DNA from: an uncultured Methanomassiliicoccales archaeon
GTDB taxonomy: Archaea > Thermoplasmatota > Thermoplasmata > RBG-16-68-12 > JAJISG01
Reading direction: 5' to 3'
Assembly (NCBI GenBank): GCA_964347325.1
Contig: CAYFYA010000010.1
Span: forward strand, 1,041-65,040
Length of the DNA: 64,000 nt
Positions 1 to 64,000 of the stretch are shown here, one piece after another. Position 1 is the stretch's first letter, and every line of letters begins with the position of its first letter. Below the pieces are notes generated by a model. The model worked only from the letters and a program-made list of their open reading frames with translations. It was not told the DNA's origin and did not search any database. The position numbers were made by a program, and so were the translations under genes.

Positions 1-12
1 AGGCGTCCCGGG

Positions 13-102
13 TCAGCTGAAGAGCACGATCAGCCAGCCCAGAACGAACATCGCGAGAATGATCAGGGCGAGAATGAGGCCGACTCTCACCGTCTCCTGC
101 AT
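13..102 (-). CDS. Hypothetical small hydrophobic membrane peptide (about 29 aa: MQETVRVGLILALIILAMFVLGWLIVLFS)
   Basis: Internal ATG of the 13..225 ORF. It is preceded by GGAGGAG about 6 nt upstream on the minus strand, and the product is a single predicted TM helix. No homology inferred. Confidence 0.25.
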   Translation of the reverse strand: MQETVRVGLILALIILAMFVLGWLIVLFS

Positions 103-342
103 GAAATCTCCTCCCCCTTCCGCGAGTTCTGAGGCCGTACATATTCTTTGTGTGGACTGGCGCACTCCCGAAGGCCAGCGAAGGGGACTGCCGTCAACTT
201 CATTAGGCAAATCCAGTGTCTGCACGCAGTATCGCCGGAGAGCCAGCCAGAGGCGTGGTCGACCGCAGCTGATGGCCTCTCTGGGACCCTCACCAAGGTA
301 GGTCCCCCCCTGGTGGAGGGAGAGGAAACCTGAGTTGGATTA

Positions 343-990
343 ATGATGGATAGAGACGAGCTAGCCAAACAGTACGGGTATGAGATTTGGGTCGGCCTGC
401 TCGGGCTGTCCGTGATCGTCTCCCTCGTTGCCCTCCTCCCGCCTCTGGACTCAATCCTGGAGACCCACGAGGGCCTGCACCACCTTCAGCACGCCATTGC
501 GTTCATCTTCAGCTTCATCGCTGGGGTGTCCCTCTACCGGCTCCTCAGGGTCCTGGCCACCCGAGGATCCGGGGAACTCAAGCGAGCCGCTCGAGCTCTG
601 CTGGTGGCGCAGCACACGGCAGACCCAAGGGGCATCTTCGCGCTCCTCTTCGCAGCGGCGTTGGTCGTGCTGTGGCACATCCCATACTTCTTCAACCTCG
701 CGGTCCTGGATGAAGATGTACACATCGTGGAGCACTTCAGCTTCGTCCTCGCCGGCGGCGCGGTGGGCTCCAGCCTTCACTCCATGAGCAAGTGGACCCG
801 TCTGGGTAGCCTCCTGATATCGGAACTAATCATGCTACTCTTCGCCTCCTTTATCATCGTCTTCCAGCTGCACGTGTACACTGTCTACCCTCAAGAGCAC
901 GAGTTCGTCTTCGGCATCGGCTTGATCTACTCCATGATGCCCCTGATGATCTACACCGTCTACAGATTCTTGGTGGAGCAGGTTTCCTGA
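343..990 (+). CDS. Polytopic membrane protein, function unknown (several His-containing helices)
   Basis: 215-aa ORF with 5-6 hydrophobic helices and coding-like codon usage (GC3-rich). No diagnostic motif recognised. Confidence 0.5.
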   Translation: MMDRDELAKQYGYEIWVGLLGLSVIVSLVALLPPLDSILETHEGLHHLQHAIAFIFSFIAGVSLYRLLRVLATRGSGELKRAARALLVAQHTADPRGIFALLFAAALVVLWHIPYFFNLAVLDEDVHIVEHFSFVLAGGAVGSSLHSMSKWTRLGSLLISELIMLLFASFIIVFQLHVYTVYPQEHEFVFGIGLIYSMMPLMIYTVYRFLVEQVS

Positions 991-1050
991 GGTCCGGTGG
1001 GTCGGAAACACTTCCACCGGCAGCTGGTCTCCGAGGGGGACAAACTACGT

Positions 1051-2220
1051 TCACTCCTTCGGAATGCCGTAGAGGCGTCCCTTCCACTCGACACCTCCAC
1101 GCCGCCGGTAGCGGTATGCTGAGTTCAGAAGAACGGCCGCGATGGCTAGGGCTCCCACAGGCGTCAAGAGAGCGTAGTGCGCCTTGCCGCCCAATAGTGA
1201 GTGGGCTGAACCGAGCCTGGCCCAGATCAGGATGCAGAGTACAGCCGAGACCGGCAACAGGAGGCCGTAGTGTCCCGTCGCCAGCCCTAGGAGGCCCCAT
1301 CCCAAGAGGATATAGGGCAGGACCAAAAGGAGTAGGAGGCCCACGGTACTCCGCAGGATCTTGTACAGGCTGAAGTCCATGCCCGCGAAGGCGTTCTTCG
1401 ACCAGCCCTCCCATATCTCCCGCAGGGAAGTGTACATCCTCACCTCCAGCCCTCTCCTGCCGTCGACGAGTCGCATGCGGTATCCCCCGTCCTTAGCGCG
1501 CTGTGCCAAGCGGTAGTCCTCATCCACCCGTGCTTTCACGGAGGCGTGGCCGCCCAGGTCCTCGTAGGCCTCCCTCTGGAAGAGGAGGAACTGGCCGTTG
1601 CCCACGGCGAAGCGCTTGTCGGGTCGGTTGACCCATCTGCCGCGGTGAACAAGGCCGATAAGGAAGATCATGAGGGGTTGAATCGTCCGTTCCCAGAAGG
1701 TCCCCACTCTGAGACGGGAGGATAGAGTGACGAGGTGCAGATCTTCCTCGATCAAGTGGCGGACGGCCTCTTCGAGAAGTTCGGGATGGTGAAGCGTGTC
1801 CCCGTCGGTGAAGAGGAGAAAGTCGCCCTTCGCTGCCCTGTACCCATGGTGGCAAGCCCAGTTCTTCCCCACCCATCCTTGGGGAAGCGGCGGTTCCTCC
1901 AGGAGGGTTATGCTGTCCCCGAACCCCTTCAGGATCTCAGAGGTTCGGTCCTCAGAGCCGCCGTCGACTACGATGACCTCCTTCCGAGGGTAGCGTGACG
2001 CGACGAGAGATTCCACGCAGGACTCCACAGTCCTCTCTTGGTTTCTCACCGGGAGTACGATGGACACCAAGGGAGGCTCTTCGAGAGTTCCCCGGCCAAG
2101 GCGGGGGAATCCGGCGACAAGCACGAAGGATGACAGTATGACGAGAGCTACCACGAAGGCGTAGAGCAGCAAGAGGATGTCGAGGATCGTAAGACCAAAC
2201 ACCGCCATCCTGAACCACAA
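1051..2220 (-). CDS. Family 2 glycosyltransferase (GT-A fold, CrtQ-like) with N- and C-terminal TM segments
   Basis: Motifs VSIVLPVRNQE, VIVVDGGSEDRT, FTDGDT (DxD) and GWVGKNWA are typical of GT2 enzymes, flanked by membrane helices. Confidence 0.75.
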   Translation of the reverse strand: MWFRMAVFGLTILDILLLLYAFVVALVILSSFVLVAGFPRLGRGTLEEPPLVSIVLPVRNQERTVESCVESLVASRYPRKEVIVVDGGSEDRTSEILKGFGDSITLLEEPPLPQGWVGKNWACHHGYRAAKGDFLLFTDGDTLHHPELLEEAVRHLIEEDLHLVTLSSRLRVGTFWERTIQPLMIFLIGLVHRGRWVNRPDKRFAVGNGQFLLFQREAYEDLGGHASVKARVDEDYRLAQRAKDGGYRMRLVDGRRGLEVRMYTSLREIWEGWSKNAFAGMDFSLYKILRSTVGLLLLLVLPYILLGWGLLGLATGHYGLLLPVSAVLCILIWARLGSAHSLLGGKAHYALLTPVGALAIAAVLLNSAYRYRRRGGVEWKGRLYGIPKE

Positions 2221-2255
2221 CCGTGCCGTTCAACCGGGAGTCTTCAGCGCGGGCT

Positions 2256-4262
2256 TCACGACAGCTCTCTCACGTGGATCTCGTCCAGGGCGCCGGGGTT
2301 CTCCACGCTAGACAGGTCGCCCAGGTCCGCCTCACCGAGGTACTTCGCTCTGATGGCACGGCGGACGATCTTTGCGCTTCGGGTCTTGGGCAGGGCGGAG
2401 ACGAAGTGGACCTCCGCGGGCCGCAGTGCCTTTCCAAGCTGCGAGGCCACGAAGCCCACGAGTTCACGTTCCAGCTCCTCGGTGGGCTCCTGCCCCTCTC
2501 GCAGGACGGCGAAGCAGATCAGCTCCTCCCCCTTTACCTCGTGGGGCGCTCCGATGGCCGCTGCCTCCACGACGGCCGGATGGCTGATGAGGGCCCCCTC
2601 CACCTCCGCCGGACCGACGCGCTTCCCTGCCAGCTTGATGGTATCATCGGCTCTCCCGTGGAGGAACCAGTAACCGTCCCCGTCCACTGTGGCCCAGTCG
2701 CCGTGGTACCAGACCTCGTCAAAACGGGACCAGTAGGTCTCGATGTACCTGTCCGGGTCCCGCCAAAGGCTCTTGGTCATGCTGGGCGACGGGCTCCTGG
2801 CGACGAGGTGACCCTTCTCCCCGCGGATGCTCTTTCCCTCGTCGTCCACCACATCCACGTCCATTCCCAGGGCCGCCCCCCTCCCCAGGGTGCAAGGCTT
2901 CAAGGGGACGATGGGTAGCGGAAAGAGGAAGCAGCCCATGATCTCCGTGCCGCCGGAGATGTTGATGATGGGGCACCGTCCGCCGCCCACCTTCTCGAAG
3001 AACCACATCCACGACTCCTCGTCCCACGGCTCGCCGGTGCTCCCGAGCATCCTTAGGCTCGAGAGGTCCCGCTTCCTCACCCACTTGTCGCCGTACCGCA
3101 TGAGGAGGCGGATGGCCGTCGGGCTTATCCCGAGGGTCGTTACCCCGTGTTCCTCAACCATGCGCCACAGCCTGTCCGGCTCGGGGTAGTCGGGCGTCCC
3201 CTCCATCATGACCATTGTGCCACCCAGGGTCGAGACGCCGATGATCATCCAGGGGCCCATCATCCAGCCGATGTCCGTGACCCAGAAGAAGACGTCAGCG
3301 GGCTTCATGTCGAAGCCGTACGCGATCTCCTTGGTTGCCTGGGCCAAGACGCCTATGTGGGTGTGGACGGAACCCTTGGGCTTGCCGGTGGTGCCGCTCG
3401 TGTAGAGGATCATAGACCGGTGCTCGCTGTCAAGCTGACGAGTCTCGAACTCCTCCGGCTGTCCGTCCAGGAAGTCGGACCAGTGGACATCCACCTCGTC
3501 GTCCCACGGCGTCCTGCGACAGAGCCGGTCGAGCACCACGACCCGGCGGAGGCTGGGGACCATCGCCACTGCCTTGTCAGCCTCCTCCTTCAGCTCCACG
3601 ACCTTCCCCCGACGCATGTACCCGTCGGCCGTCAGGAGGAGCTTCGCCCCGGCGTCCTCCAGCCGAGTCGCAGTGGCCTTAGCCGCGAAGCCGCTGAAGA
3701 TGGGGACCGCCAGGGCGCCCACCTTCCAGCAGGCGAACATGACGGTGATGACCTCCGGGACCATGGGCATGTAGATGCCGACGGTGTCTCCAGGTTCGAT
3801 GCCTTCGGCCACCATCGCATTGGCGAGGCGGTTGGCCTCGAGGTAGTGGTCCCGGTACGTGGTCTTCCGGACGGTTCGATCGTCTCCCTCCCAGATGCAG
3901 GCGACCTTGTCCTTGTCCATCCCAAGGGCTCGCCTGTCGAGGCCATTGTGGGCGATGTTGATCTTGCCCCCAGGGAACCACAGGGCCCACGGATTGCCCC
4001 TGCTAGCATCCAGGACGCCTAGGGGCTCCTCATACCACTCGATCCCCAGGTCCTCTACGGCAGCCTTCCAGAACCACTGGTTGTTCTTCACGCTCCGGTT
4101 CAGCAGGTCGTCGTGGTCCTCGATTCCGTGGCGCCGCATGAAGCGGGTTATGTTCGCTCCTCGCAGCAGTTCGTCCGTGGGCCGCCAGACTATGCCCGCC
4201 ATGAGCCAACCCGTCGCAGGGATGCCTGCTGAGTCCCAAAAACCCTTTGGGCCGGAAGTCAC
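2256..4262 (-). CDS. AMP-forming acyl-CoA synthetase (acetyl-/acetoacetyl-CoA synthetase family)
   Basis: AMP-binding signature YTSGTTGKPKG, the C-terminal Lys region (SALPKTRSAKIVRR), a 668-aa length, and an N-terminus (MTRFMRRHGI...WFWKAAVEDL) resembling acetoacetyl-CoA synthetases. Confidence 0.8.
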   Translation of the reverse strand: MTSGPKGFWDSAGIPATGWLMAGIVWRPTDELLRGANITRFMRRHGIEDHDDLLNRSVKNNQWFWKAAVEDLGIEWYEEPLGVLDASRGNPWALWFPGGKINIAHNGLDRRALGMDKDKVACIWEGDDRTVRKTTYRDHYLEANRLANAMVAEGIEPGDTVGIYMPMVPEVITVMFACWKVGALAVPIFSGFAAKATATRLEDAGAKLLLTADGYMRRGKVVELKEEADKAVAMVPSLRRVVVLDRLCRRTPWDDEVDVHWSDFLDGQPEEFETRQLDSEHRSMILYTSGTTGKPKGSVHTHIGVLAQATKEIAYGFDMKPADVFFWVTDIGWMMGPWMIIGVSTLGGTMVMMEGTPDYPEPDRLWRMVEEHGVTTLGISPTAIRLLMRYGDKWVRKRDLSSLRMLGSTGEPWDEESWMWFFEKVGGGRCPIINISGGTEIMGCFLFPLPIVPLKPCTLGRGAALGMDVDVVDDEGKSIRGEKGHLVARSPSPSMTKSLWRDPDRYIETYWSRFDEVWYHGDWATVDGDGYWFLHGRADDTIKLAGKRVGPAEVEGALISHPAVVEAAAIGAPHEVKGEELICFAVLREGQEPTEELERELVGFVASQLGKALRPAEVHFVSALPKTRSAKIVRRAIRAKYLGEADLGDLSSVENPGALDEIHVRELS

Positions 4263-6844
4263 GATTCGGGTGGCTCAGGCGGATGCTCCCTTCTGTAGCG
4301 ACGGTAGAGGTATACGGCGAGGGCAATCAGAGCCGCGGAAGTCAACACCGCTATGATCACCGTCCAGAGGTCGACGGGGGCCGTAGGCTGCGAAACGCCC
4401 TCGACGTGGAAGAAGACTGAGTCGATGTCTCGGAGCCCAGCCAAGTCGAAGGCTTCGAGGGTTACAACGTGGACCCCATCCTCCTCAACAATGAGGGTGT
4501 ACTCCCCTACATTCCCCTGAAGGTCGACGGCGTCGCCATCGAGGCTCACTCTCATCCGTTGAATGCCAGGCCCGTTGTCGGTGGCGCGCCAGATCAACGG
4601 TATCTGGGCGGAGGAGAGCCGGCTACCGTTAGTAGGAGAGAGGATTGTCACCGTGGGCGGCGTGATGTCAAGAATCGTTGCCACCATTGTGTCGCCGGCT
4701 AGATTGCCCGCAGCGTCCTCGACCGTCAGGCCGACGATGTATTCCCCTGGGTCCTCCCAGACCTTCTCCACCACGGGCGTCTCCGTCGTAATCTGGCTGC
4801 CGTCCCCGAAGTCCCACGTGTAACTCACGACGCGGAAGTTGTCGCTAGATCCACCCGCGTCGAGAATGATCGGAGTATCCTCGGGGCCAGTGAAGTCTGA
4901 CCCCGCGTTCGCCACCGGGGCCACTGAGTCCGTCAACATCGCCTCGATGACCACGAGGTCCTCGTGAGCCTGCAAGAAGTCGAGGTCAAGATAGTCGCTG
5001 TAGAAGGCCGTGAACTCTGGGTTCAGGTCGAGAGGTTCCCGTGAGTCGAGGATCGATAGCACTCCCCGTAGCTTCTCCCGGACGTAGAGTCGATGAAGGG
5101 CGTCCTCCCAGAAGAGGCCGTAACTTAGGTCGTTCATGAAGTACCCCATGTTCCCGTTGACGAAGTCGGAAGTGTAGTTGGGGCCGAACTGATGGCCGTA
5201 ACCCAGGTTGTGTCCCGTCTCGTGAGAGATGATGGAGGTCAGGCCCTTCTGCCGGCGGCCATCCGAGTAGAACAAGCGCTCCGTCTTGAGGAAGATCGCG
5301 GTGATGCCGGAGCCGCCGAGGCCCGTGAACTCACGTGGCCCGTAGACCATGGAACGGTTGTCATAGAGAAGGTTCACCGTCAGGACCTCGAACGCATCGG
5401 GGTTGTCCCACACAAACTGGTCCTTGTTGCTGAAGAGGTAATTCCATACCTCCACGCCGTCGATGAAGCCCCTTTCTCCGACGAAAGTGGTCACGGAGTC
5501 GACGAAGTCCTTCAGGTCGGTGTAATTGTCGATGAGATCGAAAGTCGTCTCTACGGTCCACTCCTTGAAAGGTAGGAATCCCTCCAGGTAGCTCTCCAGG
5601 GCCAGGTCGGAGGAGACCCAGAGGAGTTCCTCCAAGGAGTGGTTCTGAGAGCCGCTCAAGACATAGTTCTGGATTAGGACGCTGGCCTGCGTGGGGGGCG
5701 TACCTGGCAAGGTGGCCCCCAGACCCTCCACGAGGTCGTTCAGAACGCCCGACAGGTAAGCCAGGCGGGATGCCGAGTCTACCTCCTCATACTGCAGGCC
5801 GTAGGGGGCCCTCACATCTCCCCCCTCCCACCAGACGTAGGTCCAGTCGAGGTACCACTGGTAGGCTGTTGGGTCGATGTAGACCGCGTGGTCTCGTCCG
5901 CCCCAGATGTTCAGGGGGTAGGCCACGGGTGTGTTCAGGTCGTTGTCCCACTCTAGGCGCCACCAGTCCTGGGCAATGTTTGTGTCGGGGTCCATGGTGT
6001 CCTGCACGAACCAGTGGTCCGTGCCTGCCAGGGGATCATCAAGGGCGCTTAGGTTCAGGAGATAGACGGTGTAGCCCCCTTCACGCAGAGAGGTCGTCGG
6101 CGGGAGCTGGTGCAGGTACAGCTCCGCCCAATTTGTCCGAATCTCCCATCCCTCCAGGGGGTCGAAGATATCCCTTGGCGTTCCACTGTCCCTCTGGTCG
6201 ATCAGCGCCGAGAGGTTGAGTCGGCCTTGGGGCGTGTCGCGGTAGGTCGCCTTTGACTGGAGGTAGGCCACCAATCCGTCGCGATAGGAGGCATCGGCTG
6301 ATTGGACGGAGAAGTCAAAGGTGAGGTCGAACTCCTCCAGGCTCTCGTCCAGAATCCTGAACACCGCGTACTCTGAGCGCAGCAGTGCGGCTACGTCGTT
6401 CGGCGACTCATCGAAACCGATGAGGACGACATCCACCGCGATCGTGTCCGGCGGCCACATGGCGCTGCCATCGAAGAATAGCACGAAAGTCTCCGAGCCC
6501 ACGAGAGCCGACCCATTTAGGACCTCGACGGCCAAGAGGTGAGTCCCGGAGGGCCACGATGAGGTGTCGACAACGTAGGGTGGGGGGAGAGACTGCGTGG
6601 GCCCCCCGTCGAGGGAGTACCTGACCTGCGTGAAGGGTGAGCCCGCGATGCTCAGTGAGACCTCCGTTCCGGGAGGTATGAGGGCATAGTTGAAGGGGGA
6701 GAGGAGGTCCACGCTTACGGTTCCGTTAGCGAACTTACGGGACGGTAGGTCGGAGGACTCTTCAAAGGCGGTTCCACCTGGGAGTACAACGAGGAAGCCG
6801 GAGAGTATCAGAACCAGGACGCAGAGTACTGCGGGTCGGGACAT
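4259..6844 (-). CDS. Secreted metzincin-like zinc metalloprotease with a PKD-like domain and a C-terminal TM anchor
   Basis: Signal peptide MSRPAVLCVLVLILSGFLVVLPGGTA, taking the internal ATG at 6844 as the start. HExxHxxGxxH motif (SHETGHNLGYGH). A PKD-like segment (VVSYTWDFGDGS). C-terminal TM helix plus an RRYRRE basic tail. Many N-x-S/T sequons. Confidence 0.7.
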   Translation of the reverse strand: MSRPAVLCVLVLILSGFLVVLPGGTAFEESSDLPSRKFANGTVSVDLLSPFNYALIPPGTEVSLSIAGSPFTQVRYSLDGGPTQSLPPPYVVDTSSWPSGTHLLAVEVLNGSALVGSETFVLFFDGSAMWPPDTIAVDVVLIGFDESPNDVAALLRSEYAVFRILDESLEEFDLTFDFSVQSADASYRDGLVAYLQSKATYRDTPQGRLNLSALIDQRDSGTPRDIFDPLEGWEIRTNWAELYLHQLPPTTSLREGGYTVYLLNLSALDDPLAGTDHWFVQDTMDPDTNIAQDWWRLEWDNDLNTPVAYPLNIWGGRDHAVYIDPTAYQWYLDWTYVWWEGGDVRAPYGLQYEEVDSASRLAYLSGVLNDLVEGLGATLPGTPPTQASVLIQNYVLSGSQNHSLEELLWVSSDLALESYLEGFLPFKEWTVETTFDLIDNYTDLKDFVDSVTTFVGERGFIDGVEVWNYLFSNKDQFVWDNPDAFEVLTVNLLYDNRSMVYGPREFTGLGGSGITAIFLKTERLFYSDGRRQKGLTSIISHETGHNLGYGHQFGPNYTSDFVNGNMGYFMNDLSYGLFWEDALHRLYVREKLRGVLSILDSREPLDLNPEFTAFYSDYLDLDFLQAHEDLVVIEAMLTDSVAPVANAGSDFTGPEDTPIILDAGGSSDNFRVVSYTWDFGDGSQITTETPVVEKVWEDPGEYIVGLTVEDAAGNLAGDTMVATILDITPPTVTILSPTNGSRLSSAQIPLIWRATDNGPGIQRMRVSLDGDAVDLQGNVGEYTLIVEEDGVHVVTLEAFDLAGLRDIDSVFFHVEGVSQPTAPVDLWTVIIAVLTSAALIALAVYLYRRYRREHPPEPPES

Positions 6845-6952
6845 CGTCTCACGCGAAGACTGTCTTGGGAGGGGATGGGGGCCTATTACTCTTTCTTGGG
6901 ACGGTGACCTCGGCCGTGGGCGAGAGCGCACACCCGGAGAGTTGCCCGCAAG

Positions 6953-6962
6953 CTTTTATACG
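6953..6962 (+). promoter_or_regulatory. Candidate archaeal TATA box (cttttatacg) about 27 nt upstream of the serS ATG, implying a leaderless transcript
   Basis: An AT-rich octamer in otherwise GC-rich DNA at the canonical -26 distance from the start codon. Confidence 0.35.
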
Positions 6963-6984
6963 ATTCTGAAAGGTTGTCGAGAAG

Positions 6985-8262
6985 ATGTTGGACATCAACC
7001 TCATCCGCGAGTCTCCCGACGTCGTGCGACGCAACCTGGAGAAGCGCGGCGATAAGGAGAGGCTGAGGCTCCTGGAAGAGGTCATCACCTGGGATACCAA
7101 GTGGCGGGAGACCACCACCAAGGTGAACGAGCTCCGCCACCGCAGGAACGTCCTTTCGAAGGAGGTCGCCTCGGCGAAGGCCGAAGGGAAGGATGCCGAC
7201 GAGCTGAGGAGACAGGCCTCCGAGGTCGGGGAACAGATCGAGAGTCTGGAGGGCTATCTCGAGTCCACGCGCGCCTCCATCGACTCCGCAATGATGAGGC
7301 TGCCCAACCTTCTAGATGATGATGTCCCCGTCGGCGCCGACGACACGGAGAACGCGGAGCTTCGGCGATGGGGCAAGCCCGGGAAGTTCGACTTCGACGT
7401 GAAGGTCCATGGAGAGCTCCTAGAGGCCGCCGGCTTGGCGGACTTCGAGAGGGCCAGGAAGGTGGCGGGCGCTGGCTTCCTGTTCATGAAAGGGGACCTG
7501 GTCCTCCTGGACTTGGCGCTGCAGCGGTTCGCCCTGGACTTCGTCATCGATCGGGGCTACGAACCCGTCTTCCCGCCCCTCATGATGCGTCGGAAGGCCT
7601 ACGAAGGTATGGTCGACCTGGCGGACTTCGAGGACGTGATGTACAAGGCTGAGGACGAGGACCTCTACCTCATTGCTACGTCGGAGCACCCCATCGGCGC
7701 CATGCACATGGACGAGGTGCTGGACGAGGACAATATGCCGCTGAAGTACGCTGGGGTGTCCACCAACTTTCGGAAGGAGATCGGGGCCCACGGGGTGGAC
7801 ACGCGGGGTCTCTTCCGAATGCACCAGTTCAACAAGGTGGAGATGTTCGTCTTCTGCCTCCCGGAGGATTCGCCGAAGTACCACGAGGAGCTTATCGGCA
7901 ACGCAGAGGAGATCTTCCGACAGCTGGAAATACCGCACCGGGTCGTTAACGTCTGCACCGGTGACATCGGTACTATAGCCGCTAAGAAGTACGACCTGGA
8001 GGCGTGGTCGCCGAGACAGGGGAAGTACGTTGAGGTGGTGTCGTGCTCAAACGCCACTGATTACCAGGCTCGGCGGCTTAAGATACGTGTGGGGAAGCGG
8101 GGCGGCGAGAAAAGGTATGCCCACACGCTAAACAGCACGGCCATCGCCACCTCGAGGGCTTTGGTGGCAATTCTGGAGAACAATCAGAGGCAAGACGGAA
8201 CGGTGGCCGTTCCTGAGGTTCTACGCCCCTTCATGGGAGGCAAGGCGATCCTGGGCCAGTAG
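6985..8262 (+). CDS. serS: Seryl-tRNA synthetase
   Basis: N-terminal coiled-coil arm (MLDINLIRESPDVVRRNLEKRGD...) followed by a class II aaRS core with motif 2/3-like segments (FRKEIGAHGVDTRGLFRMHQF, GSGLAIGRT-like C-terminus). Length 425 aa. Confidence 0.95.
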   Translation: MLDINLIRESPDVVRRNLEKRGDKERLRLLEEVITWDTKWRETTTKVNELRHRRNVLSKEVASAKAEGKDADELRRQASEVGEQIESLEGYLESTRASIDSAMMRLPNLLDDDVPVGADDTENAELRRWGKPGKFDFDVKVHGELLEAAGLADFERARKVAGAGFLFMKGDLVLLDLALQRFALDFVIDRGYEPVFPPLMMRRKAYEGMVDLADFEDVMYKAEDEDLYLIATSEHPIGAMHMDEVLDEDNMPLKYAGVSTNFRKEIGAHGVDTRGLFRMHQFNKVEMFVFCLPEDSPKYHEELIGNAEEIFRQLEIPHRVVNVCTGDIGTIAAKKYDLEAWSPRQGKYVEVVSCSNATDYQARRLKIRVGKRGGEKRYAHTLNSTAIATSRALVAILENNQRQDGTVAVPEVLRPFMGGKAILGQ

Positions 8263-8280
8263 CCCCAGACTCATTGCCCG

Positions 8281-9723
8281 GTGCGGCTCGGGTACGTTTT
8301 CACATGGCGGAATTGTCTCGCAAGAATAAAGAGGATGCTAGGGAGCTTCAGTGGTCAAGAGATTACCCCGCCTACGGGCAATTCCTGCGAGAGTCCCATG
8401 ACCCAGGATGACAGACAGACGAAAAAAGGCACCGATCTCAGGCTCGTTGAACTGACGGAGATGCGGGGGCGGGAGAAGCTGGCACCCAAGTTCCTCGCCA
8501 GGTTGCGGCAACATCTCCACTGGCGGCGAATCCTAGGTGTCCTCCTCTATCCCGTGAGGGCGATCAGAAACAACCTCGCAGATCTTGCTCGGGTAAGGTA
8601 CTTCATACTCTTGACGGCGGCTGCATTCATTGCCGCCGCAGGACTCGCGGTTTCGGGGCTCACGAGCCTTGCCCTCATGCCGGCCCTCCTCGGGTTTGGC
8701 CTCAGCACGGCAGCCCTGGTCTACGGTGCCTTCCCGGAAGTGTCCAGCCGTCTTGACAAGTTCCCTTGGCACGTCTCATTAGCCACCTGGGCCCTTGGCA
8801 CGGCCATCTTCACCTTCGTGGGCTTCTCCTCCACGCTGGTGGTCTTTCTGGTCCTGTTCATAGGAGGCTTCACGGTAGCCAACGTGGTCTGGAGCCTGCT
8901 GCCAAAGATCATCGAGTTCTTTAACCCGCTGCCGCGAGACAAGACGAGGGGGGTGACGGAGGCCACGGCTAGCCCGCTCCCCCTCCTGCTCGTTTTCGGC
9001 GTGATTGCATCCTGGTCCCTCGTCGCTAGCCTGATCATGGCTCGCACGGGGATTCATGAGCATCGGCCCTGGGGCACCGCTTTCCTTGCGGCTCATATGG
9101 GACTGCTCCTAGGCCTAGCGCCAATGGAGTTTCAGATGCTGAAGGAGTGGCGGCGACCTACGAGAGCCAGGTGGAACCTCTTCAAGCCGACGAAGCTGCT
9201 GAGTCACGTTATATTCGCCATGATCGTGTCCGCATTGGTCGGATACGAGGTGACGCTGGCATCCGACGGAAGTGCCCTAGCCGGCATTCCCACCTTTGCC
9301 CTCGCGCTGGTTCTCGTGAGCTATCTAGGCGTCATCGTTAGGCAACCGTTCTCACTCGGCACCCGTCTGAAGCCGTACCATCCCCTCGTCCTGCCAGCCT
9401 TTGGTACCCTGCTGTTGTTCGCGCCAACGGTGGTGCTCCTCTCCAGCCCTCCCGTGGAGGTCACCAAGCTCTACGGGGCTGCTCAAGCAGCGGGACTCAT
9501 CCTCGGAGCATTATTGATCGTCGTGACGGCACTGTGGCGGGAGAGGGCCCACAGGATTCGTGTCAGGCTCCAGGAAGCCATGAAGGAGAGGGTGCCCATC
9601 ACACCCTCCAAACCCGAGGAGTCTCGTCCTTACACCAGAATCGGTGTCAAAGGGGACGCCCCTAGAGGGAGTGACATCCATGTCAGGGAAGTGAATCTAC
9701 ATCGTGACGAGGGAGATGAGTAA
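8281..9723 (+). CDS. Polytopic membrane protein, unknown function
   Basis: About 10 predicted TM helices and a charged C-terminal tail. The start is uncertain (ATG candidates at 8335, 8398 and 8461). Confidence 0.5.
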   Translation: MRLGYVFTWRNCLARIKRMLGSFSGQEITPPTGNSCESPMTQDDRQTKKGTDLRLVELTEMRGREKLAPKFLARLRQHLHWRRILGVLLYPVRAIRNNLADLARVRYFILLTAAAFIAAAGLAVSGLTSLALMPALLGFGLSTAALVYGAFPEVSSRLDKFPWHVSLATWALGTAIFTFVGFSSTLVVFLVLFIGGFTVANVVWSLLPKIIEFFNPLPRDKTRGVTEATASPLPLLLVFGVIASWSLVASLIMARTGIHEHRPWGTAFLAAHMGLLLGLAPMEFQMLKEWRRPTRARWNLFKPTKLLSHVIFAMIVSALVGYEVTLASDGSALAGIPTFALALVLVSYLGVIVRQPFSLGTRLKPYHPLVLPAFGTLLLFAPTVVLLSSPPVEVTKLYGAAQAAGLILGALLIVVTALWRERAHRIRVRLQEAMKERVPITPSKPEESRPYTRIGVKGDAPRGSDIHVREVNLHRDEGDE

Positions 9724-9865
9724 CCACTTGGGTGAGGCACTACCTTAGGCACCAGATGCCCGATTTCCCCGTCACACGGTTCTCAAAGATTCAGACCAGA
9801 CAGCTCGAGGTCTGGCCATAGACTTATAATTCTATTCATCATCCACATAGTGGAGTTAGCCAGGG

Positions 9866-12800
9866 GTGGAGGAAATAGAGAGAAGGAACCCGGTTAGACT
9901 CGCACTTTCAATGGCAGTCCTTCTTCTGATTGGGTTGTGGGGAGCTGCCGTGCTCCCTGGGGCCTCTGGAGCGATGGGGACCCTCACCCCGCCCTACTCA
10001 GATTCCGGCCTCGATACTGATGGGAACGGTCAATTTGACTACCTCGTTGTTGAGGCGTCCATTGACGTCACAGAAGCCAACGCCTTCCTGGTGGCAGGAG
10101 AGCTTCATGACGAAAACTTCACCTTCGGCGTCTCCGCCGAGAATGTGACGACCCTTGGCGTAGGCCTCCAAGCCGTGACGCTGTGGTTCTACGGTCCCGA
10201 GATCAACGCCTCCGGAGTCGACGGTCCCTACCTGGTGGAGCTCTATATCAACGACTACTCCAACTTCACCTTCCTCGACAATGACACCTACACTACAGGA
10301 ACCTACAACCACACCGATTTCGACGGATTTCCGGCCCTCTTAGAGCCGCCCCACGGGGACCACGGACTGGACACCGATGGTGACGGCCGCTTCAACCACC
10401 TTGTAGTGGACGTTTCGCTCAACGTGTCGGAGGCAGGGACCTACTCGATCGACGGTTTCCTGCGGAACGCGAACTACAGCCTAACCCTATCTACTAGCAA
10501 CGAGACGAGCCTCTCGGCGGGAGTCCAGACAGTGCAACTCTTCTACACAGGGTCCAACATCAATGCCTCGGGCGCCGACGGCCCCTATACTGTGAATATC
10601 GACCTTACAGATGTGGGAACCTTCATCCTCCTTGACTCTGGCACCCACATCACGGCTGCATACAGCCATCTAGACTTCGAGGAGCCCCCAGTGGAACTGT
10701 TGCCGCCCCACTCGGACTTGGGGCTGGACACCGACACGGACGGCCTCTTCGACTTCCTCGTCGTCGACGTAAGCGTCAACGTGACCGAGAACGACACCTA
10801 CGTCTTCCAGGGGACCCTTCACGATGCGAACTGGACTCTGATTGTTAGTGCTAGCAACACCACAGACCTGGGCTTGGGGGCGCAAGCAGTGCAACTCCAG
10901 TTCATGGGTTCTGCCATCAATGCCTCCGGCATCGATGGCCCGTACACGGTGGAGCTTTCCGTCAGACAGGCCGCGACCTTCGACCTCATCGACTCCGGGG
11001 ACCACACCACCGCCCCCTACAATCACACGGACTTCGAAGGGCCGCTCGCCCTCTTCGCGCCGCTTCATTCCGACTTTCCGCTGGATACCGATGGGGATGG
11101 TCAAATCGATTACCTGGTGGCGAACGTCACGATTCAGGTGAACAGCCCGGGGAACTTCGTGGTCTTCGGGAGCATCACCTTCGGACCTCCGGGTTCAGTC
11201 TCGACGCTGAACATCACGAGCCTCGACCCGGGCATCCACGTGGTGCCGCTCTGGTTCTACGGTCCTGGTCTGAGGAGCGGAGCTAGCGGCCCCTATATGG
11301 TCGGCTTATCCATCGTTGAGCTCACCACCTTCACCTTCCTAGACACCGACACATACTCGACTGGAAACTACTCCCCGGCGGACTTTGAGGGGGCAGAACA
11401 GCTTCTCTCCGCCCCCGCGACGGTCACCCCAACCATCGATGGTACCTTCTCCACCGGGGAGTGGGGCGACGCGACCGTGGTGAACCTTGCTCCCATACCC
11501 GGCAATCGGGTGCCCGCCCTACTGCACGTCAAGAATGACGCAGACCGTGTATACTTGGCATACGATGCCACTGGAGACACGACGGAGGATCTGATGGACA
11601 CTGGGTCCATAGCCTTCGACACCGGGAACGACGACATCACCTCGGATGGGGCGGAGGACGAGTTCCTACAGGGGGATGGCTTCCAGTCACACTACGTGTA
11701 CGATGCTTCCTTCACTACCTGGACCGTAGAGGATTCTCCGTACAACCCCAACCTTCCCAATCACCAGGGGCTGGAGAGCGCCATCGGCTTTGGCCCGAGC
11801 GAGAATAGCCCGATCGCACACCGGGTCTACGAGTTTGCCGTTCCTAGGAACCTCTTGGGGCTACAGGATGGGGAAATCGGATTCCACGGTGCGAGCCATC
11901 CGTCTCCCGGTGTCCTGGACGCGAGCATGCTCCTGGGCTACTCCGTCTGGCCCGTGGGGAGCGCCGGACCTCTGCCCCTGTGGGCGTACGGGGACCTCAT
12001 CCTAGCCGAGATCGGCCCCCCTCTACCGACCATCATCCTGCCGACAGGCGGCGCCACCATTGCTGCTCGCGATGTGGAGGTTCAGTGGACTGTCGCCGAT
12101 GGCGGGAGCGGAGTCGATCACTTCGAGGTCACCCTCGACACAGGCACGCCTGTAGTCCTTCCATCCTCGGCATCGAGCTACACCTTCACCGGTGTCGCTG
12201 ACGGCGCCCACTCTGTCACGTTGGCCGCTTTCGACAGCTCCGGGAAATCCCAGGCCGCTACAGTCGACTTCACCGTCGATGCGAGTCCACCCACCCTCTC
12301 CGTCGACTCCCCCGGGGATGACTCATTCCTTAACACGAGCACTGTGGAGGTCACCTGGACGGCCGGCGACGCCGGCTCGGGCATCGACCGCTTCGAGGTG
12401 ACACTGGATGGCGGAAGCCCCGAGACGCTCGCTGGGACTTCGAACAGCCACACCTTCGTCGACCTCGCCGACGGACTACACACGGTCAACGTGACCGCCG
12501 TTGACCAGGTAGGCAACGCACGGACCGTCCTGCTGGGTCTCACGGTCGACACCGTTCCACCCACGATCTCCATCACCTCGCCTGCCGCGAATAGCGTCGT
12601 CCCCTCAAGTAACGTGGACGTTGTCTGGGAGGCGGAGGATGCGACCTCGGGCATGGACCACTACGAGGTACTCTTCCTCGACGGGACCCCTGTGACCCTG
12701 CCCGGCACAGCGACCAGCTATACCCTCTCGGGCGTTGCGGATGGCGGGCACTCGATTGCAGTCATGGCCGTAGACCGCGCCGGGAACGAACAGTCCCAGA

Positions 12801-12943
12801 CTGTGGGCTTCTCAGTGGACACGAACATCTTCAGCCCGACGGGACCTTTCGGTGTCATGCTGATCGTTGTCATTCCGGTGGCGGTAGGGGGGGCGGCCGC
12901 TGTAGTCCTACTGCTTTGGTTCCGGAAGCGGGGCGCTGGATAG
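9866..12943 (+). CDS. Large N-glycosylated cell-surface (S-layer-like) protein with internal repeats
   Basis: Signal peptide. Four ~120-aa repeats, each carrying a DTDGDG Ca-binding-like loop. A unique middle domain. Three ~90-aa Ig-like repeats (VEVTWTAGDAGSGIDRFEVTLDGG). C-terminus SPTGPFG + TM + RKRGAG. Very high N-x-S/T sequon density. Confidence 0.8.
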   Translation: MEEIERRNPVRLALSMAVLLLIGLWGAAVLPGASGAMGTLTPPYSDSGLDTDGNGQFDYLVVEASIDVTEANAFLVAGELHDENFTFGVSAENVTTLGVGLQAVTLWFYGPEINASGVDGPYLVELYINDYSNFTFLDNDTYTTGTYNHTDFDGFPALLEPPHGDHGLDTDGDGRFNHLVVDVSLNVSEAGTYSIDGFLRNANYSLTLSTSNETSLSAGVQTVQLFYTGSNINASGADGPYTVNIDLTDVGTFILLDSGTHITAAYSHLDFEEPPVELLPPHSDLGLDTDTDGLFDFLVVDVSVNVTENDTYVFQGTLHDANWTLIVSASNTTDLGLGAQAVQLQFMGSAINASGIDGPYTVELSVRQAATFDLIDSGDHTTAPYNHTDFEGPLALFAPLHSDFPLDTDGDGQIDYLVANVTIQVNSPGNFVVFGSITFGPPGSVSTLNITSLDPGIHVVPLWFYGPGLRSGASGPYMVGLSIVELTTFTFLDTDTYSTGNYSPADFEGAEQLLSAPATVTPTIDGTFSTGEWGDATVVNLAPIPGNRVPALLHVKNDADRVYLAYDATGDTTEDLMDTGSIAFDTGNDDITSDGAEDEFLQGDGFQSHYVYDASFTTWTVEDSPYNPNLPNHQGLESAIGFGPSENSPIAHRVYEFAVPRNLLGLQDGEIGFHGASHPSPGVLDASMLLGYSVWPVGSAGPLPLWAYGDLILAEIGPPLPTIILPTGGATIAARDVEVQWTVADGGSGVDHFEVTLDTGTPVVLPSSASSYTFTGVADGAHSVTLAAFDSSGKSQAATVDFTVDASPPTLSVDSPGDDSFLNTSTVEVTWTAGDAGSGIDRFEVTLDGGSPETLAGTSNSHTFVDLADGLHTVNVTAVDQVGNARTVLLGLTVDTVPPTISITSPAANSVVPSSNVDVVWEAEDATSGMDHYEVLFLDGTPVTLPGTATSYTLSGVADGGHSIAVMAVDRAGNEQSQTVGFSVDTNIFSPTGPFGVMLIVVIPVAVGGAAAVVLLLWFRKRGAG
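9983..11422 (+). repeat. Four tandem ~360-bp (120-aa) intragenic domain repeats (units start near 9983, 10343, 10703 and 11063)
   Basis: Protein-level periodicity (L.PPHsD.GLDTDgDG.fd.LVvdVs.nV.e...DGPY.V.l). The DNA copies are diverged. Confidence 0.7.
12025..12830 (+). repeat. Three tandem ~270-bp (90-aa) Ig-like domain repeats
   Basis: Repeated PPT(L/I)S..SP...S...VeVtW.a.DagSG.D.fEV.lDgg.p..L...a.S.tf..vaDG.H.v.v.A.D..GN. Confidence 0.6.
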
Positions 12944-13000
12944 GCTGAGGAACGGTCCCGGTCGTTGTGACATCAGTGATGCCCGTGGAACAAAGGATCC

Positions 13001-13033
13001 AGACGCCTGGGGTGGGTCGGCCTCCAGGCGTCT
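13001..13033 (+). terminator. Strong hairpin (10-bp perfect stem AGACGCCTGG / CCAGGCGTCT, 13-nt loop) between the surface-protein gene and purB
   Basis: Inverted repeat read directly from the sequence. No downstream T-tract, so its role (terminator or RNA-stability element) is an inference. Confidence 0.4.
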
Positions 13034-13093
13034 TCAACCACAGGCGCACACAAGGCTTAATCCAAGCGTCTCCCTTCTAGGAACGGTGGTAGC

Positions 13094-14434
13094 TTGCTCT
13101 GTCCCATTGACTTCCGTTACGGACGCCCTCAGATGAAGTCCATTTTCACGGAAGAGAGTCGCCTGCAGAAGCTCCTCCAGGTGGAGGTCGCCCTGGCGGG
13201 CGCCCACGCGGACCTTGGGACCATCCCCAAGGGAGCCGTCAAGGCCATCGCATCGGCGGTCGACCAGAGAAAGGTCCGTCCGGAGAGGGTGGCGGAGCTG
13301 GAGGGTCAGACGAAGCACGACGTCATGGCCCTTGTCCTGGCTCTCAGCGAAGCCAGCGGGAACGCGGGGGAATACGTCCACCTGGGAGCCACGAGCAATG
13401 ACATTACTGACACGGCCGCTGCTCTCCAGTTGAAGGATGCTCTCCCCATGATCAAGGAGGGTCTCATCCGTCTCCGAGGCGCATTGCTGTCCTTGGCGAA
13501 GGAGCACCGGGCCACGGTCATGCTGGGCAGGACCCACGGACAGGCGGCCGCGCCCATGACCTTCGGCTTGAAGATGGCCGTCTTCGCACTGGAGACGCAG
13601 CGCCACCTGGAGCGCTTGCAGGGGGCGACGAAGAGGATTATCGCGGGAAAGATGCTCGGCGCTGTGGGAACGGGGGCCTCATTCGGAGACCAGGCTCTCA
13701 AGCTCCAGGATCTCGTCATGGAGAAGCTGGGGCTGACAGCGGAGCAGGCCGCCACTCAGATCGTCGGGCGCGACCGGTACGCCGAGTACGTCTCCCTCTT
13801 GGCCGGCGTCGCCGCCTCCCTCGACAAGTTCGCCACGGAGGTCCGCAACCTGCAGCGCACCGAGATCGGCGAGGTGGCGGAGGCCTTCGGGAAGAAGCAA
13901 GTGGGCAGCTCTACCATGCCGCAGAAAGAGAATCCCATCACATCGGAGAACGTCGTCGGTCTAGCCCGCATCGTCCGGGGCTTCGTCGTGCCGGCCCTCG
14001 AGAACGTATCCCTGTGGCACGAGAGGGACTTGACCAACTCCTCCTCAGAGAGGTTCATCATTCCCCACGTGACCGTCCTAGTGGACGACATGCTGCACAA
14101 GATGTCAGACGTCTTCGAGAACCTCCGCGTGCGGCCCGACAGGATGTGGGAGAACGTCCTGGCCACCAAGGGGATGCTGATGGGTGAGGCCGTGATGATG
14201 GCTCTCGCCAAGAAAGGAATGGGACGCCAGAAGGCTCACGAAACCGTACGCGAGATCTCCTTGAAGGCGAAGGCGGAGGGATTGGGACTGAAGGAGGCGC
14301 TGAGAGAGGAGGAAGCCGTCACCGCCTCCCTTACCGAGGAGGAGCTAGACGACGCCATGGATCCCCGCAACTATCTTGGCGCCAGTGGTGACATCGTGGA
14401 CCGGGTCGTCGCCATGTGCGAGGGCTCCAAGTGA
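13094..14434 (+). CDS. purB: Adenylosuccinate lyase
   Basis: N-terminus PIDFRYG (compare PVDGRYG in PurB), fumarate-lyase signature region (GSSTMPQKENP), 446 aa. TTG start. Confidence 0.9.
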   Translation: MLCPIDFRYGRPQMKSIFTEESRLQKLLQVEVALAGAHADLGTIPKGAVKAIASAVDQRKVRPERVAELEGQTKHDVMALVLALSEASGNAGEYVHLGATSNDITDTAAALQLKDALPMIKEGLIRLRGALLSLAKEHRATVMLGRTHGQAAAPMTFGLKMAVFALETQRHLERLQGATKRIIAGKMLGAVGTGASFGDQALKLQDLVMEKLGLTAEQAATQIVGRDRYAEYVSLLAGVAASLDKFATEVRNLQRTEIGEVAEAFGKKQVGSSTMPQKENPITSENVVGLARIVRGFVVPALENVSLWHERDLTNSSSERFIIPHVTVLVDDMLHKMSDVFENLRVRPDRMWENVLATKGMLMGEAVMMALAKKGMGRQKAHETVREISLKAKAEGLGLKEALREEEAVTASLTEEELDDAMDPRNYLGASGDIVDRVVAMCEGSK

Positions 14435-16179
14435 GGTTCTCGAAGCTGGTTGAAGTCTACGAGAAGCTGGAGGGGACGACCAAGCGTCTGGAGATGACGG
14501 ACTACCTCCAAGAGTTCTTCCAGAAGGTTGACGCGGGGGAGATCGACAAGGTGGTTTACCTCACCCAGGGCACCCTCCGGCCAGAGTACGAGGGTGTCGA
14601 GATGGGGCTGGCAGAGAAGCTCGTCATCAGGGCCCTCTCCTTCACCACCGGCCTCCCCATGAAGGAAGTGGAGGCCGCCTACAAGCGGCTGGGGGACATG
14701 GGGAGCGTGGCAGAAGAGGTCATCCAGAGGAAGAAGCAGAGGACCCTCTTCGGACGGCCGTTGACCGTCCTGAAGGTCTACGACAACCTGCTGAACATCG
14801 CCACCGCCTCGGGGACCGGTTCCCAGGAGGCGAAGATTAAGCATCTGGCCGACCTGCTGCACGACGCCGAGCCCCCCGAGGCCCGTTATATCCTGCGTAT
14901 CGTGGTTGGTAGGATGCGCCTCGGCGTGGCGGACATGACCATCGTGGACGCCCTGGCGGCGGCCTTCGCCACGAAGGAGGACCGTGGCGCTGTGGAGAGA
15001 GCCTACAACGTCTCCTCCGACCTCGGGACGGTGGCCCGAAAGCTGGCATCCAAGGGCGTCAAGGGACTCAAGGACATCCACCTACAGATCGGGATACCCG
15101 TGAGGGCGATGCTCTGCGAGAGGTTGCCTGACCTGGGCCAGATCTTCGAGAAGCTGGGCGAGTGCGCCCTAGAGTACAAGTACGACGGCCTCCGCATCCA
15201 GGCCCACGTGGACGGCAAGACCGTCAAGCTCTTCTCCCGTCGCCTGGAGGACCTCACGGAGCAGTTCCCGGACATCGTTGGCGAGGTGAAGCGGGCCTTC
15301 ACCGGCAAGAAAGCGATCCTCGAGGGAGAGGCCGTGCCCGTGGACATCAACACTGGCGCCTTCCTCCCCTTCCAGGCCGTCTCCATCCGCCGAGGCCGGA
15401 AGTACGACATCGACAAGGTCGCGGAGGAGATGCCCGTCCACCTGCTTCTCTTCGACTGTCTGCTCCTGGATGGGAAGGAGCTGGTGGAGAAGCCGTACAG
15501 CAAGAGGCGGGAAGCGTTGGACAGGTGCATCAAGCCCACGGAGAAGGCCAGGCTGGCGGAGACCCTGGTGACCGACGACGTCAATCGGGCTGAGAGCTTT
15601 TTCGACGAGGCCATCGAGCGGGGGTGTGAGGGTATCATCGCCAAGGCCCTGGACTCCCAGTACGAGGCGGGAGCCAGGGGGTGGCAGTGGATCAAGTACA
15701 AGCGGGACTACATGGCGGAGATGGCTGACACTGTCGACTTGGTGGTCGTCGGCTCGTTCGCTGGGCGCGGGCGGCGGGCAGGGACGTACGGTGCATTGCT
15801 AATGGCGGCCTATGACGCCCAGGACGACCTGTTCAGGACGGTGTGCAAGCTCGGTTCCGGCTTCGACGACGAGACGCTCTTCTCCCTTCCAGAGCGGCTC
15901 GAGGGGCACAAGGTCAGTGGACAGCACAAACGCGTCGATTCGAAGCTCGAGGCCGACGCATGGTTCGAGCCAGCGCTGGTCCTGGAGGTCCTGGGTGCTG
16001 AGATCACGCTGAGCCCCATGCACACCTGCGGGTTGGACGTCATCAAGGAGGGTTCTGGGCTCGCCATCCGGTTCCCCAGGTTCACGGGACGGTGGAGGGA
16101 GGACAAGAAGCCCAGGGACGCTACGTCAGTGAAGGAACTCGTTTCCATGTACAAGCGTCAGCTCAAGAAGGTTAGCTGA
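14416..16179 (+). CDS. lig: ATP-dependent DNA ligase (archaeal/eukaryotic type)
   Basis: Adenylation motif I KYDGLRIQAH, a C-terminal OB domain, about 587 aa. An alternative GTG start at 14431 would overlap the purB stop (GTGA). Confidence 0.9.
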   Translation: MRGLQVRFSKLVEVYEKLEGTTKRLEMTDYLQEFFQKVDAGEIDKVVYLTQGTLRPEYEGVEMGLAEKLVIRALSFTTGLPMKEVEAAYKRLGDMGSVAEEVIQRKKQRTLFGRPLTVLKVYDNLLNIATASGTGSQEAKIKHLADLLHDAEPPEARYILRIVVGRMRLGVADMTIVDALAAAFATKEDRGAVERAYNVSSDLGTVARKLASKGVKGLKDIHLQIGIPVRAMLCERLPDLGQIFEKLGECALEYKYDGLRIQAHVDGKTVKLFSRRLEDLTEQFPDIVGEVKRAFTGKKAILEGEAVPVDINTGAFLPFQAVSIRRGRKYDIDKVAEEMPVHLLLFDCLLLDGKELVEKPYSKRREALDRCIKPTEKARLAETLVTDDVNRAESFFDEAIERGCEGIIAKALDSQYEAGARGWQWIKYKRDYMAEMADTVDLVVVGSFAGRGRRAGTYGALLMAAYDAQDDLFRTVCKLGSGFDDETLFSLPERLEGHKVSGQHKRVDSKLEADAWFEPALVLEVLGAEITLSPMHTCGLDVIKEGSGLAIRFPRFTGRWREDKKPRDATSVKELVSMYKRQLKKVS

Positions 16180-16352
16180 CATCATGGCCAAATGGACCTG
16201 AATCAGATTGTAGGTTGAGCGGAACCAACCCATCGATCTCGGTCGATCGGAGAATAGTCTGATCAAGGGGTGAGTTCCAGCAGTGCATACTTGGTCTCGT
16301 GTGGAAGCGAGTCGGCTGCGTGTTATCTAGCCTGATATTGCCCCGCAAGGGT

Positions 16353-16359
16353 TTATATC
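16353..16359 (+). promoter_or_regulatory. Candidate TATA box (tttatat) about 60 nt upstream of the 16421 GTG start
   Basis: An AT-rich heptamer in a GC-rich intergenic region. Confidence 0.3.
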
Positions 16360-16420
16360 GACACCTGCCGACCTCAGATTGCCAGTCTATCAGAGGTGAG
16401 CGACCATCCCAGATGCCCTA

Positions 16421-17536
16421 GTGGCTATCCTGCTTCAGGCCCCTCTACTGACAGCAATCTTCTGGTGGGGAATCGTCCTCCTCCAGGTAGCTAGAGCGCG
16501 GATTCGCACATTCACGGAACTCGCTTTCATCCTAGCGGCTGCCTTCGGGGGTCTCTATGCCTTCATGGACTGGCTATTCTTTGGCTCATTTGATGAGAGT
16601 CCTGCCAGGCTTTTCCTCCGTGTAGGACTAACAGCGCTGACGTTCTCGGTCCTGTTCTTCTTCCTCTTCGCTAAGTGGTACGTGGGCCAGGTGAGACGCC
16701 GGGATCTTCTCTTCGTGGTGGCCACAGCCCTCCCAGTAGTGCTGGTGTGGACAGTCCTGCTCCAGCCCAACCTCATTCCTACAGGCTGGGACGGGTTCGC
16801 GGCCAACTTTGACCTTGCTTGGTTTGGCGTCTGGATCACCTACATCGTGGGGTACATCTTCGGCGGCATCATCTTGACCTATAGGGCGTCGCGCATCGTC
16901 GGACAACAAAGCCGGCTCCTTGGTAGGAGGGTCTTGGCAATCACAATAAGCCTCGCAGTCGCGTTGGTCTTTGGCCTCGTCACAAACACTCTCTTTGCAG
17001 TCGTGGGGCTCTCTGACTTCCCACCCCTATTTTCAACACTGATGGTCTTCCCAGGCGTTCTGACAGTTAGGGCTCTCATGCCTACGGCGGGTACGCGGAT
17101 ATCCACAGCCATGATGAAGTGGGCTCGAAAGCAATTCGAGCTCGTTGATGCCTTCCTGATCTACGAGAACGGTACGCTCATCGCTTCGAGAGGCAAGGAG
17201 GGTGAGGCACAACTCATGGATGATGACATCTTCGGAGCAACCTTGGACGCGATACAGAGTTTCATGAAGACGTCTTTCCCGTACCTGGTGGGGAAGTGGC
17301 TGAGAACAGTGGAACACGGGGACATGCGAATCATCCTTGAGCGGGGGCAGTATTCGTATTTGGCCCTGGTCATTCGGGGAATGGAGAGTGATTTCCTGCG
17401 CAGACAGATGATAGAGGCCCTCCATCTCTTCGAAGAGAAGAATGCCGACATCAAGTCGTGGGACGGGGTTGTGGACGACCTGAGAGGGCTCGATGATCTC
17501 TTCAATACGTTCTACAAGGAGATGCCGGTGCTGTGA
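16421..17536 (+). CDS. Membrane protein with a 6-TM N-terminal region and a cytoplasmic C-terminal alpha/beta domain (possible sensor)
   Basis: Hydrophobic N-terminal half and a soluble C-terminal ~150 aa. No diagnostic motif. Confidence 0.5.
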   Translation: MAILLQAPLLTAIFWWGIVLLQVARARIRTFTELAFILAAAFGGLYAFMDWLFFGSFDESPARLFLRVGLTALTFSVLFFFLFAKWYVGQVRRRDLLFVVATALPVVLVWTVLLQPNLIPTGWDGFAANFDLAWFGVWITYIVGYIFGGIILTYRASRIVGQQSRLLGRRVLAITISLAVALVFGLVTNTLFAVVGLSDFPPLFSTLMVFPGVLTVRALMPTAGTRISTAMMKWARKQFELVDAFLIYENGTLIASRGKEGEAQLMDDDIFGATLDAIQSFMKTSFPYLVGKWLRTVEHGDMRIILERGQYSYLALVIRGMESDFLRRQMIEALHLFEEKNADIKSWDGVVDDLRGLDDLFNTFYKEMPVL

Positions 17537-17539
17537 GGA

Positions 17540-18622
17540 CTAGGCAACAGCTAGCACGCCTAGCTGCTGGCCAAGCTTGTTCTTCTTCGCTGCTATCCTT
17601 CTCTCTCGCTCCTCATCCGTGAGGGACAGCACATACTCAGAAATCTCTGTCACCTTCTGGCCTATTGGCGCGGCCATCGTTTCGTACAGGTTTGCGATCT
17701 CCTCATTCCCGTTCGCCGCGAGAATCGCTGTGGCGGCGGCCTTTGCGGATAGGACGCCAAAGAAGATTCCTTCCCCTGTGAAGGGTTCACAGAAGCCCCC
17801 CGAGTCTCCAACAAGAAGGGCTCTCCCCGTTCCATAGGCCACCTCTCCGAAGGGAATTGACCATCCTTCTCTCCGGACGGGCCGGCCAGGTTCGTAATCG
17901 AACTCCTCCTTAAGCCACTCTCGCAACCTGGTAAATGCGAGGTCAGCAGGAGGTCCCAGAGCCTTGTGCACGCCCAGTCCGAGGACGCTGTGCCCATCCT
18001 TGGGGACCACATACGAGTATATGGGGGAGATATCACCCCTGAAGAGAAGGTAGAAAGAATCCTCGAAGACAGCTCCATCCTCGTAGTACTCCTGAACGAC
18101 GGAAATCGTTCTCTGTGTCGACTCGCCGAATAGCCTTCTCCGGCATGTGCTGTAAACTCCATCCGCTCCGACCAGACAGAACGTCTCAAGCTCCAACGAG
18201 CCATTCTCTGTCTGAAAACGAGCCACTACGCCGTCGCTTGTCTCTTCGATGCCAGCGAGCTGGTGTGAAGACAGGAGGTCGGCACCTTCCTCCACCGCGA
18301 GGCTGGTCATCCATAGGTCGAATCTGGATCTGTCAACGTTGTGAATCTGGTTAGACGGGTTGTGGAACCCGTTCCTCCTCCCGCTTGGAGGAATCACGCG
18401 CTCGGTCAGAACGGGTGGTTCGACGTGTACATCCGGGGGTATCCCGACGCCGAACAGGTTCTCGATCTCCTCTACGCAATGAGACGTGATGAGTCCGCCG
18501 CAGACCTTGCTTCGTGGCAGCGTCCTCTTGTCGGCAATTGCTACTGTCTTCCCCGACTTGGCCAAGACGTAAGCCGCTGCCGCCCCGGCAGGACCCGTTC
18601 CCACCACGACAACATCGTACAT
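17540..18622 (-). CDS. Geranylgeranyl reductase family FAD-dependent oxidoreductase (archaeal lipid saturase-like)
   Basis: N-terminal FAD-binding motif MYDVVVVGTGPAGAAAAYVLAK, the GGR-typical LITSHC/VCGG region, 360 aa. Confidence 0.85.
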   Translation of the reverse strand: MYDVVVVGTGPAGAAAAYVLAKSGKTVAIADKRTLPRSKVCGGLITSHCVEEIENLFGVGIPPDVHVEPPVLTERVIPPSGRRNGFHNPSNQIHNVDRSRFDLWMTSLAVEEGADLLSSHQLAGIEETSDGVVARFQTENGSLELETFCLVGADGVYSTCRRRLFGESTQRTISVVQEYYEDGAVFEDSFYLLFRGDISPIYSYVVPKDGHSVLGLGVHKALGPPADLAFTRLREWLKEEFDYEPGRPVRREGWSIPFGEVAYGTGRALLVGDSGGFCEPFTGEGIFFGVLSAKAAATAILAANGNEEIANLYETMAAPIGQKVTEISEYVLSLTDEERERRIAAKKNKLGQQLGVLAVA

Positions 18623-18631
18623 CGGCCCCTC

Positions 18632-19621
18632 CTAGTAGTAGAACTGGTAGAGGCCCTGGGGCGAGCCAAAGACGAAGAGCTTGGTGGGCCGGCTCCTCAG
18701 AAGGACCCGCTTATTGAAGAGCCTAAGCTCGCGGAGCTGATGTCTAGCCTTCACCTCGTCGATGTCCCCGTACATCTTCACCAAGCCCTCGCCAGTGTGC
18801 ATGAGCTTCGCCACGAGGGAAAGCGTCGCAAGTGCCACCAACTCGTCGAAGGTCCAGTTACTGAAGAGGGTCCCGTTCTGGCAGTACATGAAGGTCGATT
18901 TGAGCAGCTTGTCGGGTATCCAACCTCCCCCCGATAGGTTCAGCTTGGTGTGCCTGACGCAGACATCGACGTCGGGGAGCGCTTTCAGCTGCGCGGCCGT
19001 CTGAGAGTTGTCGTTGCCGTTCTCGGTGTAGTCCACCAGGAAGTAAGCGTTGAAGCCGCTGCTAGGGTACTCAGGCAGCAGGTTCGTCAGGCGGCTCCGC
19101 AACTCGTAGTCCTCCCCCATGCCCACCAGATGAACACCAACGCCTTCCCTGCGAGCGTAGGACGCGAAGGGCTTGATTCCCTCCGAGAGGATCTTCAGGA
19201 TGCGGTTCGTGCCCTCCCTTCCCCTCCCCCTGTTGTACATCGTGTGGGTCATCAAAATGCAGTTCCTGGCACCGACGTGCCTCAGCGTGTGGACCAAGGC
19301 GAGGCAGTACAATGCCGCGTCGACCCCCACGTCGATGTCTGGCCTCACGGTAAGGGTCGACCGCGTGCCGTCCGGGATGTCGTACACCACCAGGGACGGC
19401 ATCAACCTCAAGGCCTCCTCGGAGGTCAGACTGAGATCGAGATTCTCCTCTATGCCCCCCCAGATCTCGTGGAAGTGTCCCAGGACGGTCTTCTTGCCCG
19501 GGAAAGTGCTGGCTATGTCCTGTCCGAGGGAGGCCTTGCCCCCGACTTCGGGGATCTCGTCGAGGTCGACGTACACTTCAGCCAACTCCTCTCTCTTCAG
19601 AGACATCTCCCCTTCCCCCAT
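18632..19621 (-). CDS. Hypothetical protein (alpha/beta), co-directional with and 10 nt upstream of the GGR gene
   Basis: 329-aa ORF with good coding character. No recognisable signature. Confidence 0.5.
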   Translation of the reverse strand: MGEGEMSLKREELAEVYVDLDEIPEVGGKASLGQDIASTFPGKKTVLGHFHEIWGGIEENLDLSLTSEEALRLMPSLVVYDIPDGTRSTLTVRPDIDVGVDAALYCLALVHTLRHVGARNCILMTHTMYNRGRGREGTNRILKILSEGIKPFASYARREGVGVHLVGMGEDYELRSRLTNLLPEYPSSGFNAYFLVDYTENGNDNSQTAAQLKALPDVDVCVRHTKLNLSGGGWIPDKLLKSTFMYCQNGTLFSNWTFDELVALATLSLVAKLMHTGEGLVKMYGDIDEVKARHQLRELRLFNKRVLLRSRPTKLFVFGSPQGLYQFYY

Positions 19622-19623
19622 GC

Positions 19624-19646
19624 GATAATCGCAGGAGTGATTATCA
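19624..19646 (+). promoter_or_regulatory. Inverted repeat GATAATC-N8-GATTATC upstream of the RHH regulator gene (candidate operator)
   Basis: A perfect 7-bp inverted repeat read from the sequence. It is followed by the AT-rich near-palindrome gaatatagtattc (TATA candidate) and GTAGCTAC. Confidence 0.35.
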
Positions 19647-19755
19647 CTGACTAGAACTGTGCGACAATACTTAAGGTTTGCTACTGAATATAGTATTCGT
19701 AGCTACCGTATCCCTATCGCGGTTGCACAGGAAAGCGCGAGGAAAGGTAGATATA

Positions 19756-19989
19756 ATGACGCAAGGTTACAAAGCGCGGCGGGGTCCCCGGATGCCAGGC
19801 CGCCCCAAGTCTGACAAGGCCCAATTCAACATCAGGATGGATGCTGAACTCTTGCAGAGGTACAGAGATTACTGCGATGCCAACGGCCTCGATCCCCAGC
19901 GCCAGGTAATCAACTTCATAAAGCGCCTCGTGAGGGCCGAGTTCGACTTCCAGGAGAAGCTGTGGGAAGTCCTCACTGAGGGTGAATAG
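19756..19989 (+). CDS. Ribbon-helix-helix (CopG/Arc/MetJ-like) DNA-binding protein
   Basis: A beta-strand (QFNIRMD) followed by two helices (AELLQRYRDYCDANGLDPQRQVINFIKRLV) matches the RHH pattern. I chose the ATG at 19756 over the upstream TTG at 19678. Confidence 0.5.
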   Translation: MTQGYKARRGPRMPGRPKSDKAQFNIRMDAELLQRYRDYCDANGLDPQRQVINFIKRLVRAEFDFQEKLWEVLTEGE

Positions 19990-19990
19990 C

Positions 19991-21664
19991 TCAGCCGACG
20001 ACGACCGCGAACCTCTTCTCCATTGTTGACTGCTGGTTCCGGGGCAGGGCGCCGCCCCTCATGCTCGCCACCACCAGGGCCGACCTTGAGATGGCGAGGT
20101 CCCCTATGTGTTTCACGAACTCCAAGACCGTCAGGAAGCCCGCCCCCTCCACCAGGAGTTCGAGCTCCCCCAGATAGATGAGGGTGTCCGTCGCGATGCT
20201 CCGGGAGGCGTCCCGCAATACCTCCAGATCGAGGCGAGAGACATCGTAGGAGGAGAAGTTCGGGTGGGGGGTAGGGGTTATCCACAGGAAGGCCGCGTCG
20301 TAGAGGTCGTAGTCCTCCTGCAGCTTCTCTGGAAAGACCGTAGATATCACGACCTTGCGCTGCAGAGTTGCTCGGGATATCTCCCGGAAACAGTCCTTCC
20401 TGTCCCGTTCCCAGAGAATGGAGGTCGATGACAGGAAGGTGGGCTCAGGCACCCCCTCCTCCTCCGTGGCCGGAACTTCATCGAAGAGCCCCTTGAGGGT
20501 GGCCACCTGCCCCGGCGCCAGGCTGTCGGGATCTATGTTCACCATGAGGGTGCACCCTCCCCTGCTGGCAGCCGAGGCGATTGTGGACACCGTCCTCAGG
20601 ACTGGTTTGTAGCCGTTGACCTCGATCAGGTACTCCATGTCGTCCAGCAGGACCACGGCTCCAGGGTTGTCCCTCATGAACTTCAGGATCGTTTGAAGGA
20701 CGTCCACCTCGAGATAGGTGGGCCTGAGGGTCCACATGTAGGCCTCCTGGGAGGAGAGCCACAAGATTGGCGTACGCTCCAGGGAGAAGTCCTCGGCGAG
20801 GATCTCGGGGGGAAAGGCGGTGACACACAGCCCCGGTGCCTCCTGGACGAGTTCTCGAAAGGCCGCGAAGCTGTTCCTCCTCCCCCTCTCCATGACCAAA
20901 TAGTTCCGGCCCTTCTCCCATCGAAACCTCGGGCTGACCTCGCCGACCTCCACGGCGGACTCGATGACAAGAAAGCCGTAGCGGAAGATGGCCCAGGCCA
21001 CGAAGGCCAGGAAGAGGGTGGTGTAGCCGCTCCCAAGGCCGATCCGAACTCCGGTCCCCGTGATGACGGGCCAGAAGATCTCCGAGACCGTCCCCGCCAA
21101 GGTCGGGATGGCGAACCCCGACAGCAGAAGCCCCGACCTCATCTTCGACCGGTGGTCCTGGGGTCGCGCGTAGGCCCTGGCCAAGTAGACCAAGGCGGCG
21201 ATGATGATTGCGGCGTAAAGGGAGGCCAGGAGGAGGTACAGGTCCCCGATCAGGGCAGTCGGGCCCAGGGGACCCTCCACCACTCCCTTGACCAGCAGGT
21301 CTCCAGCCCACAGGAAGGAGGTAAAGACTATGGAGGGTGTGTAGATGAGGAGGAGGCCCCAGGACTGGTCCAGCAACCCACTTCTCCGAGGGTAGGCGAG
21401 GACGAAGTGAGTCATCACCCCCGGGATGAAGGCGATCCCTATCCACATGATCTTGACGAGGAGAAGGAGCTGCTGGCCGTCCGTGGGTGGGAACGACCTA
21501 AGCAAGAGCTCCGGCACGTTCCAGAGGGTGAAGGTGGCCAGCAGGAGGACGTAGATCCGGGCGGTGCTGCCCCGAGGGTTCCTGGAGAGGATGTAACCTG
21601 CGAGAACGACGTTGATGATGAGGGAGGCCAGGGACTGGAAGGCGAAGGGATTCAAGGACGTCAC
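19991..21664 (-). CDS. Membrane sensor-like protein: N-terminal ~7-TM domain plus two tandem DUF835-like cytoplasmic domains
   Basis: Hydrophobic N-terminal ~250 aa, then two repeats of a ~130-aa alpha/beta module (VVLLDDMEYLIEVNGYKPVLRTVSTIASAAS... and DTLIYLGELELLVEGAGFLTVLEFVKHIGDLA...) resembling DUF835. Confidence 0.6.
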   Translation of the reverse strand: MTSLNPFAFQSLASLIINVVLAGYILSRNPRGSTARIYVLLLATFTLWNVPELLLRSFPPTDGQQLLLLVKIMWIGIAFIPGVMTHFVLAYPRRSGLLDQSWGLLLIYTPSIVFTSFLWAGDLLVKGVVEGPLGPTALIGDLYLLLASLYAAIIIAALVYLARAYARPQDHRSKMRSGLLLSGFAIPTLAGTVSEIFWPVITGTGVRIGLGSGYTTLFLAFVAWAIFRYGFLVIESAVEVGEVSPRFRWEKGRNYLVMERGRRNSFAAFRELVQEAPGLCVTAFPPEILAEDFSLERTPILWLSSQEAYMWTLRPTYLEVDVLQTILKFMRDNPGAVVLLDDMEYLIEVNGYKPVLRTVSTIASAASRGGCTLMVNIDPDSLAPGQVATLKGLFDEVPATEEEGVPEPTFLSSTSILWERDRKDCFREISRATLQRKVVISTVFPEKLQEDYDLYDAAFLWITPTPHPNFSSYDVSRLDLEVLRDASRSIATDTLIYLGELELLVEGAGFLTVLEFVKHIGDLAISRSALVVASMRGGALPRNQQSTMEKRFAVVVG

Positions 21665-21682
21665 GGACGACCTCCAGGAAGC

Positions 21683-22384
21683 TCACTCGCCAACGATCTC
21701 GAACTGTCCCTTGTCCACCAGGAGTGCATGGTAGTCCAGATCGTGCTTCACGCCCCTGAGCTTGACCACCCCTATGAATCGCCTGACGCTGGTGGTAAGT
21801 CCCACCTCGACCTCCCGGACCCCCAGGTGGACGATGCCGTCCGACAGGAACTCCTCAACTTCGTAGGGGCCGAAGGCCCCACCCTCCCGGGGCGTTTCGG
21901 CGACGAGGAATGTCAGGCATCCGATGGCCCTCAGGTCCTCGAAGAAGTCGAAGATCTGCTTCCTCGGGTCCTCGAACTCCGTCAGCGAGTAGAGGGCGTT
22001 GAGCGAATCGATGGCTATGAGGTCGCACCCCACCTCTTTCTTGTACTTCCTGAACTCCTTGCCCAGGGCGAGCAACCAGTCACGGGACCCTCCCATCTCC
22101 TTTAGGTCTTCCCTGAGCTTCCGCATATCCACAACTCGGAGGCTCTTCGCCTTCTCGGGCTCCAGTCCCAGGCTCATAACCTGATTCGTCAAGCTCCCGA
22201 CGCTCTGCTCCATGGAGACGTACAGGGCGTTGGCATTTCGCTCCAGGGCTTCGAAGTAGAGGATGCGGTAGGCGAAGCTGGATTTCAGGCTACCAGGCGG
22301 GCCTGAGACCAGGATAACGAAGCCTTGGGGGATACCGCCTCCGATCTTGTCATCCAGACCAGACACCCTGGTTCTTACCCTCAA
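21683..22384 (-). CDS. KaiC-like RecA-superfamily ATPase (single-domain KaiC/RadA paralog)
   Basis: Walker A GPPGSLKSSF, a Walker B-like LIAIDSL, and the KaiC-like pattern LGLE...VHLG. 233 aa. TTG start. Confidence 0.8.
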   Translation of the reverse strand: MRVRTRVSGLDDKIGGGIPQGFVILVSGPPGSLKSSFAYRILYFEALERNANALYVSMEQSVGSLTNQVMSLGLEPEKAKSLRVVDMRKLREDLKEMGGSRDWLLALGKEFRKYKKEVGCDLIAIDSLNALYSLTEFEDPRKQIFDFFEDLRAIGCLTFLVAETPREGGAFGPYEVEEFLSDGIVHLGVREVEVGLTTSVRRFIGVVKLRGVKHDLDYHALLVDKGQFEIVGE

Positions 22385-22525
22385 GGCACCCCCTCACGCT
22401 CGAGTGACCAGGCAGGAAGGACACACCCAGGTCAGGCGAGAAGTTGGAATCCAAAGTGGCTTATAAAAAGATGTCGACCCCTGGGTTCTGGCGGGAGAGG
22501 TGGGTGAGACATGTGCTACCTGGCG

Positions 22526-22540
22526 TATATTTTATATATT
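22526..22540 (+). promoter_or_regulatory. TATA-box region (tatattttatatatt) about 30 nt upstream of the 22569 ATG, with GGGAGG just before the ATG
   Basis: AT-rich block in a divergent intergenic region. A KaiC-side TATA candidate (ttttataag) lies on the opposite strand near 22470. Confidence 0.45.
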
Positions 22541-22568
22541 TCGTAGCACAATACTGCCACGAGGGAGG

Positions 22569-23438
22569 ATGGTGCGCAGATGGCTCACCAGGCTGCTTCA
22601 TCGCAGGACGGGCGTCAACCACCCTATCACCCTAACCACCGACTTCGGAGGTAGTCACTACCAGGGTATCCTTCAGGGCATCATCTACTCCATCAACCCA
22701 AAGGCCTGCCTGATAGCGGTAAGCCATCGAATCAGACCCCAGGACGTCGTGGCTGGCGCCTTTGCCCTGAAGAGTGCCGCACCCTACTACCCCTACAGCA
22801 TCCACCTGGGACTCGTCTTCCCCACAGTGAGGACGCCGGGCTCTCGGGACATCGTCGTGCGTTGTCGGAGAGGAATCTTGGTGGGACCAGACAACGGGCT
22901 ACTGATGCCGGCTGCCAGGGAGTTGGGACTCGACGAGGTGTATGAGGTCTCGAGCCCGCTACGGTGGCTTTCGACCCCCTCCAACGCCTTCTCGGCCGTC
23001 GAGGTGTACGGATCCCTGGCAGCCTACCTCTCCAGGGGCCTCAACCCCAAGAAGCTCGGTCCGAGGATCTACGGCTGGGTGGAACTGGAGGAGCCGGGCT
23101 ACCGACGGAGAGGGGACGGCCTCGAAGGGGACGTCCTCACGGTGGACCACTTCGGCAACATCATAACAAGCATCCCGGGGCGGGAGGTAGCGAAGCTTGC
23201 TGGTTACACCGACCTCCTGGAGGTGGAGGTGGACGGGAGGTCGATAAGGCTGCCCCTCCTGAAGAGCTACGGGTACGCCCCCAAGGGCAGCGTCCTGGCG
23301 ACCCTCAACAGGAATGGGATGCTGGAGATAGCGGCGTACTGCGACAGCGCCTCGAGGCTTCTAAGGGTCGAGGAGCCGACCCGCGTACGGATCGTGCCGG
23401 CGCGATCGGAAGAGGCCGAAGCTCAGGACCGCAATTGA
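22569..23438 (+). CDS. SAM hydroxide adenosyltransferase family protein (DUF62; fluorinase/chlorinase-like SAM hydrolase)
   Basis: N-terminal ITLTTDFG...G, DVVAG, and the central GPDNGLL region characteristic of PF01887. Start moved to the ATG at 22569. Confidence 0.8.
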   Translation: MVRRWLTRLLHRRTGVNHPITLTTDFGGSHYQGILQGIIYSINPKACLIAVSHRIRPQDVVAGAFALKSAAPYYPYSIHLGLVFPTVRTPGSRDIVVRCRRGILVGPDNGLLMPAARELGLDEVYEVSSPLRWLSTPSNAFSAVEVYGSLAAYLSRGLNPKKLGPRIYGWVELEEPGYRRRGDGLEGDVLTVDHFGNIITSIPGREVAKLAGYTDLLEVEVDGRSIRLPLLKSYGYAPKGSVLATLNRNGMLEIAAYCDSASRLLRVEEPTRVRIVPARSEEAEAQDRN

Positions 23439-23472
23439 GTTTAAGAGCGCCCTCCCTTTTTACGGCGATACC

Positions 23473-24771
23473 ATGCCGGGGACCGTAGTCGTTGGAACCC
23501 AGTTTGGGGATGAAGGCAAGGGGAAGATCATCGACTTCTGTGCCGAGGGAGCGGAGGTCGTGGCTCGCTTCAATGGAGGGTCCAACGCAGGGCACACCGT
23601 CAAGGTAGGCGACGAGGTGTTCCGCTTCCATCTGATCCCCAGCGGCACCATCCGGCGGGACAAGCTCAACATCGTCGGCAACGGCGTGGTGGTCGACCCT
23701 GAGGTCTTGACCCGGGAAGTTAAGGAGCTGAAGGACCGCGGGTACGCCGTTGACAACCTGAGGGTCAGCGAGAGAGCCCACATGGTGATGCCCTACCACA
23801 GGGTGATCGATGGACTGGAGGAGGCCCTGAAGGGTTCCCTGAAGGCTGGCACCACCATGCGGGGTATCGGTCCGTGCTACGAGGACAAGGCCGCCCGCGT
23901 AGGCGTGCGGTTCGGTGACCTGGTGGACCAGGCCTTGCTGAAGGAGCGCCTCTCGACCCTCGTCCCGATGAAGCAGCGTCTCATCGAGAGCTACGGCGGC
24001 GACGAGGTCCTCTCCTACGATGCCCTGCTGAAGGACTGCCTCAGATACGGCAAGGCCTTGGGGGAGTACGCCGCGGACACCTCCCTCCTCCTCCAGGAGG
24101 CCCTGGCCGATGGGAAGAAGGTGCTATTCGAGGGGGCGCAGGGAACCCACCTGGACATCGACCACGGCATATACCCCTACGGCACGTCCTCCAACGTCGT
24201 CGCAGCCGCTGCAGCCGTGGGCTCTGGCATCGGCTTCCGACACATCACCGAGATTATCGGGGTCGTGAAGGCCTTCACGAGCAGGGTGGGCACTGGGCCC
24301 TTCCCTGCGGAGCTTCCGGAAGACCAGGCTGGCTACCTCCGGGACAGATCTTTGGGCGAGTACGGAACCACAACCGGACGTCCTCGCCGCGTGGGATGGC
24401 TGGATGCCGTCATGGTCCGCTTCTCAGTTCGGGTCAACTCTCCGGACTACCTGGCGGTGACGAAGCTCGACGTCCTGGCAGGACTGGACCCCGTAAAGGT
24501 GTGTGTGGCCTACGAGTATGATGGAGAGGAGCTCCTCCACTTCCCCGCCAACATGAACGTCTTCGCTCGGTGTCAGCCTATCTACGAGGAGTTGAAGGGC
24601 TGGAAGGATATCAACGAGGATACTTGGAGAGAAGTTGTTAAGGCCGGATATGACGAGACGCCTTCGAACCTGAGGGAGTACCTCGCCTTCCTCACAAAGC
24701 AGACGGGGATTCCTGTGGGGATAGTCTCCGTGGGCCCCGCTCGCGAGGAAACGATGGACATCAGGAAGTGA
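23473..24771 (+). CDS. purA: Adenylosuccinate synthetase
   Basis: N-terminal P-loop VVVGTQFGDEGKGKIID, GIGPCYEDKAAR, TTGRPRR. 432 aa. Confidence 0.95.
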   Translation: MPGTVVVGTQFGDEGKGKIIDFCAEGAEVVARFNGGSNAGHTVKVGDEVFRFHLIPSGTIRRDKLNIVGNGVVVDPEVLTREVKELKDRGYAVDNLRVSERAHMVMPYHRVIDGLEEALKGSLKAGTTMRGIGPCYEDKAARVGVRFGDLVDQALLKERLSTLVPMKQRLIESYGGDEVLSYDALLKDCLRYGKALGEYAADTSLLLQEALADGKKVLFEGAQGTHLDIDHGIYPYGTSSNVVAAAAAVGSGIGFRHITEIIGVVKAFTSRVGTGPFPAELPEDQAGYLRDRSLGEYGTTTGRPRRVGWLDAVMVRFSVRVNSPDYLAVTKLDVLAGLDPVKVCVAYEYDGEELLHFPANMNVFARCQPIYEELKGWKDINEDTWREVVKAGYDETPSNLREYLAFLTKQTGIPVGIVSVGPAREETMDIRK

Positions 24772-24775
24772 GGGC

Positions 24776-25654
24776 TTGCAGCAGCCGCCCGTGCGACCTC
24801 GAGGAAGAGGCATCCTCGCAGTCATACGAGTAGTCTCGGTCCTAGCCTCCCTCCTTTTCGCCTTTCTCATGGGGTCTACCATATTCATGGTCGTCCCGCC
24901 CAACCTCGAGATATCGCTTCCCGACACTGAGGGCACGAACTTCGTTTACGACAACGGCGTGATGCGTATGGACACTTCAATCACCATCAGGAACAACGGC
25001 TACTACTTCGGCGGCTTCGCCATCACCCACGACATAACGAACTTCACGGTCTCAGTCCTGGCACAAGTGGAGGACATCGAGGTCGCCAACACCACCAGCG
25101 ACCCTGTCGACATCCCAATGGGGAGCTCGAGGCTGGTGCCCGTCTCCATCGCCATCAATCTGGCCCCCCTCATCTCAACGGGCTACATCGTCTTCGAACC
25201 GGCCAACGTGAGCTTCACCATTGGAGGGGGTGCTACGACTACAAGAGGCCTCCTCTCCGCCGATGCTTCCGTGACCTTGTCGATCCCCATGGAGGAGCCC
25301 CTCATCTCCGACTTCAATCTGGACTTCCAGAACAGCACCTTCTCCAACGTCACGGGCGGGGTGGAGTGGCGCCTTCCCTACACCATAGTAACAGCAGACT
25401 TCCTGCCTGGGAACGCCTCGGCGGCCTTCACCATCCTGAACGAGACAGGAGGCTTCGTCGGGAACGCCACCGAGCTCATCCCCCTGGGCCAATCTGTAGC
25501 CAGCAACCTCACCCTCTTCGTCACAGACGAGAGCTTCCTTGAGCTCATGGCAAGACCTCAGAACCTAACGCTCCAGTTTGAGTTGACCCTCCCAGGTAAC
25601 CTGACCTTCACCCGACAGATCACCATTCCCTGGGAACCCCCCGGAGGTGGCTAA
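24776..25654 (+). CDS. Membrane-anchored, sequon-rich extracellular protein (hypothetical)
   Basis: N-terminal TM/signal anchor, a beta-rich ectodomain, and at least 10 N-x-S/T sequons. Confidence 0.5.
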   Translation: MQQPPVRPRGRGILAVIRVVSVLASLLFAFLMGSTIFMVVPPNLEISLPDTEGTNFVYDNGVMRMDTSITIRNNGYYFGGFAITHDITNFTVSVLAQVEDIEVANTTSDPVDIPMGSSRLVPVSIAINLAPLISTGYIVFEPANVSFTIGGGATTTRGLLSADASVTLSIPMEEPLISDFNLDFQNSTFSNVTGGVEWRLPYTIVTADFLPGNASAAFTILNETGGFVGNATELIPLGQSVASNLTLFVTDESFLELMARPQNLTLQFELTLPGNLTFTRQITIPWEPPGGG

Positions 25655-26161
25655 GTGATTCGGAAGTACCACCCCGGGAAGGCCATCGTGTCGGGGGTCC
25701 TGACGGCCATCCCCTTCATCCTACTGCCGATCCTGTTTTTGCGGGCCTTCCAGACGCTGCTCCCTGAGATGATCACCCTGGAGCTTCAGATGGACATGCA
25801 AACACTGGAGGGTTATATCATATCCATCGGCGCCGGGGTGGTGGCCATGGCCTTCCTGACCGCCTTCTACACCAAGGGTCTTGCGGGCCGGGTGCTCTTC
25901 GGTTGTGCTCGCCAGGGGGCTAAGTTCGCCTGGGTCTACTTCTTCTTCAATGCGGGATTCATAACCCTACTGGTGACCATCGAACAGGAGGGAGGGGGTT
26001 CCATTCCCCTGGAGGCGGTCTCCTTCGCCATCCAGTTCACGCAGCTTCTCTACATCCTCTACTTCGCCATCCTGTTGATGGTGATGTACTTCGTCGCAGA
26101 GTACCTCGTCTACCGGAGGGTCCTACAGGAGCAGTACTACGTCGAGCCCTCCTTCTACTAG
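25655..26161 (+). CDS. Small polytopic membrane protein (4 TM), hypothetical
   Basis: Hydrophobic profile. Start immediately after the previous stop. Confidence 0.45.
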   Translation: MIRKYHPGKAIVSGVLTAIPFILLPILFLRAFQTLLPEMITLELQMDMQTLEGYIISIGAGVVAMAFLTAFYTKGLAGRVLFGCARQGAKFAWVYFFFNAGFITLLVTIEQEGGGSIPLEAVSFAIQFTQLLYILYFAILLMVMYFVAEYLVYRRVLQEQYYVEPSFY

Positions 26162-27087
26162 CTCGAACGGACTGCGATCGACTCCAACCGCTCCACGAGC
26201 TTGCAGGACTGGCAGACCTCGTTGCCCGTGGGCTCTCCGCATCTCTGGCAAGCGGCAACCACCGTGGGGGGATGCTGGTCCAGGAGGCTAGGCTTCAGCG
26301 AGTCGTAGGTGCTAAGGAAGGCGTGACGCGTCCCTGGGGACCCATCCTCCAGCGCGTACAAAACCTCGCGGTACCTCGTCCTCAGGGCCCTCTCGGCGTA
26401 GGGACAGGTGCCCTCATCGAAGGGGATTCCCTTTAGCAGGGCGTAGAGGTAGACCTCCTTCTCAGGAATCGTCCTGAGGGGCTGGACCCTGGGCACCAGG
26501 CCGGGTTGGACGCTGCCGTGGGGACCCATTCTGGCGAGTCTGCCAAGGTCGGCGCGACCGAGGTTCATTAGGAAGGACTGCACCGTATCGTCGAGATTCA
26601 GGCCGGTGGAGAGGTAGTCGGCGTCTGCCATCTTACCCAGGGCGTTCAGGGCCTTGCGCCGGAAGACGCCGCAGTAGCTGCACGGGATGGATTGCGGGTC
26701 CGTGCTGACGACTTCGTCCATCTCCCAACCGACGAGGTCCTTGTAGGTGATGATGCGGTGTTCCAGGTCGAGTTCCCGACACATGCTCTTCGCTGAGGCG
26801 ATGCTAGGAGGCCGGTAGTGCCGGATGCCCTCGTCGACGGTGACCGCCACGATCTCGACATCACCTCGCCTTCCAAGAATCGTGTGCATCAAGTATGTCG
26901 CCACGCTGCTGTCCTTCCCGCCGGACAGGGCGCAGGCGATCCTCGTCTTCCCGTCGAGGCTCAGCTGCTGACGAACCTCGCGCTTGACCCTCTTCTCCAC
27001 AAAGGACTGGAAGTGGGAGGAGCACAAATGCGCCCCGCTGTAGCGGATGGCTGCCACGGCCTCCACGCCACAGCGGTCACAGTTCAC
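26158..27087 (-). CDS. ncsA: tRNA 2-thiolation protein NcsA/TtuA (PP-loop ATPase with zinc fingers)
   Basis: PP-loop SGGKDS, an N-terminal CxxC...C zinc finger (CDRCGVEAVAAIRYSGAHLCSSHF), and a C-terminal CxxC (CQRCGEPTGNEVCQSC). Start reassigned to the GTG at 27087. The longer six-frame ORF runs through the divergent gene at 27208. Confidence 0.8.
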   Translation of the reverse strand: MNCDRCGVEAVAAIRYSGAHLCSSHFQSFVEKRVKREVRQQLSLDGKTRIACALSGGKDSSVATYLMHTILGRRGDVEIVAVTVDEGIRHYRPPSIASAKSMCRELDLEHRIITYKDLVGWEMDEVVSTDPQSIPCSYCGVFRRKALNALGKMADADYLSTGLNLDDTVQSFLMNLGRADLGRLARMGPHGSVQPGLVPRVQPLRTIPEKEVYLYALLKGIPFDEGTCPYAERALRTRYREVLYALEDGSPGTRHAFLSTYDSLKPSLLDQHPPTVVAACQRCGEPTGNEVCQSCKLVERLESIAVRSS

Positions 27088-27176
27088 ACCTTGCCATCCC
27101 CGCGATTCTATTAAAGGTAGGCGCGGGCTTCTGGTTGGCCCCCTGTACTCCCCCGAACATACATTCCCTTCACGCG

Positions 27177-27186
27177 TTTTATATAG
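27177..27186 (+). promoter_or_regulatory. TATA box (ttttatatag) 22-31 nt upstream of the ATG at 27208, implying a leaderless mRNA
   Basis: Canonical AT-rich element with a G/C-rich BRE-like cacgcg immediately upstream. Confidence 0.5.
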
Positions 27187-27207
27187 GGCAGCAGAGCTGC
27201 CAATCTC

Positions 27208-27498
27208 ATGAAGCCCCTGACGGTCCAGTACGAGAAGCTCAAGAACTACGTGGACTCCTCCGGGATGTACCGCATGTACGAGGAGGGGGAGGAGGTCACC
27301 CTCGTCTTCGAGCCCACCTTCGTCGAAGCCACCTTTCACGGGACAGGGGCTAGAATCTTCATCGCTGGCATCCGCCAGGGCGACCTCGTGAACATCCAGC
27401 GCTTCGAGATCGAGGATGAGAGTGGTGAGCGTCGGGACCTGGACCTAGAGGCCGCGAGGGAGTCCCTGGCAGTCTGGCTGGAGACTGTGGAGGACTAG
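27208..27498 (+). CDS. Small acidic cytoplasmic protein (96 aa), hypothetical
   Basis: ORF immediately after a TATA box. Contains the retropepsin-like degenerate string FHGTGARIF. Confidence 0.4.
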   Translation: MKPLTVQYEKLKNYVDSSGMYRMYEEGEEVTLVFEPTFVEATFHGTGARIFIAGIRQGDLVNIQRFEIEDESGERRDLDLEAARESLAVWLETVED

Positions 27499-27570
27499 TT
27501 CTCTTCATTGCTGATAATCGGAGCGTCAAACCTTTAGAGCCTCCCCGCAAGCAGATGGGTTTGCGAGGAC

Positions 27571-29310
27571 ATGAGGCAGCCTTCTCCACTGGCAAAGCAC
27601 GGGCCCTTCGTCACCTTCATGGCGGCCCTAGCGGCTCTGAGCTACTACTTTCACCTCAACATCGACCTGGTCCTGCCCGCGCTTAACTCGGCCAGCATTC
27701 TGATGCAGTTGGCCCTAGGGGCCACGATCATCGCCGTCCTGCGCAACGTCGTAGGCATCAAGGCCTACGGGACCTTCGCCCCTGTCATCATCGCCCTCAG
27801 TTTCCTCTACACGGGCCTGCTCCTCGGTTTGCTCCTCTTCGCCATCGTTATGGTCATCATGATCCTCACCAGGGCGTCCTTCCAAGGTGAGCAGATCCAG
27901 CAGGCCCACCGGGCGGCCATCATGGTCTTCATGGTGGCCCTGACGGCAATCCTGTTCGCCGCCTTCGCCGCCCAGCTTGGACAACCGGAGATCGCCTTCC
28001 TCCTCCTGTTCCCCGTCGTGATAACAGCCTGGTTCGCGGACCGGTTCCTGGAGCACGTCGACCGCGTGGGCCTTGGACCGCCGACGAAGTCGATGTTGTG
28101 GACAGTCGTCCTGGTTGCGGCTGCCTACCTCGTCATGGTCCAGGAGCCCTTGGTGAACCTCCTCGTGAGGGAGCCCCTGACGTGGCCCGCCTTTGTGATC
28201 GTCCACTGGCTCCTGGGGACGAGGGTCAAGATCCGCGTCTCGGAGAAGATGAGGTTCGGTTCCCTGAAGAGGCTGGAGGACGTGATGCTTCAGGGGGGAG
28301 TCTCGCAGACAATCCTCACTATTAGGCGCAGGAACACCGACTACCTTGACAAGTACAACCCTGCGGAACTCATGACGGAGCTCAACAAGTCAAAGGCTAA
28401 GGCCCTCCTCCTGTCCAGCGGCATCCCGGTCCCCGACAACTACCTACTCGTATCGAAGCGGGAGGACCTGGCCGAGGCCATAGATGTCGCCATGAGAGCT
28501 CCTGGCTTTGTGCTCAAGCCCTCCGAAGGATTCGGTGGCGAGGGCATCATAGTCGTCCACCGCCGGGAGGGGGACGTCTTCGTCACCAGCGAGGGAAGGT
28601 TGAGGAGCGAGGATCTCATCCAGCACCTCACCAACATCCTCGATGGAGCCTACAACGATGGACGGCCCGACGAGGCTCTCGTCGAGGCCCTCGTGGAGAA
28701 CCATCCGGCCCTGAAGCCCATCGCCCCACGGGGAGTGCCCGACGTCCGTGTGATCTGCTTCCTAGGCTACCCGGTGATGGCGATGCTCCGCCTTCCCACC
28801 AGGCGCTCTGGTGGCAAGGCCAACCTGCACATGGGAGCCGTGGGTGCCGGCGTTGAGATCTCCACTGGCTCCATCAACTTCGCCACCTGGAAGGGGCAGC
28901 TGGTGCGGCGCCACCCGGACACGGGGAAGAAGCTCCTGGGATTCCAGGTGCCCTTCTGGGAGGACATCCTAGAGATAGCCTCCGAGGCACAGAGGATCTC
29001 AGGACTGGGCTTCGCGGGGGTGGACATCGTCTTCGACAACCTCAGGGGACCCCTGGTGCTCGAGGTCAACCGCCGACCTGGTCTGGAGATCCAGAAGGCC
29101 AACGGCACGGGGCTGCTCCCACGCTTGGAGGCGCTGAAGAGCCTCGGCGAGGTCCAGGAGCCCTCCGAGGTTAGGGTCCTAAGGGTCATGGAGATGGACC
29201 GACACGACTGGAAGCTACCGGTTCCCTCGGCCCACATCGAGCCGGAGTCTCCGGTGAGCGAGGAGGTGCCGCTGACCTCCTTGCCGCCCGAGAAGGGGGG
29301 TCCGAAGTGA
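27571..29310 (+). CDS. 7TM (inactive-transglutaminase-associated 7TM family) fused to a RimK-like ATP-grasp amidoligase
   Basis: N-terminal ~230 aa with 7 TM helices. C-terminal ATP-grasp core (VLKPSEGFGGEGIIVV, ...ANLHMGAVGAGVEI..., GFAGVDIVFD...LVLEVNRRPG). Confidence 0.75.
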   Translation: MRQPSPLAKHGPFVTFMAALAALSYYFHLNIDLVLPALNSASILMQLALGATIIAVLRNVVGIKAYGTFAPVIIALSFLYTGLLLGLLLFAIVMVIMILTRASFQGEQIQQAHRAAIMVFMVALTAILFAAFAAQLGQPEIAFLLLFPVVITAWFADRFLEHVDRVGLGPPTKSMLWTVVLVAAAYLVMVQEPLVNLLVREPLTWPAFVIVHWLLGTRVKIRVSEKMRFGSLKRLEDVMLQGGVSQTILTIRRRNTDYLDKYNPAELMTELNKSKAKALLLSSGIPVPDNYLLVSKREDLAEAIDVAMRAPGFVLKPSEGFGGEGIIVVHRREGDVFVTSEGRLRSEDLIQHLTNILDGAYNDGRPDEALVEALVENHPALKPIAPRGVPDVRVICFLGYPVMAMLRLPTRRSGGKANLHMGAVGAGVEISTGSINFATWKGQLVRRHPDTGKKLLGFQVPFWEDILEIASEAQRISGLGFAGVDIVFDNLRGPLVLEVNRRPGLEIQKANGTGLLPRLEALKSLGEVQEPSEVRVLRVMEMDRHDWKLPVPSAHIEPESPVSEEVPLTSLPPEKGGPK

Positions 29311-30422
29311 GCGAGGAGGAGAAAGCCAGGGAAGTGGTCAGACAGGTGCGGCGGGCTGGCATCCGCCAAGTCCTGGTTGTGGCGGGGGCCCTCTTCGCAG
29401 CGAGCTGTATCGTCATCTCTCTGGCCGCAGCAGGGGTGATGAGCCTGCCCCTGGAGGGCGTCCCCATAGAGGGTGATCCCTGGGTCCTCGAGTCCGTCCA
29501 GGCAGACCGCCTGCGAGCCAGGGGGTATGACGGTAGTGGTGTCACCGTCTGCCTTGTCGACTCTGGAATCGACCTGATACATCCCGACCTGGCTTCGATC
29601 CCCCTAGTGGCTTGGAGAGATTTCGTCGAGGGGGAGCCCTATCCCTACGATGACGGTGGTCACGGCACAGCTATGGCTGGCCTCATCGCCGCCCGCGGAA
29701 GGTTGAGTGGCATCGCCCCAGGTGTCTCCCTGATGGTTGTCAAGGCCCTGAGGTCCAACGGGACCGGCAGTTCGGACACCATCGGCAAGGCCATCAGGTT
29801 CTGCTCGGACCCCAACAGGGACGGGAATACCTCCGACGGGGCAGACATCATTAGCCTCTCCCTGGGCGCTCAGACCACTCCCCTCAGGACCAACTCGGCC
29901 GCCCTGGCAGCGGTGGAGGCCGTCGAGGCTGGCATCTTCGTAGTGTCTTCAGCGGGGAACGACGGTCGGGAGGACGATGGGGATGTAGGCACTCCGGCCG
30001 ACGAACCCCTCGTCATCGCCGTCGGCGCCTTGAACCGGAGAATGGAGATCGCGGCCTTCAGCTCGAAGGGGGAGAACGGCCTCCCTTCAAGTCCCTCCCG
30101 TACCGACCCCAACAGGAAACCCGAGTTCGTGGTTCCTGGGGTGGCCCTTCTGACGACGTCAAGGACCTCCTCCTACACAGTCATGACGGGAACGTCGGTT
30201 TCGGCGGCCCTTGTGTCTGGACTCCTGGCCCTCCTGCTGGAGGCCAATCCCGAGTACAGGAAGGGGAGTGAGGCGACGGTCGAGCAGGTCAAGCGTATGC
30301 TCATGGACACGGCCCTACCCCTGGAGGACCAGCAGACGCCTCACGATGACTGGTATGGGTATGGCCTTGTGCAGGTCTATCAGGTTTACCTGCGAATGTA
30401 CTCGACCCAGCCAGCGTCGTGA
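29307..30422 (+). CDS. Membrane-anchored subtilisin-like serine protease (S8)
   Basis: Catalytic triad contexts VCLVDSGID (Asp), GHGTAMAGLIAA (His), GTSVSAALVSG (Ser). N-terminal TM anchor. The start overlaps the stop of the upstream gene by 4 nt. Confidence 0.85.
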   Translation: MSEEEKAREVVRQVRRAGIRQVLVVAGALFAASCIVISLAAAGVMSLPLEGVPIEGDPWVLESVQADRLRARGYDGSGVTVCLVDSGIDLIHPDLASIPLVAWRDFVEGEPYPYDDGGHGTAMAGLIAARGRLSGIAPGVSLMVVKALRSNGTGSSDTIGKAIRFCSDPNRDGNTSDGADIISLSLGAQTTPLRTNSAALAAVEAVEAGIFVVSSAGNDGREDDGDVGTPADEPLVIAVGALNRRMEIAAFSSKGENGLPSSPSRTDPNRKPEFVVPGVALLTTSRTSSYTVMTGTSVSAALVSGLLALLLEANPEYRKGSEATVEQVKRMLMDTALPLEDQQTPHDDWYGYGLVQVYQVYLRMYSTQPAS

Positions 30423-30561
30423 CGTCACTGGGAAGAGTATCATTTCGGGGAAGGATAGAGCAAGCTTTTTGTAGCCAGCGAGGAGACGGACTCGTGGTGA
30501 TTACCTGGACATAGTTCAGGTCGCAGTCCTGCTCCTCGGGATTACCCTGGGCTGGCTGCTG

Positions 30562-30840
30562 ATGTTCGCCGTCCGGCGATACAGGGTCCAATGGGGAGCC
30601 TTCGCCAGCTTCATGACCGTCATCCTGGGCATCAGCATGGTCAAGTTCCTCTACGCCCAGGACCTGCTTCCCTATTACGCCATAGGTCTCTTCGTCGGCT
30701 TCTTTGCCAACGTAATCGTGAGGCTGGTGGGGAAGATCGTTGGCGGTCGTGTCGGCGATGGTCTGCTGGAGATCTCGGCGTACAAGGTGAGGGCAGAGAC
30801 GGGACCTGCAGAGCTGTCGGAGACTCGTCAGGAATCCTGA
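30562..30840 (+). CDS. Small membrane protein (2 TM), hypothetical
   Basis: Hydrophobic helices. A T5 tract (30466-30470) lies upstream, after the S8 gene. Confidence 0.3.
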   Translation: MFAVRRYRVQWGAFASFMTVILGISMVKFLYAQDLLPYYAIGLFVGFFANVIVRLVGKIVGGRVGDGLLEISAYKVRAETGPAELSETRQES

Positions 30841-30941
30841 GGGATACCAAAGGCCGACCGCTCTCTACGTGACTCCGTGCCGAGGGTGCAAAACCTACAG
30901 AAAACTAGAAGTGCCAACTCGCTTTAGTCGAATGCTACGAT

Positions 30942-33674
30942 ATGTCATTCTTCCGCTATGCCCTCCTGGACATAGTCCGAGGTCGTCGGCGGACCTTCTC
31001 AGCGATCCTAGGGATCGTCTTGGCCATCACCTTCCTTGCTGGGACCTATATCGCCATCGACTCCTCAACGCGGGCCACGCTGGAGGGAATGCTGGCCGGA
31101 GTCAACGGCGACTTCACGGTGGGGGCCAATCGTGGGAGCGCCAGTGACCTTCAGCAGATTCTGCAGGTTTATCCTGGCGTGGTCGACTCTGCGGTCTTCT
31201 ATCGGGGCTACGTTGGAGATCTGGGGACCGGTGGTGAGATCACTAGGGTCGGAGCTGAAACGACCTTCGTCGACCCCGAGAAGCTCCCTCGGATTTGGCG
31301 GGATGCGGAGGTTGTGGGCTCCTTGGAGTTGCCGAGAGGCACGGTCGCCCTGACGCAGTCACTAGCCAGTTTCCTCGACATCGGAATCGGAGAGAACGTC
31401 ACTCTGGTGAACTTCGCCTGGGACCCCGTCGATGAGGAGCCGGTCACTTACCAGCTGAACCTCACGGTTGAGGCCCTGGTTACGATGTCTAGGCCGTCCG
31501 AAGCAGCGCCCTTCGGACCCGTTTTCTGGTACGATGAGTGGGTGGTCCTGATGCATATCCGGGATGTGGAGTGGATCGGGGAGCAGCTGTCTCTATCCCC
31601 CGGCTACGCCAGATTGGCGGCAGAGGTTTGGGTAGATAGGGGCCGCTTCATCAACCCCTATGACATAGAGAGTTCGAGGCGCGAGCTGGCGCGGTTCGAG
31701 CGGGGTCTTGAACAGGCCCTGGTCTCCTTCAATGCTTCAGTCTCTGACAACGTCTCCTTCGCTTTGAGCCTCTACGAAACCCAGATCACTAGCCAGCGGG
31801 TAATCTACCTGATACTCTCCGCACCCGTTCTGCTCCTGGGCCTCTACCTCGGTGCAGTCGGCGTGGACCTGGGCCATGCTGAGCGGCGTCGGGAGCTCGC
31901 CGTCCTCAAAACCCGGGGCGCGGGGGGAGGCCAGGTCTTGGGCCTGCTGCTCCTGGGGGCGGTGCTGAGCGGGATCCTGGCCACAGCCATCGGCCTCGTT
32001 GCGGGTATTGGCCTGAGCCGTCTCCTCCTCACGGTGGTTAACCCCTTTGCCCTAGAGGTCGCCCCCGCCTACGACGTGATCGTCCTCTCCGTCGGGACAG
32101 TCATCACAGTGGCCGCCTTCAGCGTGGTCTTCATGCTCCTGGCAAGCTACCGCTCAGCCAAGCGGACGGCAAAGCTGCCTGTGGCGGAGACCCTTCGGTA
32201 CTACGCTCCCGGAGAGACGAAGATAGATTACAGACCCACAATCGACATCGTCCTGGTGAGCCTAGGCATCATCGCGCTCGCTGGGACCTGGTTCGTCCGC
32301 TTCAACCCGGATAACTTCGTCTCTTTCCTCGTGGGCATCATCTTCACGGTCCTCCTCCCCTTGGCCCCCGTCTTCCTCATCGTGGGCGCCACGCGCCTCC
32401 TAACTCGGAGCACCGGGCGCATCTACGGTTGGGCCGCGCGTCTCTGGAAGCCCATCGCCGGGGGCCTGCACTCCATCATCAACAAGAACCTCGCCAGGAA
32501 TCCCCGGCGCTCATCCAACGTGGCTGTCATCATCGCCCTGGGCCTCGCCTTCGGACTCTTCATCTTCGCCTTCCTGGGTTCGACCGTCGCCAACCAGCAG
32601 AGGACAATCAGAGCATCGATTGGCGCCGACATCAACGTTCGAACCGCTCCATTGGACGACGCTTCCTTCCTCCAGAACCTGAGCTCAGTGCCCCAGGTAT
32701 CTGGAATCTCTGTTGTAAGGGTGGTCTACGCGGAGGTCTACGGCAGAGGCGTGCAGACCTACGGAGTGGATCCGGACACGCTCTTTGCCGTGACTCAGCC
32801 GGAATCCTGGTACTTCGATGGGATGTCCGCCGAAGCTGCAGCCGACGCTATCCGGGGGGAGGATCAGGTTCTCACATCCAAGGCGATGGCGGACTCGCTC
32901 TTCCTGGAGGTCGGGGACAGAATCCCCATCACTCAGGAGTACTACAACGAGACCGCCGGGAGGCCGGAGGACGTCACCGTCAACGTCACTGTGGCGGGCA
33001 TCGTTCGTGCCCTTCCGGGCACCGTGGAATACACCTACACCGTCCCGTCTGCTCTATATGCGAGCCACGAGACCCTAGCGCCCTTCATTGAGAGGGAGGA
33101 TGGCTTCTTTGGGGAGGGACAAATCCTCGTGGACCTCCAGCCAGGGGCCGACTGGCGGGAGGCGAAGGGGGTCATCGTGGCTATGGGTGTGAGCTATGTC
33201 CAAGTCTACGAGGAAGAGCTGCTCCGCGCCACCTCGGATCCCTTCTACCGCTCCGTCCTCGGCTTCATCAGCATGGAGGTCGCCTTCATCGTGGCCATCC
33301 TGACAGCGGGGCTGGGCCTCATTCTCTTCGCCGCCACCCTGGAGCGTGACGTGGAGTTCGCAGCTATCCGGGCCCGAGGAGCTAGCGGCTGGCAGGCATC
33401 CGGCCTAATAACCGGCGAGGCCTCCTCCATCATGATCGTAGGGTTGGTGATTGGGACGGTGGTGGGCCTGGTTGTTGCCTACTTCATATTCCAAGTCTTC
33501 ATCATCTCCTTCGGGCCTCAGGAGCCCCTGGTGCCATTCCTCTTCGCCCTTCCCCTGGAGGGCGTTCTCTTGGTGGTCATAACACCCATTGCCATGCTCC
33601 TAACGGCTCTCCTCATAGCCTGGCGCGTGGCTCGCATGAACGTGGCGAGGGTGCTGAAGCTCCGAGGTGGTTGA
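30942..33674 (+). CDS. ABC transporter permease with two FtsX-like domains (MacB/LolE-type) and large extracytoplasmic loops
   Basis: 910 aa. Two 4-TM FtsX modules (GAG...LGL..G motifs), each preceded by a large periplasm-like domain. Overlaps the downstream ATPase gene by 8 nt. Confidence 0.85.
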   Translation: MSFFRYALLDIVRGRRRTFSAILGIVLAITFLAGTYIAIDSSTRATLEGMLAGVNGDFTVGANRGSASDLQQILQVYPGVVDSAVFYRGYVGDLGTGGEITRVGAETTFVDPEKLPRIWRDAEVVGSLELPRGTVALTQSLASFLDIGIGENVTLVNFAWDPVDEEPVTYQLNLTVEALVTMSRPSEAAPFGPVFWYDEWVVLMHIRDVEWIGEQLSLSPGYARLAAEVWVDRGRFINPYDIESSRRELARFERGLEQALVSFNASVSDNVSFALSLYETQITSQRVIYLILSAPVLLLGLYLGAVGVDLGHAERRRELAVLKTRGAGGGQVLGLLLLGAVLSGILATAIGLVAGIGLSRLLLTVVNPFALEVAPAYDVIVLSVGTVITVAAFSVVFMLLASYRSAKRTAKLPVAETLRYYAPGETKIDYRPTIDIVLVSLGIIALAGTWFVRFNPDNFVSFLVGIIFTVLLPLAPVFLIVGATRLLTRSTGRIYGWAARLWKPIAGGLHSIINKNLARNPRRSSNVAVIIALGLAFGLFIFAFLGSTVANQQRTIRASIGADINVRTAPLDDASFLQNLSSVPQVSGISVVRVVYAEVYGRGVQTYGVDPDTLFAVTQPESWYFDGMSAEAAADAIRGEDQVLTSKAMADSLFLEVGDRIPITQEYYNETAGRPEDVTVNVTVAGIVRALPGTVEYTYTVPSALYASHETLAPFIEREDGFFGEGQILVDLQPGADWREAKGVIVAMGVSYVQVYEEELLRATSDPFYRSVLGFISMEVAFIVAILTAGLGLILFAATLERDVEFAAIRARGASGWQASGLITGEASSIMIVGLVIGTVVGLVVAYFIFQVFIISFGPQEPLVPFLFALPLEGVLLVVITPIAMLLTALLIAWRVARMNVARVLKLRGG

Positions 33675-34362
33675 GTTGCCTCAGATAGTGACGAAGGATC
33701 TGATCAAGGTGTATCGGGCGGGCAGGTCGGAGGTCATAGCCCTCCGCGGCCTGGACATGCAGATGGTAGACGGGGAGTTGGTGGCCATCCAAGGCCCCTC
33801 CGGGTGCGGGAAGACGACGCTTCTGAATCTCATCGGGGGTATCGACCGCCCCACCGCGGGACGGGTAGAGGTCGATGGAACGAACATCGTGGACTACAGC
33901 GACGCCGAGCTGGTGCGATATCGCCGAGACCGAGTGGGGTTCGTCTTCCAGTTCTTTAACCTCGTTCCCACACTGACGGCCAGGGAGAACGTGGAGCTGC
34001 CACTGCGGTTGGCCAGCAAGCCCGCGACCCATCGGGACGGGCGGACGAAAGACCTCCTGAAGCTGGTGGGAATGGAGGATCGGGCGGTCCACAGGCCCGA
34101 CGAGCTGAGTGGCGGTGAGCAGCAGCGCATCGCCGTGGCAGTCGCCCTGGCCAACGATCCGGCCCTGGTTCTCGCTGATGAGCCTACGGGAGAGCTGGAC
34201 ACGGAGAACGGCCAGCGGGTCCTCGACCTGTTCGAGGTGTTGAACAGGGACCTGGGGAAGACGGTCCTCATCGTCACTCATGACCAGCGGGTTTCGAAGA
34301 TCGCCAGGCGTATCCTTAAGATCGAGGACGGGGCGATAGTCGGTGAGACAGTGCCCACCTAG
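33667..34362 (+). CDS. ABC transporter ATP-binding protein (MacB/LolD-like)
   Basis: Walker A GPSGCGKTT, signature LSGGEQQRIAVA, Walker B LVLADEPTGELD, H-loop VTHD. Confidence 0.9.
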   Translation: MVELPQIVTKDLIKVYRAGRSEVIALRGLDMQMVDGELVAIQGPSGCGKTTLLNLIGGIDRPTAGRVEVDGTNIVDYSDAELVRYRRDRVGFVFQFFNLVPTLTARENVELPLRLASKPATHRDGRTKDLLKLVGMEDRAVHRPDELSGGEQQRIAVAVALANDPALVLADEPTGELDTENGQRVLDLFEVLNRDLGKTVLIVTHDQRVSKIARRILKIEDGAIVGETVPT

Positions 34363-34389
34363 TCGCCCTGGACCGCCTGCGCCGAGCCC

Positions 34390-35352
34390 CTAATCCTCAG
34401 GCGGAGTCGTTCCTTCCTCGGCCTCCTCCCTCTCCTGTTCCTCTGGTGAACCTCTCCGCCTCCAACGTTCCTCCAATCGAGAGACGACTTCAGTTAGGCC
34501 TCCCTGGTCCTCTCCTTCAGAGGGCATCCGCCTCTGCTTCACCTTGATACGGAAGATGTCCCACGCCACTGGAATGCCAATCAGCAACAGAACTAGGACG
34601 CCAAGGGAGGTCCAACTATTGCCTGCGACCCGACCGTCCCCGATGGCGTAGGTGCCGGTGAGGACGAGCCTGAGCAGGCCCAACCAGGGAAGCTCCCCCC
34701 GGGCTCGCCCTAAGACCCAGCTGTGACGGACCAGGGGTCTGTCGTACTCGGGAGCGTTGTTATCTCCCATGGTGACGTAGCAGGGGTTCTCCTGCGTGCA
34801 CCTCGGGGAGACGACCTGTGAGGTGAAGGTGCTCATGAAGAACTCGATGGAGAGGTCCCTGAAGGTGGCGTTATGGATAAACACCTCGTCCGGCGATTGG
34901 AGGCCGAGAGGGGAGGATGCGCTCGCGTCCCAATCCACCCCCCGCTCCAAGTTGAGCAGCGAGGGGATGTCGAAGCCTGCCACGGAGTCGTTCCAGAGGA
35001 GACGGAACATCGGTCGGTGTATTATGAGCCGATTGTCCGTCAGCCTCCGGAAAAGAAGGACATCGCCGTAGTCGCCGAAGGTCGCGTAGCCCGTGGCTCT
35101 ACCCTCCACATAGGTGATGACTTCCTGCGGCGACGAGATGGCCTGCGGTATGATGACGTCACCGATATCTGCGACCCCGAAGGAGCTGGTCTGGTTGTTG
35201 TGCTGCATGCTCCCGCTCTCGATGACGACCAACGGTGGCCAGTTCCCAGAAAAGAGGAAGAGGCCGCCCAGGACGACGGCCGCCACGACGCCGATGAGCA
35301 GCAGGACATAGAAGAGCTTCATCAACGCAGGAGGAATCTCCGGGTCCATCTC
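34390..35352 (-). CDS. Signal peptidase I (archaeal/eukaryotic Sec11-type, S26B) with an extended C-terminal region
   Basis: TM anchor followed by VVIESGSMQ (catalytic Ser box), and DVLLFRR / GDNN-like regions. Start reassigned to the ATG at 35352 (MDPEIPP...). Confidence 0.6.
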   Translation of the reverse strand, partial: EMDPEIPPALMKLFYVLLLIGVVAAVVLGGLFLFSGNWPPLVVIESGSMQHNNQTSSFGVADIGDVIIPQAISSPQEVITYVEGRATGYATFGDYGDVLLFRRLTDNRLIIHRPMFRLLWNDSVAGFDIPSLLNLERGVDWDASASSPLGLQSPDEVFIHNATFRDLSIEFFMSTFTSQVVSPRCTQENPCYVTMGDNNAPEYDRPLVRHSWVLGRARGELPWLGLLRLVLTGTYAIGDGRVAGNSWTSLGVLVLLLIGIPVAWDIFRIKVKQRRMPSEGEDQGGLTEVVSRLEERWRRRGSPEEQEREEAEEGTTPPED

Positions 35353-35494
35353 CTCCTGACAACCAACGGGGTGAAGACATCTTAAGTCTTGCCAAACGAT
35401 GTCGGAATGGGCCGTCTGGCGTGGCCAGTTCACATTCATCCTACCCTCCCGAAAAGTGTTATAACCCGCCCATCCATCTTCGACTGGCGCCAGG

Positions 35495-36463
35495 ATGGAA
35501 GAGGTCTGGGTAGAGAAGTACCGACCCAAAGACCTGGGGGAGGTTGTCAACCAGGATCAGGTCGTGGCCCGCCTCAAGGCCTACGTGAAGACCGGAAACC
35601 TGCCCCACCTCCTCTTCGCTGGACCGGCTGGGACAGGAAAGACCACATGCGCCATTGCCCTGGCCCGGGAGCTCTTTGGGGACGACTGGCGGGGGAACTT
35701 CGGAGAAACCAACGCCTCGGATGCCAGAGGGATCGACGTCATTCGGACAACCATCAAAAACCAGGCCAGGATGGCGCCTATAGGAGCAGGTCGGTTCAAG
35801 ATCATCTTCCTGGACGAGGCCGACCACCTGACCAACGACGCCCAGGCAGCCCTCAGACGGACGATGGAGATGTACACTCGCACGGCCCGTTTCATCATCT
35901 CCGTCAACTACTCTAGCCGTATCATCCCGCCCATCCAGAGCCGTTGCGCGGTCTTCCGGTTCCGCCCCCTGAAGCCCGAGCACGTGCAGGAGTACGTCAA
36001 GCGGATAGCGAAGGCCGAGGGACTGAAGGTCAAGGACGACGGCATGGAGGCCCTAACGTACATCGCTCAGGGAGACCTGCGGAGGGCGACCAACTCCCTA
36101 CAGGTCGCGGCAGCCCTGTCCAAAACCATCGACTCCGACTCCCTGTACAGGGCGGCGGGGGCGGCGAGCCCGGAGAACGTACGCAGGCTGATAGAGACGG
36201 CCCTCAAGGGCGACTTCCTAGGAGCCCGAAACCAGCTGGACGACCTCCTAATAGAGTACGGCCTGGCGGCGGAGGACCTCCTGAGGGAGATCTACCGCGC
36301 CGTGTACGACCTCAGCGTCCCCGATGAGTTGAAGGTGGGGATGGTGGACCGCATCGGCGACGCTGATTTCAGGCTAATCCAGGGCAGCAACGACCGCATC
36401 CAGCTGGAGTCCCTCCTCTCCAGCTTCGCGCTGATGGGCAGGGGTTTGAAGGAGGAGGATTGA
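35495..36463 (+). CDS. rfcS: Replication factor C small subunit
   Basis: RFC box II VEKYRPKDL, Walker A GPAGTGKTT, DEAD-like FLDEADHLT, sensor SRC motif. 322 aa with no intein. A TATA-like gtgttataacc lies about 33 nt upstream. Confidence 0.95.
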   Translation: MEEVWVEKYRPKDLGEVVNQDQVVARLKAYVKTGNLPHLLFAGPAGTGKTTCAIALARELFGDDWRGNFGETNASDARGIDVIRTTIKNQARMAPIGAGRFKIIFLDEADHLTNDAQAALRRTMEMYTRTARFIISVNYSSRIIPPIQSRCAVFRFRPLKPEHVQEYVKRIAKAEGLKVKDDGMEALTYIAQGDLRRATNSLQVAAALSKTIDSDSLYRAAGAASPENVRRLIETALKGDFLGARNQLDDLLIEYGLAAEDLLREIYRAVYDLSVPDELKVGMVDRIGDADFRLIQGSNDRIQLESLLSSFALMGRGLKEED

Positions 36464-36548
36464 GTGTTATCGACGAAGAGAATAGAGGCCGAACTTTTAT
36501 TACTGCAGATTATCAGGTTCCAAAGACGCTTAGAAGAGGAGTGCACGC

Positions 36549-37310
36549 ATGCCCCCTGGTAGGATTTCTCCCAAGGTCCTGAACGGCGTGTTCTGGGGTA
36601 TCTTCCTAGCCATCGCCGTGGGCTCCTTCATCATGTCCCCCTCCCTCGGCTACGAGTACTCCCCCGAGATCTCCCTAGCGACCTATAGCACCGTCATCCA
36701 GGGAATGGGGGCCCTACTAGCCATCGCTGCCGCTGGCCTCTTCATGCTGCGGCTGAAGATCGACCACGCCATCAGCAGCCTGGAGGAACGGACCCTGGGG
36801 GTTCTGAACAACCGCCTAGGGTGGTCCGTTATCAGGTGGAGCGATGAGCTGGAGACCCGCATGGAAGAGGAGTTCATGGGGGCCGCCTACCCCGAGGTGG
36901 TCGAGGCCGAGGGCGGCTCTGAGGACTACTTGGAGAAGGAGCTGGACGAGCTTCTGGACGCCATCCTGGTCGAGGAGGAGGCCGGTGGTGGCGGCGGTCA
37001 GGTCCAACGCGAGGTCCCCTACCAGGAGACCCGGCCTGCCCTGAGCTCCGACGTGAAGGAGGTGCTGGCCGCCATCCGGGAGAGGAGAGCCCTGCTGGCC
37101 CGGCGGGCGAGCCTGTCGAGGATAATGGGCGGTCCCCTGGCCATGCTGGCTGCCCTCGTGGCCCTCTCGGCGTGGGCCATACCGGCGACGGACATGTTCC
37201 TGACGGGTCAGACGGCCCTGAACACGTCTATGATATTCACGGCCACGTACGGTGGCGTTGTCGCCCTTATATTCACGGCGGCTGCCGCGCTAAAGGCTGC
37301 CCTCTCGTAG
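36549..37310 (+). CDS. Membrane protein with an acidic central coiled region, hypothetical
   Basis: TM segments at both ends with an E/D-rich middle. Confidence 0.45.
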   Translation: MPPGRISPKVLNGVFWGIFLAIAVGSFIMSPSLGYEYSPEISLATYSTVIQGMGALLAIAAAGLFMLRLKIDHAISSLEERTLGVLNNRLGWSVIRWSDELETRMEEEFMGAAYPEVVEAEGGSEDYLEKELDELLDAILVEEEAGGGGGQVQREVPYQETRPALSSDVKEVLAAIRERRALLARRASLSRIMGGPLAMLAALVALSAWAIPATDMFLTGQTALNTSMIFTATYGGVVALIFTAAAALKAALS

Positions 37311-37436
37311 GCGGCCGTATGTCGGGCAAGAGGCAGCGATGTTCCTGGGGGGCTGTAACCTCACGCCCTCTCTATTGTCTATGTAGATAACCTATTTCAG
37401 GCAGGTCGCCAGCTGGTTCATTCGGTTGGAGGCAGG

Positions 37437-38279
37437 ATGACCAGCATCGAGCTCCCGGAAGCTAAGATCCTCGCAGAACAGATGAACGAGGCGCTTCGTG
37501 GCAAGCGTGTCCAGGCGTATCAGCTGGGCGATATCGAGAAGCTCCAGCGTATCGGCATGATGGACAGGGACACGAAGTCCTTCGCCCCGCTTATTGGCTG
37601 CACGATCGAGTCCGTCGTGTCTCGGGGCAACGGAATTCGCGTTCAGCTCAGCAACGGGATGAACCTCATCCTCGCCCCGGAGTATGGCGGCAGAATCCTA
37701 TACCATGATGCCGGGGACACTATTCCGAGAAAGTACCATCTCAACCTAGGCTTCGGTGACGGGTCGGCGTTGACAGTGAGGGTCACAATGGGCCTCATCC
37801 ACGCCCTGAGGGACGAGGACCTGGACCGTTCCTACATCTACAGGCGGGACTTCAATCCGGAAGTGGCGTCCCCCATAGACGAAGAGTTCACCTTCGACCG
37901 CTTCTCACGCCTCATCTGGGACGAGAACAGGATGCTAAAGTCGGTCTTGGTAGGGAAGGACGCAGTCATCGTCGGGGTGAGCAACAGCGCCTTTCAGGAC
38001 ATCCTGTACCGAGCCAAGCTTCACCCGAGACGGAAGGCGGTGGGACTCAGTGAAGCGGAGAGGCGAGCCCTCTACGAGTCCATCGGCATCGTGCTTCGCG
38101 AGCGAGTCAGACTGAAGGGAAAGGAGCAGTTCGTCGACCTGTATGGAAACAAGGGCGGCTACACGCCGGCCATGGGGGCGAACATGAAGGGGCGGCGATG
38201 TCCCGAGTGTGAGACTCCAATAGAGAAGCTCAGCCACGGGGGCGGGTACGTCTTCCTCTGTCCCACCTGTCAGACGTGA
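37437..38279 (+). CDS. Fpg/Nei-family DNA glycosylase-like protein with a non-canonical N-terminus
   Basis: N-terminal ELPEAK (compare PELPEVE), an H2TH region, and a C-terminal zinc finger CPECETPIEKLSHGGGYVFLCPTCQ. The catalytic N-terminal Pro is missing (MTSIELPE). Confidence 0.7.
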   Translation: MTSIELPEAKILAEQMNEALRGKRVQAYQLGDIEKLQRIGMMDRDTKSFAPLIGCTIESVVSRGNGIRVQLSNGMNLILAPEYGGRILYHDAGDTIPRKYHLNLGFGDGSALTVRVTMGLIHALRDEDLDRSYIYRRDFNPEVASPIDEEFTFDRFSRLIWDENRMLKSVLVGKDAVIVGVSNSAFQDILYRAKLHPRRKAVGLSEAERRALYESIGIVLRERVRLKGKEQFVDLYGNKGGYTPAMGANMKGRRCPECETPIEKLSHGGGYVFLCPTCQT

Positions 38280-38406
38280 GGGTCTCCTACGTTACTTGGA
38301 TCTCGTCAAGGTTTGGCGTCGTGGCCCATGTTCGGCATACTCGCCCACCGCGGCTGCTGACCTCAGAGTGGCAGTCCTGTGTCGGACCTCGCGCTCCCAG
38401 CGCCCC

Positions 38407-38604
38407 TTACTTTTGCTCGAGCATCTGCTCCAATGAGGATACCTTGCGCTCCAGCCCCTTCATCCTCTTCTTGAGGCTACCAATGTCCTTCTTCATGGTT
38501 TCCAGATCTTCCTTGACCCAGAACCATAACGGGGAGGGCGTCTCGGGGACATCTGCGGGCTCGGGCAGGGGAGGCTCCCTAGGGATGTCGCCTGGCTTAG
38601 GCAT
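38407..38604 (-). CDS. Small coiled-coil protein (65 aa), hypothetical
   Basis: Pro-rich N-terminus and a heptad-like C-terminus. Weak support. Confidence 0.25.
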   Translation of the reverse strand: MPKPGDIPREPPLPEPADVPETPSPLWFWVKEDLETMKKDIGSLKKRMKGLERKVSSLEQMLEQK

Positions 38605-38684
38605 GCTAGGGATCGTCTAGCTTCACCCGTTCTGGAATCTTGTACAGCCGATATAACCTTAGCGGATTCAGCGGGCACCTCGTC

Positions 38685-41600
38685 TCAGAGCCAGTCCTCT
38701 TCCTCAGGCACTTTCTCAGGCCCCTCGCCCGACGGGCGCCTCGGCCTAACGTACCGGAGGTAGAGATAGGCAGAGAGGCCTGCCAGGGCGGCTACAGCCG
38801 CTATGAGGGCAAGGGTCAGGGGCTGCGTCACCTGGTCCGTGATGGGCAGCGCCTGGGTCTTGACGATCACATCCACGTTGGCGCTCACGCCCCCATATGT
38901 CACGCTGATGGTGCCAGTCCCAGTCTCGCTCCCCGCCGTGAAGGTGGCAGACCAGCCCGCTTCGGTGGCCTCGATGGTTCCGATAGTGGTCGTCCAGTCG
39001 AAGGTGGCATCTGCTATCTGGTTCCCGTGCTGATCCTTCGCCACGGCTATCAGGTCGGCACTTCCGCCGGTCAACACCTCCAGCGTGCTCGGGCTCACCG
39101 TGATCTCGTCCACGGGGCCGGGGACTATCCTGACGACGGCAGTGGCATTCATGTCGTCCAAGGCCACTCTCACCGTCCCGGTCCCGGTGATGGTCGAGGC
39201 TGTGAAGAGGCCCGTGGCGTCGATGGTCCCTATGCCACCGGTCGCAATCCAGTCGAAAGAACCACCGTTGACAGGGTTCCCGAACTGGTCCTGAGTCGTG
39301 GCGGTGAACTGGAGGGTATCGCCAGCCTCAACGTCGACGACTCCGGGGGCAATGGTCACCTGCTCGGGAGGACCCGGCATGACGTTCACCGTCACGTTGT
39401 CCACGAAGGTAGAGAGGCGCACCTCGAGGCTGTCCGTACCGGCCGTGGGACCAGCCAAGTAGATGATCTCGTCCCCGGAGGACGTGAGCGGGATGACGGT
39501 CCCCAGGCCATTCATGGAGGTCCACGTGAAGGTACCTCCGACGGAGTTGTTGTACGCGTCGAAGCCCACGGCGTCGAACTGGGTCGCGCCGCCCACGACG
39601 ACGTCGGCCGAGTCGGGGGACGTATCCACCCTGTCGGGGACGCCGGCTCCGACGAAGCTGAAGCCGGTAACCTTCCCGGCCTCGTCACCGACCACCAGGT
39701 ATCCGTCTCCCAGGGCGACGGAGGATGTGCTACCGGCGCTAGACAGCAGGATTGTCTGGAGGGTGGCCCCGGTAAGGGCATCCCAGACCCGCAGATTACC
39801 GTCCCAGGCTGTAAGGAACACGGATCCGTTGTTGTAGCCCACCGAGCTACCCACGGCCGCTCCGCTCAGGAAGTTGGACCAGGCCGGCGTGCCGTTGGTG
39901 GCGTGGAGGGCGTGAATCCAGCCGTTGGCTACGGCGAAGTCGAAGGTCCCGACGAAGACCATCCCGTCGGCCACCGCGGGGGAGGAGACGTCAATCAAGG
40001 CGCCCAGTCCGCTGGAGGTCCAGATGGGCGCTCCCGTGAGGGCCTCGAAGGCGTAGAGGGAACCGCCGTAATCACCGACGTAGAGGACCCCATCGACCAC
40101 CGTGGGTGCTGAGGTGACGATGGCCGCTACGGTCGTCGTCCAGATGGGCGTCCCATCGAAGGCGTCCAGGGCCACGATTCGGCCGGAGGTGTCCGCGGCG
40201 AAAACCATGCCCGCGGCGTAGGTTGGTCCCTGAAGGGTGCTCGACCCCATGGAGTAGGACCACTGGACCACGCCAGTGGTGACGTCGCTGGCTAAGATCG
40301 TCCCGACGTAGTCGGACCAGTAGACGTGCCCCACCGCCACTGCGGGGGTCGAGAAGGTCGCCGGGGCGAAGCCTGTGAAGGAGTCGGTTTGCCAGTTGGT
40401 GGTGCCTGTTGCCGCGTCGAGGGAGAACAACGAGATCCTGGTGTTCCCGCTGGTCACGAAGGTGACGTAAACACTACCGTCGGCAGCAGCGGGTGTTCCA
40501 GCGATGTTTCCGATGTCGCCCAACGTGCGCTGCCACTTCACCTCGCCGGTGCCGACATCGACGGCGTTGAGGACTCCCTCCTGCTCCGCGAAGTAGACCA
40601 TATGATCATAGATGATGGGTCCACTCCAGCGGATCGGTAGGCCTCCGACGCCCGCGACCCAACGCTGAGTCAGCGGCATCTCGAAGGGCACGGGAGCCAC
40701 GCCGCTCCTCTCCCGGTCGTGGTGGAACTGCGGCCACTCTGGTGAGGGTAGCGGCAACACCTCCAGTCTCAGCAAGGCCGTATCATCCTCCCCCGGGTCG
40801 GCCGCGGAAACGGCCCTCACGATCAGTGTATCCAAAGTGTCTAGGGGGGCGTCCGATGGCACTTCCACCCTCACTACGATGGGGCTATCCTGCAGTCCTG
40901 GCACCAATCCAGTGTCGGGAGTGCCGTCGCTATCGGTATCTGTCAACGGCGTGACCCCGTCGGAGTCCAGCAGGGTGACTGTCCAGCCCATTGTTGAGGT
41001 GCCGGTGACCTGGAACAAGTCCTCCAGTCCCCCCGTGTTGGTTATGTTGACGTTGAAGCTCACGGAGGCTCCCGGTTCGCTGCTGCTGTAGACGTCTGGA
41101 CCCGCGGCGACACCTGGCAAGGGGACCAGGGTCGTTATTGAAGCCTGGGCAACGGCGCTCGGGTCCCCCACGGACGTGATGTTCAAGGTGAGGAGGTCGG
41201 CCTGACCGGCAGTCGCTCCCGCATCTACGTCGACGCGGACGATGATGTCTAGAGACGCCCCCGACGGGATGGGTCCCGTGTCCACGAAGGTGTCGTTGTT
41301 TGTGTCATTCAGGGGGGTCACGCCGTCCGCGTGGTAGAAGGTCCTCGTCCACCCATAGGGGACGCCGACTCCCGCAACGTTGAAGGTGTCTTCTGCCAGG
41401 AAGGCGCCACGGTTCCTGACCTCCAGGCTATACTCCGCCGTCCCACCGGGAACGGCGACCCCAGTCACGCTCGATGGTGTGATGCTCGCGCCGAACTCGG
41501 GAGGCATGATCCATTCCAGAAGCCTATCCATCAGCAGCTCCCGGTCGGCAGCGGTGCTGACGCCCTCGTAGTTGAAGGCCAGGTAGGCGATTGCGTAGGC

Positions 41601-44600
41601 GCCGTCCTCCACCCGCAGTATGGCCGACTGGGAAGATGGGCCCGATGCGTACTGGGCGCTGGTAACGGCGGGTGAGATGGGGTCCACTACGCTGGGCCAT
41701 ATGTTGTTGTTGGCCCCGTCACCTCCGTTGATGAGGATGTTTAGGCCATCGCCGATGGGATCGCTCGACACACCGATCACGTTGTCGGTGGGAGCATTGT
41801 CGCTAACGTAGATCGCGTGGAGGTAGTCGGAGTAGAAGCTGCTTCCGGACCAGTAGAAGCCGATGTCCTGGCCCGAGAGGATGAGGCGTCCTCCCGCATC
41901 AAGGAACTGGGCGACCTCGGCCTGAGCCGACGGGTTAAACCCGTTTGAGGGCGTGTGCCAGATGAGTAGGTCGAAGCCTTGAAGGTCTGCCAGGACGGGG
42001 TTCCCCTGGGCAGCCACCTCCCAGTAATCGAAGGGTTGGGCAAGGGCGCTCAGGGCACTCACGTAGTAGCTTTCGTAGGAGTTCCCGAAGTCGTCATCCA
42101 CCAAGAGTATCGGTGGTACGTCCAGCGTCGTGAAGCTGTAGTACGAAGAGGCGTTGTCGTCCACCGCCGTGTTGCCGGCTGTGTCCGTGGACTCGACCTC
42201 GAAGAAGTAGGTCGTGTTGGGCTGCAGCATCGTAAGGTTCACGCTATGGGACGACGTGAACCCATCAATGGTCACGAGATCGGGCGGCGTCGTGGTGTTG
42301 TAGCGGACGACGCTCGTGGCACTCTCATCTGTGAGCCAGGTGATGCGGGCGGAGTTGTGGGTTATGTCCGTCGCCTGCACATTTGACACTAATGGGGGAT
42401 CGTCGTCGATGGTTGCGGTGTCGTTCACCGTGGCTGGCGGGCTGGCGTCGACGTAGGTGACGTTTATGGTCCCGCCGTTCACCACGGTGAGGTTACCGTC
42501 GTCCGGTGCGGATGGGGTCAGGGTTAGCTGGATGGTACCGCTGAAGACGCCGGAGTCGGTACCGACCTCTAGGAGGGTCACGCTCTCACTGTCTGTCAGA
42601 CTGCTGACCGCGGTTACCAGGGCGCTGTCTTGGGTGAGGTTGTCCAGGTCGAGGTCGATGTCTGCCAGGAAGATGTCCGCTGAGGCGCTGGACCTGTAGA
42701 GCGGCTTGCTCCACGACACGTCCCCGTCCGAGGTTGGACTGCCCCCATGGGAAATCACAATGGCGTAGTCCTGGGTGGGACTACCGGGAACATTAACGGC
42801 GGTGACATTGACTGTGTAGACCCCAAGCCGTAGCTCGGAGGTTGGGATGTAGACGTTCTCCAGGTTGTTCAGCGGGTCTCCCGAGCCACCAGGCACGCTC
42901 CACCCGTTGCTGAAGTGGTTGCCGTAGTAGGTGGTCCCGTCTGGCGCCGTCACCACAAGGTCCAGGTCATTCACAAGCACGGGCGAGCTGCCCGGCATCC
43001 CAGGTACATCGGTCCACGCCAGGGAGACCTTGAAGGGCTTGTCCATCCTGGCGACAGGAATGGAGTAGGTGAAGGTGGTGCCCGTGTCTAGGGCCTGCTG
43101 CTGGTCCTCGTAGAAGACAGCACCGGTGAAGTTCAGGAGGTTCTCCAGGTTCACGCGCCCCCAGCCTTCGTCGAAGTTGGGGATAGGACCTGTGGAATCG
43201 GATCCAAGACTTGGACTAGCCACCGGCGGCATGTCCACGGCACCGTTTACTAGGGCCGCTTTAGTCAGGGCCGGACTCGGGTCGACGGCGAAGACGTTCC
43301 TGTAGTACTCCACGAAGAGGGCCGCACTCCCGGAGACGATTGGACCCGACATGCTTGTCCCGCCGCAGTACTCGTGGTACGAGTCGATGTTCTGCCAGCA
43401 CCAGCCGGGTGAGGATTGGCTGGAGAGCAGTGAGGCGATCCACGTTCCCGGGGCAACGATCTCGGGCTTGATTCGCCCGTCGGTAGTCGGACCTCGGCTG
43501 CTGAACCCAACCATGGCGTCGATGTTGTCAGCGGGCCACTGCCCCATTATTGGAACCGTTGGCCTGTAGTTCAGGGATGCGCCCGTAGCGATGACGTTCT
43601 TCGCGTTGGCAGGGCTTCCCGTGGTCGAAGGGCCAGGACCATCGTTGGCGGCAGAGAACTCGAAGATGATGGGTTGATCTCCACCCGCGACGTTGTCGGC
43701 GTCCCTAACCAGCTCGTCGAAGATCGCGTCGTCAGCGATATAATCGCCCAGGGTGAAGATCCGCCAGCTGTTGCTGTGGATTATGGTACCATTGCCAACG
43801 GCATCACGGCCCATCTGGTAATAGTCTGGGAAGACCCAGAAGCCGGAGTCATCGAAGATCCGCTGGTTCACTATGAGGGCCTCGGGGGCCATGCCGAGGC
43901 CGTAGGAGAAGCCGTCACCGTCCGTCAGGCCCGTAGCGTTGTCGCCCGCGATTATGCCTGCAACGTGTGTGCCGTGGCCCACCCTGTCCTCGGCCGAGAT
44001 GAGGCTGCCGTAAGGGATGTGTGCCACGGTCCTGTTGTCGAGCTCTGGGTGCATGTCTCCACCCACTCCGGGGTCGTCCGCGCCGGTGTCCACTCCGGTG
44101 TCCGCCACCGCCACGGTGACGTTCTGGCCAGACAGTCCTAAGGAGGCGAGCCAGTCAATGTAACCAGGGGTGATGGGGGAGTAGTGGCCCGCCGCGATCT
44201 GTCCCGCCACCTCGTCCACCAGCTCAGGTCGCAGGAAGGGCTCGATCCAGTACACCCCAGGCAGGTTGGCCAGCTCGGGGAGGTTGGCCGCATCTGTGGA
44301 GAACCGAACCAGCTTGAGGCCGCCGACAGTCATGGTCTGGTAGTGGAGGATGACCATTCCCTCGAGGGCCTCCCAGGTCCGCGGGGGTGCCGACGCCTGG
44401 ACCAGTACGGTGAAGTCCCTAGATCCTGCAGAGGAGATCGACGGGAACCCGCCGGAGAGGGGCTGCCCCGAGTCAGGCAGGGCTGTGAAGCCGGGGAAGC
44501 TCAAACGGGACGGCCCTAGGGCCACGTCTCGGTGCTTGGGCACCTGCACATCAAGAGATGCTACGCTGCCGAATTCCTGGTACACCAGCCGGCTTATTCG

Positions 44601-45197
44601 ATAGGCGGGATGGTAGATCCCAACCCACTGGATGAAGGGAGCCATGCCAGTCGCTCGAACGGTGGAGGGATCCATCTCCACGATGAAAGCAAAGTTGGGG
44701 ATGTAGTTGTAGAAACGGACACCCTGGGCTTCGAGGGCTTCGACCCACTCGGCCTTGACGGGCCCTACGAACTGTACGATGTGAAGCCCCGGCTCACCCA
44801 CTTCATAGGAGTCGATGTGCAGGTTCGGAGCGATCTCTGGTTCGCCCGCCGCAGTATCGAAGGTAACTCCGCCCAAGGAGATGGTCGTCCTGTCGACAAG
44901 CAGGCGAACGACCAGATTCCTGGCCTGAAGAGTCAGCGCGGTGGAGGGAGGCACGGAAGCCAAAACGAAACCGCCATAGTCCACAACTGGCTCCACGCCC
45001 GCCCGGCTAAGAGCGGCACGCTCCTCCGGTGAGGAACTGCGGAGCAGGACATCGAAGCCCGTGCCGAGCTCGCCACGCTTCAGAGCTGGCTGTGGTTCCG
45101 CCGCCACGGGGGACAGAACGCCAAGGAAGGTCGTCACCACCATCAATGTGGCTAAAATCAGAGACACGATACGGAGAGAACCGCATTCTGAGGACAT
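38685..45197 (-). CDS. Giant (2170 aa) cell-surface subtilisin (S8) with Ig/FN3-like domains, a PQQ-repeat beta-propeller and a C-terminal TM anchor
   Basis: Signal peptide. S8 triad VAVADTGVD / GHGTHVAGIIAG / GGTSMSGP (roughly nt 43250-44230). PQQ-like repeats (VYFAEQEGVLNAVDVGTGEVKWQ, LYVGDYGGSLYAFEALTGAPIWT; roughly nt 39650-40730). C-terminal TM plus an RYVRPRR tail. Many sequons. Confidence 0.85.
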   Translation of the reverse strand: MSSECGSLRIVSLILATLMVVTTFLGVLSPVAAEPQPALKRGELGTGFDVLLRSSSPEERAALSRAGVEPVVDYGGFVLASVPPSTALTLQARNLVVRLLVDRTTISLGGVTFDTAAGEPEIAPNLHIDSYEVGEPGLHIVQFVGPVKAEWVEALEAQGVRFYNYIPNFAFIVEMDPSTVRATGMAPFIQWVGIYHPAYRISRLVYQEFGSVASLDVQVPKHRDVALGPSRLSFPGFTALPDSGQPLSGGFPSISSAGSRDFTVLVQASAPPRTWEALEGMVILHYQTMTVGGLKLVRFSTDAANLPELANLPGVYWIEPFLRPELVDEVAGQIAAGHYSPITPGYIDWLASLGLSGQNVTVAVADTGVDTGADDPGVGGDMHPELDNRTVAHIPYGSLISAEDRVGHGTHVAGIIAGDNATGLTDGDGFSYGLGMAPEALIVNQRIFDDSGFWVFPDYYQMGRDAVGNGTIIHSNSWRIFTLGDYIADDAIFDELVRDADNVAGGDQPIIFEFSAANDGPGPSTTGSPANAKNVIATGASLNYRPTVPIMGQWPADNIDAMVGFSSRGPTTDGRIKPEIVAPGTWIASLLSSQSSPGWCWQNIDSYHEYCGGTSMSGPIVSGSAALFVEYYRNVFAVDPSPALTKAALVNGAVDMPPVASPSLGSDSTGPIPNFDEGWGRVNLENLLNFTGAVFYEDQQQALDTGTTFTYSIPVARMDKPFKVSLAWTDVPGMPGSSPVLVNDLDLVVTAPDGTTYYGNHFSNGWSVPGGSGDPLNNLENVYIPTSELRLGVYTVNVTAVNVPGSPTQDYAIVISHGGSPTSDGDVSWSKPLYRSSASADIFLADIDLDLDNLTQDSALVTAVSSLTDSESVTLLEVGTDSGVFSGTIQLTLTPSAPDDGNLTVVNGGTINVTYVDASPPATVNDTATIDDDPPLVSNVQATDITHNSARITWLTDESATSVVRYNTTTPPDLVTIDGFTSSHSVNLTMLQPNTTYFFEVESTDTAGNTAVDDNASSYYSFTTLDVPPILLVDDDFGNSYESYYVSALSALAQPFDYWEVAAQGNPVLADLQGFDLLIWHTPSNGFNPSAQAEVAQFLDAGGRLILSGQDIGFYWSGSSFYSDYLHAIYVSDNAPTDNVIGVSSDPIGDGLNILINGGDGANNNIWPSVVDPISPAVTSAQYASGPSSQSAILRVEDGAYAIAYLAFNYEGVSTAADRELLMDRLLEWIMPPEFGASITPSSVTGVAVPGGTAEYSLEVRNRGAFLAEDTFNVAGVGVPYGWTRTFYHADGVTPLNDTNNDTFVDTGPIPSGASLDIIVRVDVDAGATAGQADLLTLNITSVGDPSAVAQASITTLVPLPGVAAGPDVYSSSEPGASVSFNVNITNTGGLEDLFQVTGTSTMGWTVTLLDSDGVTPLTDTDSDGTPDTGLVPGLQDSPIVVRVEVPSDAPLDTLDTLIVRAVSAADPGEDDTALLRLEVLPLPSPEWPQFHHDRERSGVAPVPFEMPLTQRWVAGVGGLPIRWSGPIIYDHMVYFAEQEGVLNAVDVGTGEVKWQRTLGDIGNIAGTPAAADGSVYVTFVTSGNTRISLFSLDAATGTTNWQTDSFTGFAPATFSTPAVAVGHVYWSDYVGTILASDVTTGVVQWSYSMGSSTLQGPTYAAGMVFAADTSGRIVALDAFDGTPIWTTTVAAIVTSAPTVVDGVLYVGDYGGSLYAFEALTGAPIWTSSGLGALIDVSSPAVADGMVFVGTFDFAVANGWIHALHATNGTPAWSNFLSGAAVGSSVGYNNGSVFLTAWDGNLRVWDALTGATLQTILLSSAGSTSSVALGDGYLVVGDEAGKVTGFSFVGAGVPDRVDTSPDSADVVVGGATQFDAVGFDAYNNSVGGTFTWTSMNGLGTVIPLTSSGDEIIYLAGPTAGTDSLEVRLSTFVDNVTVNVMPGPPEQVTIAPGVVDVEAGDTLQFTATTQDQFGNPVNGGSFDWIATGGIGTIDATGLFTASTITGTGTVRVALDDMNATAVVRIVPGPVDEITVSPSTLEVLTGGSADLIAVAKDQHGNQIADATFDWTTTIGTIEATEAGWSATFTAGSETGTGTISVTYGGVSANVDVIVKTQALPITDQVTQPLTLALIAAVAALAGLSAYLYLRYVRPRRPSGEGPEKVPEEEDWL

Positions 45198-45325
45198 GAT
45201 ACTCCCCAGCTTCCTCTCGTCATCGATCGTGAGGTCTTAGTCTTTTTTCCGTGAGTATCAGCCCTTAGAGACTTCCTCGGCGCACGATTAAGTATCGGGG
45301 AAATGCTGTAGACGCCGGTGCCAAG

Positions 45326-46354
45326 GTGAGCTTCATCGACCTCAGGAGCGACACAGTGACCTTGCCGACGGACGAGATGCGGGAGGCAATGGCCAAGGCG
45401 GAGCTGGGCGACGATGTCTTCCGAGAGGATCCGACGGTGAATCGCCTGCAGGAGAAGGCCGCGGAACTGCTGGGAAAGGAGGACGGCCTCCTGGTGACCA
45501 GCGGGACCCAGGGCAACCTCGTGTGCTTGATGGCGCAGACAAGGGCAGGCGAGGAGGTCATCGTCGAGGAGGCCTCTCACATTCTGAACAACGAGAGTGC
45601 AGGAATCTCGCGGATAGCGGGGCTAATCCCAAGACCGATTCCTGGTCAACACGGGGTGCTGACGAGCAAACAGGTAGAGGAGGCCCTCCGGCCCCCAGAC
45701 GTTCACTTCCCGCGGACGAGCATCGTCTGTCTGGAGAACACTCACAACGCCGCGGGCGGCACCATCGTCGACGCCACTCAGATGAGGGACGTGGCCCAGG
45801 TCGCGCGGGAGAGAGGACTTAAGCTCCACGTCGACGGCGCCCGCATCTTCAACGCCGCCGTCGGCCTGGGAGTCCCTGCTTCGACCTTGGTGGAGGAGGC
45901 GGACTCCGTCACCTTCTGCCTCTCGAAGGGTCTCAGCTGTCCAGCAGGATCCGTCGTGGTCGGGTCCACCGACTTCATCGGGGAGGCCCGGCGCGCCCGG
46001 AAGGTCTTGGGAGGCGGCATGAGGCAGGCAGGCGTCCTCGCCGCAGCCGGTCTGGTGGCCCTGGAGACGATGATTCCCCGGCTGGCGGAGGACCACGAAA
46101 ACGCCCGACTCCTTGCCGAAGGTATTGACCGCATTGGAGCCGTGGACATAGACCTCAAGAGCGTTCAGACCAACATAGTCATCTTTGACGTGGCGCCGCT
46201 CGGCGTGTCTTCCTCCGAATTCGCCTCCACTCTGGAGAAGAAGGGCCTCAAGGTCACGACCAAGGGGAGAACCAGAGTCAGGTGTGTCACCCATCGTGGC
46301 ATTGGCAGCGGAGATGTCCACTCCGCGCTGCAAATCCTCGAGGATGCTTTCTGA
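45326..46354 (+). CDS. ltaE: Low-specificity L-threonine aldolase (PLP-dependent)
   Basis: N-terminal IDLRSDTVT, SGTQGN, the PLP lysine region FCLSKGL, 342 aa. Confidence 0.85.
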   Translation: MSFIDLRSDTVTLPTDEMREAMAKAELGDDVFREDPTVNRLQEKAAELLGKEDGLLVTSGTQGNLVCLMAQTRAGEEVIVEEASHILNNESAGISRIAGLIPRPIPGQHGVLTSKQVEEALRPPDVHFPRTSIVCLENTHNAAGGTIVDATQMRDVAQVARERGLKLHVDGARIFNAAVGLGVPASTLVEEADSVTFCLSKGLSCPAGSVVVGSTDFIGEARRARKVLGGGMRQAGVLAAAGLVALETMIPRLAEDHENARLLAEGIDRIGAVDIDLKSVQTNIVIFDVAPLGVSSSEFASTLEKKGLKVTTKGRTRVRCVTHRGIGSGDVHSALQILEDAF

Positions 46355-46544
46355 AGCTTGACAGGAATGGAGTCGTCAGTCAGCCACTGGACCACAGCGG
46401 CAGGCTTTGCTCGCCACCCCCTGCGCTTCCATCCGTGCGGTGCCATCAGTAGCTGTCATTTCGCCGGGTGGTCGTGGTGGGGATGGTGACAGTCAGGGCC
46501 TCCGTGGACTTGGAGAATCGACAACAACCCAGCAGTCCCGAGAA

Positions 46545-47156
46545 TCACGGAAGGGATGACTTCCTCCGCAGCAAGTAGACACATACGAACAGGCCTCCCA
46601 CGAACACCGGGAGAGCCAGGAAGGGGATGTTAGGGATGGCCTTCTTGTGGATTCTGTAATCCTTCTTGTCTGGAGCCCTATCCTGCCTGGGCTGGAAAGA
46701 GTCAGTACCCTGGTAGTTCTCAAACCGCACTGTCACATGGGAATCGCCAAGCCCACCTATGATGTCCACCGGAGCCTGGAAGATCAGACTGTGATTGAAA
46801 TCGTCTTCTGTGACCGTGATGTCTTCGACGAATATCCAGTCGGTCCCATCCCAAAGCTCAAGATAGCTACCGGACAGGGCATGTACGAACCGGTAGTCTT
46901 GTTCTGCAGAACCGACGCCCATGGTGATGTAGACTACGTAGGTATATGAGTCGATCTCAGGGGAAGACACCAGGTCCTCCCTGAGGAAGAGGTGGGTCGT
47001 GTTGGTGGCGTAGAACAGGTCCACCATATCCACAGGGTCTGGGGCGTCGCCAGCATTCTCATCGGGTGGATCGTCCAACTGAAGCCATTCGGGTTCTGCG
47101 AGGGCTCCAGGGATAAGGAGGACCGAGACCAATAGATACACTGGCCAAATCCTCAC
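46545..47156 (-). CDS. Secreted protein with a tripartite C-terminal signal (PNIPF motif + TM + RRK), hypothetical
   Basis: Signal peptide MRIWPVYLLVSVLLIPGALA. C-terminus IPNIPFLALPVFVGGLFVCVYLLRRKSSLP. Confidence 0.45.
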   Translation of the reverse strand: MRIWPVYLLVSVLLIPGALAEPEWLQLDDPPDENAGDAPDPVDMVDLFYATNTTHLFLREDLVSSPEIDSYTYVVYITMGVGSAEQDYRFVHALSGSYLELWDGTDWIFVEDITVTEDDFNHSLIFQAPVDIIGGLGDSHVTVRFENYQGTDSFQPRQDRAPDKKDYRIHKKAIPNIPFLALPVFVGGLFVCVYLLRRKSSLP

Positions 47157-47797
47157 TCATCCCCCTCCATGAACTCCTCGGGTGAGAGCAGGGCGTTCAG
47201 GACCTCCAGCTCTTCGATGGCTCGGGACTCTCCGACAGGGACCACCAGGTGGACTCCATCAGTGGCGATGACGTCCTCCAGGATCTCGGCCCCGGGGTAG
47301 ATGTCCACGCGGCCCTCGGTGAATATACCCCGCACGATGGCCCCGGGCTTCAGGGTGACCTTCCCAGCGGCGTACACGATGCCCTGGACGTAGCTGAACT
47401 TGTCCATCTCCACCTCGCCGCCGGAGATGATGTTGCCGTAGGCCTTCGCCCGCTCGGCGAGGAGCACGCCTTTCTGAGCCTTCCCGCTTCCTCTCAGGAC
47501 GGAGCCTTCCGCCAGCGTCAGATGTCCTCGGGTGACGACGTTGCCATCCATCTCCGACTCCTCGAGGATCTCCAGGTCGACGCCCAGCCTTGTGACTCCC
47601 GGTCGGGCCTTGGGGTCCGTTATCCTGGCTTGGCGCCTAGATGTCCGCACCCGCCTCTTCTCCAGGTCTAGGGTCGTTGTGGGCACCACCCTGGGGCCCC
47701 GATCGTGAACCCTGGTGTGCTCCAGAATCAGCGGGATCATGAGGACCGCGGGGAGGGAGAGGCCGAGGAGGAGGAGCCAGGGTAGCGACACGGCCAT
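47153..47797 (-). CDS. Bactofilin-like (DUF583 beta-helical polymer-forming) protein with an N-terminal TM anchor
   Basis: Repetitive GxV/GxI beta-helix pattern (GSVLRGSGKAQKGVLLAERAKAYGNIISGGEVEMDKFSYVQGIVYAAGKVTLKPGAIVRGIF). Confidence 0.5.
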   Translation of the reverse strand: MAVSLPWLLLLGLSLPAVLMIPLILEHTRVHDRGPRVVPTTTLDLEKRRVRTSRRQARITDPKARPGVTRLGVDLEILEESEMDGNVVTRGHLTLAEGSVLRGSGKAQKGVLLAERAKAYGNIISGGEVEMDKFSYVQGIVYAAGKVTLKPGAIVRGIFTEGRVDIYPGAEILEDVIATDGVHLVVPVGESRAIEELEVLNALLSPEEFMEGDE

Positions 47798-49060
47798 CTA
47801 CCTACCCCCCGTCGCGCCGACAGCGTGAACGCCGTTGCCGTTGTGTGCAGTGTGGTTCCACTCGTGCTTCCCGTTCCGCCTCACCATGAGCTGCAGGAAC
47901 GCCAGGGTGCACACTAGGACATTGATGAAGAAGGCCACCAGGAGGCCCGGGAGCATCCACAGGAAGCTCTTCCTCTTGTCCATGTAGACACCCAGGCCCA
48001 CCTCGAAGAAGGGGGCAAAGTTGCCCACGGCGCTGTATGTGAAGACGGCCAGGGTGCCGAAGTAGAAGGGGAGAATGGGCGGGGACTCCGTGAGGAAGGC
48101 GGCTATGCCCAGAATCCAGCCCGCGAACAGGAGGATGGGCGAGAAGTAGAGCCACAGGAAAAGAATCATGTCCAGCTTCTGAAGGCGAGAGAGCCTGGGC
48201 GTTCGGAGGACGGCGCCGCTGTAGCGAAAGGCGCATTGCATGTGGCCCTTGGCCCACCTGTGGCGCTGCTTCCAATACGCCCGCCAGGTCGTTACGGCTT
48301 CCTCATAGGACTCTGCCTCCAGGACATAGCGGACTCGGTAGCCTTCCAGGACCGCCTTCGCCGTCAGGTCCGTGTCTTCCGCCAGCACGCTTTCGTCCCA
48401 GCCACCGAAAGCCTCCAGCAGCTCGCGCCGGAAGCCGCCCACGGTGCCGCCGTACTGGGGAATCAGTCCGAAGTGGTCACGGGCCACCTGGTCCACCCGG
48501 TAGCCACCGATCCTCTCCAGGGTGACGAGTTTGGATACGAAGCTCTCGTCCTCGTTGTAGACGGTCACGCGGCCCTGGACACCTCCGACCTCGGGGTCCA
48601 GGAAGGGGGCCACGAGCTTCTCCACGATGTCTCGCTGGGGCATGTAGTCGGCGTCAAAGGTCAGGATGATCTCACCCTGCGACCTCCGGAAAGCGTCGTT
48701 GAGGGCAGCGGACTTCCCGTTCCCTCCCACGGGCCTGTGCAGGGGCCGGATGTTGGGGTGCTCTGCGGCGTACTCCTCGATAATGTCCCCGGTCCTGTCC
48801 GTCGAGGCGTCGTCGATGGGGACGATCTCCAGCTTCTCCTTGGGGTAGGTGGTGGCCACCAGCCGGTCCAGCAGGTGGCCAATCACCATCTCCTCATTGT
48901 GGCAGGGTATGAGGATCGAGACGAGGGGTCGGTAAAGCCCGGCGACCTCCTGGTAGCTCTTCTCCCGCGGGGCACGGAAGAGGGCCAAGTATGAGAGGAC
49001 GTAGTGGCGGGCCATGTAAACCAGCATGACCGCTACGATCGGCAGGAGGAAGTACTGCAT
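47798..49060 (-). CDS. Processive family-2 glycosyltransferase (cellulose synthase / PgaC / NodC-like) with a C-terminal multi-TM region
   Basis: VSILIPCHNEE, PIDDASTD, TFDADY, QGRV, and the Q(R/Q)xRW motif WKQRHRWAKG. Start set at the internal ATG (49060), which overlaps the upstream gene's stop (ATGA). Confidence 0.8.
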   Translation of the reverse strand: MQYFLLPIVAVMLVYMARHYVLSYLALFRAPREKSYQEVAGLYRPLVSILIPCHNEEMVIGHLLDRLVATTYPKEKLEIVPIDDASTDRTGDIIEEYAAEHPNIRPLHRPVGGNGKSAALNDAFRRSQGEIILTFDADYMPQRDIVEKLVAPFLDPEVGGVQGRVTVYNEDESFVSKLVTLERIGGYRVDQVARDHFGLIPQYGGTVGGFRRELLEAFGGWDESVLAEDTDLTAKAVLEGYRVRYVLEAESYEEAVTTWRAYWKQRHRWAKGHMQCAFRYSGAVLRTPRLSRLQKLDMILFLWLYFSPILLFAGWILGIAAFLTESPPILPFYFGTLAVFTYSAVGNFAPFFEVGLGVYMDKRKSFLWMLPGLLVAFFINVLVCTLAFLQLMVRRNGKHEWNHTAHNGNGVHAVGATGGR

Positions 49061-49599
49061 CACGCGGGAGTCACCTCCGGTGCCCAGCGGCTCATGAGAG
49101 ACATGCCCACGGACCAAACGACTATCATCCAGAGGAAGTCGACCATGGGTGAAAAGATGAAGTGGACCATCCCGAAGGCATCCATGCCTGCGTAGTGGGC
49201 TGCAGAAGCTGAGAGGACGAGGCGATTGATGTTCCAGAACACGCCGACGCCTGCTCCAACGGTGGCCCAGGCAGCCTTGAACCAGAAGGGGCCCTGAAGG
49301 AGACCCATGGTGGCTGCCAGCAGGAATCCGAAGATCGCCACCGTCACAAGGCCTGAACACTCAACCAGGATGGAGAAGGCGGTGATGTCCCCGTTCGAAT
49401 TCTTGACGTAGAGCATGGGGCTGTTGGGAGCGAGGACCAGGACCGAGGGGACCCCACCCAGGGTGAGGATGCCATGGGTCAGCTGGGCAGTGAGCTCCCA
49501 AGCAAGTGGCAAGGCCAGAAAGATGGCGAGGACCGCGGCTATTCCACCCTGAGCTAACGCAGCCCCGAAATTGGGCCTGATCCACATTCGCGACAGCAT
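49060..49599 (-). CDS. Small exosortase/archaeosortase-domain membrane protein (XrtG/ArtE-like)
   Basis: 179 aa, 5-6 TM. Conserved-looking VECSGL Cys motif plus downstream Arg/Asn (WNINRLVL). The stop overlaps the GT2 start. I recognised this by pattern only. Confidence 0.4.
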   Translation of the reverse strand: MLSRMWIRPNFGAALAQGGIAAVLAIFLALPLAWELTAQLTHGILTLGGVPSVLVLAPNSPMLYVKNSNGDITAFSILVECSGLVTVAIFGFLLAATMGLLQGPFWFKAAWATVGAGVGVFWNINRLVLSASAAHYAGMDAFGMVHFIFSPMVDFLWMIVVWSVGMSLMSRWAPEVTPA

Positions 49600-49687
49600 G
49601 TCGCCACCCTGCCACAGGCTGAAGGCTCCTCTCGTCCTCCTGACTATTGAAACACGATCCGGAGTTCACTTAGAGAGTTGGATACAG

Positions 49688-49707
49688 TTATCAGAGGAGA
49701 TTATCAC
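49688..49707 (+). promoter_or_regulatory. Motif GTTATCAgaggaGATTATCAC in the divergent promoter between the exosortase-like operon and the epimerase gene. It closely resembles the 19624-19646 element.
   Basis: ggag(t)gattatcac is shared almost exactly with the site upstream of the RHH gene. Read directly from the sequence. Confidence 0.3.
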
Positions 49708-49799
49708 CGGCGTCACTAAGGGCCTCCAGACCGCTGGCTGTCCGACCAGCGCCCTCGACGCCTCGCAGGTCTTATTGTCCGTGGGGAGTTGGGTGTGTC

Positions 49800-50782
49800 G
49801 TGTCACGCGAGGACGGGACGGCTCTGGTCACAGGGGGAGGGGGCTTCATCGGCAGTCACCTCGTCAGGGCTCTTCTCACGGCGAACTTCGAAGTCAGAAT
49901 CCTTGACAACCTCTCAAGCGGCTCAAAGAAGTCGGTCCCCGGGAGGGCCGAATTCCTCATGGGGGATTCCTGAACCCGCAGGATGCCGCCGAGGCGGTGA
50001 GCGGCTGCGACCTCGTCTTACACTTGGCCGGCAACGCCAATGGCAGTCTATCGGTGGAGAATCCTCGTCTCGACTTCGAGGCCAACGTCTCGGGGACCTT
50101 CAACCTCCTGGAAGCGGCCCTGGAGGGCGATGTGAGGCGATTTGTGTACGTCTCGTCGGCTTCCGTGTACGGGGTCCCGCACGGCTTTCTCATTGGAGAA
50201 GAGCATCCGTTGGTCCCCTTCATGCCCTACGGCACCTCGAAGCTGGCCGCGGAGAGGTACTGCAGGACCTTCCTAAACACCTTTGGCCTCCGGACCCTAA
50301 TCGCCAGGCCCTTCTGCGTCTACGGCCCCGGCGAGCACCCGGACCTGGCCCTCGTCGAAGTGTCACGCTACCTTCGATGGCACCTCGATGGGGCGCCCAT
50401 TCAGGTCGTGGGCGATCCAGATAGGAAGACCAGGGACTTCGTCAACGTGGACGATGTGGTCAGAGGCCGTATCATACTCGCGGAGAGGGGTGAGGTGGGC
50501 GAGGCGTACAATATCGGTTCAGGGGAGGAGACGTCGATGAGGGAGCTCGCCCACGTGGAGGGGGACATCACGGGTCGAAAGGTTGAGCTGATGGAGATCG
50601 AGAACGTCACCGAGGACACGTATCGCCTGGTGGCGGACATTTCAAAACTCGAGTCTCTTGGTTACTCCCCGGCCGTGTCCCTGGAGCGGGGGGTGAAACT
50701 GCTTGCTGAGGAGTTGGGAGAAAGCCCCGCGCTTCCTTCTGGGTCGACCATCTTCCACCCAGGGCAGGCGGCTGAGAGGTGA
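49800..50782 (+). pseudogene. NAD-dependent epimerase/dehydratase (UDP-sugar 4-epimerase-like) interrupted by a single-base frameshift near 49967-49972
   Basis: Frame 0 encodes the Rossmann N-terminus ALVTGGGGFIGSHLV...RAEFLMGDS*. The adjacent frame continues (F)LNPQDAAEAVSGCDLVLHLAG...YVSSASVYG...YGTSK. Inserting one T after gat restores GD(F/L)LNPQD. Confidence 0.65.
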
Positions 50783-50789
50783 ACCACCC

Positions 50790-51401
50790 TCAGAGGCCAG
50801 CCGTGATCATGAAGAAGGCGCCGGTGGCGATGAGGAAGGACCCAAGGACCACGGATACGGTCCTCCTGACTCCCGGGCTCCAAAACCGCCTGGTCTTGTG
50901 CACCGTGGCGGACACGAAACCATTCCATCCCAGGTCGCAGCTCCAGTGGACGATAGCGAAGGCCACCATTCCCACGAGAGCGAAGGGGTACACCAGCAGC
51001 ATGAGGGCCAGGCCGATGGTGAGCCACCAGAGGATAAAATAGGGATTGGAGGCCGTTGTCAGGATTCCCAGGAGAAAGGGGTGGTGGGGCATCGCCTCAT
51101 TCCCGAGGGCCTCCCTTTGCCGGAGGATGGTGTTGGCCCCCAGATATATCAGCACGACCCCTCCAGCCAGTCCGAAGATGAGGGTCACCTGGGGCACATC
51201 GATGAGGTAGGCGAAGCCAGCAAAGAGTATAGCCATCAAAGGGAACTCCACCACCCCATGGCCCAAGGCGATCCAGACGCCGGCCTTCCGGTCCTCGTAG
51301 CCCTTGGCAACGGCCGCGGCGAAGACCGGTCCCGGCATCATGACGCCTGTCAGGGAGATGAAGGCTGTAAGACCTAGGAGGTAGAACAGGTCGAGGGTCA
51401 C
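50790..51401 (-). CDS. LysE/RhtB-family amino-acid exporter
   Basis: 203 aa with 6 TM. An N-terminal PGP motif (GVMMPGPVF) and a TASNPY-type second motif (LTTASNPYFILWW). Confidence 0.7.
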   Translation of the reverse strand: MTLDLFYLLGLTAFISLTGVMMPGPVFAAAVAKGYEDRKAGVWIALGHGVVEFPLMAILFAGFAYLIDVPQVTLIFGLAGGVVLIYLGANTILRQREALGNEAMPHHPFLLGILTTASNPYFILWWLTIGLALMLLVYPFALVGMVAFAIVHWSCDLGWNGFVSATVHKTRRFWSPGVRRTVSVVLGSFLIATGAFFMITAGL

Positions 51402-51503
51402 AGGGTCATCCTGCCGAAGGTCATGGCTCAGGTCTGCTTATGGCTTCCGGAGTCCCTCACCAGCCAAGCCCATTAAAGCAGCCCGAGCGTTTCACAGGCG
51501 GTC

Positions 51504-52448
51504 ATGAGAATTCTGAGTTACGATGAGGTGGACCCTTATGAGGTCTACAGGCTCGGAATGGTTGCCTTCAACTGGCCCATCACGCCGAAGTACGTCAAGC
51601 ACCGCCTCCAGAGAGATCCCCGGGTTCTCGACGGCTTCGCCATCTACGCCGTGGAGGGAGGCAAGGTCGTCTCGCAGGTTGTTCCCCTCAAGATGCGTGT
51701 CCGCTTGACGACCGGTGAGGAGACTGTGGGAGGAATCCAAGGTGTCTGCACAGATCCGGATATGTGGGGGAAGGGATACGCTCGGCGCCTCATGGTGCGC
51801 AGCCACGAGATTTACAGAGAGCTGAGCATCCGCATATCGACGCTGACGACCAGCCGCAACATCCGTGGTCATGGCATTTACGCAAAGCTAGGCTACACCG
51901 ACCTGCCACCCTTCTTCCAAGCTACGCGACTCCTACCGACAGAGCGTGAGGGGCCCAAGGGACTGCACATCCGCAGCGTGAGAGAGAAGGACCTTTCCGC
52001 GATCCAAGGGTTCTACGAGGTTCACACATCTGACCAGTTTGGATGGTCGCTACGGGACCCTGGTCTTCTTCGGATGAAAGTCGCGTGGGACCGGAAGACC
52101 CTCGATCCATACCGGATCGTGACGAGGGACAACACCGACATCGGCTACGTCCGCGCGCCGGGCCAGGGCGTGCTAACTGATGAGATCGTCATCCCAAGAG
52201 CCGAGGATTTCAAAGACATCTTGCGGGCCTTAGAGAAGGATGCGAGGGGGGATTACGCCTGCGTCTCCAGCGTGTCGACGGGACGAGACCTGGAGAGGCT
52301 CGTCGCGCTCGGGTACACCCCCTCCAGTTCCATGATGGGCAAAGTGATGGCTTTGTCCCTCTCCTCAGGGCTCAAGACAAAGGAGCTTCCACAACTCTTC
52401 GGTTCCAAGGATGGGCGTTTCGTCTTCTATCCCACGGACGGCTTCTAG
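51504..52448 (+). CDS. GNAT-family N-acetyltransferase (long, possibly Eis-like with two domains)
   Basis: Acetyl-CoA-binding pattern VCTDPDMWGKGYARRLM (Q/RxxGxG/A). 314 aa. Confidence 0.6.
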   Translation: MRILSYDEVDPYEVYRLGMVAFNWPITPKYVKHRLQRDPRVLDGFAIYAVEGGKVVSQVVPLKMRVRLTTGEETVGGIQGVCTDPDMWGKGYARRLMVRSHEIYRELSIRISTLTTSRNIRGHGIYAKLGYTDLPPFFQATRLLPTEREGPKGLHIRSVREKDLSAIQGFYEVHTSDQFGWSLRDPGLLRMKVAWDRKTLDPYRIVTRDNTDIGYVRAPGQGVLTDEIVIPRAEDFKDILRALEKDARGDYACVSSVSTGRDLERLVALGYTPSSSMMGKVMALSLSSGLKTKELPQLFGSKDGRFVFYPTDGF

Positions 52449-52489
52449 GGCGAAGGATGGAGTCGCCGCCCCTTCCGGGAAGCCCAACC

Positions 52490-53557
52490 CTAGGGCAGGA
52501 AGAAGAAGCCCACAGCGATGACAGCGTACACCACCAGTAGGAGTACACCCTCAAACCAGTTGCTCTCCCCGTCGTTCGCCACGGCACCGAAGATAGCGAC
52601 CGCGAGGCCTATGGCGATGAGCTCGAATATCTCGAAGGCCAGGGTCAGTTGGTTGCCAATGATGATGGAGGTGAAGACCAGGATGGGGGCGACGAAGAGG
52701 GCTATCTGAGCGCTGCTCGCGGCTGCTATCCCGACGCTAAGGTTCATCCGATTCCGCCAGGCCACCATCACGGCGCTACTGTGCTCTGCCGCGTTTCCAA
52801 TGACGGCGATGACAATGACGCCGAGGAAGAGCTCATTGAGCCCGAAAGCGGCGATGGAGGACTCCACCGCGTTGATGAGGATCTCGCTCATCACAGCTAC
52901 CAAGGCGGTCGCGCCACCCAGAACCAAGAGGGAGAAGCCGCGAGTCCACTCGGACTCTTCCTCCTCCTCCCCACGCGGATTGAAGATGTGGCGATGGGTG
53001 CGGAGGCTGAAGATGAGTCCCCCCACGTACGCGACGATGAGCAGTATTGAGATCGCGACGCTCATGGAGGAAATGGCCTCCCCCACGACCTCGGTGCCCG
53101 CGGAGAGGAGGAGCACCGAGGGTAAAACGAGACCCACGGTGGCGAGGAGGAGCATGGTGGCTCGGGTCGACGCCGCCCTCCTCTCAAAGGTCTGCTTCCG
53201 GTGCCGCAATCCTCCCGCAAGCATGCTGAGTCCGAGGATCAGGAGCAGGTTGCCTATGATCGAGCCCGTGATGCTCGCCTGGACAAGGGTGACGAGGCCG
53301 GCTCGGAGGGCAGCTATGGCAATGATGATCTCTGTCAGATTCCCAAAGGAGGCGTTGAGCAACCCGCCGAGGCCGGGTCCCACATCCTTGCCCAACTCCT
53401 CTGTGGCGACCCCCATGAGATAGGCCAAGGGCAGGATGGCTACGCCGGCTACTGCGAAAACCAGGAGAGACGAGACGTTGAGGAACCATAGGAGCACCGA
53501 GAGTGATACCATTATGGCAATTACCACGGAGATCTTGAGTAGCCTGGGGCCCGCCAT
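52490..53557 (-). CDS. Ca2+/H+ (cation) antiporter, CaCA/CAX family
   Basis: Two alpha-repeat signatures GNLTEIIIA and GNAAEH, about 11 TM. Start set to the ATG at 53557 (MAGPRLL...). Confidence 0.8.
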   Translation of the reverse strand: MAGPRLLKISVVIAIMVSLSVLLWFLNVSSLLVFAVAGVAILPLAYLMGVATEELGKDVGPGLGGLLNASFGNLTEIIIAIAALRAGLVTLVQASITGSIIGNLLLILGLSMLAGGLRHRKQTFERRAASTRATMLLLATVGLVLPSVLLLSAGTEVVGEAISSMSVAISILLIVAYVGGLIFSLRTHRHIFNPRGEEEEESEWTRGFSLLVLGGATALVAVMSEILINAVESSIAAFGLNELFLGVIVIAVIGNAAEHSSAVMVAWRNRMNLSVGIAAASSAQIALFVAPILVFTSIIIGNQLTLAFEIFELIAIGLAVAIFGAVANDGESNWFEGVLLLVVYAVIAVGFFFLP

Positions 53558-53644
53558 GGACCCCGGGATGGTCTCCAGCCTAAAAAACAGGCAGGCTCGC
53601 CTGACGTTCCTGCTTATGAGACGCGAGCGCCTAGCCCGGGCACC

Positions 53645-54034
53645 ATGCCCCGAGTCGTGCACTTTGAACTGGGAGCCGTCCAACCAGAGAGAGCGGTGGA
53701 GTTCTACAGGAAGGTCTTCGGGTGGGAGATTACCAAGTGGGAGGGTCCCCAGGACTACTGGCTCATTATGACGGGGGAGGAGAAGGAGCCCGGCATCGAT
53801 GGCGGCCTGGCAAAGCGAGGAGACGCCCCCTTTCCGCAGCCCGTCACCAACACCATCGACGTTCCCTCTGTGGATGAGGCCATCAAGAAGGTCGAGGCCA
53901 ACGGCGGGGAGATCCTTGTGCCAAAGAGTCCGGTCCCCGGCGTCGGATGGCTGTCATACTTCAAGGATACCGAGGGAAACATCTTCGGCATGATGGAGGC
54001 CGACGAGTCGGCACCGGCGCCTGAGCCGGAGTGA
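53645..54034 (+). CDS. VOC (glyoxalase / bleomycin-resistance) family protein
   Basis: 129 aa. betaalphabetabetabeta module pattern (VVHFELGA...AVEFYRKVFGWEI...GGEILVP...FKDTEGNIFGM). Confidence 0.75.
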   Translation: MPRVVHFELGAVQPERAVEFYRKVFGWEITKWEGPQDYWLIMTGEEKEPGIDGGLAKRGDAPFPQPVTNTIDVPSVDEAIKKVEANGGEILVPKSPVPGVGWLSYFKDTEGNIFGMMEADESAPAPEPE

Positions 54035-54081
54035 CTTCGACCTCGCGACCGCCGTTCTAGTCGGTCCTTCCTGAGTAGAAC

Positions 54082-55365
54082 CTACAATCTCCTGATACCA
54101 GCTGAGGCTAGGCTGACGAGCCCCGCCACCGCAATCAGGGCCCCACTTGCGACGAGCAGGGCTTGGACCCCGATGTGCTCCGCCAATAGTCCGACTGCGG
54201 CCATGGAGATCGGTTGGAGTCCCTGAGCCATAACGGCCCGAGCGGAGAACACACGACCCTGGAGGTCCAGGGGCACCTCTCTCTGGAAGACAGTGGAGGA
54301 GGATATGGAAGCTAGTGAGACCGCAAGCCCCATAGCCCCTAAACAACCGATGGACAGGAAGAAGAGTGTCGACCAGCCGAAGAGGATGTAAGCGGCACCG
54401 AAGCTCACGATTGCAACGATGATGTAGAGGCCGAAGTGCCTTCGGAGCTTCACAGCGGCGAAGATCAGGCTCCCACCAAGCAGCCCCGCGCCCAGGCTTG
54501 CGAAGAGGAAACCAAAACCCTCCGATCCCAGACCGAACGTCCCAGACGCCACCACTGGGAGCAGAATGACGAGGGGAGCGATGAAGAAATTCGTGAGGGC
54601 GAAGAGACCGAGCAGGGTGATCAGGGCCGGCCTTCGGCGAAGGAAGCCGAACCCCGTGGCGATATCGGCGAGAACTGTCTTCTCCGTCTGCGATCGAGGA
54701 GAGGGGAATGCAACGATGAGGAGTGTTGCGGCCGCGACGAAGAAGGTAGCGGCATCAACCCAAAGGGTGAGACTCGCCCCGAGGAAGGCAACCATGATGC
54801 CTCCGAGGGCGGGACCAAAGACAGTGCTCGTGCCGTGAGAGATTTGCAGGAGCGAGTTTGCCCGAGACAGCTGCTCCTTGTGGACGATGTTCGGGACGGA
54901 GGCGAGGAGGGACGTAACGTGGAAGATGGCCCCAAAGCCAAGGACTCCTGAGAAGGCGTACAGGTGCCAGACTTGGAGTGCGTTGAAGGCCAGCAACGAG
55001 GCGATGGTGGCCATCACTACCCCCGCAGCGCCATCCAGAACGAGCATGACCTTACGCCGGTCCCACCGGTCGACGTAGGCACCTGCGAAGGGACCCGCGA
55101 GAACGCGGGGAATCGTGCCAGCGATGGCTACGGTGGCCATGAGGACAGTCGATCCTGTCTCGAGCCAGACCCACCATACGATAGCGACGTAGGAGATTCC
55201 GCTCCCCAGCAGGGAGACAGTCTGTCCTAGCCATACTAGCAAGAAGGTCCGATTTCTGAGCGGGTACACGTTAAGAGACGCAGGGCCCTGTAGACCAGCC
55301 ACGCAGGGTGTATTCGCGAGGCCGCAATAAGCCTTCGCCGCGCTACACGATGCACCTGCCTCCAC
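54082..55365 (-). CDS. MFS transporter (12 TM)
   Basis: MFS signature-like G..VDRWDRRK between TM2 and TM3. 12 predicted helices. Confidence 0.8.
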   Translation of the reverse strand: MEAGASCSAAKAYCGLANTPCVAGLQGPASLNVYPLRNRTFLLVWLGQTVSLLGSGISYVAIVWWVWLETGSTVLMATVAIAGTIPRVLAGPFAGAYVDRWDRRKVMLVLDGAAGVVMATIASLLAFNALQVWHLYAFSGVLGFGAIFHVTSLLASVPNIVHKEQLSRANSLLQISHGTSTVFGPALGGIMVAFLGASLTLWVDAATFFVAAATLLIVAFPSPRSQTEKTVLADIATGFGFLRRRPALITLLGLFALTNFFIAPLVILLPVVASGTFGLGSEGFGFLFASLGAGLLGGSLIFAAVKLRRHFGLYIIVAIVSFGAAYILFGWSTLFFLSIGCLGAMGLAVSLASISSSTVFQREVPLDLQGRVFSARAVMAQGLQPISMAAVGLLAEHIGVQALLVASGALIAVAGLVSLASAGIRRL

Positions 55366-55405
55366 CCTGCTGCCAAAGCATTAATCCCTCTGCACCTGTC
55401 AGGGA

Positions 55406-55978
55406 TTGGTGGAGTACGCCGTCGAGAAACCGCAAGAAGGGGAGCTTGATCGCCTCCTGAAGAGGTACCGCAGGATTAGGCACCGAGTCGTGGATTGGGA
55501 TTGGAGGCAATTCGACGAGTCAAAGGATTATCCTCCCTGCGACGGTGAAGTCGTTCTCCTCATACTCGACGGCCAGGGCCGCCTCGCGGTGGTGCGAAAG
55601 AGGGGCGCCCCAGAGGACTCCTACATGTTGCCCATGGGTCGGATTGGCGAGGGAGAGAGCGTGGAACAAGCCGCGCGTCGGGAGGCCCTCGAGGAGACGG
55701 GCATGGCCGTGGGTGTCGAGGATATTCCGGCTATACACCGTGCCAGGATACGCTTCAAAAGGTGGAACCTGGAGCGATGGTACTTCATCGTCCAGTGCGC
55801 TGTTGAGGGCGGGGGGGGACCTCCCTCTGATGGGGAGGAGATAGCGGAAGTCAGCTTCATCGAACTCCCTGGCGGGATACCGAGATCGTGGGTTCGGGCT
55901 CAGTGGTTCCTGTGGGTCCTCAAGGATGCCAGCCTGCTACATCCCCACTCCTTCCTCCTGGGCAAGCCCTCCTGGTAG
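55406..55978 (+). CDS. NUDIX hydrolase
   Basis: Nudix box GRIGEGESVEQAARREALEETGM (GX5EX7REUXEEXGU). Confidence 0.75.
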   Translation: MVEYAVEKPQEGELDRLLKRYRRIRHRVVDWDWRQFDESKDYPPCDGEVVLLILDGQGRLAVVRKRGAPEDSYMLPMGRIGEGESVEQAARREALEETGMAVGVEDIPAIHRARIRFKRWNLERWYFIVQCAVEGGGGPPSDGEEIAEVSFIELPGGIPRSWVRAQWFLWVLKDASLLHPHSFLLGKPSW

Positions 55979-56090
55979 CTGGCTCGACGGGTGAGGCGTT
56001 GCTGCTGAACGCGGACCCAGTCTGGTCAGTCACGATGTGAGGTAGATATATATACAACCTAAGGTTCTCCGGGGCCGGGAGGGGCAAAAT

Positions 56091-56507
56091 TTGGCAGAGA
56101 GACCAACTGCGGCTATGGTGCTTTCGGTCATTGGCGGACTGTTCATCATACTCTTCGGTGCAGTCATCCTGTGGATAGCAAGCCTCTTTGAGAGCCTCTT
56201 GGAGGGTTTGATCTTCATCGGCGGGGAGACTCTGAACGTCGATCCAGTGCTTTGGATCCAGATTCTGGGCGGGGTCTTTGGAGTCGCGTTCGGCCTCATC
56301 ATCCTTATTGGTGGCATCGTGATGTTCATCAAGCCCGGCGCGAGCACGGCCTTGGGAGTCATCATTCTGATACTCTCCATAGCGAGCGTCCTCTCCACTG
56401 GCGGGTTGTTCATCGGAATGATACTGGGCCTCGTCGGTGGAATCCTGGGCATCGTGTTCAAACCATCGTCACCCATGCCTGCTCCTCAGGCTACGTCACC
56501 GCCGTAG
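56091..56507 (+). CDS. Small Gly-zipper membrane protein, hypothetical
   Basis: 138 aa, 4 TM with GxxxG repeats. Confidence 0.4.
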   Translation: MAERPTAAMVLSVIGGLFIILFGAVILWIASLFESLLEGLIFIGGETLNVDPVLWIQILGGVFGVAFGLIILIGGIVMFIKPGASTALGVIILILSIASVLSTGGLFIGMILGLVGGILGIVFKPSSPMPAPQATSPP

Positions 56508-56597
56508 ACTCCTGAGCACGGGTCAAGGAGCCCGACTGTCGGATGGGCTCCTACCCCCATTGCCCGACTAGGCCGCTTCGTACGATAGAGGTCCAGC

Positions 56598-57614
56598 CTA
56601 GGCTACCACAATCCCCCGCAGCAGACTCGGATCACCGCCCTCCAGGAGACGGAAGCCCTCGTTGATATCCTCCAATGAGAAGCGGTGGCTCACCATATCC
56701 CCGACCTTCAGCAGCCCCCGGGCGACTAAGTCAATGACCCTGGGAAAGTCCTGGAGGCCGCAGCCGAGAGATCCCATGACCTCCATCTCCCTGAACATGA
56801 GCTTGGCTCCACTCAGGGATACGTCCTTATGAGTATAGCCGACAACAACCAGTCTTCCACCCCACCTAAGCGAGTTAAAGGCCTGCTGAATTGTGGTCGG
56901 ATTGCCAATGACCTCCATCGCCACATCTACGCCCCCATTACTAAGCCTCCGGACTTCCTTTGGCGCATCCTCGACACTGGAGGCGTCGACCGTTTCGAAG
57001 GCGCCGAACTCTCGTGCCAGGCGCAGCTTCTGAGGAATCAGGTCTATGGCGATCACCTTCGCCCCGACGAGGGCGGCCATCTGCACCGTCGCAAGGCCAA
57101 GGCCGCCGCAGCCGTAGACGGCGACGGTCTGACCGGGATTGACCTGCGCCCGGTTGACGACGGCGTGATAGGGGGTTGATATGGCGTCGCTGACGATGGA
57201 GCCCTCCTCTAGAGGAACGGAATCAGGAAGGGGAAACGCGGCGGACTCAGGTACGGTTACGTACTCCGCAAACCCACCATCCCGATGATTGCCCAGCATG
57301 ACCATCTGGCGGCAGAGGGTGCCCCGGCCCTGCCTGCAGTATTCGCAATGGCCGCAGGGGATCACAGGAGGCACCAGGACCCGTTGTCCTTCTTCCGGAC
57401 CCCCCCTTCCCGCGGCTTCGATGGTCCCGCTGATTTCGTGTCCCAGGATGAGGGGGGGCTTCTTGAAGGTAGGAACGCCGTGGAGGTAATGTAGATCCGT
57501 CCTGCAGATCCCGCAGGCTGCCACCTTGACAAGCACCTCTCCCGCTCCAGCCTTCGGCTTCTCGACCTTCTCGACCTCCAGCTCCTTCCCGCCGCGGAAG
57601 ACGGCGGCTCTCAT
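56598..57614 (-). CDS. Zinc-dependent medium-chain alcohol dehydrogenase (candidate hydroxyacyl-CoA dehydrogenase of the pathway)
   Basis: GHE-like zinc site (CGICRTDLH, GHEISG), structural-zinc Cys cluster (CGHCEYCRQGRGTLC), Rossmann AVYGCGGLGL. The start ATG at 57614 overlaps the upstream stop by 1 nt. Confidence 0.85.
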   Translation of the reverse strand: MRAAVFRGGKELEVEKVEKPKAGAGEVLVKVAACGICRTDLHYLHGVPTFKKPPLILGHEISGTIEAAGRGGPEEGQRVLVPPVIPCGHCEYCRQGRGTLCRQMVMLGNHRDGGFAEYVTVPESAAFPLPDSVPLEEGSIVSDAISTPYHAVVNRAQVNPGQTVAVYGCGGLGLATVQMAALVGAKVIAIDLIPQKLRLAREFGAFETVDASSVEDAPKEVRRLSNGGVDVAMEVIGNPTTIQQAFNSLRWGGRLVVVGYTHKDVSLSGAKLMFREMEVMGSLGCGLQDFPRVIDLVARGLLKVGDMVSHRFSLEDINEGFRLLEGGDPSLLRGIVVA

Positions 57615-58390
57615 CATCGATCCCTCCAAGCGGGCTTCCTCTTCTCCATGAAGGCCTGCAGGCCCTCCGTGGCATCCTCCGTCGCCATGAGCTCCTCGAG
57701 GTAGATCTGCTCCGCTCCACGAAGGACATCTTCGGGGCTAACGGGGAGGGATCCCTGCAGCGCTCTCTTGGCTAGTCTCAGGGCGGCACCGCTATACCCC
57801 TCGAGTTCCTCACACACTTCCTCCACCTTGGATTTCAGTTCTTCTCGAGGGAAGACCGCGTTGACCATCCCTAGCTCGACCGCCTCTTCGGCAGTCACGC
57901 TCCGGCCCGTGAGGATCAAGTATGCGGCCCGCCGACTGCCTATAAGCACTGGGTAGATGGCGGCCCCGAAGGGCGGAAAGTGGGCGAGTTTGATCTCTGG
58001 CTGGCCGAGGACGGTATCGGTGCTCGCATAGACAAGGTCGCACGCCATGGCGACCTCTAGCCCTCCGCCGAGACAGTGACCGTGGACCTGGGCGACCGTC
58101 ACCCCTTCGAAGCCAAGGAGACGCAAAAGTCCCTGGTTAAAGCTGCGCAGCATCGACTCCACCTTGTCCTTCGTGTGGTCGGCGACGTCCACGCCCGCGG
58201 AGAAGGTCTTCCCCTCCCCCCTCACCAGGAGGACCTTCGCACCGCTGCCGGAAGCCTCCTCCACCGCCCCTTTGAACTCATCTAGCATCTCGACGTTGAG
58301 GACGTTGAGGGGCGGCCGGTTGAGGACTATGGACGCTCTCCGCTCGCCCAACTCGAGGCCGATGAAGCGGTAACCCATCCTCTTCCCCAC
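57614..58390 (-). CDS. Enoyl-CoA hydratase/isomerase (crotonase) family protein
   Basis: 258 aa. Oxyanion-hole segments (KTFSAGVDV, HGHCLGGGLEVAMACD). Confidence 0.85.
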   Translation of the reverse strand: MGKRMGYRFIGLELGERRASIVLNRPPLNVLNVEMLDEFKGAVEEASGSGAKVLLVRGEGKTFSAGVDVADHTKDKVESMLRSFNQGLLRLLGFEGVTVAQVHGHCLGGGLEVAMACDLVYASTDTVLGQPEIKLAHFPPFGAAIYPVLIGSRRAAYLILTGRSVTAEEAVELGMVNAVFPREELKSKVEEVCEELEGYSGAALRLAKRALQGSLPVSPEDVLRGAEQIYLEELMATEDATEGLQAFMEKRKPAWRDR

Positions 58391-58410
58391 GGAGGGATAC
58401 GACCCGGCTA

Positions 58411-59208
58411 CTAAGAGCTTCCGCCGCGGCGTTCCAGTCGCCAGTGGCCCAGGAAGGCCGCCCCCATGGCGCCCGCGTACTGGGACTCGGGGCTCAGGTT
58501 CACAGGCCCGCCGAGCTTCATCTCCAGGGCTTTGACCATGCCGGGGTTCATTGAGAGGCCGCCGGTGAGGGTTATCTCCTCCTCCACACCGACCTGCCTG
58601 AGTAGGGCCAGCACCCGGTCGGCTATGGAAAGGTGGGCGCCCATGACGATGTCCTCAGCCTTCTTGCCCTGAGTGACGTGGTTGATGACCTCCGACTCGG
58701 CCAGGACGGCGCAGATGCTGCTAATGGGCTGGGGATCGGTGGACCGCAAGGACGCCTCCGCCAGTTCAGACAGCTCCATCTCAAGGGCCTTCGCCACCCT
58801 CTCGAGGAAGCGACCCGCCCCCGCCGCACATCGGTCGTTCATTCGGAACTTGATGACACGTCCGTTCTCGTCGATCCTCATGGCTCGGCTGCTCTGGGCC
58901 CCGATGTCCAGGACGCACCTAGTCTTAGGAAAGAGGAGCCTAGCCCCCCGCGCGTGGCAGGTGATCTCCGTGATCTGCAAGTCCCTCGCAGGGAATGCGT
59001 AGCGTCCGTACCCCGTGGTGGCCACGTAGGCGATCTGGTCCCTGCTCAGGCCCTCCGCGGTCAGGACCTCCTGAAAGGCACTGCCAGCCGCCTTCTCCAA
59101 CAACGGCCCGGTCCTGATGCTCGACCGAACGAGGACGCTTCCCTGGTCGTCCATTAGCACCGACTTGGTCGTCCCCGCCCCGATGTCGATTCCAGCTGTG
59201 ATGGACAT
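58411..59208 (-). CDS. BadF/BadG/BcrA/BcrD-type ATPase (HgdC-like electron-transfer activator subunit), copy 2
   Basis: ASKHA fold N-terminus GIDIGAGTTK, cluster-bridging Cys contexts MNDRCAAGAGRFLE and SICAV. 265 aa. Confidence 0.85.
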   Translation of the reverse strand: MSITAGIDIGAGTTKSVLMDDQGSVLVRSSIRTGPLLEKAAGSAFQEVLTAEGLSRDQIAYVATTGYGRYAFPARDLQITEITCHARGARLLFPKTRCVLDIGAQSSRAMRIDENGRVIKFRMNDRCAAGAGRFLERVAKALEMELSELAEASLRSTDPQPISSICAVLAESEVINHVTQGKKAEDIVMGAHLSIADRVLALLRQVGVEEEITLTGGLSMNPGMVKALEMKLGGPVNLSPESQYAGAMGAAFLGHWRLERRGGSS

Positions 59209-60029
59209 CAGCTTCCCTCCACCTTCTGCGGGGCCGCCCGCGGGGCCGCACCCCTGGCCCTCTCAAGGGCGAAGAGCGCCGCTCCCAGGCATCCCATGTA
59301 CTGGGAGAGATCGCTCACGTTGATCTTCGTCTCGAACCGCTCCTCCAGGCTCCGAACCATCCCGACGTTCCTGGAGACACCTCCGGTGAAGGTGACCTCG
59401 GGTTCGATCCCGATGCGTCGGACGAGGGCGATGGTCCTGCCGGCTATCGCACTGTGCACCCCCTGCAGGATGTCCTCCACCCTCTCACCCCTAGCCAGGT
59501 GGGACACAATCTCCGACTCGACGAAGACCGTGCACACGTTGGTGATACGAATGCCCTTCGTCGACTCCAATGATACGGGCCCTATCTCGTCCAGGGTAAG
59601 ATCCAGGACCGATGCGGAGTTCTCCAGAAACCTGCCCGTCCCGGCGGCGCACTTATCGTTCATGCAGAAGTCCATGACTTCCCCAGTATCGCTCACCTTG
59701 ATGGCTTTCGTGTCCTGGCCTCCGATGTCCACCAGGGTCCGCGTCTTCGGGAAGAGGAAGTGTGCTCCCTTGGCGTGACAACTGATCTCGGTCACCTGGG
59801 TGTCCCCGAAGGCGATCTTATAGCGCCCGTACCCGGTGCCAATAACGTAGCCCAGGTCCCTCTCGGAGATACCGCTTGCGTCGAGGACCTCCTCATAGGC
59901 CTTCTCGGAGGCGGTTGTGACGTTGGCCCCCGTGGGCCTCAGGCTCTTTCCCACCACTTCGGCCCCACCATTCAGGACGATGGCCTTCGTCGTCGTGGAA
60001 CCCGCATCCACTCCCGCAACGTACATCAT
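59208..60029 (-). CDS. BadF/BadG/BcrA/BcrD-type ATPase (HgdC-like activator subunit), copy 1
   Basis: GVDAGSTTTK, MNDKCAAGTGRFLE, CTVFVESE. 273 aa. Overlaps its neighbours by 1-4 nt. Confidence 0.85.
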   Translation of the reverse strand: MMYVAGVDAGSTTTKAIVLNGGAEVVGKSLRPTGANVTTASEKAYEEVLDASGISERDLGYVIGTGYGRYKIAFGDTQVTEISCHAKGAHFLFPKTRTLVDIGGQDTKAIKVSDTGEVMDFCMNDKCAAGTGRFLENSASVLDLTLDEIGPVSLESTKGIRITNVCTVFVESEIVSHLARGERVEDILQGVHSAIAGRTIALVRRIGIEPEVTFTGGVSRNVGMVRSLEERFETKINVSDLSQYMGCLGAALFALERARGAAPRAAPQKVEGS

Positions 60030-61264
60030 GACCCCCTCACAATCCGCTGGTGCTCTAGGGACTCAAAGAAAGCATCCACCCGGTTCCTCAGCTGAGCCTC
60101 TGAGAAGTACCGCGGGTCGGCTAGGTCCGACTCTATCATAAGGGTCGGGATTCCGAGCTCGTGGCTGAAGACCTCCCGGAAGTCCGCCTGGCCTACGGAG
60201 AAGGAGCGGCACGATTTGACCGAGTGGATCACCAGGGCATCGGCCTGGAACTCCTTCACGTACTGATGGAGCAGGGCTGACCTCTTGCTCAGATTCCAGT
60301 TGGTGTAGCAGTTGATGACGTATTCCGCAACGCTCTCCATGGGACGGCTGGGATCGTGTCGGATCCCTGTCTCGAAGAGGCCGCCGACCTTGGAGTAGGT
60401 GGAGGCCACGCCGGTCACCCCCCAGGCCTTGAAGAGCTCCCAGAAGGACCGGAAGTGGGGCCAGCAGGGGGGTCCCTCGTAGATGACTCGGAACTTCTCG
60501 GTCTCGACGGGTCCCACGCCCGCCCTGCTCCGCTCTTCCATCTCATCGATGACGACCCTGTAGTAGTCGATGCACTCCTTCGTCCCCCGCAGGACGTTGA
60601 TGGGTGCCATGAAAAAGACCGCCTCGAAGTAGGCGTCGAAGGGAGAGGGTTGCAAGCGAGCCATGGACAGGAGCTCCGCCCACAGATCCTCGGCCTGACG
60701 GGAGTACTCCATGGTCTCCTTGAGCTTAGCCTCATCGAGGGACTTGCCCGTCAGCTCTTCGCAGTAGGCCACCAGTTCCCACAGCTGCTGGGTGACATAC
60801 TCCACGTCCTGCTCATAGGTAGCCTCATCCCTCAGATAAGGGACGTCCAGCAGGAACATGGGTACGTCGTAGAAATGGGCCAGGGCCTCGAACCACTTGA
60901 TGAAGGTGTTGCAGCCGGAGAAGTTGCAGACCAGGAGGTCCGGTCTGGGGATGCGGCCAAGGGGCGTCGCCCCATCCCCCAGGTAGACGCCGATGTCATT
61001 CTTCACGTACCCGCAGACATCGCTGGAGTAGCCGATGTCCTCGGCCTTGAGGATGTTGTCCCCGGCGACCCGCTTGACACCGCATTGAAGGGCGTTGATT
61101 TCAGGGTAGACCGGTCTGAACCCAAAAGGACGGAGGACCTCCACGACGTTGCCGGGGACGAAGAGGTACGCGATGGGGCCGTCGGTCTTCTCCAGGTCGC
61201 TGTAGTAGGCGCCCATCAGCTTCCTCTGCACGACCTTCCCGGCATCCTTCAGCTTCAGCTCCAC
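60026..61264 (-). CDS. 2-hydroxyacyl-CoA dehydratase / benzoyl-CoA reductase family subunit (HgdA/BcrC-like)
   Basis: 412 aa. Conserved Cys contexts (ALQCGVKR, SDVCGYVK, LLVCNFSGCN) typical of the HgdA/BcrC family. Confidence 0.8.
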   Translation of the reverse strand: MELKLKDAGKVVQRKLMGAYYSDLEKTDGPIAYLFVPGNVVEVLRPFGFRPVYPEINALQCGVKRVAGDNILKAEDIGYSSDVCGYVKNDIGVYLGDGATPLGRIPRPDLLVCNFSGCNTFIKWFEALAHFYDVPMFLLDVPYLRDEATYEQDVEYVTQQLWELVAYCEELTGKSLDEAKLKETMEYSRQAEDLWAELLSMARLQPSPFDAYFEAVFFMAPINVLRGTKECIDYYRVVIDEMEERSRAGVGPVETEKFRVIYEGPPCWPHFRSFWELFKAWGVTGVASTYSKVGGLFETGIRHDPSRPMESVAEYVINCYTNWNLSKRSALLHQYVKEFQADALVIHSVKSCRSFSVGQADFREVFSHELGIPTLMIESDLADPRYFSEAQLRNRVDAFFESLEHQRIVRGS

Positions 61265-61273
61265 GGTTTCACC

Positions 61274-62422
61274 TCACGCGAACAGTATCGACTCCACGAA
61301 GGTCTCCACTTGCATTCTGGAAGACTCGAAAGTGCTCATCTTCTCCTCGAACTCCAGGTGGAGGTAGGGGACGTCGGCGGCCTCCAGGGCCTCCTTGTAG
61401 AGGACGTAGTCGTACAGGGCGGGCTCGCAGAACTTGGCGGTGGCGAAGATGACGCCCTCCGCCTTCGACTCGTCGATCCAGTCCATAATTGCCTCCCGCC
61501 TCCGCTTCTCTGGGAACCGGACTGAAGAAAGGCGCGCCCTGTCCAGGTAGCTCTGGGCCAGGTCCCTGAGTGGATTCCCGTTTACCGGGACAGGGGCCGT
61601 GTACCACCGGTAGCCAGGGAGGAGCTCATCGTCCACGACGTAGCAGCCCGCCTCCTCCACGATCCGGAGCAGCTCGAGGGGAGGTTGCTCACAGAAGGAG
61701 CCCATCATCAACACTCGGATGTTGTCCCTCGCCTTTTCGGACCTGCCCTCTACCGCTTCCAGAGCCCCCTCGAGATAGGCGACGTGGTCCTCCGCCGGCA
61801 TGTGTGCTGCCGCCCTGACGAGGAGGTAGGCGTCGTGGGCCGACAGCTGCCAGGGTGTCTCCCTTCGGATGTCGTAGACGCTCTGAATGAGATCCCGCTG
61901 ACGGTTGTACAGCTCCACGCTCTCCCGGAGGGAGTCATCGTCGGCCGTCTCTCCCGAGAGTTTGCACAACCTGTTCCTGAACCTCTCCAGCTCCCTCTCG
62001 AGGTAGTTGACCGAGGCATCGGAGAACACGTTCTGCGGCAGGTGGAGGTACTCCGTCATCACCTGCGGGAAGTTCCTTGCCCAGACGCCAGACAGGTTTC
62101 GCGCGACGTCGCAGATGTCGGTGAAGACCATTCCGTCGAGGACCCCGGTGTTGCCCCGCAGCCCCATCTCGAGTGTGCTCCTCGTGACGGAACAGACGAA
62201 GGACTGGATCCTGGAATCGGCGTAGTCCACCTCTAGGAGGCCCCATGCGCCCATGATTCCCACCGGCAAACATCCGGCCGCGTGGATGACCTCCTGTGGC
62301 ACGTAAACGGGAAAGTGGCCGATGGCCCTTCCACCAGTCTCCTCCTTCCACCGGGACACGTACCCGAAGGACAGGTCCTCCGCCAGCTTCCTTGCGGAGC
62401 CTAGGTACTCGGACTCGGCCAA
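61274..62422 (-). CDS. 2-hydroxyacyl-CoA dehydratase / benzoyl-CoA reductase family subunit (HgdB/BcrB-like)
   Basis: 382 aa. Cys contexts HAAGC, SFVCS, TDICD, AKFCEPA. Confidence 0.8.
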   Translation of the reverse strand: MAESEYLGSARKLAEDLSFGYVSRWKEETGGRAIGHFPVYVPQEVIHAAGCLPVGIMGAWGLLEVDYADSRIQSFVCSVTRSTLEMGLRGNTGVLDGMVFTDICDVARNLSGVWARNFPQVMTEYLHLPQNVFSDASVNYLERELERFRNRLCKLSGETADDDSLRESVELYNRQRDLIQSVYDIRRETPWQLSAHDAYLLVRAAAHMPAEDHVAYLEGALEAVEGRSEKARDNIRVLMMGSFCEQPPLELLRIVEEAGCYVVDDELLPGYRWYTAPVPVNGNPLRDLAQSYLDRARLSSVRFPEKRRREAIMDWIDESKAEGVIFATAKFCEPALYDYVLYKEALEAADVPYLHLEFEEKMSTFESSRMQVETFVESILFA

Positions 62423-62487
62423 GGCATGCCTCCTGGGGCTACAGAGTAGTTATGTTGTAGCTACATCATAAACCTATCCAATACGAC

Positions 62488-62499
62488 GTTATATATTTC
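62488..62499 (+). promoter_or_regulatory. TATA box (gttatatatttc) in the divergent region between the reductase operon and the crotonase gene. A 10-bp palindrome TGTAGCTACA lies at about 62462-62471.
   Basis: AT-rich element about 75 nt upstream of the 62574 ATG, with a perfect palindrome upstream. Both read from the sequence. Confidence 0.4.
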
Positions 62500-62573
62500 G
62501 GCTGGCCGAAGGATAAGGCCTCTCCCCAAGGGACAGTCGGGAAAGTGATATAGCAGTCCCCTGATGCCTCAGC

Positions 62574-63536
62574 ATGTCTACGGAGCCCATCAAGGAGAGG
62601 TCTCCCGAGGACCTCGCGTTTAAGGAGATCATCTACGAGAAGGCCGACTGGGTCGCTCGAATCACCATCAACAGACCCGAGGTCTACAACGCCTACAGCA
62701 CGCTGACCCTGCGGGAGATGCAGGAAGCCTTCAGAGACGCTGCCTACGACGATGGAGTGGGCGTCCTGGTCCTCACCGGAGCGGGGGAGAAGGCCTTCTG
62801 CACCGGCGGAGACGTGAAGGAGTACTCTGAGGAGTACACTAGGAGGCCCCACGACTACTGGAAGTACATGGTGGAGTTTCAGGGCGCCATCGACATGCTG
62901 CGCAACTGCGGGAAGCCCACTATAGCTCGGTTGAATGGCATCGTCGCTGGGGGCGGCAATGAGTTCCAGATGGCCTGCGACCTGGCAATCGCAGCAGACC
63001 ATGTGGAGATCATGCAGGTCGGGACGAGGGTGGGAAGCGTGGCCGCCGGTGGGGCATCCCAGTGGCTCCCCATCATCGTGGGAGACAGACGGGCGCGAGA
63101 GATCCTCTACCTCTGCGAGCGAATCCCTGCTGCCAAGGCTCTGGATTGGGGGCTGGTGAACCAGGTTGTGCCGTACAAGGAGCTGGATAGCGCCGTGGCC
63201 GAGATGTGCGAGAAGCTCCTGGACAAGTTCCCCGAGTGCATGAGGTACACCAAGCAACAGGTCAACTTCTGGAAGGACCTGGTCTGGTACTCCACCATCG
63301 GGCACGCGAGAGACTGGCTGTCCATCCACTTCGCTAGCCAAGAACCGTGGGAGGGGATGCGGGCTTTCGTGGAGAAGAGGCCGGCAGAGTACCGACGCCT
63401 GAGGGAGGAGGCGGCCACCGGAGGGTCGCCATCCTTCGTCTGGGGGGCCTATGAGAAGGAGTGCGGTGAGTGTGGGGCGAAGGGCCTTCCGTCTGGGTTT
63501 GAGTACTGCGGTTCATGCGGCGCGAAGATCGAGTAG
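62574..63536 (+). CDS. Crotonase-fold enzyme (enoyl-CoA hydratase / MenB / ring-hydrolase-like) with a C-terminal CxxC...CxxC zinc ribbon
   Basis: Crotonase core (LTGAGEKAFCTGGDV, ARLNGIVAGGGNEFQMACD) plus a terminal KECGECGAKGLPSGFEYCGSCGAKIE. Confidence 0.8.
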   Translation: MSTEPIKERSPEDLAFKEIIYEKADWVARITINRPEVYNAYSTLTLREMQEAFRDAAYDDGVGVLVLTGAGEKAFCTGGDVKEYSEEYTRRPHDYWKYMVEFQGAIDMLRNCGKPTIARLNGIVAGGGNEFQMACDLAIAADHVEIMQVGTRVGSVAAGGASQWLPIIVGDRRAREILYLCERIPAAKALDWGLVNQVVPYKELDSAVAEMCEKLLDKFPECMRYTKQQVNFWKDLVWYSTIGHARDWLSIHFASQEPWEGMRAFVEKRPAEYRRLREEAATGGSPSFVWGAYEKECGECGAKGLPSGFEYCGSCGAKIE

Positions 63537-63548
63537 TGTCGGAAGCGA

Positions 63549-64000
63549 TTACCGGAAGTGTCTTCCTAGCCATCTCCTCTCGAGGAGGACCTTCGCCCAG
63601 TGCCACAGACGGCCAGGCCTCCTCATTGATATCGCGGGTTCGGCCTCCCCATAGAAGTTGCCTCTAACCATCCCGGCCCGACCGAAGCCCGTCTCCAAGA
63701 AGCACATCCCGTATCCGTCCCACCGGTGCAATCCTCCGCCGACGATCTCGGAGACGATGTTTTGGCATGCAGTCTTAGACTGGCCCTCTGCGAATACCCC
63801 GGCCTTGGGTAGAGTCGGGACGTTACCGGATGGTGTCTTGATGCTCGTGACGTCGCCGACGGCGTAGACATCGTCAAAGGATGACTGCATCGTATGCCGG
63901 TCTACGGGAATCCAGGGACCGTCCTTCGTCAGGTCGGAGTTCCTCACGGCATCGCACGTCGTATGGGGTGGTATCGCCACTAGGAGGTCGTACTCCATCT
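63549..64000 (-). CDS. FAD-dependent pyridine-nucleotide-disulfide oxidoreductase (SQR/NDH-2-like), C-terminal fragment. The gene continues beyond the window end.
   Basis: Second FAD-binding GD motif (VYAVGDVTSI) and downstream regions typical of sulfide:quinone oxidoreductase / type II NADH dehydrogenase. Truncated by the window. Confidence 0.5.
   Translation of the reverse strand, partial: MEYDLLVAIPPHTTCDAVRNSDLTKDGPWIPVDRHTMQSSFDDVYAVGDVTSIKTPSGNVPTLPKAGVFAEGQSKTACQNIVSEIVGGGLHRWDGYGMCFLETGFGRAGMVRGNFYGEAEPAISMRRPGRLWHWAKVLLERRWLGRHFR

Follow-up and report, generated by a model that had tools for sequence, protein, structure and literature searches.

The window analyzed here, a 64,000-nucleotide stretch of DNA from an uncultured Methanomassiliicoccales archaeon, holds an 8-kb block in which the genes for a 96-aa protein, a membrane-bound ATP-grasp ligase, an S8 subtilisin, a small (92-aa) membrane protein, an FtsX permease with its ABC ATPase and, on the opposite strand, a putative signal peptidase lie side by side, and the question it raises is which of them work together, and on what kind of product. 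The preliminary description of this DNA had read the whole block as one export system. The functional unit is, rather, the two-gene cassette of ligase and subtilisin at 27571-30422. All open reading frames were confirmed where that description had placed them, and a tRNA scan found no tRNA genes in the window. The features of the block are listed below.

27177-27185: TATA element TTTTATATA, ~27 nt upstream of the ATG at 27208
27571..29310, + strand: ligase gene, 579-aa fusion (ORF list; Pfam PF14402 and PF14397)
27571..28293, + strand: 7TM membrane module, aa 1-241 (AlphaFold2 model, hydropathy)
28327..29136, + strand: ATP-grasp ligase domain, aa 253-522 (PF14397, E 1.3e-68)
29307..29310, + strand: GTGA, in which the S8 start (GTG) and the ligase stop (TGA) overlap (sequence)
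29307..30422, + strand: S8 subtilisin gene, 371 aa, membrane-anchored (PF00082, E 1.8e-49)
29370..29426, + strand: predicted N-terminal transmembrane anchor of S8, aa 22-40 (hydropathy)
29559..30197, + strand: span of the S8 catalytic residues and acidic loop N218-V227 (subtilisin alignment)
30466..30470, + strand: T5 run, 44 nt past the S8 stop codon (sequence)
30942-33674, + strand: FtsX permease, duplicated, with two large loops (PF02687 twice; hydropathy)
33667-34362, + strand: LolD/MacB-like ABC ATPase (NCBIfam profiles)
34390-35550, - strand: putative Sec11-type signal peptidase (weak TIGR02228 match; boxes read by eye)

The 7TM-ATP-grasp ligase

The first gene of the cassette had been described as a fusion of a seven-helix membrane domain with a RimK-like ATP-grasp amidoligase, and profile searches bear this out. 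PF14402 (7TM_transglut) matches aa 37-232 with 74.3 bits (E 1.4e-20; model positions 52-247 of 248), well above its gathering threshold of 25 bits, so that the membrane region does belong to the transglutaminase-associated 7TM family, as the preliminary description had supposed, and PF14397 (ATPgrasp_ST) matches aa 253-522 with 231.7 bits (model positions 1-276 of 278; gathering threshold, 31.4 bits). By far the best NCBIfam model is TIGR02291 (alpha-L-glutamate ligase-like, RloC-type), whose score of 287.4 bits falls just under the curated cut-off of 314.2. The runner-up, the RimK family model TIGR00768, gives 51.8 bits against a cut-off of 143.4, followed by MptN (NF040720, 39.4 bits; cut-off, 350), E. 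coli-type RimK (NF007764, 27.4 bits; cut-off, 331), and LysX (23.4 bits; cut-off, 275.6), and no CofF model is among the NCBIfam matches at E 0.01 or better. Because these family scores all lie under their cut-offs, the ligase falls outside the RimK/MptN glutamylating clades, in agreement with the earlier reading.

The AlphaFold2 model of the 7TM module (pLDDT 85.9, pTM 0.79) shows ~7 long helices, after which a basic amphipathic segment runs into the ligase domain. A structure search found no convincing relative of the module among solved structures, and its invariant residues are G62, G67, F69, G82, G86, P148, P202, R222, R228, and F229. In the ATP-grasp domain, K316, E372, D391, R393, D485, E498, N500, and R502 are invariant across 16 divergent homologs, and the closest solved structure is RimK (5zct, 4iwx), at E 1e-6 only and through local similarity. 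The domain is predicted to be catalytically intact and to reside in the cytoplasm.

The fusion as such is not unusual. The candidates scored included 1769 7TM-ATP-grasp homologs, and nearly all of the full-length proteins among the best 120 of these carry both domains. Other such fusions, bacterial as well as archaeal, share the core of 7TM and ATPgrasp_ST and differ in their ectodomains (Transglut_core, a prenyltransferase-type toroid, or TPR). The many 7TM-ligase fusions that a genome scan seemed to reveal in gammaproteobacteria are an artifact, since rloB and rloC share a reading frame there, with only a stop codon and one more codon between them, and tblastn runs straight across; true bacterial fusions nevertheless exist, for example, P0273.

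The membrane-anchored subtilisin

The start of the second gene overlaps the stop of the first by four nucleotides that read GTGA (GTG at 29307-29309, TGA at 29308-29310), and not ATGA as previously given. Its product matches PF00082 (Peptidase_S8) with 169 bits (E 1.8e-49), and the solved structure most similar to it is that of Tk-SP (3afg, E 4e-39). An alignment with subtilisins DY and Carlsberg equates D85 (29559-61), H119 (29661-63), N218 (29958-60), and S297 (30195-97) with D32, H64, N155, and S221 of subtilisin; all four are 100% conserved in 115 family members. An N-terminal hydrophobic helix is present in 97 of 109 family members, and the anchor at aa 22-40 of the window protein is predicted to place the catalytic domain outside the cell.

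A family-specific acidic loop, N-D-G-x-x-D-D-G-D-V (N218-V227), lies at the rim of the S1 pocket, and its D223, D224, G225, and D226 are 87-98% conserved in the 115 members, most of which also have Glu at the equivalent of G166 of subtilisin BPN'. Provided that the loop lines S1 and does not bind calcium, a basic P1 residue would be favored, which argues against cleavage of polyglutamate of the kind catalyzed by RloA.

The best NCBIfam model for the protease is that of the mycosins (TIGR03921), with 132.1 bits, below its cut-off of 278.75. Like the mycosins, the archaeal enzyme is a membrane-tethered S8 protease that lacks the classical I9 propeptide and would be dedicated to one envelope machine, but the anchor is C-terminal in mycosins and N-terminal here, and no type VII secretion genes were seen in the neighborhood.

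Conservation of the ligase-subtilisin pair

In all sampled relatives with at least 42% identity, the ligase and S8 genes are immediately adjacent, while the other neighbors differ. The two are adjacent or fused at L001, L003, L005, L007-L010, and L088-L090, in arrangements that vary: they are co-directional with an overlap at L001, L007, and L088 (the same 4-nt overlap, as deduced from coordinates, at L001 and L007), convergent with gaps of ~5-70 nt at L003, L008, L009, L089, and L090, and fused into one protein at L005/L006 and L010 and in P0075, P0079, P0080, P0083, and P0084. The triple-fusion proteins are 912-989 aa long and retain a single membrane helix where the ligase gives way to S8, as at aa 597-615 of P0081 (hydropathy). 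Given that the ligase requires ATP, this single helix would put the ligase inside the cell and S8 outside. Several independent fusion events had been expected, but clustering at 50% left the triple fusions with only one other full-length representative; they look like a single clade and most likely go back to one event.

The identities of ligase and S8 to the window proteins correlate over eight loci (r = 0.98), and at least 20 S8 matches coincide with ligase matches in the size of the longest contig, which was also counted toward co-inheritance. Judged by synteny, the subtilisin is a genuine, conserved, and dedicated partner of the ligase. The proposal that a membrane-anchored S8 protease stands in the place of the aspartic protease thus holds, resting on the PF00082 match, the anchor helix, the conserved adjacency, and the fusion in one clade. 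The partnership is confined to a Thermoplasmata-centered clade. Below ~41% identity, S8 is absent and the ligase has other partners: at L011, L013, and L014, a separate membrane-anchored transglutaminase-like protein in which Cys is replaced by Ser, and in haloarchaea, a DUF1508 membrane protein. No small ORF conserved across the pair loci was found, which speaks against a precursor peptide of ribosomal origin.

The neighboring genes

The downstream genes were correctly recognized in the preliminary description as a double-FtsX permease with its ATPase. Two PF02687 domains and a LolD/MacB-like ATPase at 30942-34362 identify a transporter of the MacB/LolCDE type, in a generic sense only, because the ATPase scores (LolD, 223 bits; MacB, 204 bits) are both under the equivalog cut-offs. 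The protein encoded at 34390-35550(-) had been assigned to the Sec11-type signal peptidase I family. Its match to the archaeal signal peptidase I model TIGR02228 is weak (23.6 bits, E 3.9e-5; cut-off, 51.85), but SGSM, IIHR, and GDNN boxes are readable in the translation and make a Sec11-type peptidase carrying an insertion the probable identification.

The contiguity of all these genes in the window, most of which encode envelope proteins, and the spacing of 67-72 nt between the 96-aa gene and the ligase gene downstream of it, in the window as well as in L001 and L088, could be taken to mean that the 96-aa protein, ligase, subtilisin, small membrane protein, FtsX/ABC transporter, and signal peptidase I form one ligation, maturation, and export module. 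A double dissociation among close relatives on a common backbone, PurA to NcsA to RFC, shared by the window, L087, L001, and L088 speaks against this: L087 has the 96-aa and 92-aa proteins, FtsX, the ABC ATPase, and the signal peptidase but neither the ligase nor S8, whereas L001 and L088 have the 96-aa protein, ligase, S8, and 92-aa protein but none of FtsX, the ABC ATPase, and the signal peptidase. Homologs of FtsX, the signal peptidase, and the 96-aa and 92-aa proteins were found near the pair in none of the other pair loci, and such matches to the ABC ATPase as occur there lie 7-9 kb away. The T5 run that follows S8, where the preliminary description had seen a T-tract, also separates the pair from the downstream genes and is plausibly an archaeal terminator that closes the two-gene unit. 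Synteny has thus largely refuted the seven-gene module, which we regard as very improbable, and the two refutation checks taken from the preliminary description turned out in favor of the ligase-subtilisin core. Going by gene order, the ABC transporter, the signal peptidase, and the 96-aa and 92-aa proteins are neighbors unrelated to the pair.

The 96-aa gene does have the TATA element reported ahead of it. Its product had also been suggested to be a protease remnant, but it lacks the all-beta fold with the catalytic D-T/S-G loop that would mark a retropepsin. It was considered as a degenerate retropepsin, or as a lineage-specific substrate whose C terminus would be extended by the ligase, as that of S6 is by RimK; its location directly upstream of the ligase in three loci and the acidic C-terminal tail (...WLETVED) that is almost invariant in the 11 members of its family would suit a substrate. 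The 96-aa protein is, however, a narrow orphan, neither the remnant of a retropepsin nor a general partner of the pair, and we consider either role extremely improbable.

Relation to RloABC and other known systems

The domains of the bacterial 7TM/ATP-grasp cassette are said to have been defined by Iyer et al. in 2009. Kinship of the archaeal fusion to this cassette of 7TM-transglutaminase, ATP-grasp, and aspartic protease, now called RloABC, had been proposed from the outset and is corroborated by the TIGR02291 match (287 bits) and by 43% identity of the ligase to Aeromonas RloC over 292 aa. The 7TM module is 28% identical to the 7TM of RloB and corresponds to its C-terminal half; the RloB model NF052267 gives the fusion protein 54 bits against a cut-off of 900 and aligns with the 7TM part only (model positions 306-504). 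In both systems a membrane module and a cytoplasmic ligase are paired with an extracytoplasmic protease, the 7TM-then-ligase order of the fusion is collinear with rloB-rloC, and bacterial rloB-rloC adjoins a PF05618 retropepsin. The archaeal form differs in that 7TM and ligase are one polypeptide, that the periplasmic inactive-transglutaminase domain (PF14400) is missing, that the protease is a membrane-anchored S8 rather than the secreted retropepsin RloA (PF05618), that the S1 region of the protease is acidic while the channel of RloA is basic, and that the host has neither outer membrane nor peptidoglycan. No transglutaminase homolog was found anywhere in the window, and tblastn with Aeromonas RloA found no PF05618 retropepsin there. 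From these comparisons, the pair looks like an archaeal Rlo-like variant with a different protease.

In Pseudomonas aeruginosa, in which rloB is PA14_41710 and rloC is PA14_41730 (Lormand et al. 2025, PMC11957051 / PMC12239564), the Rlo system affects survival of osmotic stress, beta-lactam sensitivity, biofilm formation, and cell shape (PMC11957051), and the cassette is strongly induced by the cell-wall stress regulator of Vibrio (PMC11957051). A Shewanella RloB mutant overproduces vesicles (PMC12096838). The lethal effect of hypo-osmotic conditions on a triple rloA mutant is suppressed when rloB or rloC is deleted, and in vitro the RloA protease cuts polyglutamate peptides (PMC11957051), which together fit a protease that removes the product of the ligase/7TM pair. 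Literature searches with the Pfam and TIGRFAM identifiers and family names yielded two relevant items, the 2025 Rlo paper and the Shewanella vesicle screen.

The combination of an ATP-grasp alpha-amino-acid ligase with a dedicated protease, fused in some cases, also recalls RimK and RimB, and the natural RimB-RimK protease-ligase hybrid is a precedent for a ligase-protease fusion (PMC11957791). RimK, a poly-alpha-glutamate ligase that acts on ribosomal protein S6, and RimB, a retropepsin, are however soluble and cytoplasmic, and RimK has no membrane module.

A resemblance by analogy, not by homology, links the pair to PgsBCA with CapD or PgdS, in which a membrane-bound, ATP-dependent amide ligase exports a poly-amino acid and an enzyme encoded alongside works outside the cytoplasm to cleave or anchor this polymer. 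PgsB is a ligase of the Mur type and not an ATP-grasp enzyme, the membrane subunits are unrelated, and the linkage is gamma and not alpha.

Proposed mechanism and alternatives

We propose, with a probability of roughly 55%, that the ligase and the tethered protease act on one envelope-directed product, as do RloBC and RloA in Pseudomonas. The seven-helix module would carry the RimK-like amidoligase on the inner face of the membrane, and the active S8 would be held at the outer face by its single N-terminal helix. Using ATP, the ligase would assemble or lengthen a product with amide linkages on the cytoplasmic side, which homology suggests to be a tail or oligomer of alpha-linked amino acids; the 7TM module would then pass or present it to the outer face, where the subtilisin would cut it for trimming, release, or removal. 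The parts of this scheme that stand firm are the family relationships, the completeness of both active sites, the conservation of the pair up to its fusion, and the placement of the ligase inside and the protease outside; translocation by the 7TM module, the identity of the product, and the cleavage target of S8 are inferred. To our knowledge, a product or substrate is known for no member of the ligase family, bacterial or archaeal, and this was counted against the mechanism, as were the acidic S1 loop of the protease, the probable single origin of the triple fusions, and the lack of S8 below ~41% identity. A bolder form, which we put forward only tentatively and would not bet on, is that the pair, a single ~950-aa polypeptide in one clade, is a self-contained machine for synthesis, translocation, and cleavage in which the ATP-grasp domain would polymerize or attach amino acids in the cytoplasm, the 7TM module would do the transport with neither Sec nor an ABC transporter, and the tethered subtilisin would process the product on the outside.

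The conserved pairing might instead reflect signaling, with the 7TM module as a sensor that switches the ligase on or off, the ligase modifying a cytoplasmic target as RimK modifies S6, and the outer protease making or destroying the signal or regulating the 7TM protein. No gene for a cytoplasmic target is conserved nearby, the strict pairing with the protease and the fusion fit a shared substrate at least equally well, and the bacterial epistasis, in which loss of rloB or rloC rescues the loss of secreted proteases, is simpler to understand as product removal; such a role is rather unlikely.

MprF and the aminoacyl-phosphatidylglycerol hydrolases provide another possible parallel, in which a membrane synthase/flippase is accompanied by an adjacent secreted hydrolase. 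By analogy with this architecture, the ligase might amidate the head group of a lipid or glycan with an amino acid at the inner leaflet, the 7TM module might flip it, and the outer hydrolase might remove it, a scheme that would accord with the Pfam label of the ligase family ("sugar-transfer associated") and with the envelope-related phenotypes in bacteria (PMC11957051; Shewanella vesicles, PMC12096838). Subtilisins, however, cut peptide bonds, RloA cuts polyglutamate peptides in vitro, and no genes for lipid or glycan biosynthesis are conserved beside the archaeal pair, which makes this scheme improbable.

Biological meaning

Returning to the common-product reading, the replacement of the protease by one of an unrelated fold means that a retropepsin as such is not essential to the system, and suggests that it is peptidase activity on the outside that matters. 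The occurrence of the system where there is no peptidoglycan, no outer membrane, and no transglutaminase-like domain argues against the murein sacculus as its target. The fusion proteins fix the topology, with the ligase inside, one helix, and the protease outside. Limiting the unit to two genes instead of seven averts a misleading annotation as an export system. The archaeal variant also points to an envelope function with a wide distribution among Thermoplasmata and uncultured archaea related to them. If the pair is in fact a self-contained machine, it would represent an unrecognized route by which archaea furnish their cell surface with a peptide or poly-amino acid made without the ribosome, and would give direct access to the question of what the bacterial Rlo system makes.

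Results

The ORFs between 27.1 and 35.6 kb were reproduced as listed in the preliminary description, which had joined seven of them into a ligation, processing and export system, and its observation was confirmed with minor corrections. The upstream flank is a minus-strand gene for an NcsA/TtuA-type tRNA-thiolation enzyme and the downstream flank is the gene for the small subunit of replication factor C (RFC). The named relatives of the proteins are Thermoplasmata or Methanomassiliicoccales MAGs, which places the window in an uncultured archaeon of this class.

ORFs of the region
27208-27498, plus strand: 96-aa acidic protein (w96)
27571-29310, plus strand: 579-aa 7TM-ATP-grasp protein (ligase)
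29307-30422, plus strand: 371-aa S8 subtilisin (S8)
30562-30840, plus strand: 92-aa membrane protein (w92)
30942-33674, plus strand: 910-aa duplicated FtsX permease
33667-34362, plus strand: ABC ATPase
34390-35550, minus strand: convergent 386-aa signal-peptidase-like ORF

The TATA element ahead of w96 and the T5 run past the S8 gene are present as described, and the overlap of the ligase and S8 genes, previously given as ATGA, reads GTGA. Taken at its longest, the signal-peptidase-like ORF overlaps the start of the RFC gene (35495-36463, plus strand) by 56 nt, and translation probably begins at a Met further downstream (MDPEIPP...); the HMM score of the product is below threshold because of a large insertion that separates the SGSM box from the GDNN box. 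The w92 frame is open from 30475 (30475-30840, plus strand), coding for a hydrophobic stretch (VQVAVLLLGITLGWLL), and contains no ATG, GTG or TTG between that point and the ATG at 30562. Gene calls for w92 homologues in relatives are 103-117 aa long, and the start probably lies upstream of this ATG, which points to use of a non-canonical start codon or to truncation in this lineage. Farther downstream, a 2170-aa ORF (38685-45197, minus strand) encodes a giant surface-type protein with another, unrelated S8 subtilase domain at aa 357-680, which shares 28% identity with that of the cassette, together with an fn3/purple-acid-phosphatase-N domain and PQQ-like beta-propeller repeats.

Pfam assigned aa 37-232 of the ligase to PF14402 (7TM_transglut, 74 bits) and aa 253-522 to PF14397 (ATPgrasp_ST, 232 bits). 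Among NCBIfam models, TIGR02291 gave 287 bits, just below its cut-off of 314, compared with 52 bits for the RimK family, 39 for MptN and 23 for LysX, and the protein thus falls outside the RimK, CofF and MptN clades that the preliminary description had considered as an alternative. K316, E372, D485, E498, N500 and R502 are invariant among homologues, so that the ligase active site is, judged by residue conservation, intact. The confident AlphaFold2 model of the 7TM module (pLDDT 85.9), for which no convincing relative was found among solved structures, shows about seven long helices and then a strongly basic stretch, with R222 and R228, that joins the ligase; it fits a predicted N-out, C-in arrangement.

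The 371-aa protein is an S8 subtilase (PF00082, 169 bits) whose closest match among solved structures is Tk-SP, a protease of Thermococcus (3afg, E 4e-39). Alignment to subtilisins DY and Carlsberg identified D85, H119 and S297 as the catalytic triad, which is invariant among relatives, and N218 as the oxyanion Asn; by the same kind of conservation, its active site is also intact. An I9 propeptide is absent from the protein. The sole strongly hydrophobic helix by hydropathy is aa 22-40, and such an N-terminal anchor occurs in 97 of the 109 family members. An acidic loop, N-D-G-x-x-D-D-G-D-V (aa 218-227; 29958-29987), is strongly conserved in the family in place of S-G-N-S-G-S-Q-N-T-I of Carlsberg; the position equivalent to G166 of subtilisin BPN' is Glu in 57% of the family and Gly in the window. 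The loop would either bind calcium or set a specificity for basic P1 residues.

Loci around homologues were taken from assemblies and GTDB species representatives, and homologues of the window genes were located in them by tblastn. S8 adjoins the ligase in every sampled relative at least 42% identical, amid completely different other neighbours, which bears out the earlier proposal of a subtilisin as the partner of the ligase.

Arrangement of the ligase-S8 pair (loci, L; proteins, P)
L001, L007, L088: co-directional, overlapping or 1 nt apart; ligase identity 63-67%
L003, L008, L009, L089, L090: convergent, gaps of roughly 5-70 nt; ligase identity 44-48%
L005/L006, L010, P0075, P0079, P0080, P0083, P0084: fused in one ORF of 912-989 aa; ligase identity about 42-46%

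Identities of ligase and S8 to the window are correlated across eight loci (r = 0.98), and at least 20 of the best S8 matches have a longest contig of the same length as that of a ligase match. Because there are few S8 genes per genome, we infer that the probability of chance adjacency in ten unrelated contexts is negligible. One fusion, P0081, was found both in an NCBI assembly and in an independent Logan assembly, which rules out a frameshift artefact. Searching the full library at 50% clustering yielded only one other full-length fusion representative; most likely the fusion arose once, and it therefore counts as a single Rosetta-stone event rather than many. Hydropathy places one hydrophobic helix between the ATP-grasp and S8 domains of all triple fusions (P0081, aa 597-615; P0075, aa 610-628), corresponding to the N-terminal anchor of stand-alone S8. 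Since the ligase needs ATP and must therefore be cytoplasmic, the single intervening helix would put the S8 domain outside.

The subclade with convergent or fused S8 carries, directly upstream of the 7TM-ligase, a conserved protein of about 180 aa with a membrane helix at either end (L005 1911-2435; L006 3101-3694; L008 79-630; L009 9398-9952; L090 5440-5991; L089 about 5495-5974). Its members are mutually 43-71% identical and had no match in a Pfam search; the L089 homologue is the C-terminus of a 1945-aa PKD protein. This protein, absent from the window, may be a third component in that subclade.

The backbone of the window, PurA, two membrane proteins and NcsA to RFC, is common to three close relatives, and the contents of the variable stretch differ.

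Genes of the variable stretch in the window and related loci
Window: w96, ligase and S8, w92, and FtsX/ABC/signal peptidase all present
L001, L088: w96, ligase and S8, and w92 present; FtsX/ABC/signal peptidase absent
L087: w96, w92 and FtsX/ABC/signal peptidase present; ligase and S8 absent

In L087 the w96 and w92 homologues lie 96 nt apart with no detectable remnant of ligase or S8. At more distant loci, tblastn found no homologue of w96, w92, FtsX or signal peptidase near the pair, and the sole ABC ATPase matches were 7-9 kb distant. The pair and the FtsX-ABC-peptidase block are thus two independent insertion/deletion modules in one variable stretch, and the proposed partnership of the ligase with the ABC exporter fails the synteny test that the preliminary description had set for it.

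Several further features mark this stretch. Three relatives (L001 13247-14194; L087 8701-9645; L088 11619-12605) have, overlapping the end of their w92 homologue, a gene for a serine-protease-like protein of about 315-328 aa with a NAL1_N domain. The window lacks this gene and has FtsX after w92 instead; L001 has additional genes downstream of w92. In L087 (9984-13152) the FtsX homologue is spread across three frames and the ABC ATPase is broken in two, so that either the transporter is decaying or the MAG is misassembled there. L088 has toxin-antitoxin genes (VapB-like, HicA, HicB-like; 6188-7693) between NcsA and w96, a chromosomal stretch that is a hotspot for small insertions.

The w96 family comprises only 11 clusters among 5.8 billion proteins; all of them share at least 66% identity and come from this narrow lineage. 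It is absent beside the pair in L007 and more distant loci, and is kept in L087 without adjoining ligase or S8. Structure prediction (pLDDT 79) gave an alpha+beta protein whose helices span residues 8-18 and 80-95, and the FHGTGA string, once read as a possible retropepsin remnant, sits in its sole low-confidence loop; that reading is abandoned and the string attributed to chance. Its position next to the pair is the one point in favor of w96 as a possible lineage-specific substrate.

Discussion

What stands of the preliminary description is an Rlo-like ligase with a subtilisin replacing the aspartic protease; the exporter, the signal peptidase and the substrate protein do not. In the genome scan, the homologous gammaproteobacterial region consists of three genes. 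One encodes a retropepsin (PF05618, "Zn_protease") whose N-terminus is signal- or lipoprotein-like; another, a 512-aa protein combining PF14400 (inactive transglutaminase) and PF14402 (7TM); and the third, an ATP-grasp of 321 aa. The region is known from Pseudomonas aeruginosa as rloABC, an operon in which secreted RloA retropepsins cleave polyglutamate and are jointly needed to survive hypo-osmotic medium, a requirement suppressed by deletion of rloB or rloC (PMC11957051). The window protein shares 43% identity with Aeromonas RloC in its ligase part and 28% with the 7TM of RloB in its membrane part, in the same order, whereas S8 takes the place of the retropepsin; the window contains no retropepsin or transglutaminase homologue. 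Apparent bacterial 7TM-ligase fusions in the scan were rejected as tblastn read-through of the lone rloB/rloC stop codon. The two genes share a frame, separated by a stop codon and one codon (L039 9074-11581 and the other gammaproteobacterial loci, L017-L086), an arrangement that can mislead automated detection of fusions and prompts the question whether the stop codon is read through.

Outside modules of the 7TM-ligase core vary: N-terminal Transglut_core, prenyltransferase-type toroid or TPR fusions occur, and S8 characterizes a Thermoplasmata-centred clade of uncultured hosts. In "Thaumarchaeota", Thermoplasmatales and Micrarchaeota MAGs (L011 1868-2971; L013 8005-9096; L014 10482-11564), the 7TM-ligase gene overlaps a downstream gene for a separate membrane-anchored protein of about 360 aa, with membrane helices at both ends and a Transglut_core whose catalytic Cys is Ser (G-[DG]-S-A-E); the "inactive transglutaminase" of RloB is thus a separate gene there. 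Upstream, L013 and L014 also encode a prenyltransferase-type toroid protein of approximately 920 aa. The 7TM-ligase gene of Haloarcula japonica overlaps that of a 250-aa membrane protein with two DUF1508 domains (L012 11686-12438), whose N-terminus has an 80-aa homologue in a MAG relative (L091 7680-7922); no protease was found near either.

The best-supported reading is that the cytoplasmic ligase would make or extend an amide-linked product, the covalently attached 7TM module would pass or present it to the outer face, and the tethered subtilisin would cleave it outside. This reading agrees with the topology, the pairing and the bacterial epistasis, and the active sites are intact. A live alternative is that the 7TM module is a sensor, in keeping with the varied ligand-binding-type ectodomains fused to the core. 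For the ligation and cleavage reading, the lack of any small ORF conserved across loci argues against a ribosomal precursor peptide. If the acidic loop of S8 lines the S1 pocket instead of binding calcium, the enzyme would prefer basic residues and would not be an equivalent of the polyglutamate-trimming RloA, and the archaeal product, or the bond cleaved, may differ from the bacterial case.

Fusion of a protease with a ligase has a precedent in the RimB-RimK hybrid (PMC11957791), and both the family and the bacterial cassette are already known and in part characterized. The searchable literature, short of the family-defining 2009 paper, yielded no description of the archaeal ligase-S8 form. 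This archaeal variant provides useful constraints for understanding the Rlo system.

Follow-up and report, generated by a model that had tools for sequence, protein, structure and literature searches.

The archaeosortase ArtA cleaves its substrate and then attaches it to a lipid, and this is the only archaeosortase mechanism that is experimentally established (PMC9263693). Cys173 and Arg214, which lie at the ends of TM helices, are critical in ArtA, and Arg253 is the third critical residue (PMC9263693). In annotated genomes, a protein with a Firmicu-CTERM sorting domain is listed as a part of the bacterial XrtG system (PMC12854382), and the statement of the original prediction that XrtG has no known substrate is outdated in this respect. 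The bactofilin domain of the archaeal halofilin HalB is extracellular; the protein carries a Sec signal peptide and five transmembrane (TM) helices (PMC11459167). Canonical bactofilins are described as binding the membrane peripherally via a short N-terminal peptide (PMC12448750).

The locus described here lies in a stretch of 64,000 nucleotides from an uncultured Thermoplasmata archaeon (the window, 64 kb). It is comprised of four overlapping or abutting genes on the minus strand, at 46545-49599 (Table 1). Judged from the sequences, it is likely to be a module dedicated to archaeosortase-type surface processing, with a polysaccharide synthase at its core, and to belong to a subfamily that carries no name.

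Table 1. Genes, C-terminal tag and motifs of the cassette, in window coordinates
Feature	Position	Strand	Basis
Short archaeosortase-family polytopic membrane protein, 179 aa	49060..49599	-	TIGR04178 and conserved columns
Cys81, candidate catalytic residue, within VECSGL	49357-49359	-	
Asn123, candidate catalytic residue	49231-49233	-	
Arg126, candidate catalytic residue	49222-49224	-	
His146, candidate catalytic residue	49162-49164	-	
PgaC-like membrane GT2, 420 aa (ATG at 49060) or 421 aa (GTG at 49063)	47798..49063	-	
GT2 motif IDDAS, aa 82-86	48803-48817	-	
GT2 motif FDADY, aa 135-139	48644-48658	-	
GT2 motif AEDTD, aa 227-231	48368-48382	-	
GT2 motif QRHRW, aa 265-269	48254-48268	-	
TM-anchored bactofilin-fold protein, 214 aa	47153..47797	-	
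Secreted single-pass protein, candidate sortase substrate, 203 aa	46545..47156	-	
Tripartite C-terminal tag of the fourth protein	46548..46640	-	
IPNIP motif, aa 174-178	46623-46637	-	

Organization and conservation of the cassette

The sortase-like gene and the GT2 gene meet in the sequence GTGATG, in which the TGA stop overlaps a GTG or an ATG start. The bactofilin-like gene directly follows the GT2 gene, as originally predicted, by a TAG-ATG abutment, and overlaps the fourth gene at GTGA. The first and the last of these junctions had been read as ATGA overlaps, which needs correction. The fourth gene starts with GTG, in agreement with the MR(I/A)WP start of its orthologues. The overlaps suggest translational coupling. 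By comparison with other genomes, the four reading frames are real genes and not chance ORFs, because homologues of each are found on many independent contigs and the gene order is kept far beyond the close relatives of the host. The named matches are Thermoplasmata and Bathyarchaeia MAGs.

Synteny was assessed in 58 clusters of the sortase-like protein (90% identity) from Thermoplasmata, Bathyarchaeia and metagenomes, including a Bathyarchaeia genome with a sortase only 45% identical and a deep Thermoplasmata-type relative. The GT2 gene follows the sortase-like gene in all 54 assessable cassettes. The bactofilin-like gene comes next in 37 of 38, and a protein ending in [IV]P[EN][LI]P, a TM helix and a basic tail occupies the same position in 25 of 28. 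Judged by this gene order, the four genes are a conserved operon-like cassette of at least two archaeal phyla; the invariable pairing of the small protein with a processive GT2 was foreseen correctly, and the four-gene order proposed for comparison is conserved across archaeal phyla. A UDP-GlcNAc 2-epimerase or NAD-epimerase gene adjoins several cassettes, and a second GT2 gene follows in many loci.

The four proteins

The 179-aa protein scores 39.6 bits against the TIGR04178 signature model (cut-off 23) and 24.2 against Pfam Exosortase_EpsH (gathering score 25.7). Nine of ten diverse relatives are above the TIGR04178 cut-off, at 31-51 bits, and the member in cassette L082 scores 25.5 bits. 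With its conserved Cys, Asn and Arg, the protein is, on the evidence of these profiles, a member of the exosortase/archaeosortase superfamily, as had been proposed. It reaches the cut-off of no named Xrt or Art family. XrtG (TIGR03110) is the top-scoring one, with 40.8 bits against a cut-off of 102.75, and ArtF (TIGR04293) gives 23.4 against 150; the scores for other short forms are 18.4 for XrtX (cut-off 170), 17.1 for ArtD (125), 13.7 for XrtS (145) and 10.6 for XrtR (150). Relatives of the protein score 20-33 bits with the XrtG model and equally weakly with ArtF, ArtC and XrtX; with the named short forms they, too, stay below the cut-offs.

The column pattern ECSG-K-W-N-R-H-D-W (ECSG...K...WNxxR...H...D...W) is found in every Cys-bearing member from Thermoplasmata to Bathyarchaeia, in a sample whose metagenome part is biased to such members by a search pattern that included ECSG. 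Cys81 and Arg126 are invariant within the Thermoplasmata clade and, together with Asn123 and His146, in all Cys-bearing cassettes of other lineages; Asp154 is likewise invariant. The spacing between Cys81 and Arg126 is 45 residues, compared to 41 in ArtA (PMC9263693). Arg171 is invariant only in the close clade, and its position is occupied by R, K, G, E, P or S across the family. The residues invariant in the whole family are G83, K108, W122, D154 and W162, none of which is the nucleophile. Members without the Cys (QRSG, QRVG, EFSG, RYSG, QFSG) are many in the broader family, and His146 is often lost along with Cys81. They still adjoin the same GT2 gene, as well as the bactofilin-like gene where it is visible, so that the GT2 pairing does not depend on catalysis.

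In two members the tag is fused upstream of the enzyme domain. P0025 reads ...EIPEIPWPPILL and P0033 reads ...SIPELPPPLFPL, in each case followed by a TM helix and the sortase domain; both keep the Cys and Arg and are followed by the same GT2. These fusions require an N-in topology of the sortase domain, which would place Cys81 at the outer end of TM2, beside the tag.

In the GT2, a GT-A domain is flanked by one TM helix on the N-terminal side and by further TM helices on the C-terminal side (segments at aa 4-22, 299-317 and 373-391). All four D, D, D and QxxRW motifs are present together with the flanking TM helices, as in processive membrane GT2 enzymes of the cellulose synthase/PgaC/NodC type. 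The protein matches Pfam Glycos_transf_2 with 109 bits. Its best NCBIfam match is PgaC_IcaA (TIGR03937), which covers the full length; the score of 144.5 bits is below the cut-off of 422.3, and the PgaC/IcaA equivalog was rejected as an assignment. The model of the XrtG-associated GT2 (TIGR03111) gives 64.9 against a cut-off of 363.95, and PgaC_IcaA and glyco_with_XrtP both score higher. Among solved structures, the archaeal minimal cellulose-synthase-like GT2 6YV7 is nearest (E 1e-28); BcsA and the hyaluronan synthases come next. No motif of a membrane-embedded beta-glycan synthase is missing, and this is the predicted activity of the protein.

The third protein begins with a TM helix (aa 5-30), on which a conserved juxtamembrane motif, E26..D32-x-G34-P35-R36, and a disordered basic linker (aa 31-64) follow. 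A beta-helix (aa 68-184, nt 47246-47596) and a C-terminal helix (aa 192-204) complete the chain. The beta-helix is right-handed and triangular, the fold by which bactofilins (PF04519) are recognized, with TtBac (6RIA) and BacA (2N3D) as reference structures. The protein itself scores 23.7 against PF04519 (gathering score 27.9), and all 15 aligned homologues match this family at E up to 0.01, the best at 1.2e-9. Several relatives in the databases carry a precomputed PF04519 match and the name 'polymer-forming cytoskeletal protein'. The proposed bactofilin-like fold of the protein and its N-terminal membrane anchor are supported. A cytoplasmic location of the beta-helix is predicted, since a positive n-region is absent and basic residues follow the TM helix.

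The fourth protein has a Sec-type signal peptide (aa 1-21, MRIWPVYLLVSVLLIPGALA/EP), a beta-sandwich ectodomain (approximately aa 44-150), a DRAPD...Y.I linker and a C-terminal tag. It matches no family in Pfam or NCBIfam. The AF2 model (pLDDT 76) is a beta-sandwich with weak fold matches to Ig-like or glucodextranase domains; the tag region, residues 173-180, has a pLDDT below 50 and is modelled as flexible. The chain ends in ...KKAIPNIPFLALPVFVGGLFVCVYLLRRKSSLP, in which IPNIP precedes a TM helix (about aa 177-197) and RRKSSLP forms the basic tail. About 30 distinct C-termini were examined, and the consensus of the tag family is (H/R)-E-V-I-P-[EN]-[LI]-P-[WG]-x-T-P-L, a TM helix and an R/K-rich tail. 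An alignment of 19 divergent proteins has a single invariant column, that of the first Pro in the motif; the second Pro and a Phe in the TM helix are near-invariant. Homologues from the databases, when aligned, show this pattern too. Conservation is unusually high in the TM part of the tag, as would also be expected of a stable contact made by an uncleaved subunit.

The tag is the most conserved part of these otherwise fast-diverging proteins and is found on unrelated ectodomains. Even with E allowed up to 10, the C-terminus matches no NCBIfam model, those for CTERM included. Each locus contains exactly one tagged ORF, and the fourth gene is the sole tagged ORF in the window. This distribution points to a sorting signal, apparently a C-terminal tag that was previously undescribed, and makes the fourth protein the best candidate substrate, the role in which its tripartite C-terminus had cast it. 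As further candidate clients, the original prediction also named large surface proteins encoded elsewhere in the window. They are not supported as such, since they have no IP[EN]LP tag and match no CTERM model, and there is exactly one tagged protein per locus.

Function of the cassette

Two fully visible cassettes have a degenerate active site. L089 has lost the Cys, and in L082 the Arg is replaced by Gln. Both have the GT2 and bactofilin-like genes, and the tagged protein is absent. The tagged protein is found in 0 of these 2 cassettes and in 25 of the 26 with an intact site (hypergeometric p ~0.008, uncorrected for phylogeny, for a loss pattern that rests on the two). In one cassette, L072/L073, the active site is intact, but neither 2.7 kb of downstream nor 1.8 kb of upstream sequence contains a tagged protein. 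Lineages with the tagged protein strictly keep the Cys, Asn, Arg and His across a phylum-level divergence (35-45% identity).

For a surface-processing module, the following sequence of events can be envisaged. The fourth protein would be exported by the Sec pathway and retained in the membrane by its C-terminal helix. The short, N-in sortase would have Cys81 and its WNxNR motif at the outer membrane face and would there recognize IPNIP, the tag at the outer end of that helix. The tag would be cleaved via a Cys thio-acyl intermediate, and the ectodomain would be transferred to an acceptor. The acceptor considered most likely is the putative glycan that the neighbouring PgaC-like GT2 would synthesize and extrude; a lipid-linked or amine-bearing version of this glycan might serve instead. 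As an outcome, protein and polymer would be covalently joined at the cell surface. The TM-anchored bactofilin would polymerize on the cytoplasmic face and use its conserved juxtamembrane motif to cluster or position the units of synthase and sortase. Probably the sortase-like protein also has a structural part in the synthase complex, as one of its subunits; this would account for the continued pairing of Cys-less paralogues with the GT2 and the bactofilin.

One alternative, to which we give a low probability, is a synthase complex without proteolysis. The exosortase-like protein would be a non-catalytic GT2 subunit, comparable to PgaD with PgaC, and the fourth protein a permanent single-pass subunit with, for example, a glycan-binding or guiding ectodomain, docked by IPNIP and the TM helix. 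The universal GT2 adjacency (54/54), kept even by the Cys-less members, the family-wide invariance of residues other than the nucleophile, and the well-conserved TM helix of the tag with its near-invariant Phe are consistent with such a complex. The strict retention of the four candidate catalytic residues wherever a tagged protein occurs and the absence of that protein from both visible degenerate-site cassettes speak against it. The tag, moreover, is carried by unrelated ectodomains, is fused upstream of the enzyme domain and has the tripartite layout of known exosortase/archaeosortase signals.

Lipid anchoring of the ArtA kind appears slightly less probable still. The short sortase would cleave the tag and attach the protein to a membrane lipid; the GT2 would make an independent exopolysaccharide or glycosylate the protein, and co-localization would reflect co-regulation only. 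Cleavage with lipid attachment has the sole experimental precedent (PMC9263693), and ArtA and the cassette enzyme have in common the family signature, the Cys/Arg pair and the tripartite layout of the signal. ArtA-type enzymes, however, serve many substrates scattered over the genome and have no fixed GT2 neighbour. In the cassettes the GT2 link (54/54) is tighter than the substrate link (25/28), the gene overlaps suggest translational coupling, and nothing resembles enzymes of lipid headgroups.

The cassette had originally been likened to the XrtG type, as its archaeal counterpart. Cassette L082, of the archaeal type, encodes a membrane protein with PTPS_related (PF10131), a domain we take to be a component of XrtG loci; this protein, however, matches no NCBIfam model. 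That the cassette is a plain orthologue of XrtG acquired horizontally from Firmicutes is highly improbable and, judged by sequence profiles, contradicted already at the level of the HMM cut-offs: no named family scores higher than XrtG, which has the same plan of a short exosortase, GT2 genes and one CTERM protein (PMC12854382), but both the enzyme (40.8 against 102.75) and the GT2 (64.9 against 363.95) fall far short, the relatives are as weakly matched to ArtF, ArtC and XrtX, a Firmicu-CTERM match is absent, and the named matches are Thermoplasmata and Bathyarchaeia MAGs. Since no Xrt or Art cut-off is reached and no known CTERM is matched, the cassette is, on these comparisons, not XrtG but an unnamed archaeal analogue.

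The processing module is thus the reading we prefer. In its most elaborate form, the short archaeosortase and the PgaC-like synthase would share one complex, the thio-acyl intermediate would be resolved onto the extruded glycan, a bactofilin filament would arrange the units, and the Cys-less paralogues would be pseudo-sortases kept as synthase subunits. This full combination is speculative and, taken as a whole, unlikely. If true, it would provide the first defined acceptor for any exosortase-family enzyme that stands beside a glycosyltransferase and, in archaea, would for the first time link a cytoskeletal polymer genetically to the secretion of glycans.

Comparison with known systems

The cassette GT2 shares its architecture over the whole length with PgaC/IcaA, NodC, cellulose and hyaluronan synthases (positions 7-398 of 407 in PgaC_IcaA), including the D, D, D and QxxRW motifs, and the archaeal PcManGT structure, 6YV7, is the closest solved relative. 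Unlike in PgaC/IcaA systems, its small membrane partner is exosortase-like and not PgaD/IcaD-like.

As in the PEP-CTERM system with the exosortase XrtA (EpsH), an enzyme of the exosortase family is genetically tied to polysaccharide biosynthesis, and a Pro/Glu-rich tag (VIPELP compared to VPEP) precedes a TM helix and an Arg-rich tail. PEP-CTERM/XrtA systems differ from the archaeal cassette in being bacterial and diderm with many substrates per genome; XrtA is matched weakly (15-20 bits) and the PEP-CTERM model gives no match.

With the ArtA/PGF-CTERM system of Haloferax volcanii the cassette has in common the TIGR04178 signature, the conserved Cys and Arg, and a substrate signal made of a motif, a TM helix and basic residues; in both, the outer face of the membrane is the expected site of cleavage (PMC9263693). 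The long-form ArtA has many substrates, lipid transfer and no GT2 link, whereas the cassette has a short form of 179 aa, a single adjacent substrate candidate and an obligatory GT2 neighbour.

The XrtG system of Firmicutes likewise has a short exosortase of ~180 aa directly beside GT2 genes, and a single dedicated protein that ends in a sorting domain (PMC12854382). The cassette differs from it in its archaeal hosts, in scores far under the XrtG and TIGR03111 cut-offs and in the [IV]P[EN][LI]P tag, which does not match Firmicu-CTERM. A TM-anchored bactofilin is the near-constant third partner in the archaeal cassettes. Like HalB, it is an integral-membrane protein of archaea with a bactofilin domain (PMC11459167). 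Unlike HalB and canonical bactofilins, it has a single N-terminal TM anchor without a positive n-region, the E..D-G-P-R motif and a beta-helix predicted to be cytoplasmic, and its gene lies inside a synthase operon.

Layout and conservation of the cassette

All four genes of the cassette, encoding a sortase-like protein, a GT2, a bactofilin-like protein and a candidate substrate (the fourth protein), are arranged head-to-tail on the minus strand of the window, DNA of an uncultured archaeon of the Thermoplasmata. The original prediction, whose observation was confirmed and whose interpretation was borne out in part, described the dense packing of these genes correctly, but not the ATGA overlaps. 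The sortase-like and GT2 genes meet at GTGATG, where the stop codon overlaps the start, the GT2 and bactofilin-like genes abut at TAG-ATG, and the fourth gene begins with the GTG of a 4-nt overlap, GTGA, with the bactofilin-like gene. The GC content of the window is about 61%. Scans for tRNA genes and Rfam families found nothing in the window, and the counts of sigma-70 promoters and terminators were at chance level, the sigma-70 models being uninformative for an archaeal host.

Table. Genes of the cassette and other features of the window
Feature	Position	Strand	Length (aa)	Remarks
Sortase-like gene	49599-49060	-	179	
GT2 gene	49063/49060-47798	-	421/420	
Bactofilin-like gene	47797-47153	-	214	
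Fourth gene (candidate substrate)	47156-46545	-	203	
NAD-dependent epimerase/dehydratase	49783-50782	+		Divergent from cassette; frameshift near 49960
Surface protein, S8 peptidase with PQQ/BamB-like beta-propeller repeats	38685-45197	-	2170	C-terminal TM anchor
Surface protein, OmpL47-type barrel domains	9866-12943	+	1025	C-terminal TM anchor
Surface protein, OmpL47-type barrel domains	4259-6931	-	890	C-terminal TM anchor

The order of the four genes is conserved. It is kept in close relatives (64-83% identity), whose flanks are syntenic too, and is identical in a Bathyarchaeia contig, L015, at 45% identity for the sortase, 57% for the GT2, 28% for the bactofilin-like protein and 33% for the fourth protein. 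A profile search found 55 family members among 1.84 billion representative proteins, so the sortase-like family is rare. Altogether 90 loci were collected, from look-ups of genomic context and from a single metagenome scan; the scan pattern, from a narrower alignment, included ECSG, and the sample is biased to Cys-bearing members. The sortase-like proteins were clustered at 90% identity into 58 clusters, and the counts refer to loci with sufficient flanking DNA. The GT2 gene follows the sortase-like gene in 54 of 54 assessable clusters, a pairing as constant as had been anticipated. A bactofilin-like gene comes next in 37/38 (the exception is L033/L040) and a homologue of the fourth protein after it in 25/28. 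Many loci have an added second GT2, and in several a UDP-GlcNAc 2-epimerase or an NAD-dependent epimerase adjoins the cassette. The reading of the cassette as a conserved functional module is well supported.

The epimerase of the window is split. Its Rossmann part (VTGGGGFIGSHLV...) is in one frame, and the rest (ORF 49997-50782) matches Pfam Epimerase from model position 64 only. The sequence is identical in a second public record, L019, which leaves a pseudogene or an assembly error common to both records. Relative to two related loci, L003 and L004, the gene of the giant protease looks to have been inserted between a threonine-aldolase-like gene and an RFC gene.

The sortase-like, GT2 and bactofilin-like proteins

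It is well supported that the 179-aa protein is a member of the exosortase/archaeosortase family, as had been proposed, and that it belongs to an unnamed short-form subfamily. The family signature model TIGR04178 gives a score of 39.6 against a curated cut-off of 23, and the Pfam Exosortase_EpsH score is slightly below the gathering score. No named subfamily is reached: the scores are 40.8 for XrtG (cut-off 102.75), 23.4 for ArtF (cut-off 150) and lower still for XrtX, ArtC, ArtD, XrtS and XrtR. Ten diverse relatives give the same picture. A database entry derived from NCBI/Logan contigs is identical to the protein, and its closest named relatives, from 'MAG: Thermoplasmata archaeon', are annotated as 'exosortase/archaeosortase family protein'. 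A tblastn search of the sortase against plasmids gave no match.

The GT2 is covered over its full length by the PgaC/IcaA model, with a score below the cut-off. It has IDDAS, FDADY, AEDTD and QRHRW motifs and TM segments at both the N and C termini. The nearest solved structure is 6YV7, an archaeal minimal cellulose-synthase-like GT2, followed by BcsA and the hyaluronan synthases. Its assignment as a membrane-embedded synthase-type enzyme is well supported.

In the third protein, an N-terminal TM helix leads through a disordered, basic linker into a beta-helix, whose model has a pLDDT above 94. The Pfam Bactofilin match is sub-threshold for the window protein, yet all 15 aligned homologues match, and the bactofilin fold recognised in the original prediction is well supported. 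Next to the membrane lies the motif E-x5-D-x-G-P-R-x2-P, which hardly varies within the family. Because a positive n-region is missing and strongly basic residues follow the helix, the protein is predicted to be oriented N-out/C-in, with a cytoplasmic beta-helix. Database naming of its relatives is already generic ('polymer-forming cytoskeletal protein').

Longer versions of the bactofilin-like protein, up to 729 aa, are found in L015 (1612-3222), L062, L026-L028, L038, L057, L074 and L075. They have a low-complexity middle region, in many a winged-helix-like segment (e.g. ...EICLRLLMDPSEVDKTINSLIKKGYLD...) and in some a C-terminal TM hairpin. Genes for small Ras/Arf/Roc-like GTPases and KaiC-like ATPases (PF06745) recur a few genes away from the cassette in different clades, in the flanks of L001, L002, L017, L018, L085 and L086; neither occurs near the cassette in the window. 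In Myxococcus polarity, small GTPases cooperate with bactofilins.

The fourth protein and its C-terminal tag

The fourth protein has a Sec-type signal peptide, a beta-sandwich ectodomain (model pLDDT 76) and the C-terminus ...KKAIPNIP-FLALPVFVGGLFVCVYLL-RRKSSLP. Pfam and NCBIfam scans matched no family, and the NCBIfam CTERM models gave no match at E up to 10 to the whole protein, to its last 45 residues or to the Bathyarchaeia counterpart. Fold searches of the PDB, by sequence profile and with Foldseek, returned generic beta-sandwich matches only, namely glucodextranase 1UG9 (E 8e-4) and nanobodies, which gave no clue to function.

The tripartite C-terminus noted at the outset recurs in about 30 distinct products of the fourth gene as (H/R)E-V-I-P-[EN]-[LI]-P-[WG]-x-T-P-L, followed by a hydrophobic helix and a tail rich in R/K. 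When 19 divergent members are aligned, only the column of the first motif Pro is invariant, and those of the second Pro and of one Phe in the helix are nearly so. Between divergent members the similarity of the ectodomains is barely detectable, or extra domains have been gained. In a pattern scan each locus had exactly one tagged C-terminus, invariably that of the fourth gene, and the sole match in the 64-kb window was at 46545-47156. The other large surface proteins of the window, originally put forward as further clients, carry neither the IP[EN]LP motif nor a match to a CTERM model; the C-terminus with 'SPTGPFG' did not match PGF-CTERM.

L019 (JABAOF010037498.1) is a near-identical copy of window positions 46348-52881, with divergence or an indel below about 46850. 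The C-terminus of its fourth protein reads IPNIPVLALPVFVGGLSAGVYLLRRKFTLP, as against ...IPNIPFLALPVFVGGLFVCVYLLRRKSSLP in the window, so the helix and tail seem to vary at strain level, with the IPNIP motif unaffected.

In two proteins the tag, in the form IPE[IL]P, and the sortase are fused. In P0025 (L016, 1140-2714) a secreted alpha/alpha-toroid-like repeat precedes the tag (...EIPEIPWPPILL...), and in P0033 (L086, 4561-6912) a secreted FG-GAP-like propeller precedes it (...SIPELPPPLFPL...). In both, the tag leads into a TM helix and then into a sortase domain that has the Cys. The secreted domains are unrelated ones, and in each case the cassette GT2 comes next. The fusions place the sortase N-terminus in the cytoplasm, and hence Cys81 (start of TM2) and WNxNR (end of TM3) outward, on the side of the tag. 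Two more distant and longer exosortase-like proteins from the representative search, P0049 and P0058 (about 248 aa), have an internal 'PIP(L/F)', TM and basic segment immediately upstream of a DWSCSG sortase core, which may be another in-cis arrangement of the tag.

Active-site status and relation to known systems

The columns E/Q-C-S-G ... K ... W-N-x-x-R ... H ... D ... W are found in all Cys-bearing members, and the Cys and Arg occupy the positions shown to be critical in ArtA (PMC9263693); for Arg253 of ArtA no counterpart was identified. The predicted Cys/Arg/Asn triad is thus conserved in these members, but many distant ones lack the Cys (QRSG, QRVG, EFSG, RYSG, QFSG and others) and often His146 as well. 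The Cys-less members still adjoin the same GT2 and, where the contig extends far enough, the bactofilin-like gene. Two degenerate cassettes are visible in full: L089, from which the Cys has been lost, and L082, with Gln in place of the Arg. Both retain the GT2 and bactofilin-like genes, and the tagged protein is absent. The tagged protein accompanies 0/2 degenerate and 25/26 intact active sites (hypergeometric p of about 0.008, with shared ancestry ignored and very few cases). One cassette with an intact active site, L072/L073, also has no tagged protein nearby.

That Cys-less paralogues persist beside the GT2 speaks for an additional role of the sortase-like protein, as a structural component of the synthase complex. 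In the main rival reading this is its only role. Several independent lines of support, short of proof, point to the fourth protein as a dedicated substrate of the sortase, recognised through a new tag, IP[EN]LP-CTERM: the conservation of the tag, the one-to-one adjacency, the fusions, the pattern of loss and the topology. With the fourth protein as substrate, the favoured acceptor of the transfer reaction would be the GT2 product, and the bactofilin-like protein might act as a cytoplasmic organiser of the synthase.

One genome, GCA_964398605.1, has two paralogous cassettes (L086 and L087), one with a Cys-bearing fusion and the other with a Cys-less sortase-like gene (RYSG). Ahead of the latter are genes for an S8 peptidase of 1105 aa and a polytopic membrane protein of 788 aa; after it come the GT2 and the beginning of a bactofilin-like gene. 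The order in L082 (6134-13723) is sortase-like, GT2, bactofilin-like, PgfS/Dpm-like GT2, GT4 and an 879-aa PTPS_related (PF10131) membrane protein, with a polysaccharide deacetylase gene 5 kb upstream of the variant cassette. A protein of this contig is labelled 'Latescibacteria bacterium DG_63', a bacterial label that may be a binning error. The PTPS_related domain is a component of XrtG loci; the L082 protein matched no NCBIfam model, and the connection is a lead only.

No description of the cassette, of its tag or of a bactofilin partner of any exosortase-family protein was found in the searchable literature. The cassette, whose function is a prediction, is notable for a stereotyped four-part architecture, a new tag, enzyme-substrate fusions, pseudo-enzyme paralogues and a cytoskeletal partner. 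It would reduce the connection between sorting and glycan synthesis to a minimum, with a single enzyme, synthase, scaffold and substrate. Two natural experiments accompany it, the substrate-enzyme fusions and the active-site-dead paralogues without substrate. IP[EN]LP-CTERM is a new candidate sorting signal and a potential addition to annotation resources, and the third protein is a new archaeal bactofilin architecture, tied to a synthase. For Thermoplasmata and Bathyarchaeia, whose envelopes are poorly known, the cassette also points to a glycoconjugate at the surface.

Exosortase/archaeosortase enzymes have repeatedly been seen near polysaccharide genes, as in the PEP-CTERM/EpsH, XrtG and XrtP systems. 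Among known systems, the XrtG system of Firmicutes comes closest to the cassette, combining a short exosortase with GT2 genes and a single CTERM protein. Membership of that system was not upheld on any testable count, the HMM scores lying below the cut-offs and the C-terminus of the fourth protein matching no CTERM model, Firmicu-CTERM included. The original prediction took XrtG to lack a known substrate, a premise now outdated, since the annotated XrtG system includes Firmicu-CTERM proteins (PMC12854382). The belt-like cytoskeletal structure under the cellulose synthase arrays of Gluconacetobacter, which has been likened to bactofilin structures (PMC8892547), offers a precedent for the bactofilin-like protein in form alone. 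In haloarchaeal HalB the bactofilin domain is extracellular (PMC11459167), and the predicted cytoplasmic beta-helix of the cassette protein would lie on the opposite side.

Follow-up and report, generated by a model that had tools for sequence, protein, structure and literature searches.

The window analysed here, a 64-kb stretch of DNA from a Thermoplasmata archaeon, carries six neighbouring genes on the minus strand and a seventh, divergently transcribed gene on the plus strand:

61274-62422, minus strand: gamma subunit, BcrC/MbdN/HadC-like (382 aa, TTG start)
60026-61264, minus strand: beta subunit, BcrB/MbdO/HadB-like (412 aa)
59208-60029, minus strand: ATPase 1 (alpha), BcrA/MbdQ-like (273 aa)
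58411-59208, minus strand: ATPase 2 (delta), BcrD-like (265 aa)
57614-58390, minus strand: Dch-like crotonase, putative dienoyl-CoA hydratase (258 aa from a GTG, 254 aa from an ATG at 58378)
56598-57629, minus strand: Had-like zinc alcohol dehydrogenase (Zn-ADH; 343 aa; dearomat_had is its top NCBIfam match)
62423-62573: divergent intergenic region of 151 bp that separates the hydrolase gene from the reductase operon, read from the sequence
62574-63536, plus strand, divergent: BadI/MenB/Oah-like crotonase, putative ring-cleaving beta-ketoacyl-CoA hydrolase (320 aa)
63462-63518, plus strand: zinc-ribbon motif of the hydrolase, C297-x2-C300-x11-C312-x2-C315

An ORF check of the window DNA found all seven reading frames where the first-pass annotation had placed them, and the Pfam domains of their products (HGD-D twice, BcrAD_BadFG twice, ECH_1, ADH_N with ADH_zinc_N, and ECH_1) agree with the families it had named. 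Its labels "HgdB/BcrB" and "HgdA/BcrC" mixed two nomenclatures and are corrected here: the gamma (BcrC/HadC-like) gene comes first and the beta (BcrB/HadB-like) gene second, giving the order bcrC-B-A-D found in Thauera. The six minus-strand genes are one tight co-directional operon, but the overlaps of 1-4 nt described for all of them occur at only three of the five junctions, namely BcrB/ATPase 1 (ATGA, 4 nt), ATPase 1/ATPase 2 (TGATG, 1 nt) and hydratase/ADH (ATGA, 4 nt with the ATG start of the ADH, or 16 nt with a TTG start). The BcrC and BcrB genes are separated by 9 nt, and ATPase 2 and the hydratase by 20 nt (GTG start) or 32 nt (ATG start). The intergenic region contains a TATA-like box, AAATATATAA, and the gamma-subunit gene has a GGAGG upstream of its TTG start; by its sequence, this region may act as a promoter.

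The top NCBIfam match of each component is the matching model of the benzoyl-CoA pathway (BcrC, BcrB, BcrA, BcrD, Dch, Had and BadI/Oah), and no reductase subunit of the window reaches the equivalog cutoffs of NCBI. When the catalytic subunits were compared with the Bcr, Bzd and Had profile sets, the Bcr models scored highest and the Bzd models lowest, both for gamma (BcrC 329.8 bits, cutoff 421; HadC 226; BzdN 144) and for beta (BcrB 357.8 bits, cutoff 486.6; HadB 209; BzdO 112). Calibrated on characterised enzymes, the BcrB model gives 358 bits for the window, 214 for the proven reductase MbdO and 126 for the dehydratase HadB, and the BcrC model gives 330 for the window, 229 for 3-methylbenzoyl-CoA reductase (MBR) and 180 for the dehydratase. 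Among solved structures, the window proteins are nearest to MbdO, MbdN and MbdQ, ahead of HadBC/HadI and BzdNO (beta: MbdO 266, HadB 169 and BzdO 111 bits; gamma, with residue alignments: MbdN 279.5, HadC 188.7 and BzdN 135.4 bits).

We built neighbour-joining trees on simple distances from 128 family members, with the canonical Bcr/Bad type (Thauera aromatica BcrCBAD, Rhodopseudomonas palustris BadDEFG) represented by cutoff-passing sequences (P0126/L082, P0124 and L086; P0126 and P0124 exceed the BcrB equivalog cutoff). Canonical BcrB, the Mbd group and the family of the window protein formed one superclade apart from the HAD-like radiation (99/100), in which the window family was a lineage of its own (94/100 in the catalytic-subunit tree), outside both the canonical clade (100/100) and the Mbd group (98/100); the branching order among these three lineages has no resolution in the NJ trees. 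Identity of the window family to characterised enzymes is 39-47%. By these comparisons, the four core proteins most likely constitute a Bcr/Mbd-type (Thauera-type) class I ATP-dependent aryl-CoA reductase, not one of the Bzd type, and the enzyme appears to belong to a third lineage, distinct from both canonical Bcr/Bad and Mbd and known from sequences alone.

The canonical enzymes resemble that of the window in having four subunits, related 1:1 (identity of gamma 41%, beta 42-47%, alpha 46% over the shared part and delta 41%), reductase-specific residues, a delta subunit with the same kind of degeneracy in its nucleotide motifs, and adjoining Dch- and Had-like genes. They differ in the alpha subunit, which has 444-446 aa including an insertion of roughly 170 aa that is missing from the 273-aa protein of the window, and in the ring hydrolase, which is an Oah of roughly 360 aa in the canonical type and BadI/MenB-sized with a zinc ribbon in the window. 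MbdONQP (MBR; PDB 9g87/9gai) is the solved structure that best matches beta, gamma and alpha. Its two ATPases are also short, at 269 and 273 aa, its CNTFIKW and KSCR cluster motifs equal or nearly equal those of the window, and its gamma likewise has a three-Cys cluster; beta identity is nevertheless 39%, and ATPase 2 of the window resembles canonical BcrD more closely than MbdP. The BZD-type class I benzoyl-CoA reductase (BCR; Aromatoleum BzdNOPQ, PDB 8s02), which is the type reported for Ferroglobus placidus and Asgard MAGs, is only 24% identical, and His131 of BzdO is Phe121 in the window. In the gamma subunit of the window, three conserved Cys occupy the cluster-ligand positions and the three extra ones of BzdN are absent; because it holds three rather than six cluster Cys, it would not carry an [8Fe-9S] double cubane.

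The two ATPases, described from the first reading as distinct proteins with cluster-bridging Cys, are 43% identical and both keep the bridging contexts (NDKC/NDRC and CTVF/CAVL). ATPase 1 has intact ASKHA motifs (DAGSTTTK, DIGGQDTK); it shares 57% identity with MbdQ (336 bits against the PDB) and 46% with the C-terminal part of canonical BcrA, and its clade groups with MbdQ (bootstrap 94%) and with MbdQ and BcrA together (51%). ATPase 2 scores 189.6 bits with the BcrD model, against 119 for MbdP of MBR and 127 for HadI, is closer to canonical BcrD (41% identity) than ATPase 1 is (29%), and groups with BcrD (83%). Its nucleotide motifs are degenerate (TAGIDIGAGTTK and LDIGAQSSRA, aligned with TAGIDVGTGAVK and LDVGALHGRA in canonical BcrD). 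Rather than recent tandem duplicates, the two are thus ancient paralogues, one grouping with BcrD and the other nearest MbdQ/BcrA. The annotation had also taken the shortness of both activators as the sign of a distinct subclass; a separate lineage is supported by phylogeny, but the argument from length is invalid because the characterised MBR has ATPases of 269 and 273 aa.

Members of the window lineage occur only in MAGs, from Thermoplasmata and at least ten bacterial phyla, with none from a cultured organism among the family members collected; unlike the canonical type, the lineage is found solely in uncultured anaerobes, archaea included. Among 34 loci flanked by 6 kb or more on each side, 33-34 contain the four reductase genes, 27 the Dch-like gene, 27 the Had-like gene and 22 the zinc-ribbon hydrolase gene, and the order of the genes varies across Thermoplasmata and numerous bacterial phyla. 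Although characterised archaeal examples are few, as had been stressed, class I Bcr-Dch-Had-Oah genes were already inferred in Thermoplasmata MAGs in publications of 2019 and 2022, and one of those MAGs (L003) carries an 85%-identical copy; this weakens the argument from rarity. We found no biochemical or expression data on the window lineage in the literature, where an ATP-consuming BCR in an energy-limited anaerobe has already been called energetically awkward. There is no aryl-CoA ligase or ferredoxin gene within the 64-kb window, whose sole AMP-forming ligase resembles acetate-CoA ligases and is encoded 54 kb from the module; a ligase is nearby in 1 of 81 loci.

We propose, with a probability of about 0.72, that the region encodes a Bcr/Mbd-type class I aryl-CoA reductase together with the three enzymes that follow it in the benzoyl-CoA pathway. 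Its likeliest substrate, at slightly better than even odds, is benzoyl-CoA, and otherwise a close analogue. The activity, substrate, electron donor and ATP stoichiometry of the reductase are predictions, and the mechanism is predicted from homology to characterised BCR and MBR and from the BzdNO structure. An electron from reduced ferredoxin would enter the bridging [4Fe-4S] cluster held by the alpha/delta ATPase heterodimer, and MgATP hydrolysis would drive its transfer, at a very low potential, to the Fe-S cluster of gamma, the presumed electron-transfer subunit. From there it would pass to the [4Fe-4S] cluster of beta, the putative substrate-binding catalytic subunit; there the bound acyl-CoA would take up two electrons and two protons in its aromatic ring. 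The cyclic dienoyl-CoA would then be hydrated by the Dch-like crotonase, the alcohol oxidised to a beta-keto compound by the Had-like Zn-ADH, and the ring cleaved hydrolytically by the divergent BadI/MenB-like crotonase, yielding a pimeloyl-CoA derivative for beta-oxidation.

The same enzyme class and mechanism could instead serve another substrate, such as a substituted (hydroxy-, methyl- or amino-) benzoyl-CoA or a heteroaromatic or partly reduced cyclic acyl-CoA, in which case the window family would be a functionally new subclass, as MBR was. The separate clade, its distance from characterised enzymes, the missed equivalog cutoffs and the non-Oah-like hydrolase are consistent with this, as is the precedent of MBR, which forms a sister lineage and has shifted its range of substrates. 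In addition, some related loci hold beta-oxidation genes, an indolepyruvate:ferredoxin oxidoreductase or a 4-hydroxybenzoyl-CoA-reductase-like molybdoenzyme, of which the latter two could point the same way. However, the window proteins are nearer to the canonical models than MBR is, and in an Armatimonadetes MAG (L086) a reductase above the BcrB, BcrC and BcrD equivalog cutoffs adjoins the same accessory set, which suggests the same ring intermediates. Identity between window and L086 is 70% for the hydrolase, 55% for the ADH and 42% for the Dch-like crotonase, equal to or above that of the reductase subunits (38-46%). We consider a different substrate possible but fairly unlikely.

A 2-hydroxyacyl-CoA dehydratase (Hgd/Had/Fld/Lcd-like) of amino-acid fermentation, accompanied by two activator paralogues by chance, is highly improbable, even though the NCBI pipeline labels many family members "2-hydroxyacyl-CoA dehydratase". 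HadBC with its activator HadI (PDB 3o3m, 4eht) does share with the window proteins the HGD-D fold, three-Cys clusters in both catalytic subunits (C84, C118 and C352 in the beta subunit of the window), the conserved Glu (E55 in both, within YPEINALQ in the window) and an ASKHA ATPase with a bridging cluster; these ligands and the Glu, being common to dehydratases, do not discriminate. HadBC is, however, 28% identical and in a different clade (the window family groups with HadB in 0/100), the HadB and HadC models give the window subunits far lower scores than the BcrB and BcrC models do, and the activator is a single homodimer in another gene context, whereas the window operon encodes 1:1 orthologues of the alpha and delta ATPases. 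Canonical and Mbd reductases share 45 invariant columns, of which 93-98% are kept in the window family and 65% on average (82% at most) in HAD-like proteins. All eight reductase-specific positions are present in the window family (F35, G38, F47, V87, K88, K350, S379 and F400 of beta), and HadBC lacks such residues (CAYAR against CGYVK, NRSC against VKSC, DGDQ against ESDL). The module also lacks a CoA-transferase or 2-hydroxyacid dehydrogenase, with conserved Dch-, Had- and BadI-like genes instead. Profiles, trees, signature residues and synteny thus uphold the original reading of a class I benzoyl-CoA-reductase-type module.

Equally remote is a chance juxtaposition of a menaquinone MenB with general beta-oxidation and alcohol-metabolism genes: the hydrolase does score alike with BadI (205.9 bits) and MenB (205; Oah 185.9), its top PDB match is MenB (186.7 bits) and JGI calls some members "naphthoate synthase", but MenB cutoffs are missed widely (205 against 380, 197 against 343), no other men genes occur among the window ORFs tested, and the three accessory genes recur beside the reductase in many phyla although gene order varies. 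NCBIfam matches and this synteny support the proposed Dch-, Had- and ring-hydrolase-like roles of the accessory enzymes, although the Dch match is barely above those of generic enoyl-CoA hydratases and the ADH reaches 241.6 bits with dearomat_had (cutoff 338.7; IolM second at 207.5). The hydrolase is below the BadI, MenB and Oah cutoffs. Residues 16-275, its crotonase core, correspond to BadI and MenB from one end to the other, and the AF2 model of the protein (mean pLDDT 80.6) has a MenB/crotonase core by Foldseek. Past the BadI match lies a conserved 45-residue C-terminal linker and zinc ribbon (CxxC-x11-CxxC), which is covered by no solved homologue in Foldseek, is predicted as confident beta-hairpins (pLDDT 84-91) and gives weak DZR/Zn_Ribbon_1 matches in Pfam. 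Far from the local oddity it had seemed, the ribbon is a hallmark of the hydrolase family, kept in 40 of 41 archaeal and bacterial orthologues, with C297, C300, P306, C312, G313, C315 and G316 invariant in 33 homologues.

The region between positions 56598 and 63536 contains six co-directional ORFs on the minus strand and one divergent ORF on the plus strand, and on re-examination the positions of all seven matched exactly those of the first-pass annotation.

Genes of the module at 56598-63536, with Pfam domains, best specific NCBIfam match (bits, with cutoff) and junction to the next gene
gamma subunit (BcrC-like), 382 aa, minus strand: HGD-D; BcrC, 329.8 bits (cutoff 421.2); 9-nt gap to beta
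beta subunit (BcrB-like), 412 aa, minus strand: HGD-D; BcrB, 357.8 bits (cutoff 486.6); ATGA, 4-nt overlap with alpha
alpha subunit (ATPase 1), 273 aa, minus strand: BcrAD_BadFG; BcrA (C-terminal part), 211.5 bits (cutoff 578); TGATG, 1-nt overlap with delta
delta subunit (ATPase 2), 265 aa, minus strand: BcrAD_BadFG; BcrD, 189.6 bits (cutoff 312.9); gap of 20 nt (GTG start) or 32 nt (ATG start) to the hydratase
Dch-like crotonase (hydratase), 258 aa, minus strand: ECH_1; Dch, 162 bits (cutoff 292.5); ATGA, 4-nt overlap with the ADH gene, provided the latter begins at ATG
Had-like Zn-ADH, 343 aa, minus strand: ADH_N and ADH_zinc_N; Had, 241.6 bits (cutoff 338.7)
divergent zinc-ribbon hydrolase, 320 aa, plus strand: ECH_1; BadI, 205.9 bits (cutoff 467.6), MenB, 205 bits; Oah, 185.9 bits (cutoff 464.5)

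The operon is tight, but the statement that all of its genes overlap by 1-4 nt does not hold at two junctions, where gaps of 9 nt and 20 or 32 nt occur. A TATA-like AAATATATAA box lies in the 151-bp divergent intergenic region. GC content is even throughout the window, the module is surrounded by archaeal housekeeping genes (ATP-dependent DNA ligase, SerRS, PurA, PurB, NcsA, geranylgeranyl reductase and DUF835), and identical or near-identical proteins are held by MAGs labelled Thermoplasmata or Thermoplasmatota.

For each protein of the module, the best or joint-best specific NCBIfam match was the corresponding enzyme of the benzoyl-CoA pathway, in all cases below the equivalog cutoff (canonical Bcr models TIGR02263/02260/02259/02261). 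The matches to the BcrC, BcrB, BcrA and BcrD models give the gene order bcrC-B-A-D, as in Thauera; the B and C labels had initially been crossed, the first gene matching BcrC best and the second BcrB. We calibrated these scores by running a proven aryl-CoA reductase (3-methylbenzoyl-CoA reductase, MBR or Mbd) and a proven dehydratase (2-hydroxyisocaproyl-CoA dehydratase and its activator, HadBC/HadI) against the identical canonical models.

Scores on the canonical models
BcrB model: window 358; Mbd 214; Had dehydratase 126
BcrC model: window 330; Mbd 229; Had dehydratase 180
BcrA model: window 212; Mbd 222; Had dehydratase 157
BcrD model: window 190; Mbd 119; Had dehydratase 127

The proven MBR likewise misses the canonical cutoffs, and on three of the four models (BcrB, BcrC and BcrD) the window proteins score nearer to canonical than MBR does, so that a sub-cutoff score means only that a protein is not a Thauera/Rhodopseudomonas orthologue. 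Across the four core proteins the Bcr-type models came out best, ahead of Had and Bzd (the Aromatoleum BzdNOPQ type), in agreement with the original reading. The closest solved structures in a PDB search with beta, gamma and alpha were MBR subunits: for beta, MbdO (266) ahead of HadB (169) and BzdO (111); for gamma, MbdN (279.5) ahead of HadC (188.7) and BzdN (135.4); and for alpha, MbdQ (336) ahead of HadI (253) and HgdC (235), with Bzd absent from the PDB matches.

Searching 1.84 billion representatives exhaustively, we recovered 2319 relatives. Two of the ten top relatives, P0126 (815 bits) and P0124 (630 bits), passed the BcrB cutoff and were therefore taken as canonical references; the window beta subunit is 42-43% identical to the former, 47% to the latter and 39% to MbdO. 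When annotated plasmids were searched for canonical bcr genes, only distant HAD- or Bzd-like genes (26-31% identity) came up. In a distance-based neighbour-joining tree of 128 sequences including MbdO, HadB and BzdO (the Mbd, Had and Bzd references being transcribed from PDB alignments without their N-termini), with bootstraps run on a reduced taxon set, a reductase superclade comprising canonical BcrB, the Mbd group and the family of the window protein separated from the HAD-like radiation in 95/100 replicates (99/100 with corrected distances). The window family formed a clade of its own (94/100), outside both the canonical clade (P0126, P0124 and P0138; 100/100) and the Mbd group (98/100), and the branching order among these three reductase lineages was not settled by the neighbour-joining bootstraps. 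Members of the window family retain 93-98% of the 45 columns that are invariant in canonical and Mbd-group reductases, as compared with a mean of 65% and a maximum of 82% in HAD-like proteins. Furthermore, all eight positions that are invariant in reductases and rare in HAD-like proteins are kept in the window beta subunit (F35, G38, F47, V87, K88, K350, S379 and F400), these reductase-specific residues being derived empirically from the alignment rather than from a published active-site description. As judged from sequence, the beta subunit belongs among the Bcr/Mbd-type class I aryl-CoA reductases in the broad sense.

[quoted passage not shown] The catalytic-cluster cysteines C84, C118 and C352 and the glutamate E55 are conserved in the window protein, but these residues are common to dehydratases too and do not discriminate. 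Against a dehydratase, the window family never grouped with HadB (0/100), HadBC being the sole named dehydratase among the references of the tree and the comparisons, and the operon carries two ancient ATPase paralogues. A dehydratase context was rejected as well, the neighbours of the module in all phyla being crotonases and Zn-ADH rather than a CoA-transferase or a 2-hydroxyacid dehydrogenase.

The two ATPases could also have been recent tandem duplicates. This reading was rejected: the two are 43% identical, both keep the two cluster-bridging cysteines, and each of them is conserved in archaea and bacteria alike. With canonical references taken from a contig encoding BcrC(395)-BcrB(437)-BcrA(446)-BcrD, ATPase 2 grouped with BcrD (bootstrap 83%), to which it is 41% identical, as compared with 29% for ATPase 1. 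ATPase 1 grouped with MbdQ in 94% of replicates before BcrA was added, and the group of ATPase 1, MbdQ and BcrA was recovered in 51%. ATPase 2 and BcrD have deviant nucleotide-binding motifs in common, namely TAGID(I/V)G(A/T)G and D(I/V)GA in place of DIGGQD, so that the degeneracy of ATPase 2 at its ATP motifs is no novelty. Nor do short ATPases indicate a new subclass, as had been proposed, because MbdQ and MbdP of a characterised class I reductase are also short (269 and 273 aa).

Within class I, the module shares with the broad Bcr/Mbd class its four genes in one operon, its two non-identical ATPases and the order C-B-A-D. It differs from the canonical Bcr/Bad type in that its subunits fall below all four equivalog cutoffs and outside the canonical clade, and in that the canonical alpha subunit is ~440 aa long with an ASKHA-fold insertion, whereas the window alpha subunit, at 273 aa, aligns only to residues 220-432 of the 446-aa canonical BcrA. 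From the MBR type (MbdONQP) it differs by branching outside the Mbd clade. Membership in the BZD type was rejected on the lowest model scores and on the cluster ligands: the BzdNO structure has a six-Cys cluster site in BzdN and a His131 in BzdO (PMC11971306), and of the six cysteines of this [8Fe-9S] double-cubane site the window gamma subunit keeps three, like MbdN and HadC, while the equivalent of His131, which lies beside the catalytic cluster, is Phe121 in a CNTFIKW motif identical in MbdO. Taken by its sequence features, the module is a member of a known enzyme system and reveals no new kind of system; its predicted function is to reduce an aryl-CoA by two electrons to a cyclic dienoyl-CoA, with stoichiometric use of ATP. 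The original observation was essentially correct with small corrections, and its interpretation is supported.

When one genome per species was scanned, at least 157 species-level genomes contained relatives, and every one of these is an uncultured MAG. Those from Thermoplasmata are 52-93% identical, and those from bacteria 55-63% (Acidobacteriota, Bacteroidota/Ignavibacteria, Planctomycetota, Zixibacteria, Eisenbacteria, Marinimicrobia, Latescibacterota, Chloroflexi, Nitrospinota and Gemmatimonadota). Synteny was counted in the 34 loci that had 6 kb or more of flanking sequence on each side.

Genes of the module in 34 loci
four reductase genes: 33-34/34
Dch-like crotonase: 27/34
Had-like Zn-ADH: 27/34
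zinc-ribbon hydrolase: 22/34
FabG-like SDR, absent from the window cluster: 21/34
all seven genes, strict thresholds: 13/34

Gene order varies from phylum to phylum, and linkage that is kept despite such shuffling is evidence that the genes of the module function together. A second Thermoplasmata group (L072, L075-L081), 52-54% identical, has the order hydrolase-BcrB-alpha-delta-BcrC-Dch-Had. The window's group is nearer to the Acidobacteriota copies (~62%) than to this second group, which suggests that genes passed between archaea and bacteria more than once. The FabG-like SDR (~250 aa) was seen in 40 loci (e.g., L025:5948-6700; also L084 and L086), usually with the hydrolase on one side and the Dch-like crotonase on the other, and is a candidate for a dehydrogenase of 3-hydroxypimeloyl-CoA or of the BadH type.

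Neighbours present at a minority of loci were left out of the core module: indolepyruvate:ferredoxin oxidoreductase (IOR), acyl-CoA dehydrogenase, a bifunctional 3-hydroxyacyl-CoA dehydrogenase/hydratase, an XO-family molybdoenzyme, DUF2889 and hemerythrin. IOR lies a few kb from the module at L034:15283-17055, L061:15095-15751 and about ten other loci; its alpha subunit passes the equivalog cutoff (709 vs 651), and it could supply aryl-acyl-CoA or reduced ferredoxin. The molybdoenzyme (L061:16979-19408 and six other loci), which best matches the 4-hydroxybenzoyl-CoA reductase alpha subunit (642 bits, cutoff 995; XdhA 605), may be an aromatic-pathway neighbour.

Linkage of the accessory set (Dch, Had and ring hydrolase) to a class I BCR is conserved, and a canonical-type BCR is accompanied by the set as well. 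In an Armatimonadetes MAG (L086:1800-10460, JACQGK010000430.1), the order is Had-like ADH, BcrC, BcrB, a 444-aa BcrA, BcrD, GNAT, zinc-ribbon hydrolase, SDR and Dch-like crotonase, with the GNAT gene as an insertion after bcrD. BcrC (500 vs 421), BcrB (703 vs 487) and BcrD (332 vs 313) of this locus pass their cutoffs and BcrA comes near (533 vs 578). Its reductase subunits are only 38-46% identical to those of the window, as compared with 70% for the hydrolase, 55% for the ADH and 42% for the crotonase. Accessory identities higher than or near those of the reductase indicate that the same downstream enzymes serve both reductase types, which argues that the ring intermediates from the two would be identical or closely similar and makes benzoyl-CoA a likelier substrate. 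The L086 accessory orthologues are likewise below the Dch, Had, Oah and BadI equivalog cutoffs, and the roles given to the accessory enzymes rest on sub-cutoff best matches together with synteny.

The hydrolase carries a zinc ribbon (C297-x2-C300-x11-C312-x2-C315) that occurs, with its linker, in 40 of 41 orthologues and is invariant in 33 diverse homologues. The hydrolase is one of a large, strongly conserved family, whose top 120 clusters are 65-92% identical and 309-347 aa long, with generic names only; databases list the protein as 'enoyl-CoA hydratase/isomerase family' or 'naphthoate synthase'. The AlphaFold2 model is confident (mean pLDDT 80.6), with the tail folded into beta-hairpins (pLDDT 84-91), and in Foldseek only MenB and crotonase cores were matched, with no match spanning the tail. 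The ribbon could serve oligomerisation or docking. A MenB role was rejected, despite the near-equal profile scores.

The class I BCRs characterised to date come almost entirely from facultative anaerobes (e.g., Thauera, Rhodopseudomonas and Aromatoleum). Class I bcr genes together with dch, had and oah were reported in Thermoplasmata and Bathyarchaeota MAGs by Dong et al. (2019), who called such enzymes surprising in strictly anaerobic, energy-starved sediment organisms and noted that a reductase consuming ATP poses an energetic puzzle in anaerobes that live by acetogenesis or fermentation. In 2022, bcrABCD was reported in the Thermoplasmatota order 'Ca. Yaplasmales' (PMC9239135), and a MAG from that paper (L003) holds a beta subunit 85% identical to that of the window. 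At the level of annotation, therefore, the general claim had been published before. In the literature, we did not find descriptions of the status as a separate lineage, the orthology of alpha and delta, the zinc-ribbon hydrolase or the occurrence of one accessory set in both window-type and canonical-type clusters, nor published enzymatic or experimental data for the window-type lineage. The superclade placement, the alpha and delta orthologues and the accessory enzymes common to canonical-type clusters make MAG-based claims of anaerobic aromatic degradation by this lineage more defensible; the window provides a clean, complete archaeal example of a class I BCR module and defines a concrete set of seven genes, including a new-looking hydrolase. 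It is also conceivable, though in our estimate unlikely, that the family would constitute a third functional subclass of ATP-dependent class I aryl-CoA reductases, used by energy-limited strict anaerobes, Thermoplasmata archaea among them, with a substrate range or energy coupling peculiar to it, and that a ring-cleaving crotonase with a zinc ribbon, not described before, would take the place of Oah. In that case, this enzyme system would account for a large part, mis-annotated at present, of the aromatic carbon turned over anaerobically in sediments and aquifers.

Elsewhere in the window, no aryl-CoA ligase or ferredoxin genes were found, the sole AMP-forming ligase being acetate-CoA-ligase-like and 54 kb from the module, and tRNA and Rfam scans gave no matches. 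Among large ORFs, those at 4259-6931 (minus), 30942-33674 (plus), 34390-35550 (minus) and 16421-17536 (plus) had no NCBIfam match at E<=1e-15, and that at 8281-9723 (plus) had no Pfam match at E<=1e-4; these five encode 371-910 aa, and each was scanned against one library. An MFS transporter gene (54082-55365, minus) lies on the same strand 1.2 kb downstream of the operon, is not recurrent beside other loci, and might possibly take part in substrate uptake. On the other side, a partial ORF (63549-63998, minus) adjoins the hydrolase gene and runs past the window end. The gene at the matching position of a 15.6-kb sister contig (L001) encodes a Pyr_redox_2 flavoprotein of 384 aa that may resemble sulfide:quinone oxidoreductase; dodecin and FeoA/FeoB genes come next. 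The ORF at 38685-45197 (minus) encodes a 2170-aa protein, probably a large protease that is secreted or sits at the cell surface, with PQQ-like beta-propeller repeats and with domains of the subtilase (S8), fibronectin-III and purple-acid-phosphatase-N-like types. At 27571-30422 (plus), the gene for a 579-aa fusion of a 7TM transglutaminase-associated domain with a sugar-transfer-type ATP-grasp domain overlaps the start of a gene for a mycosin-like S8 protease (371 aa).
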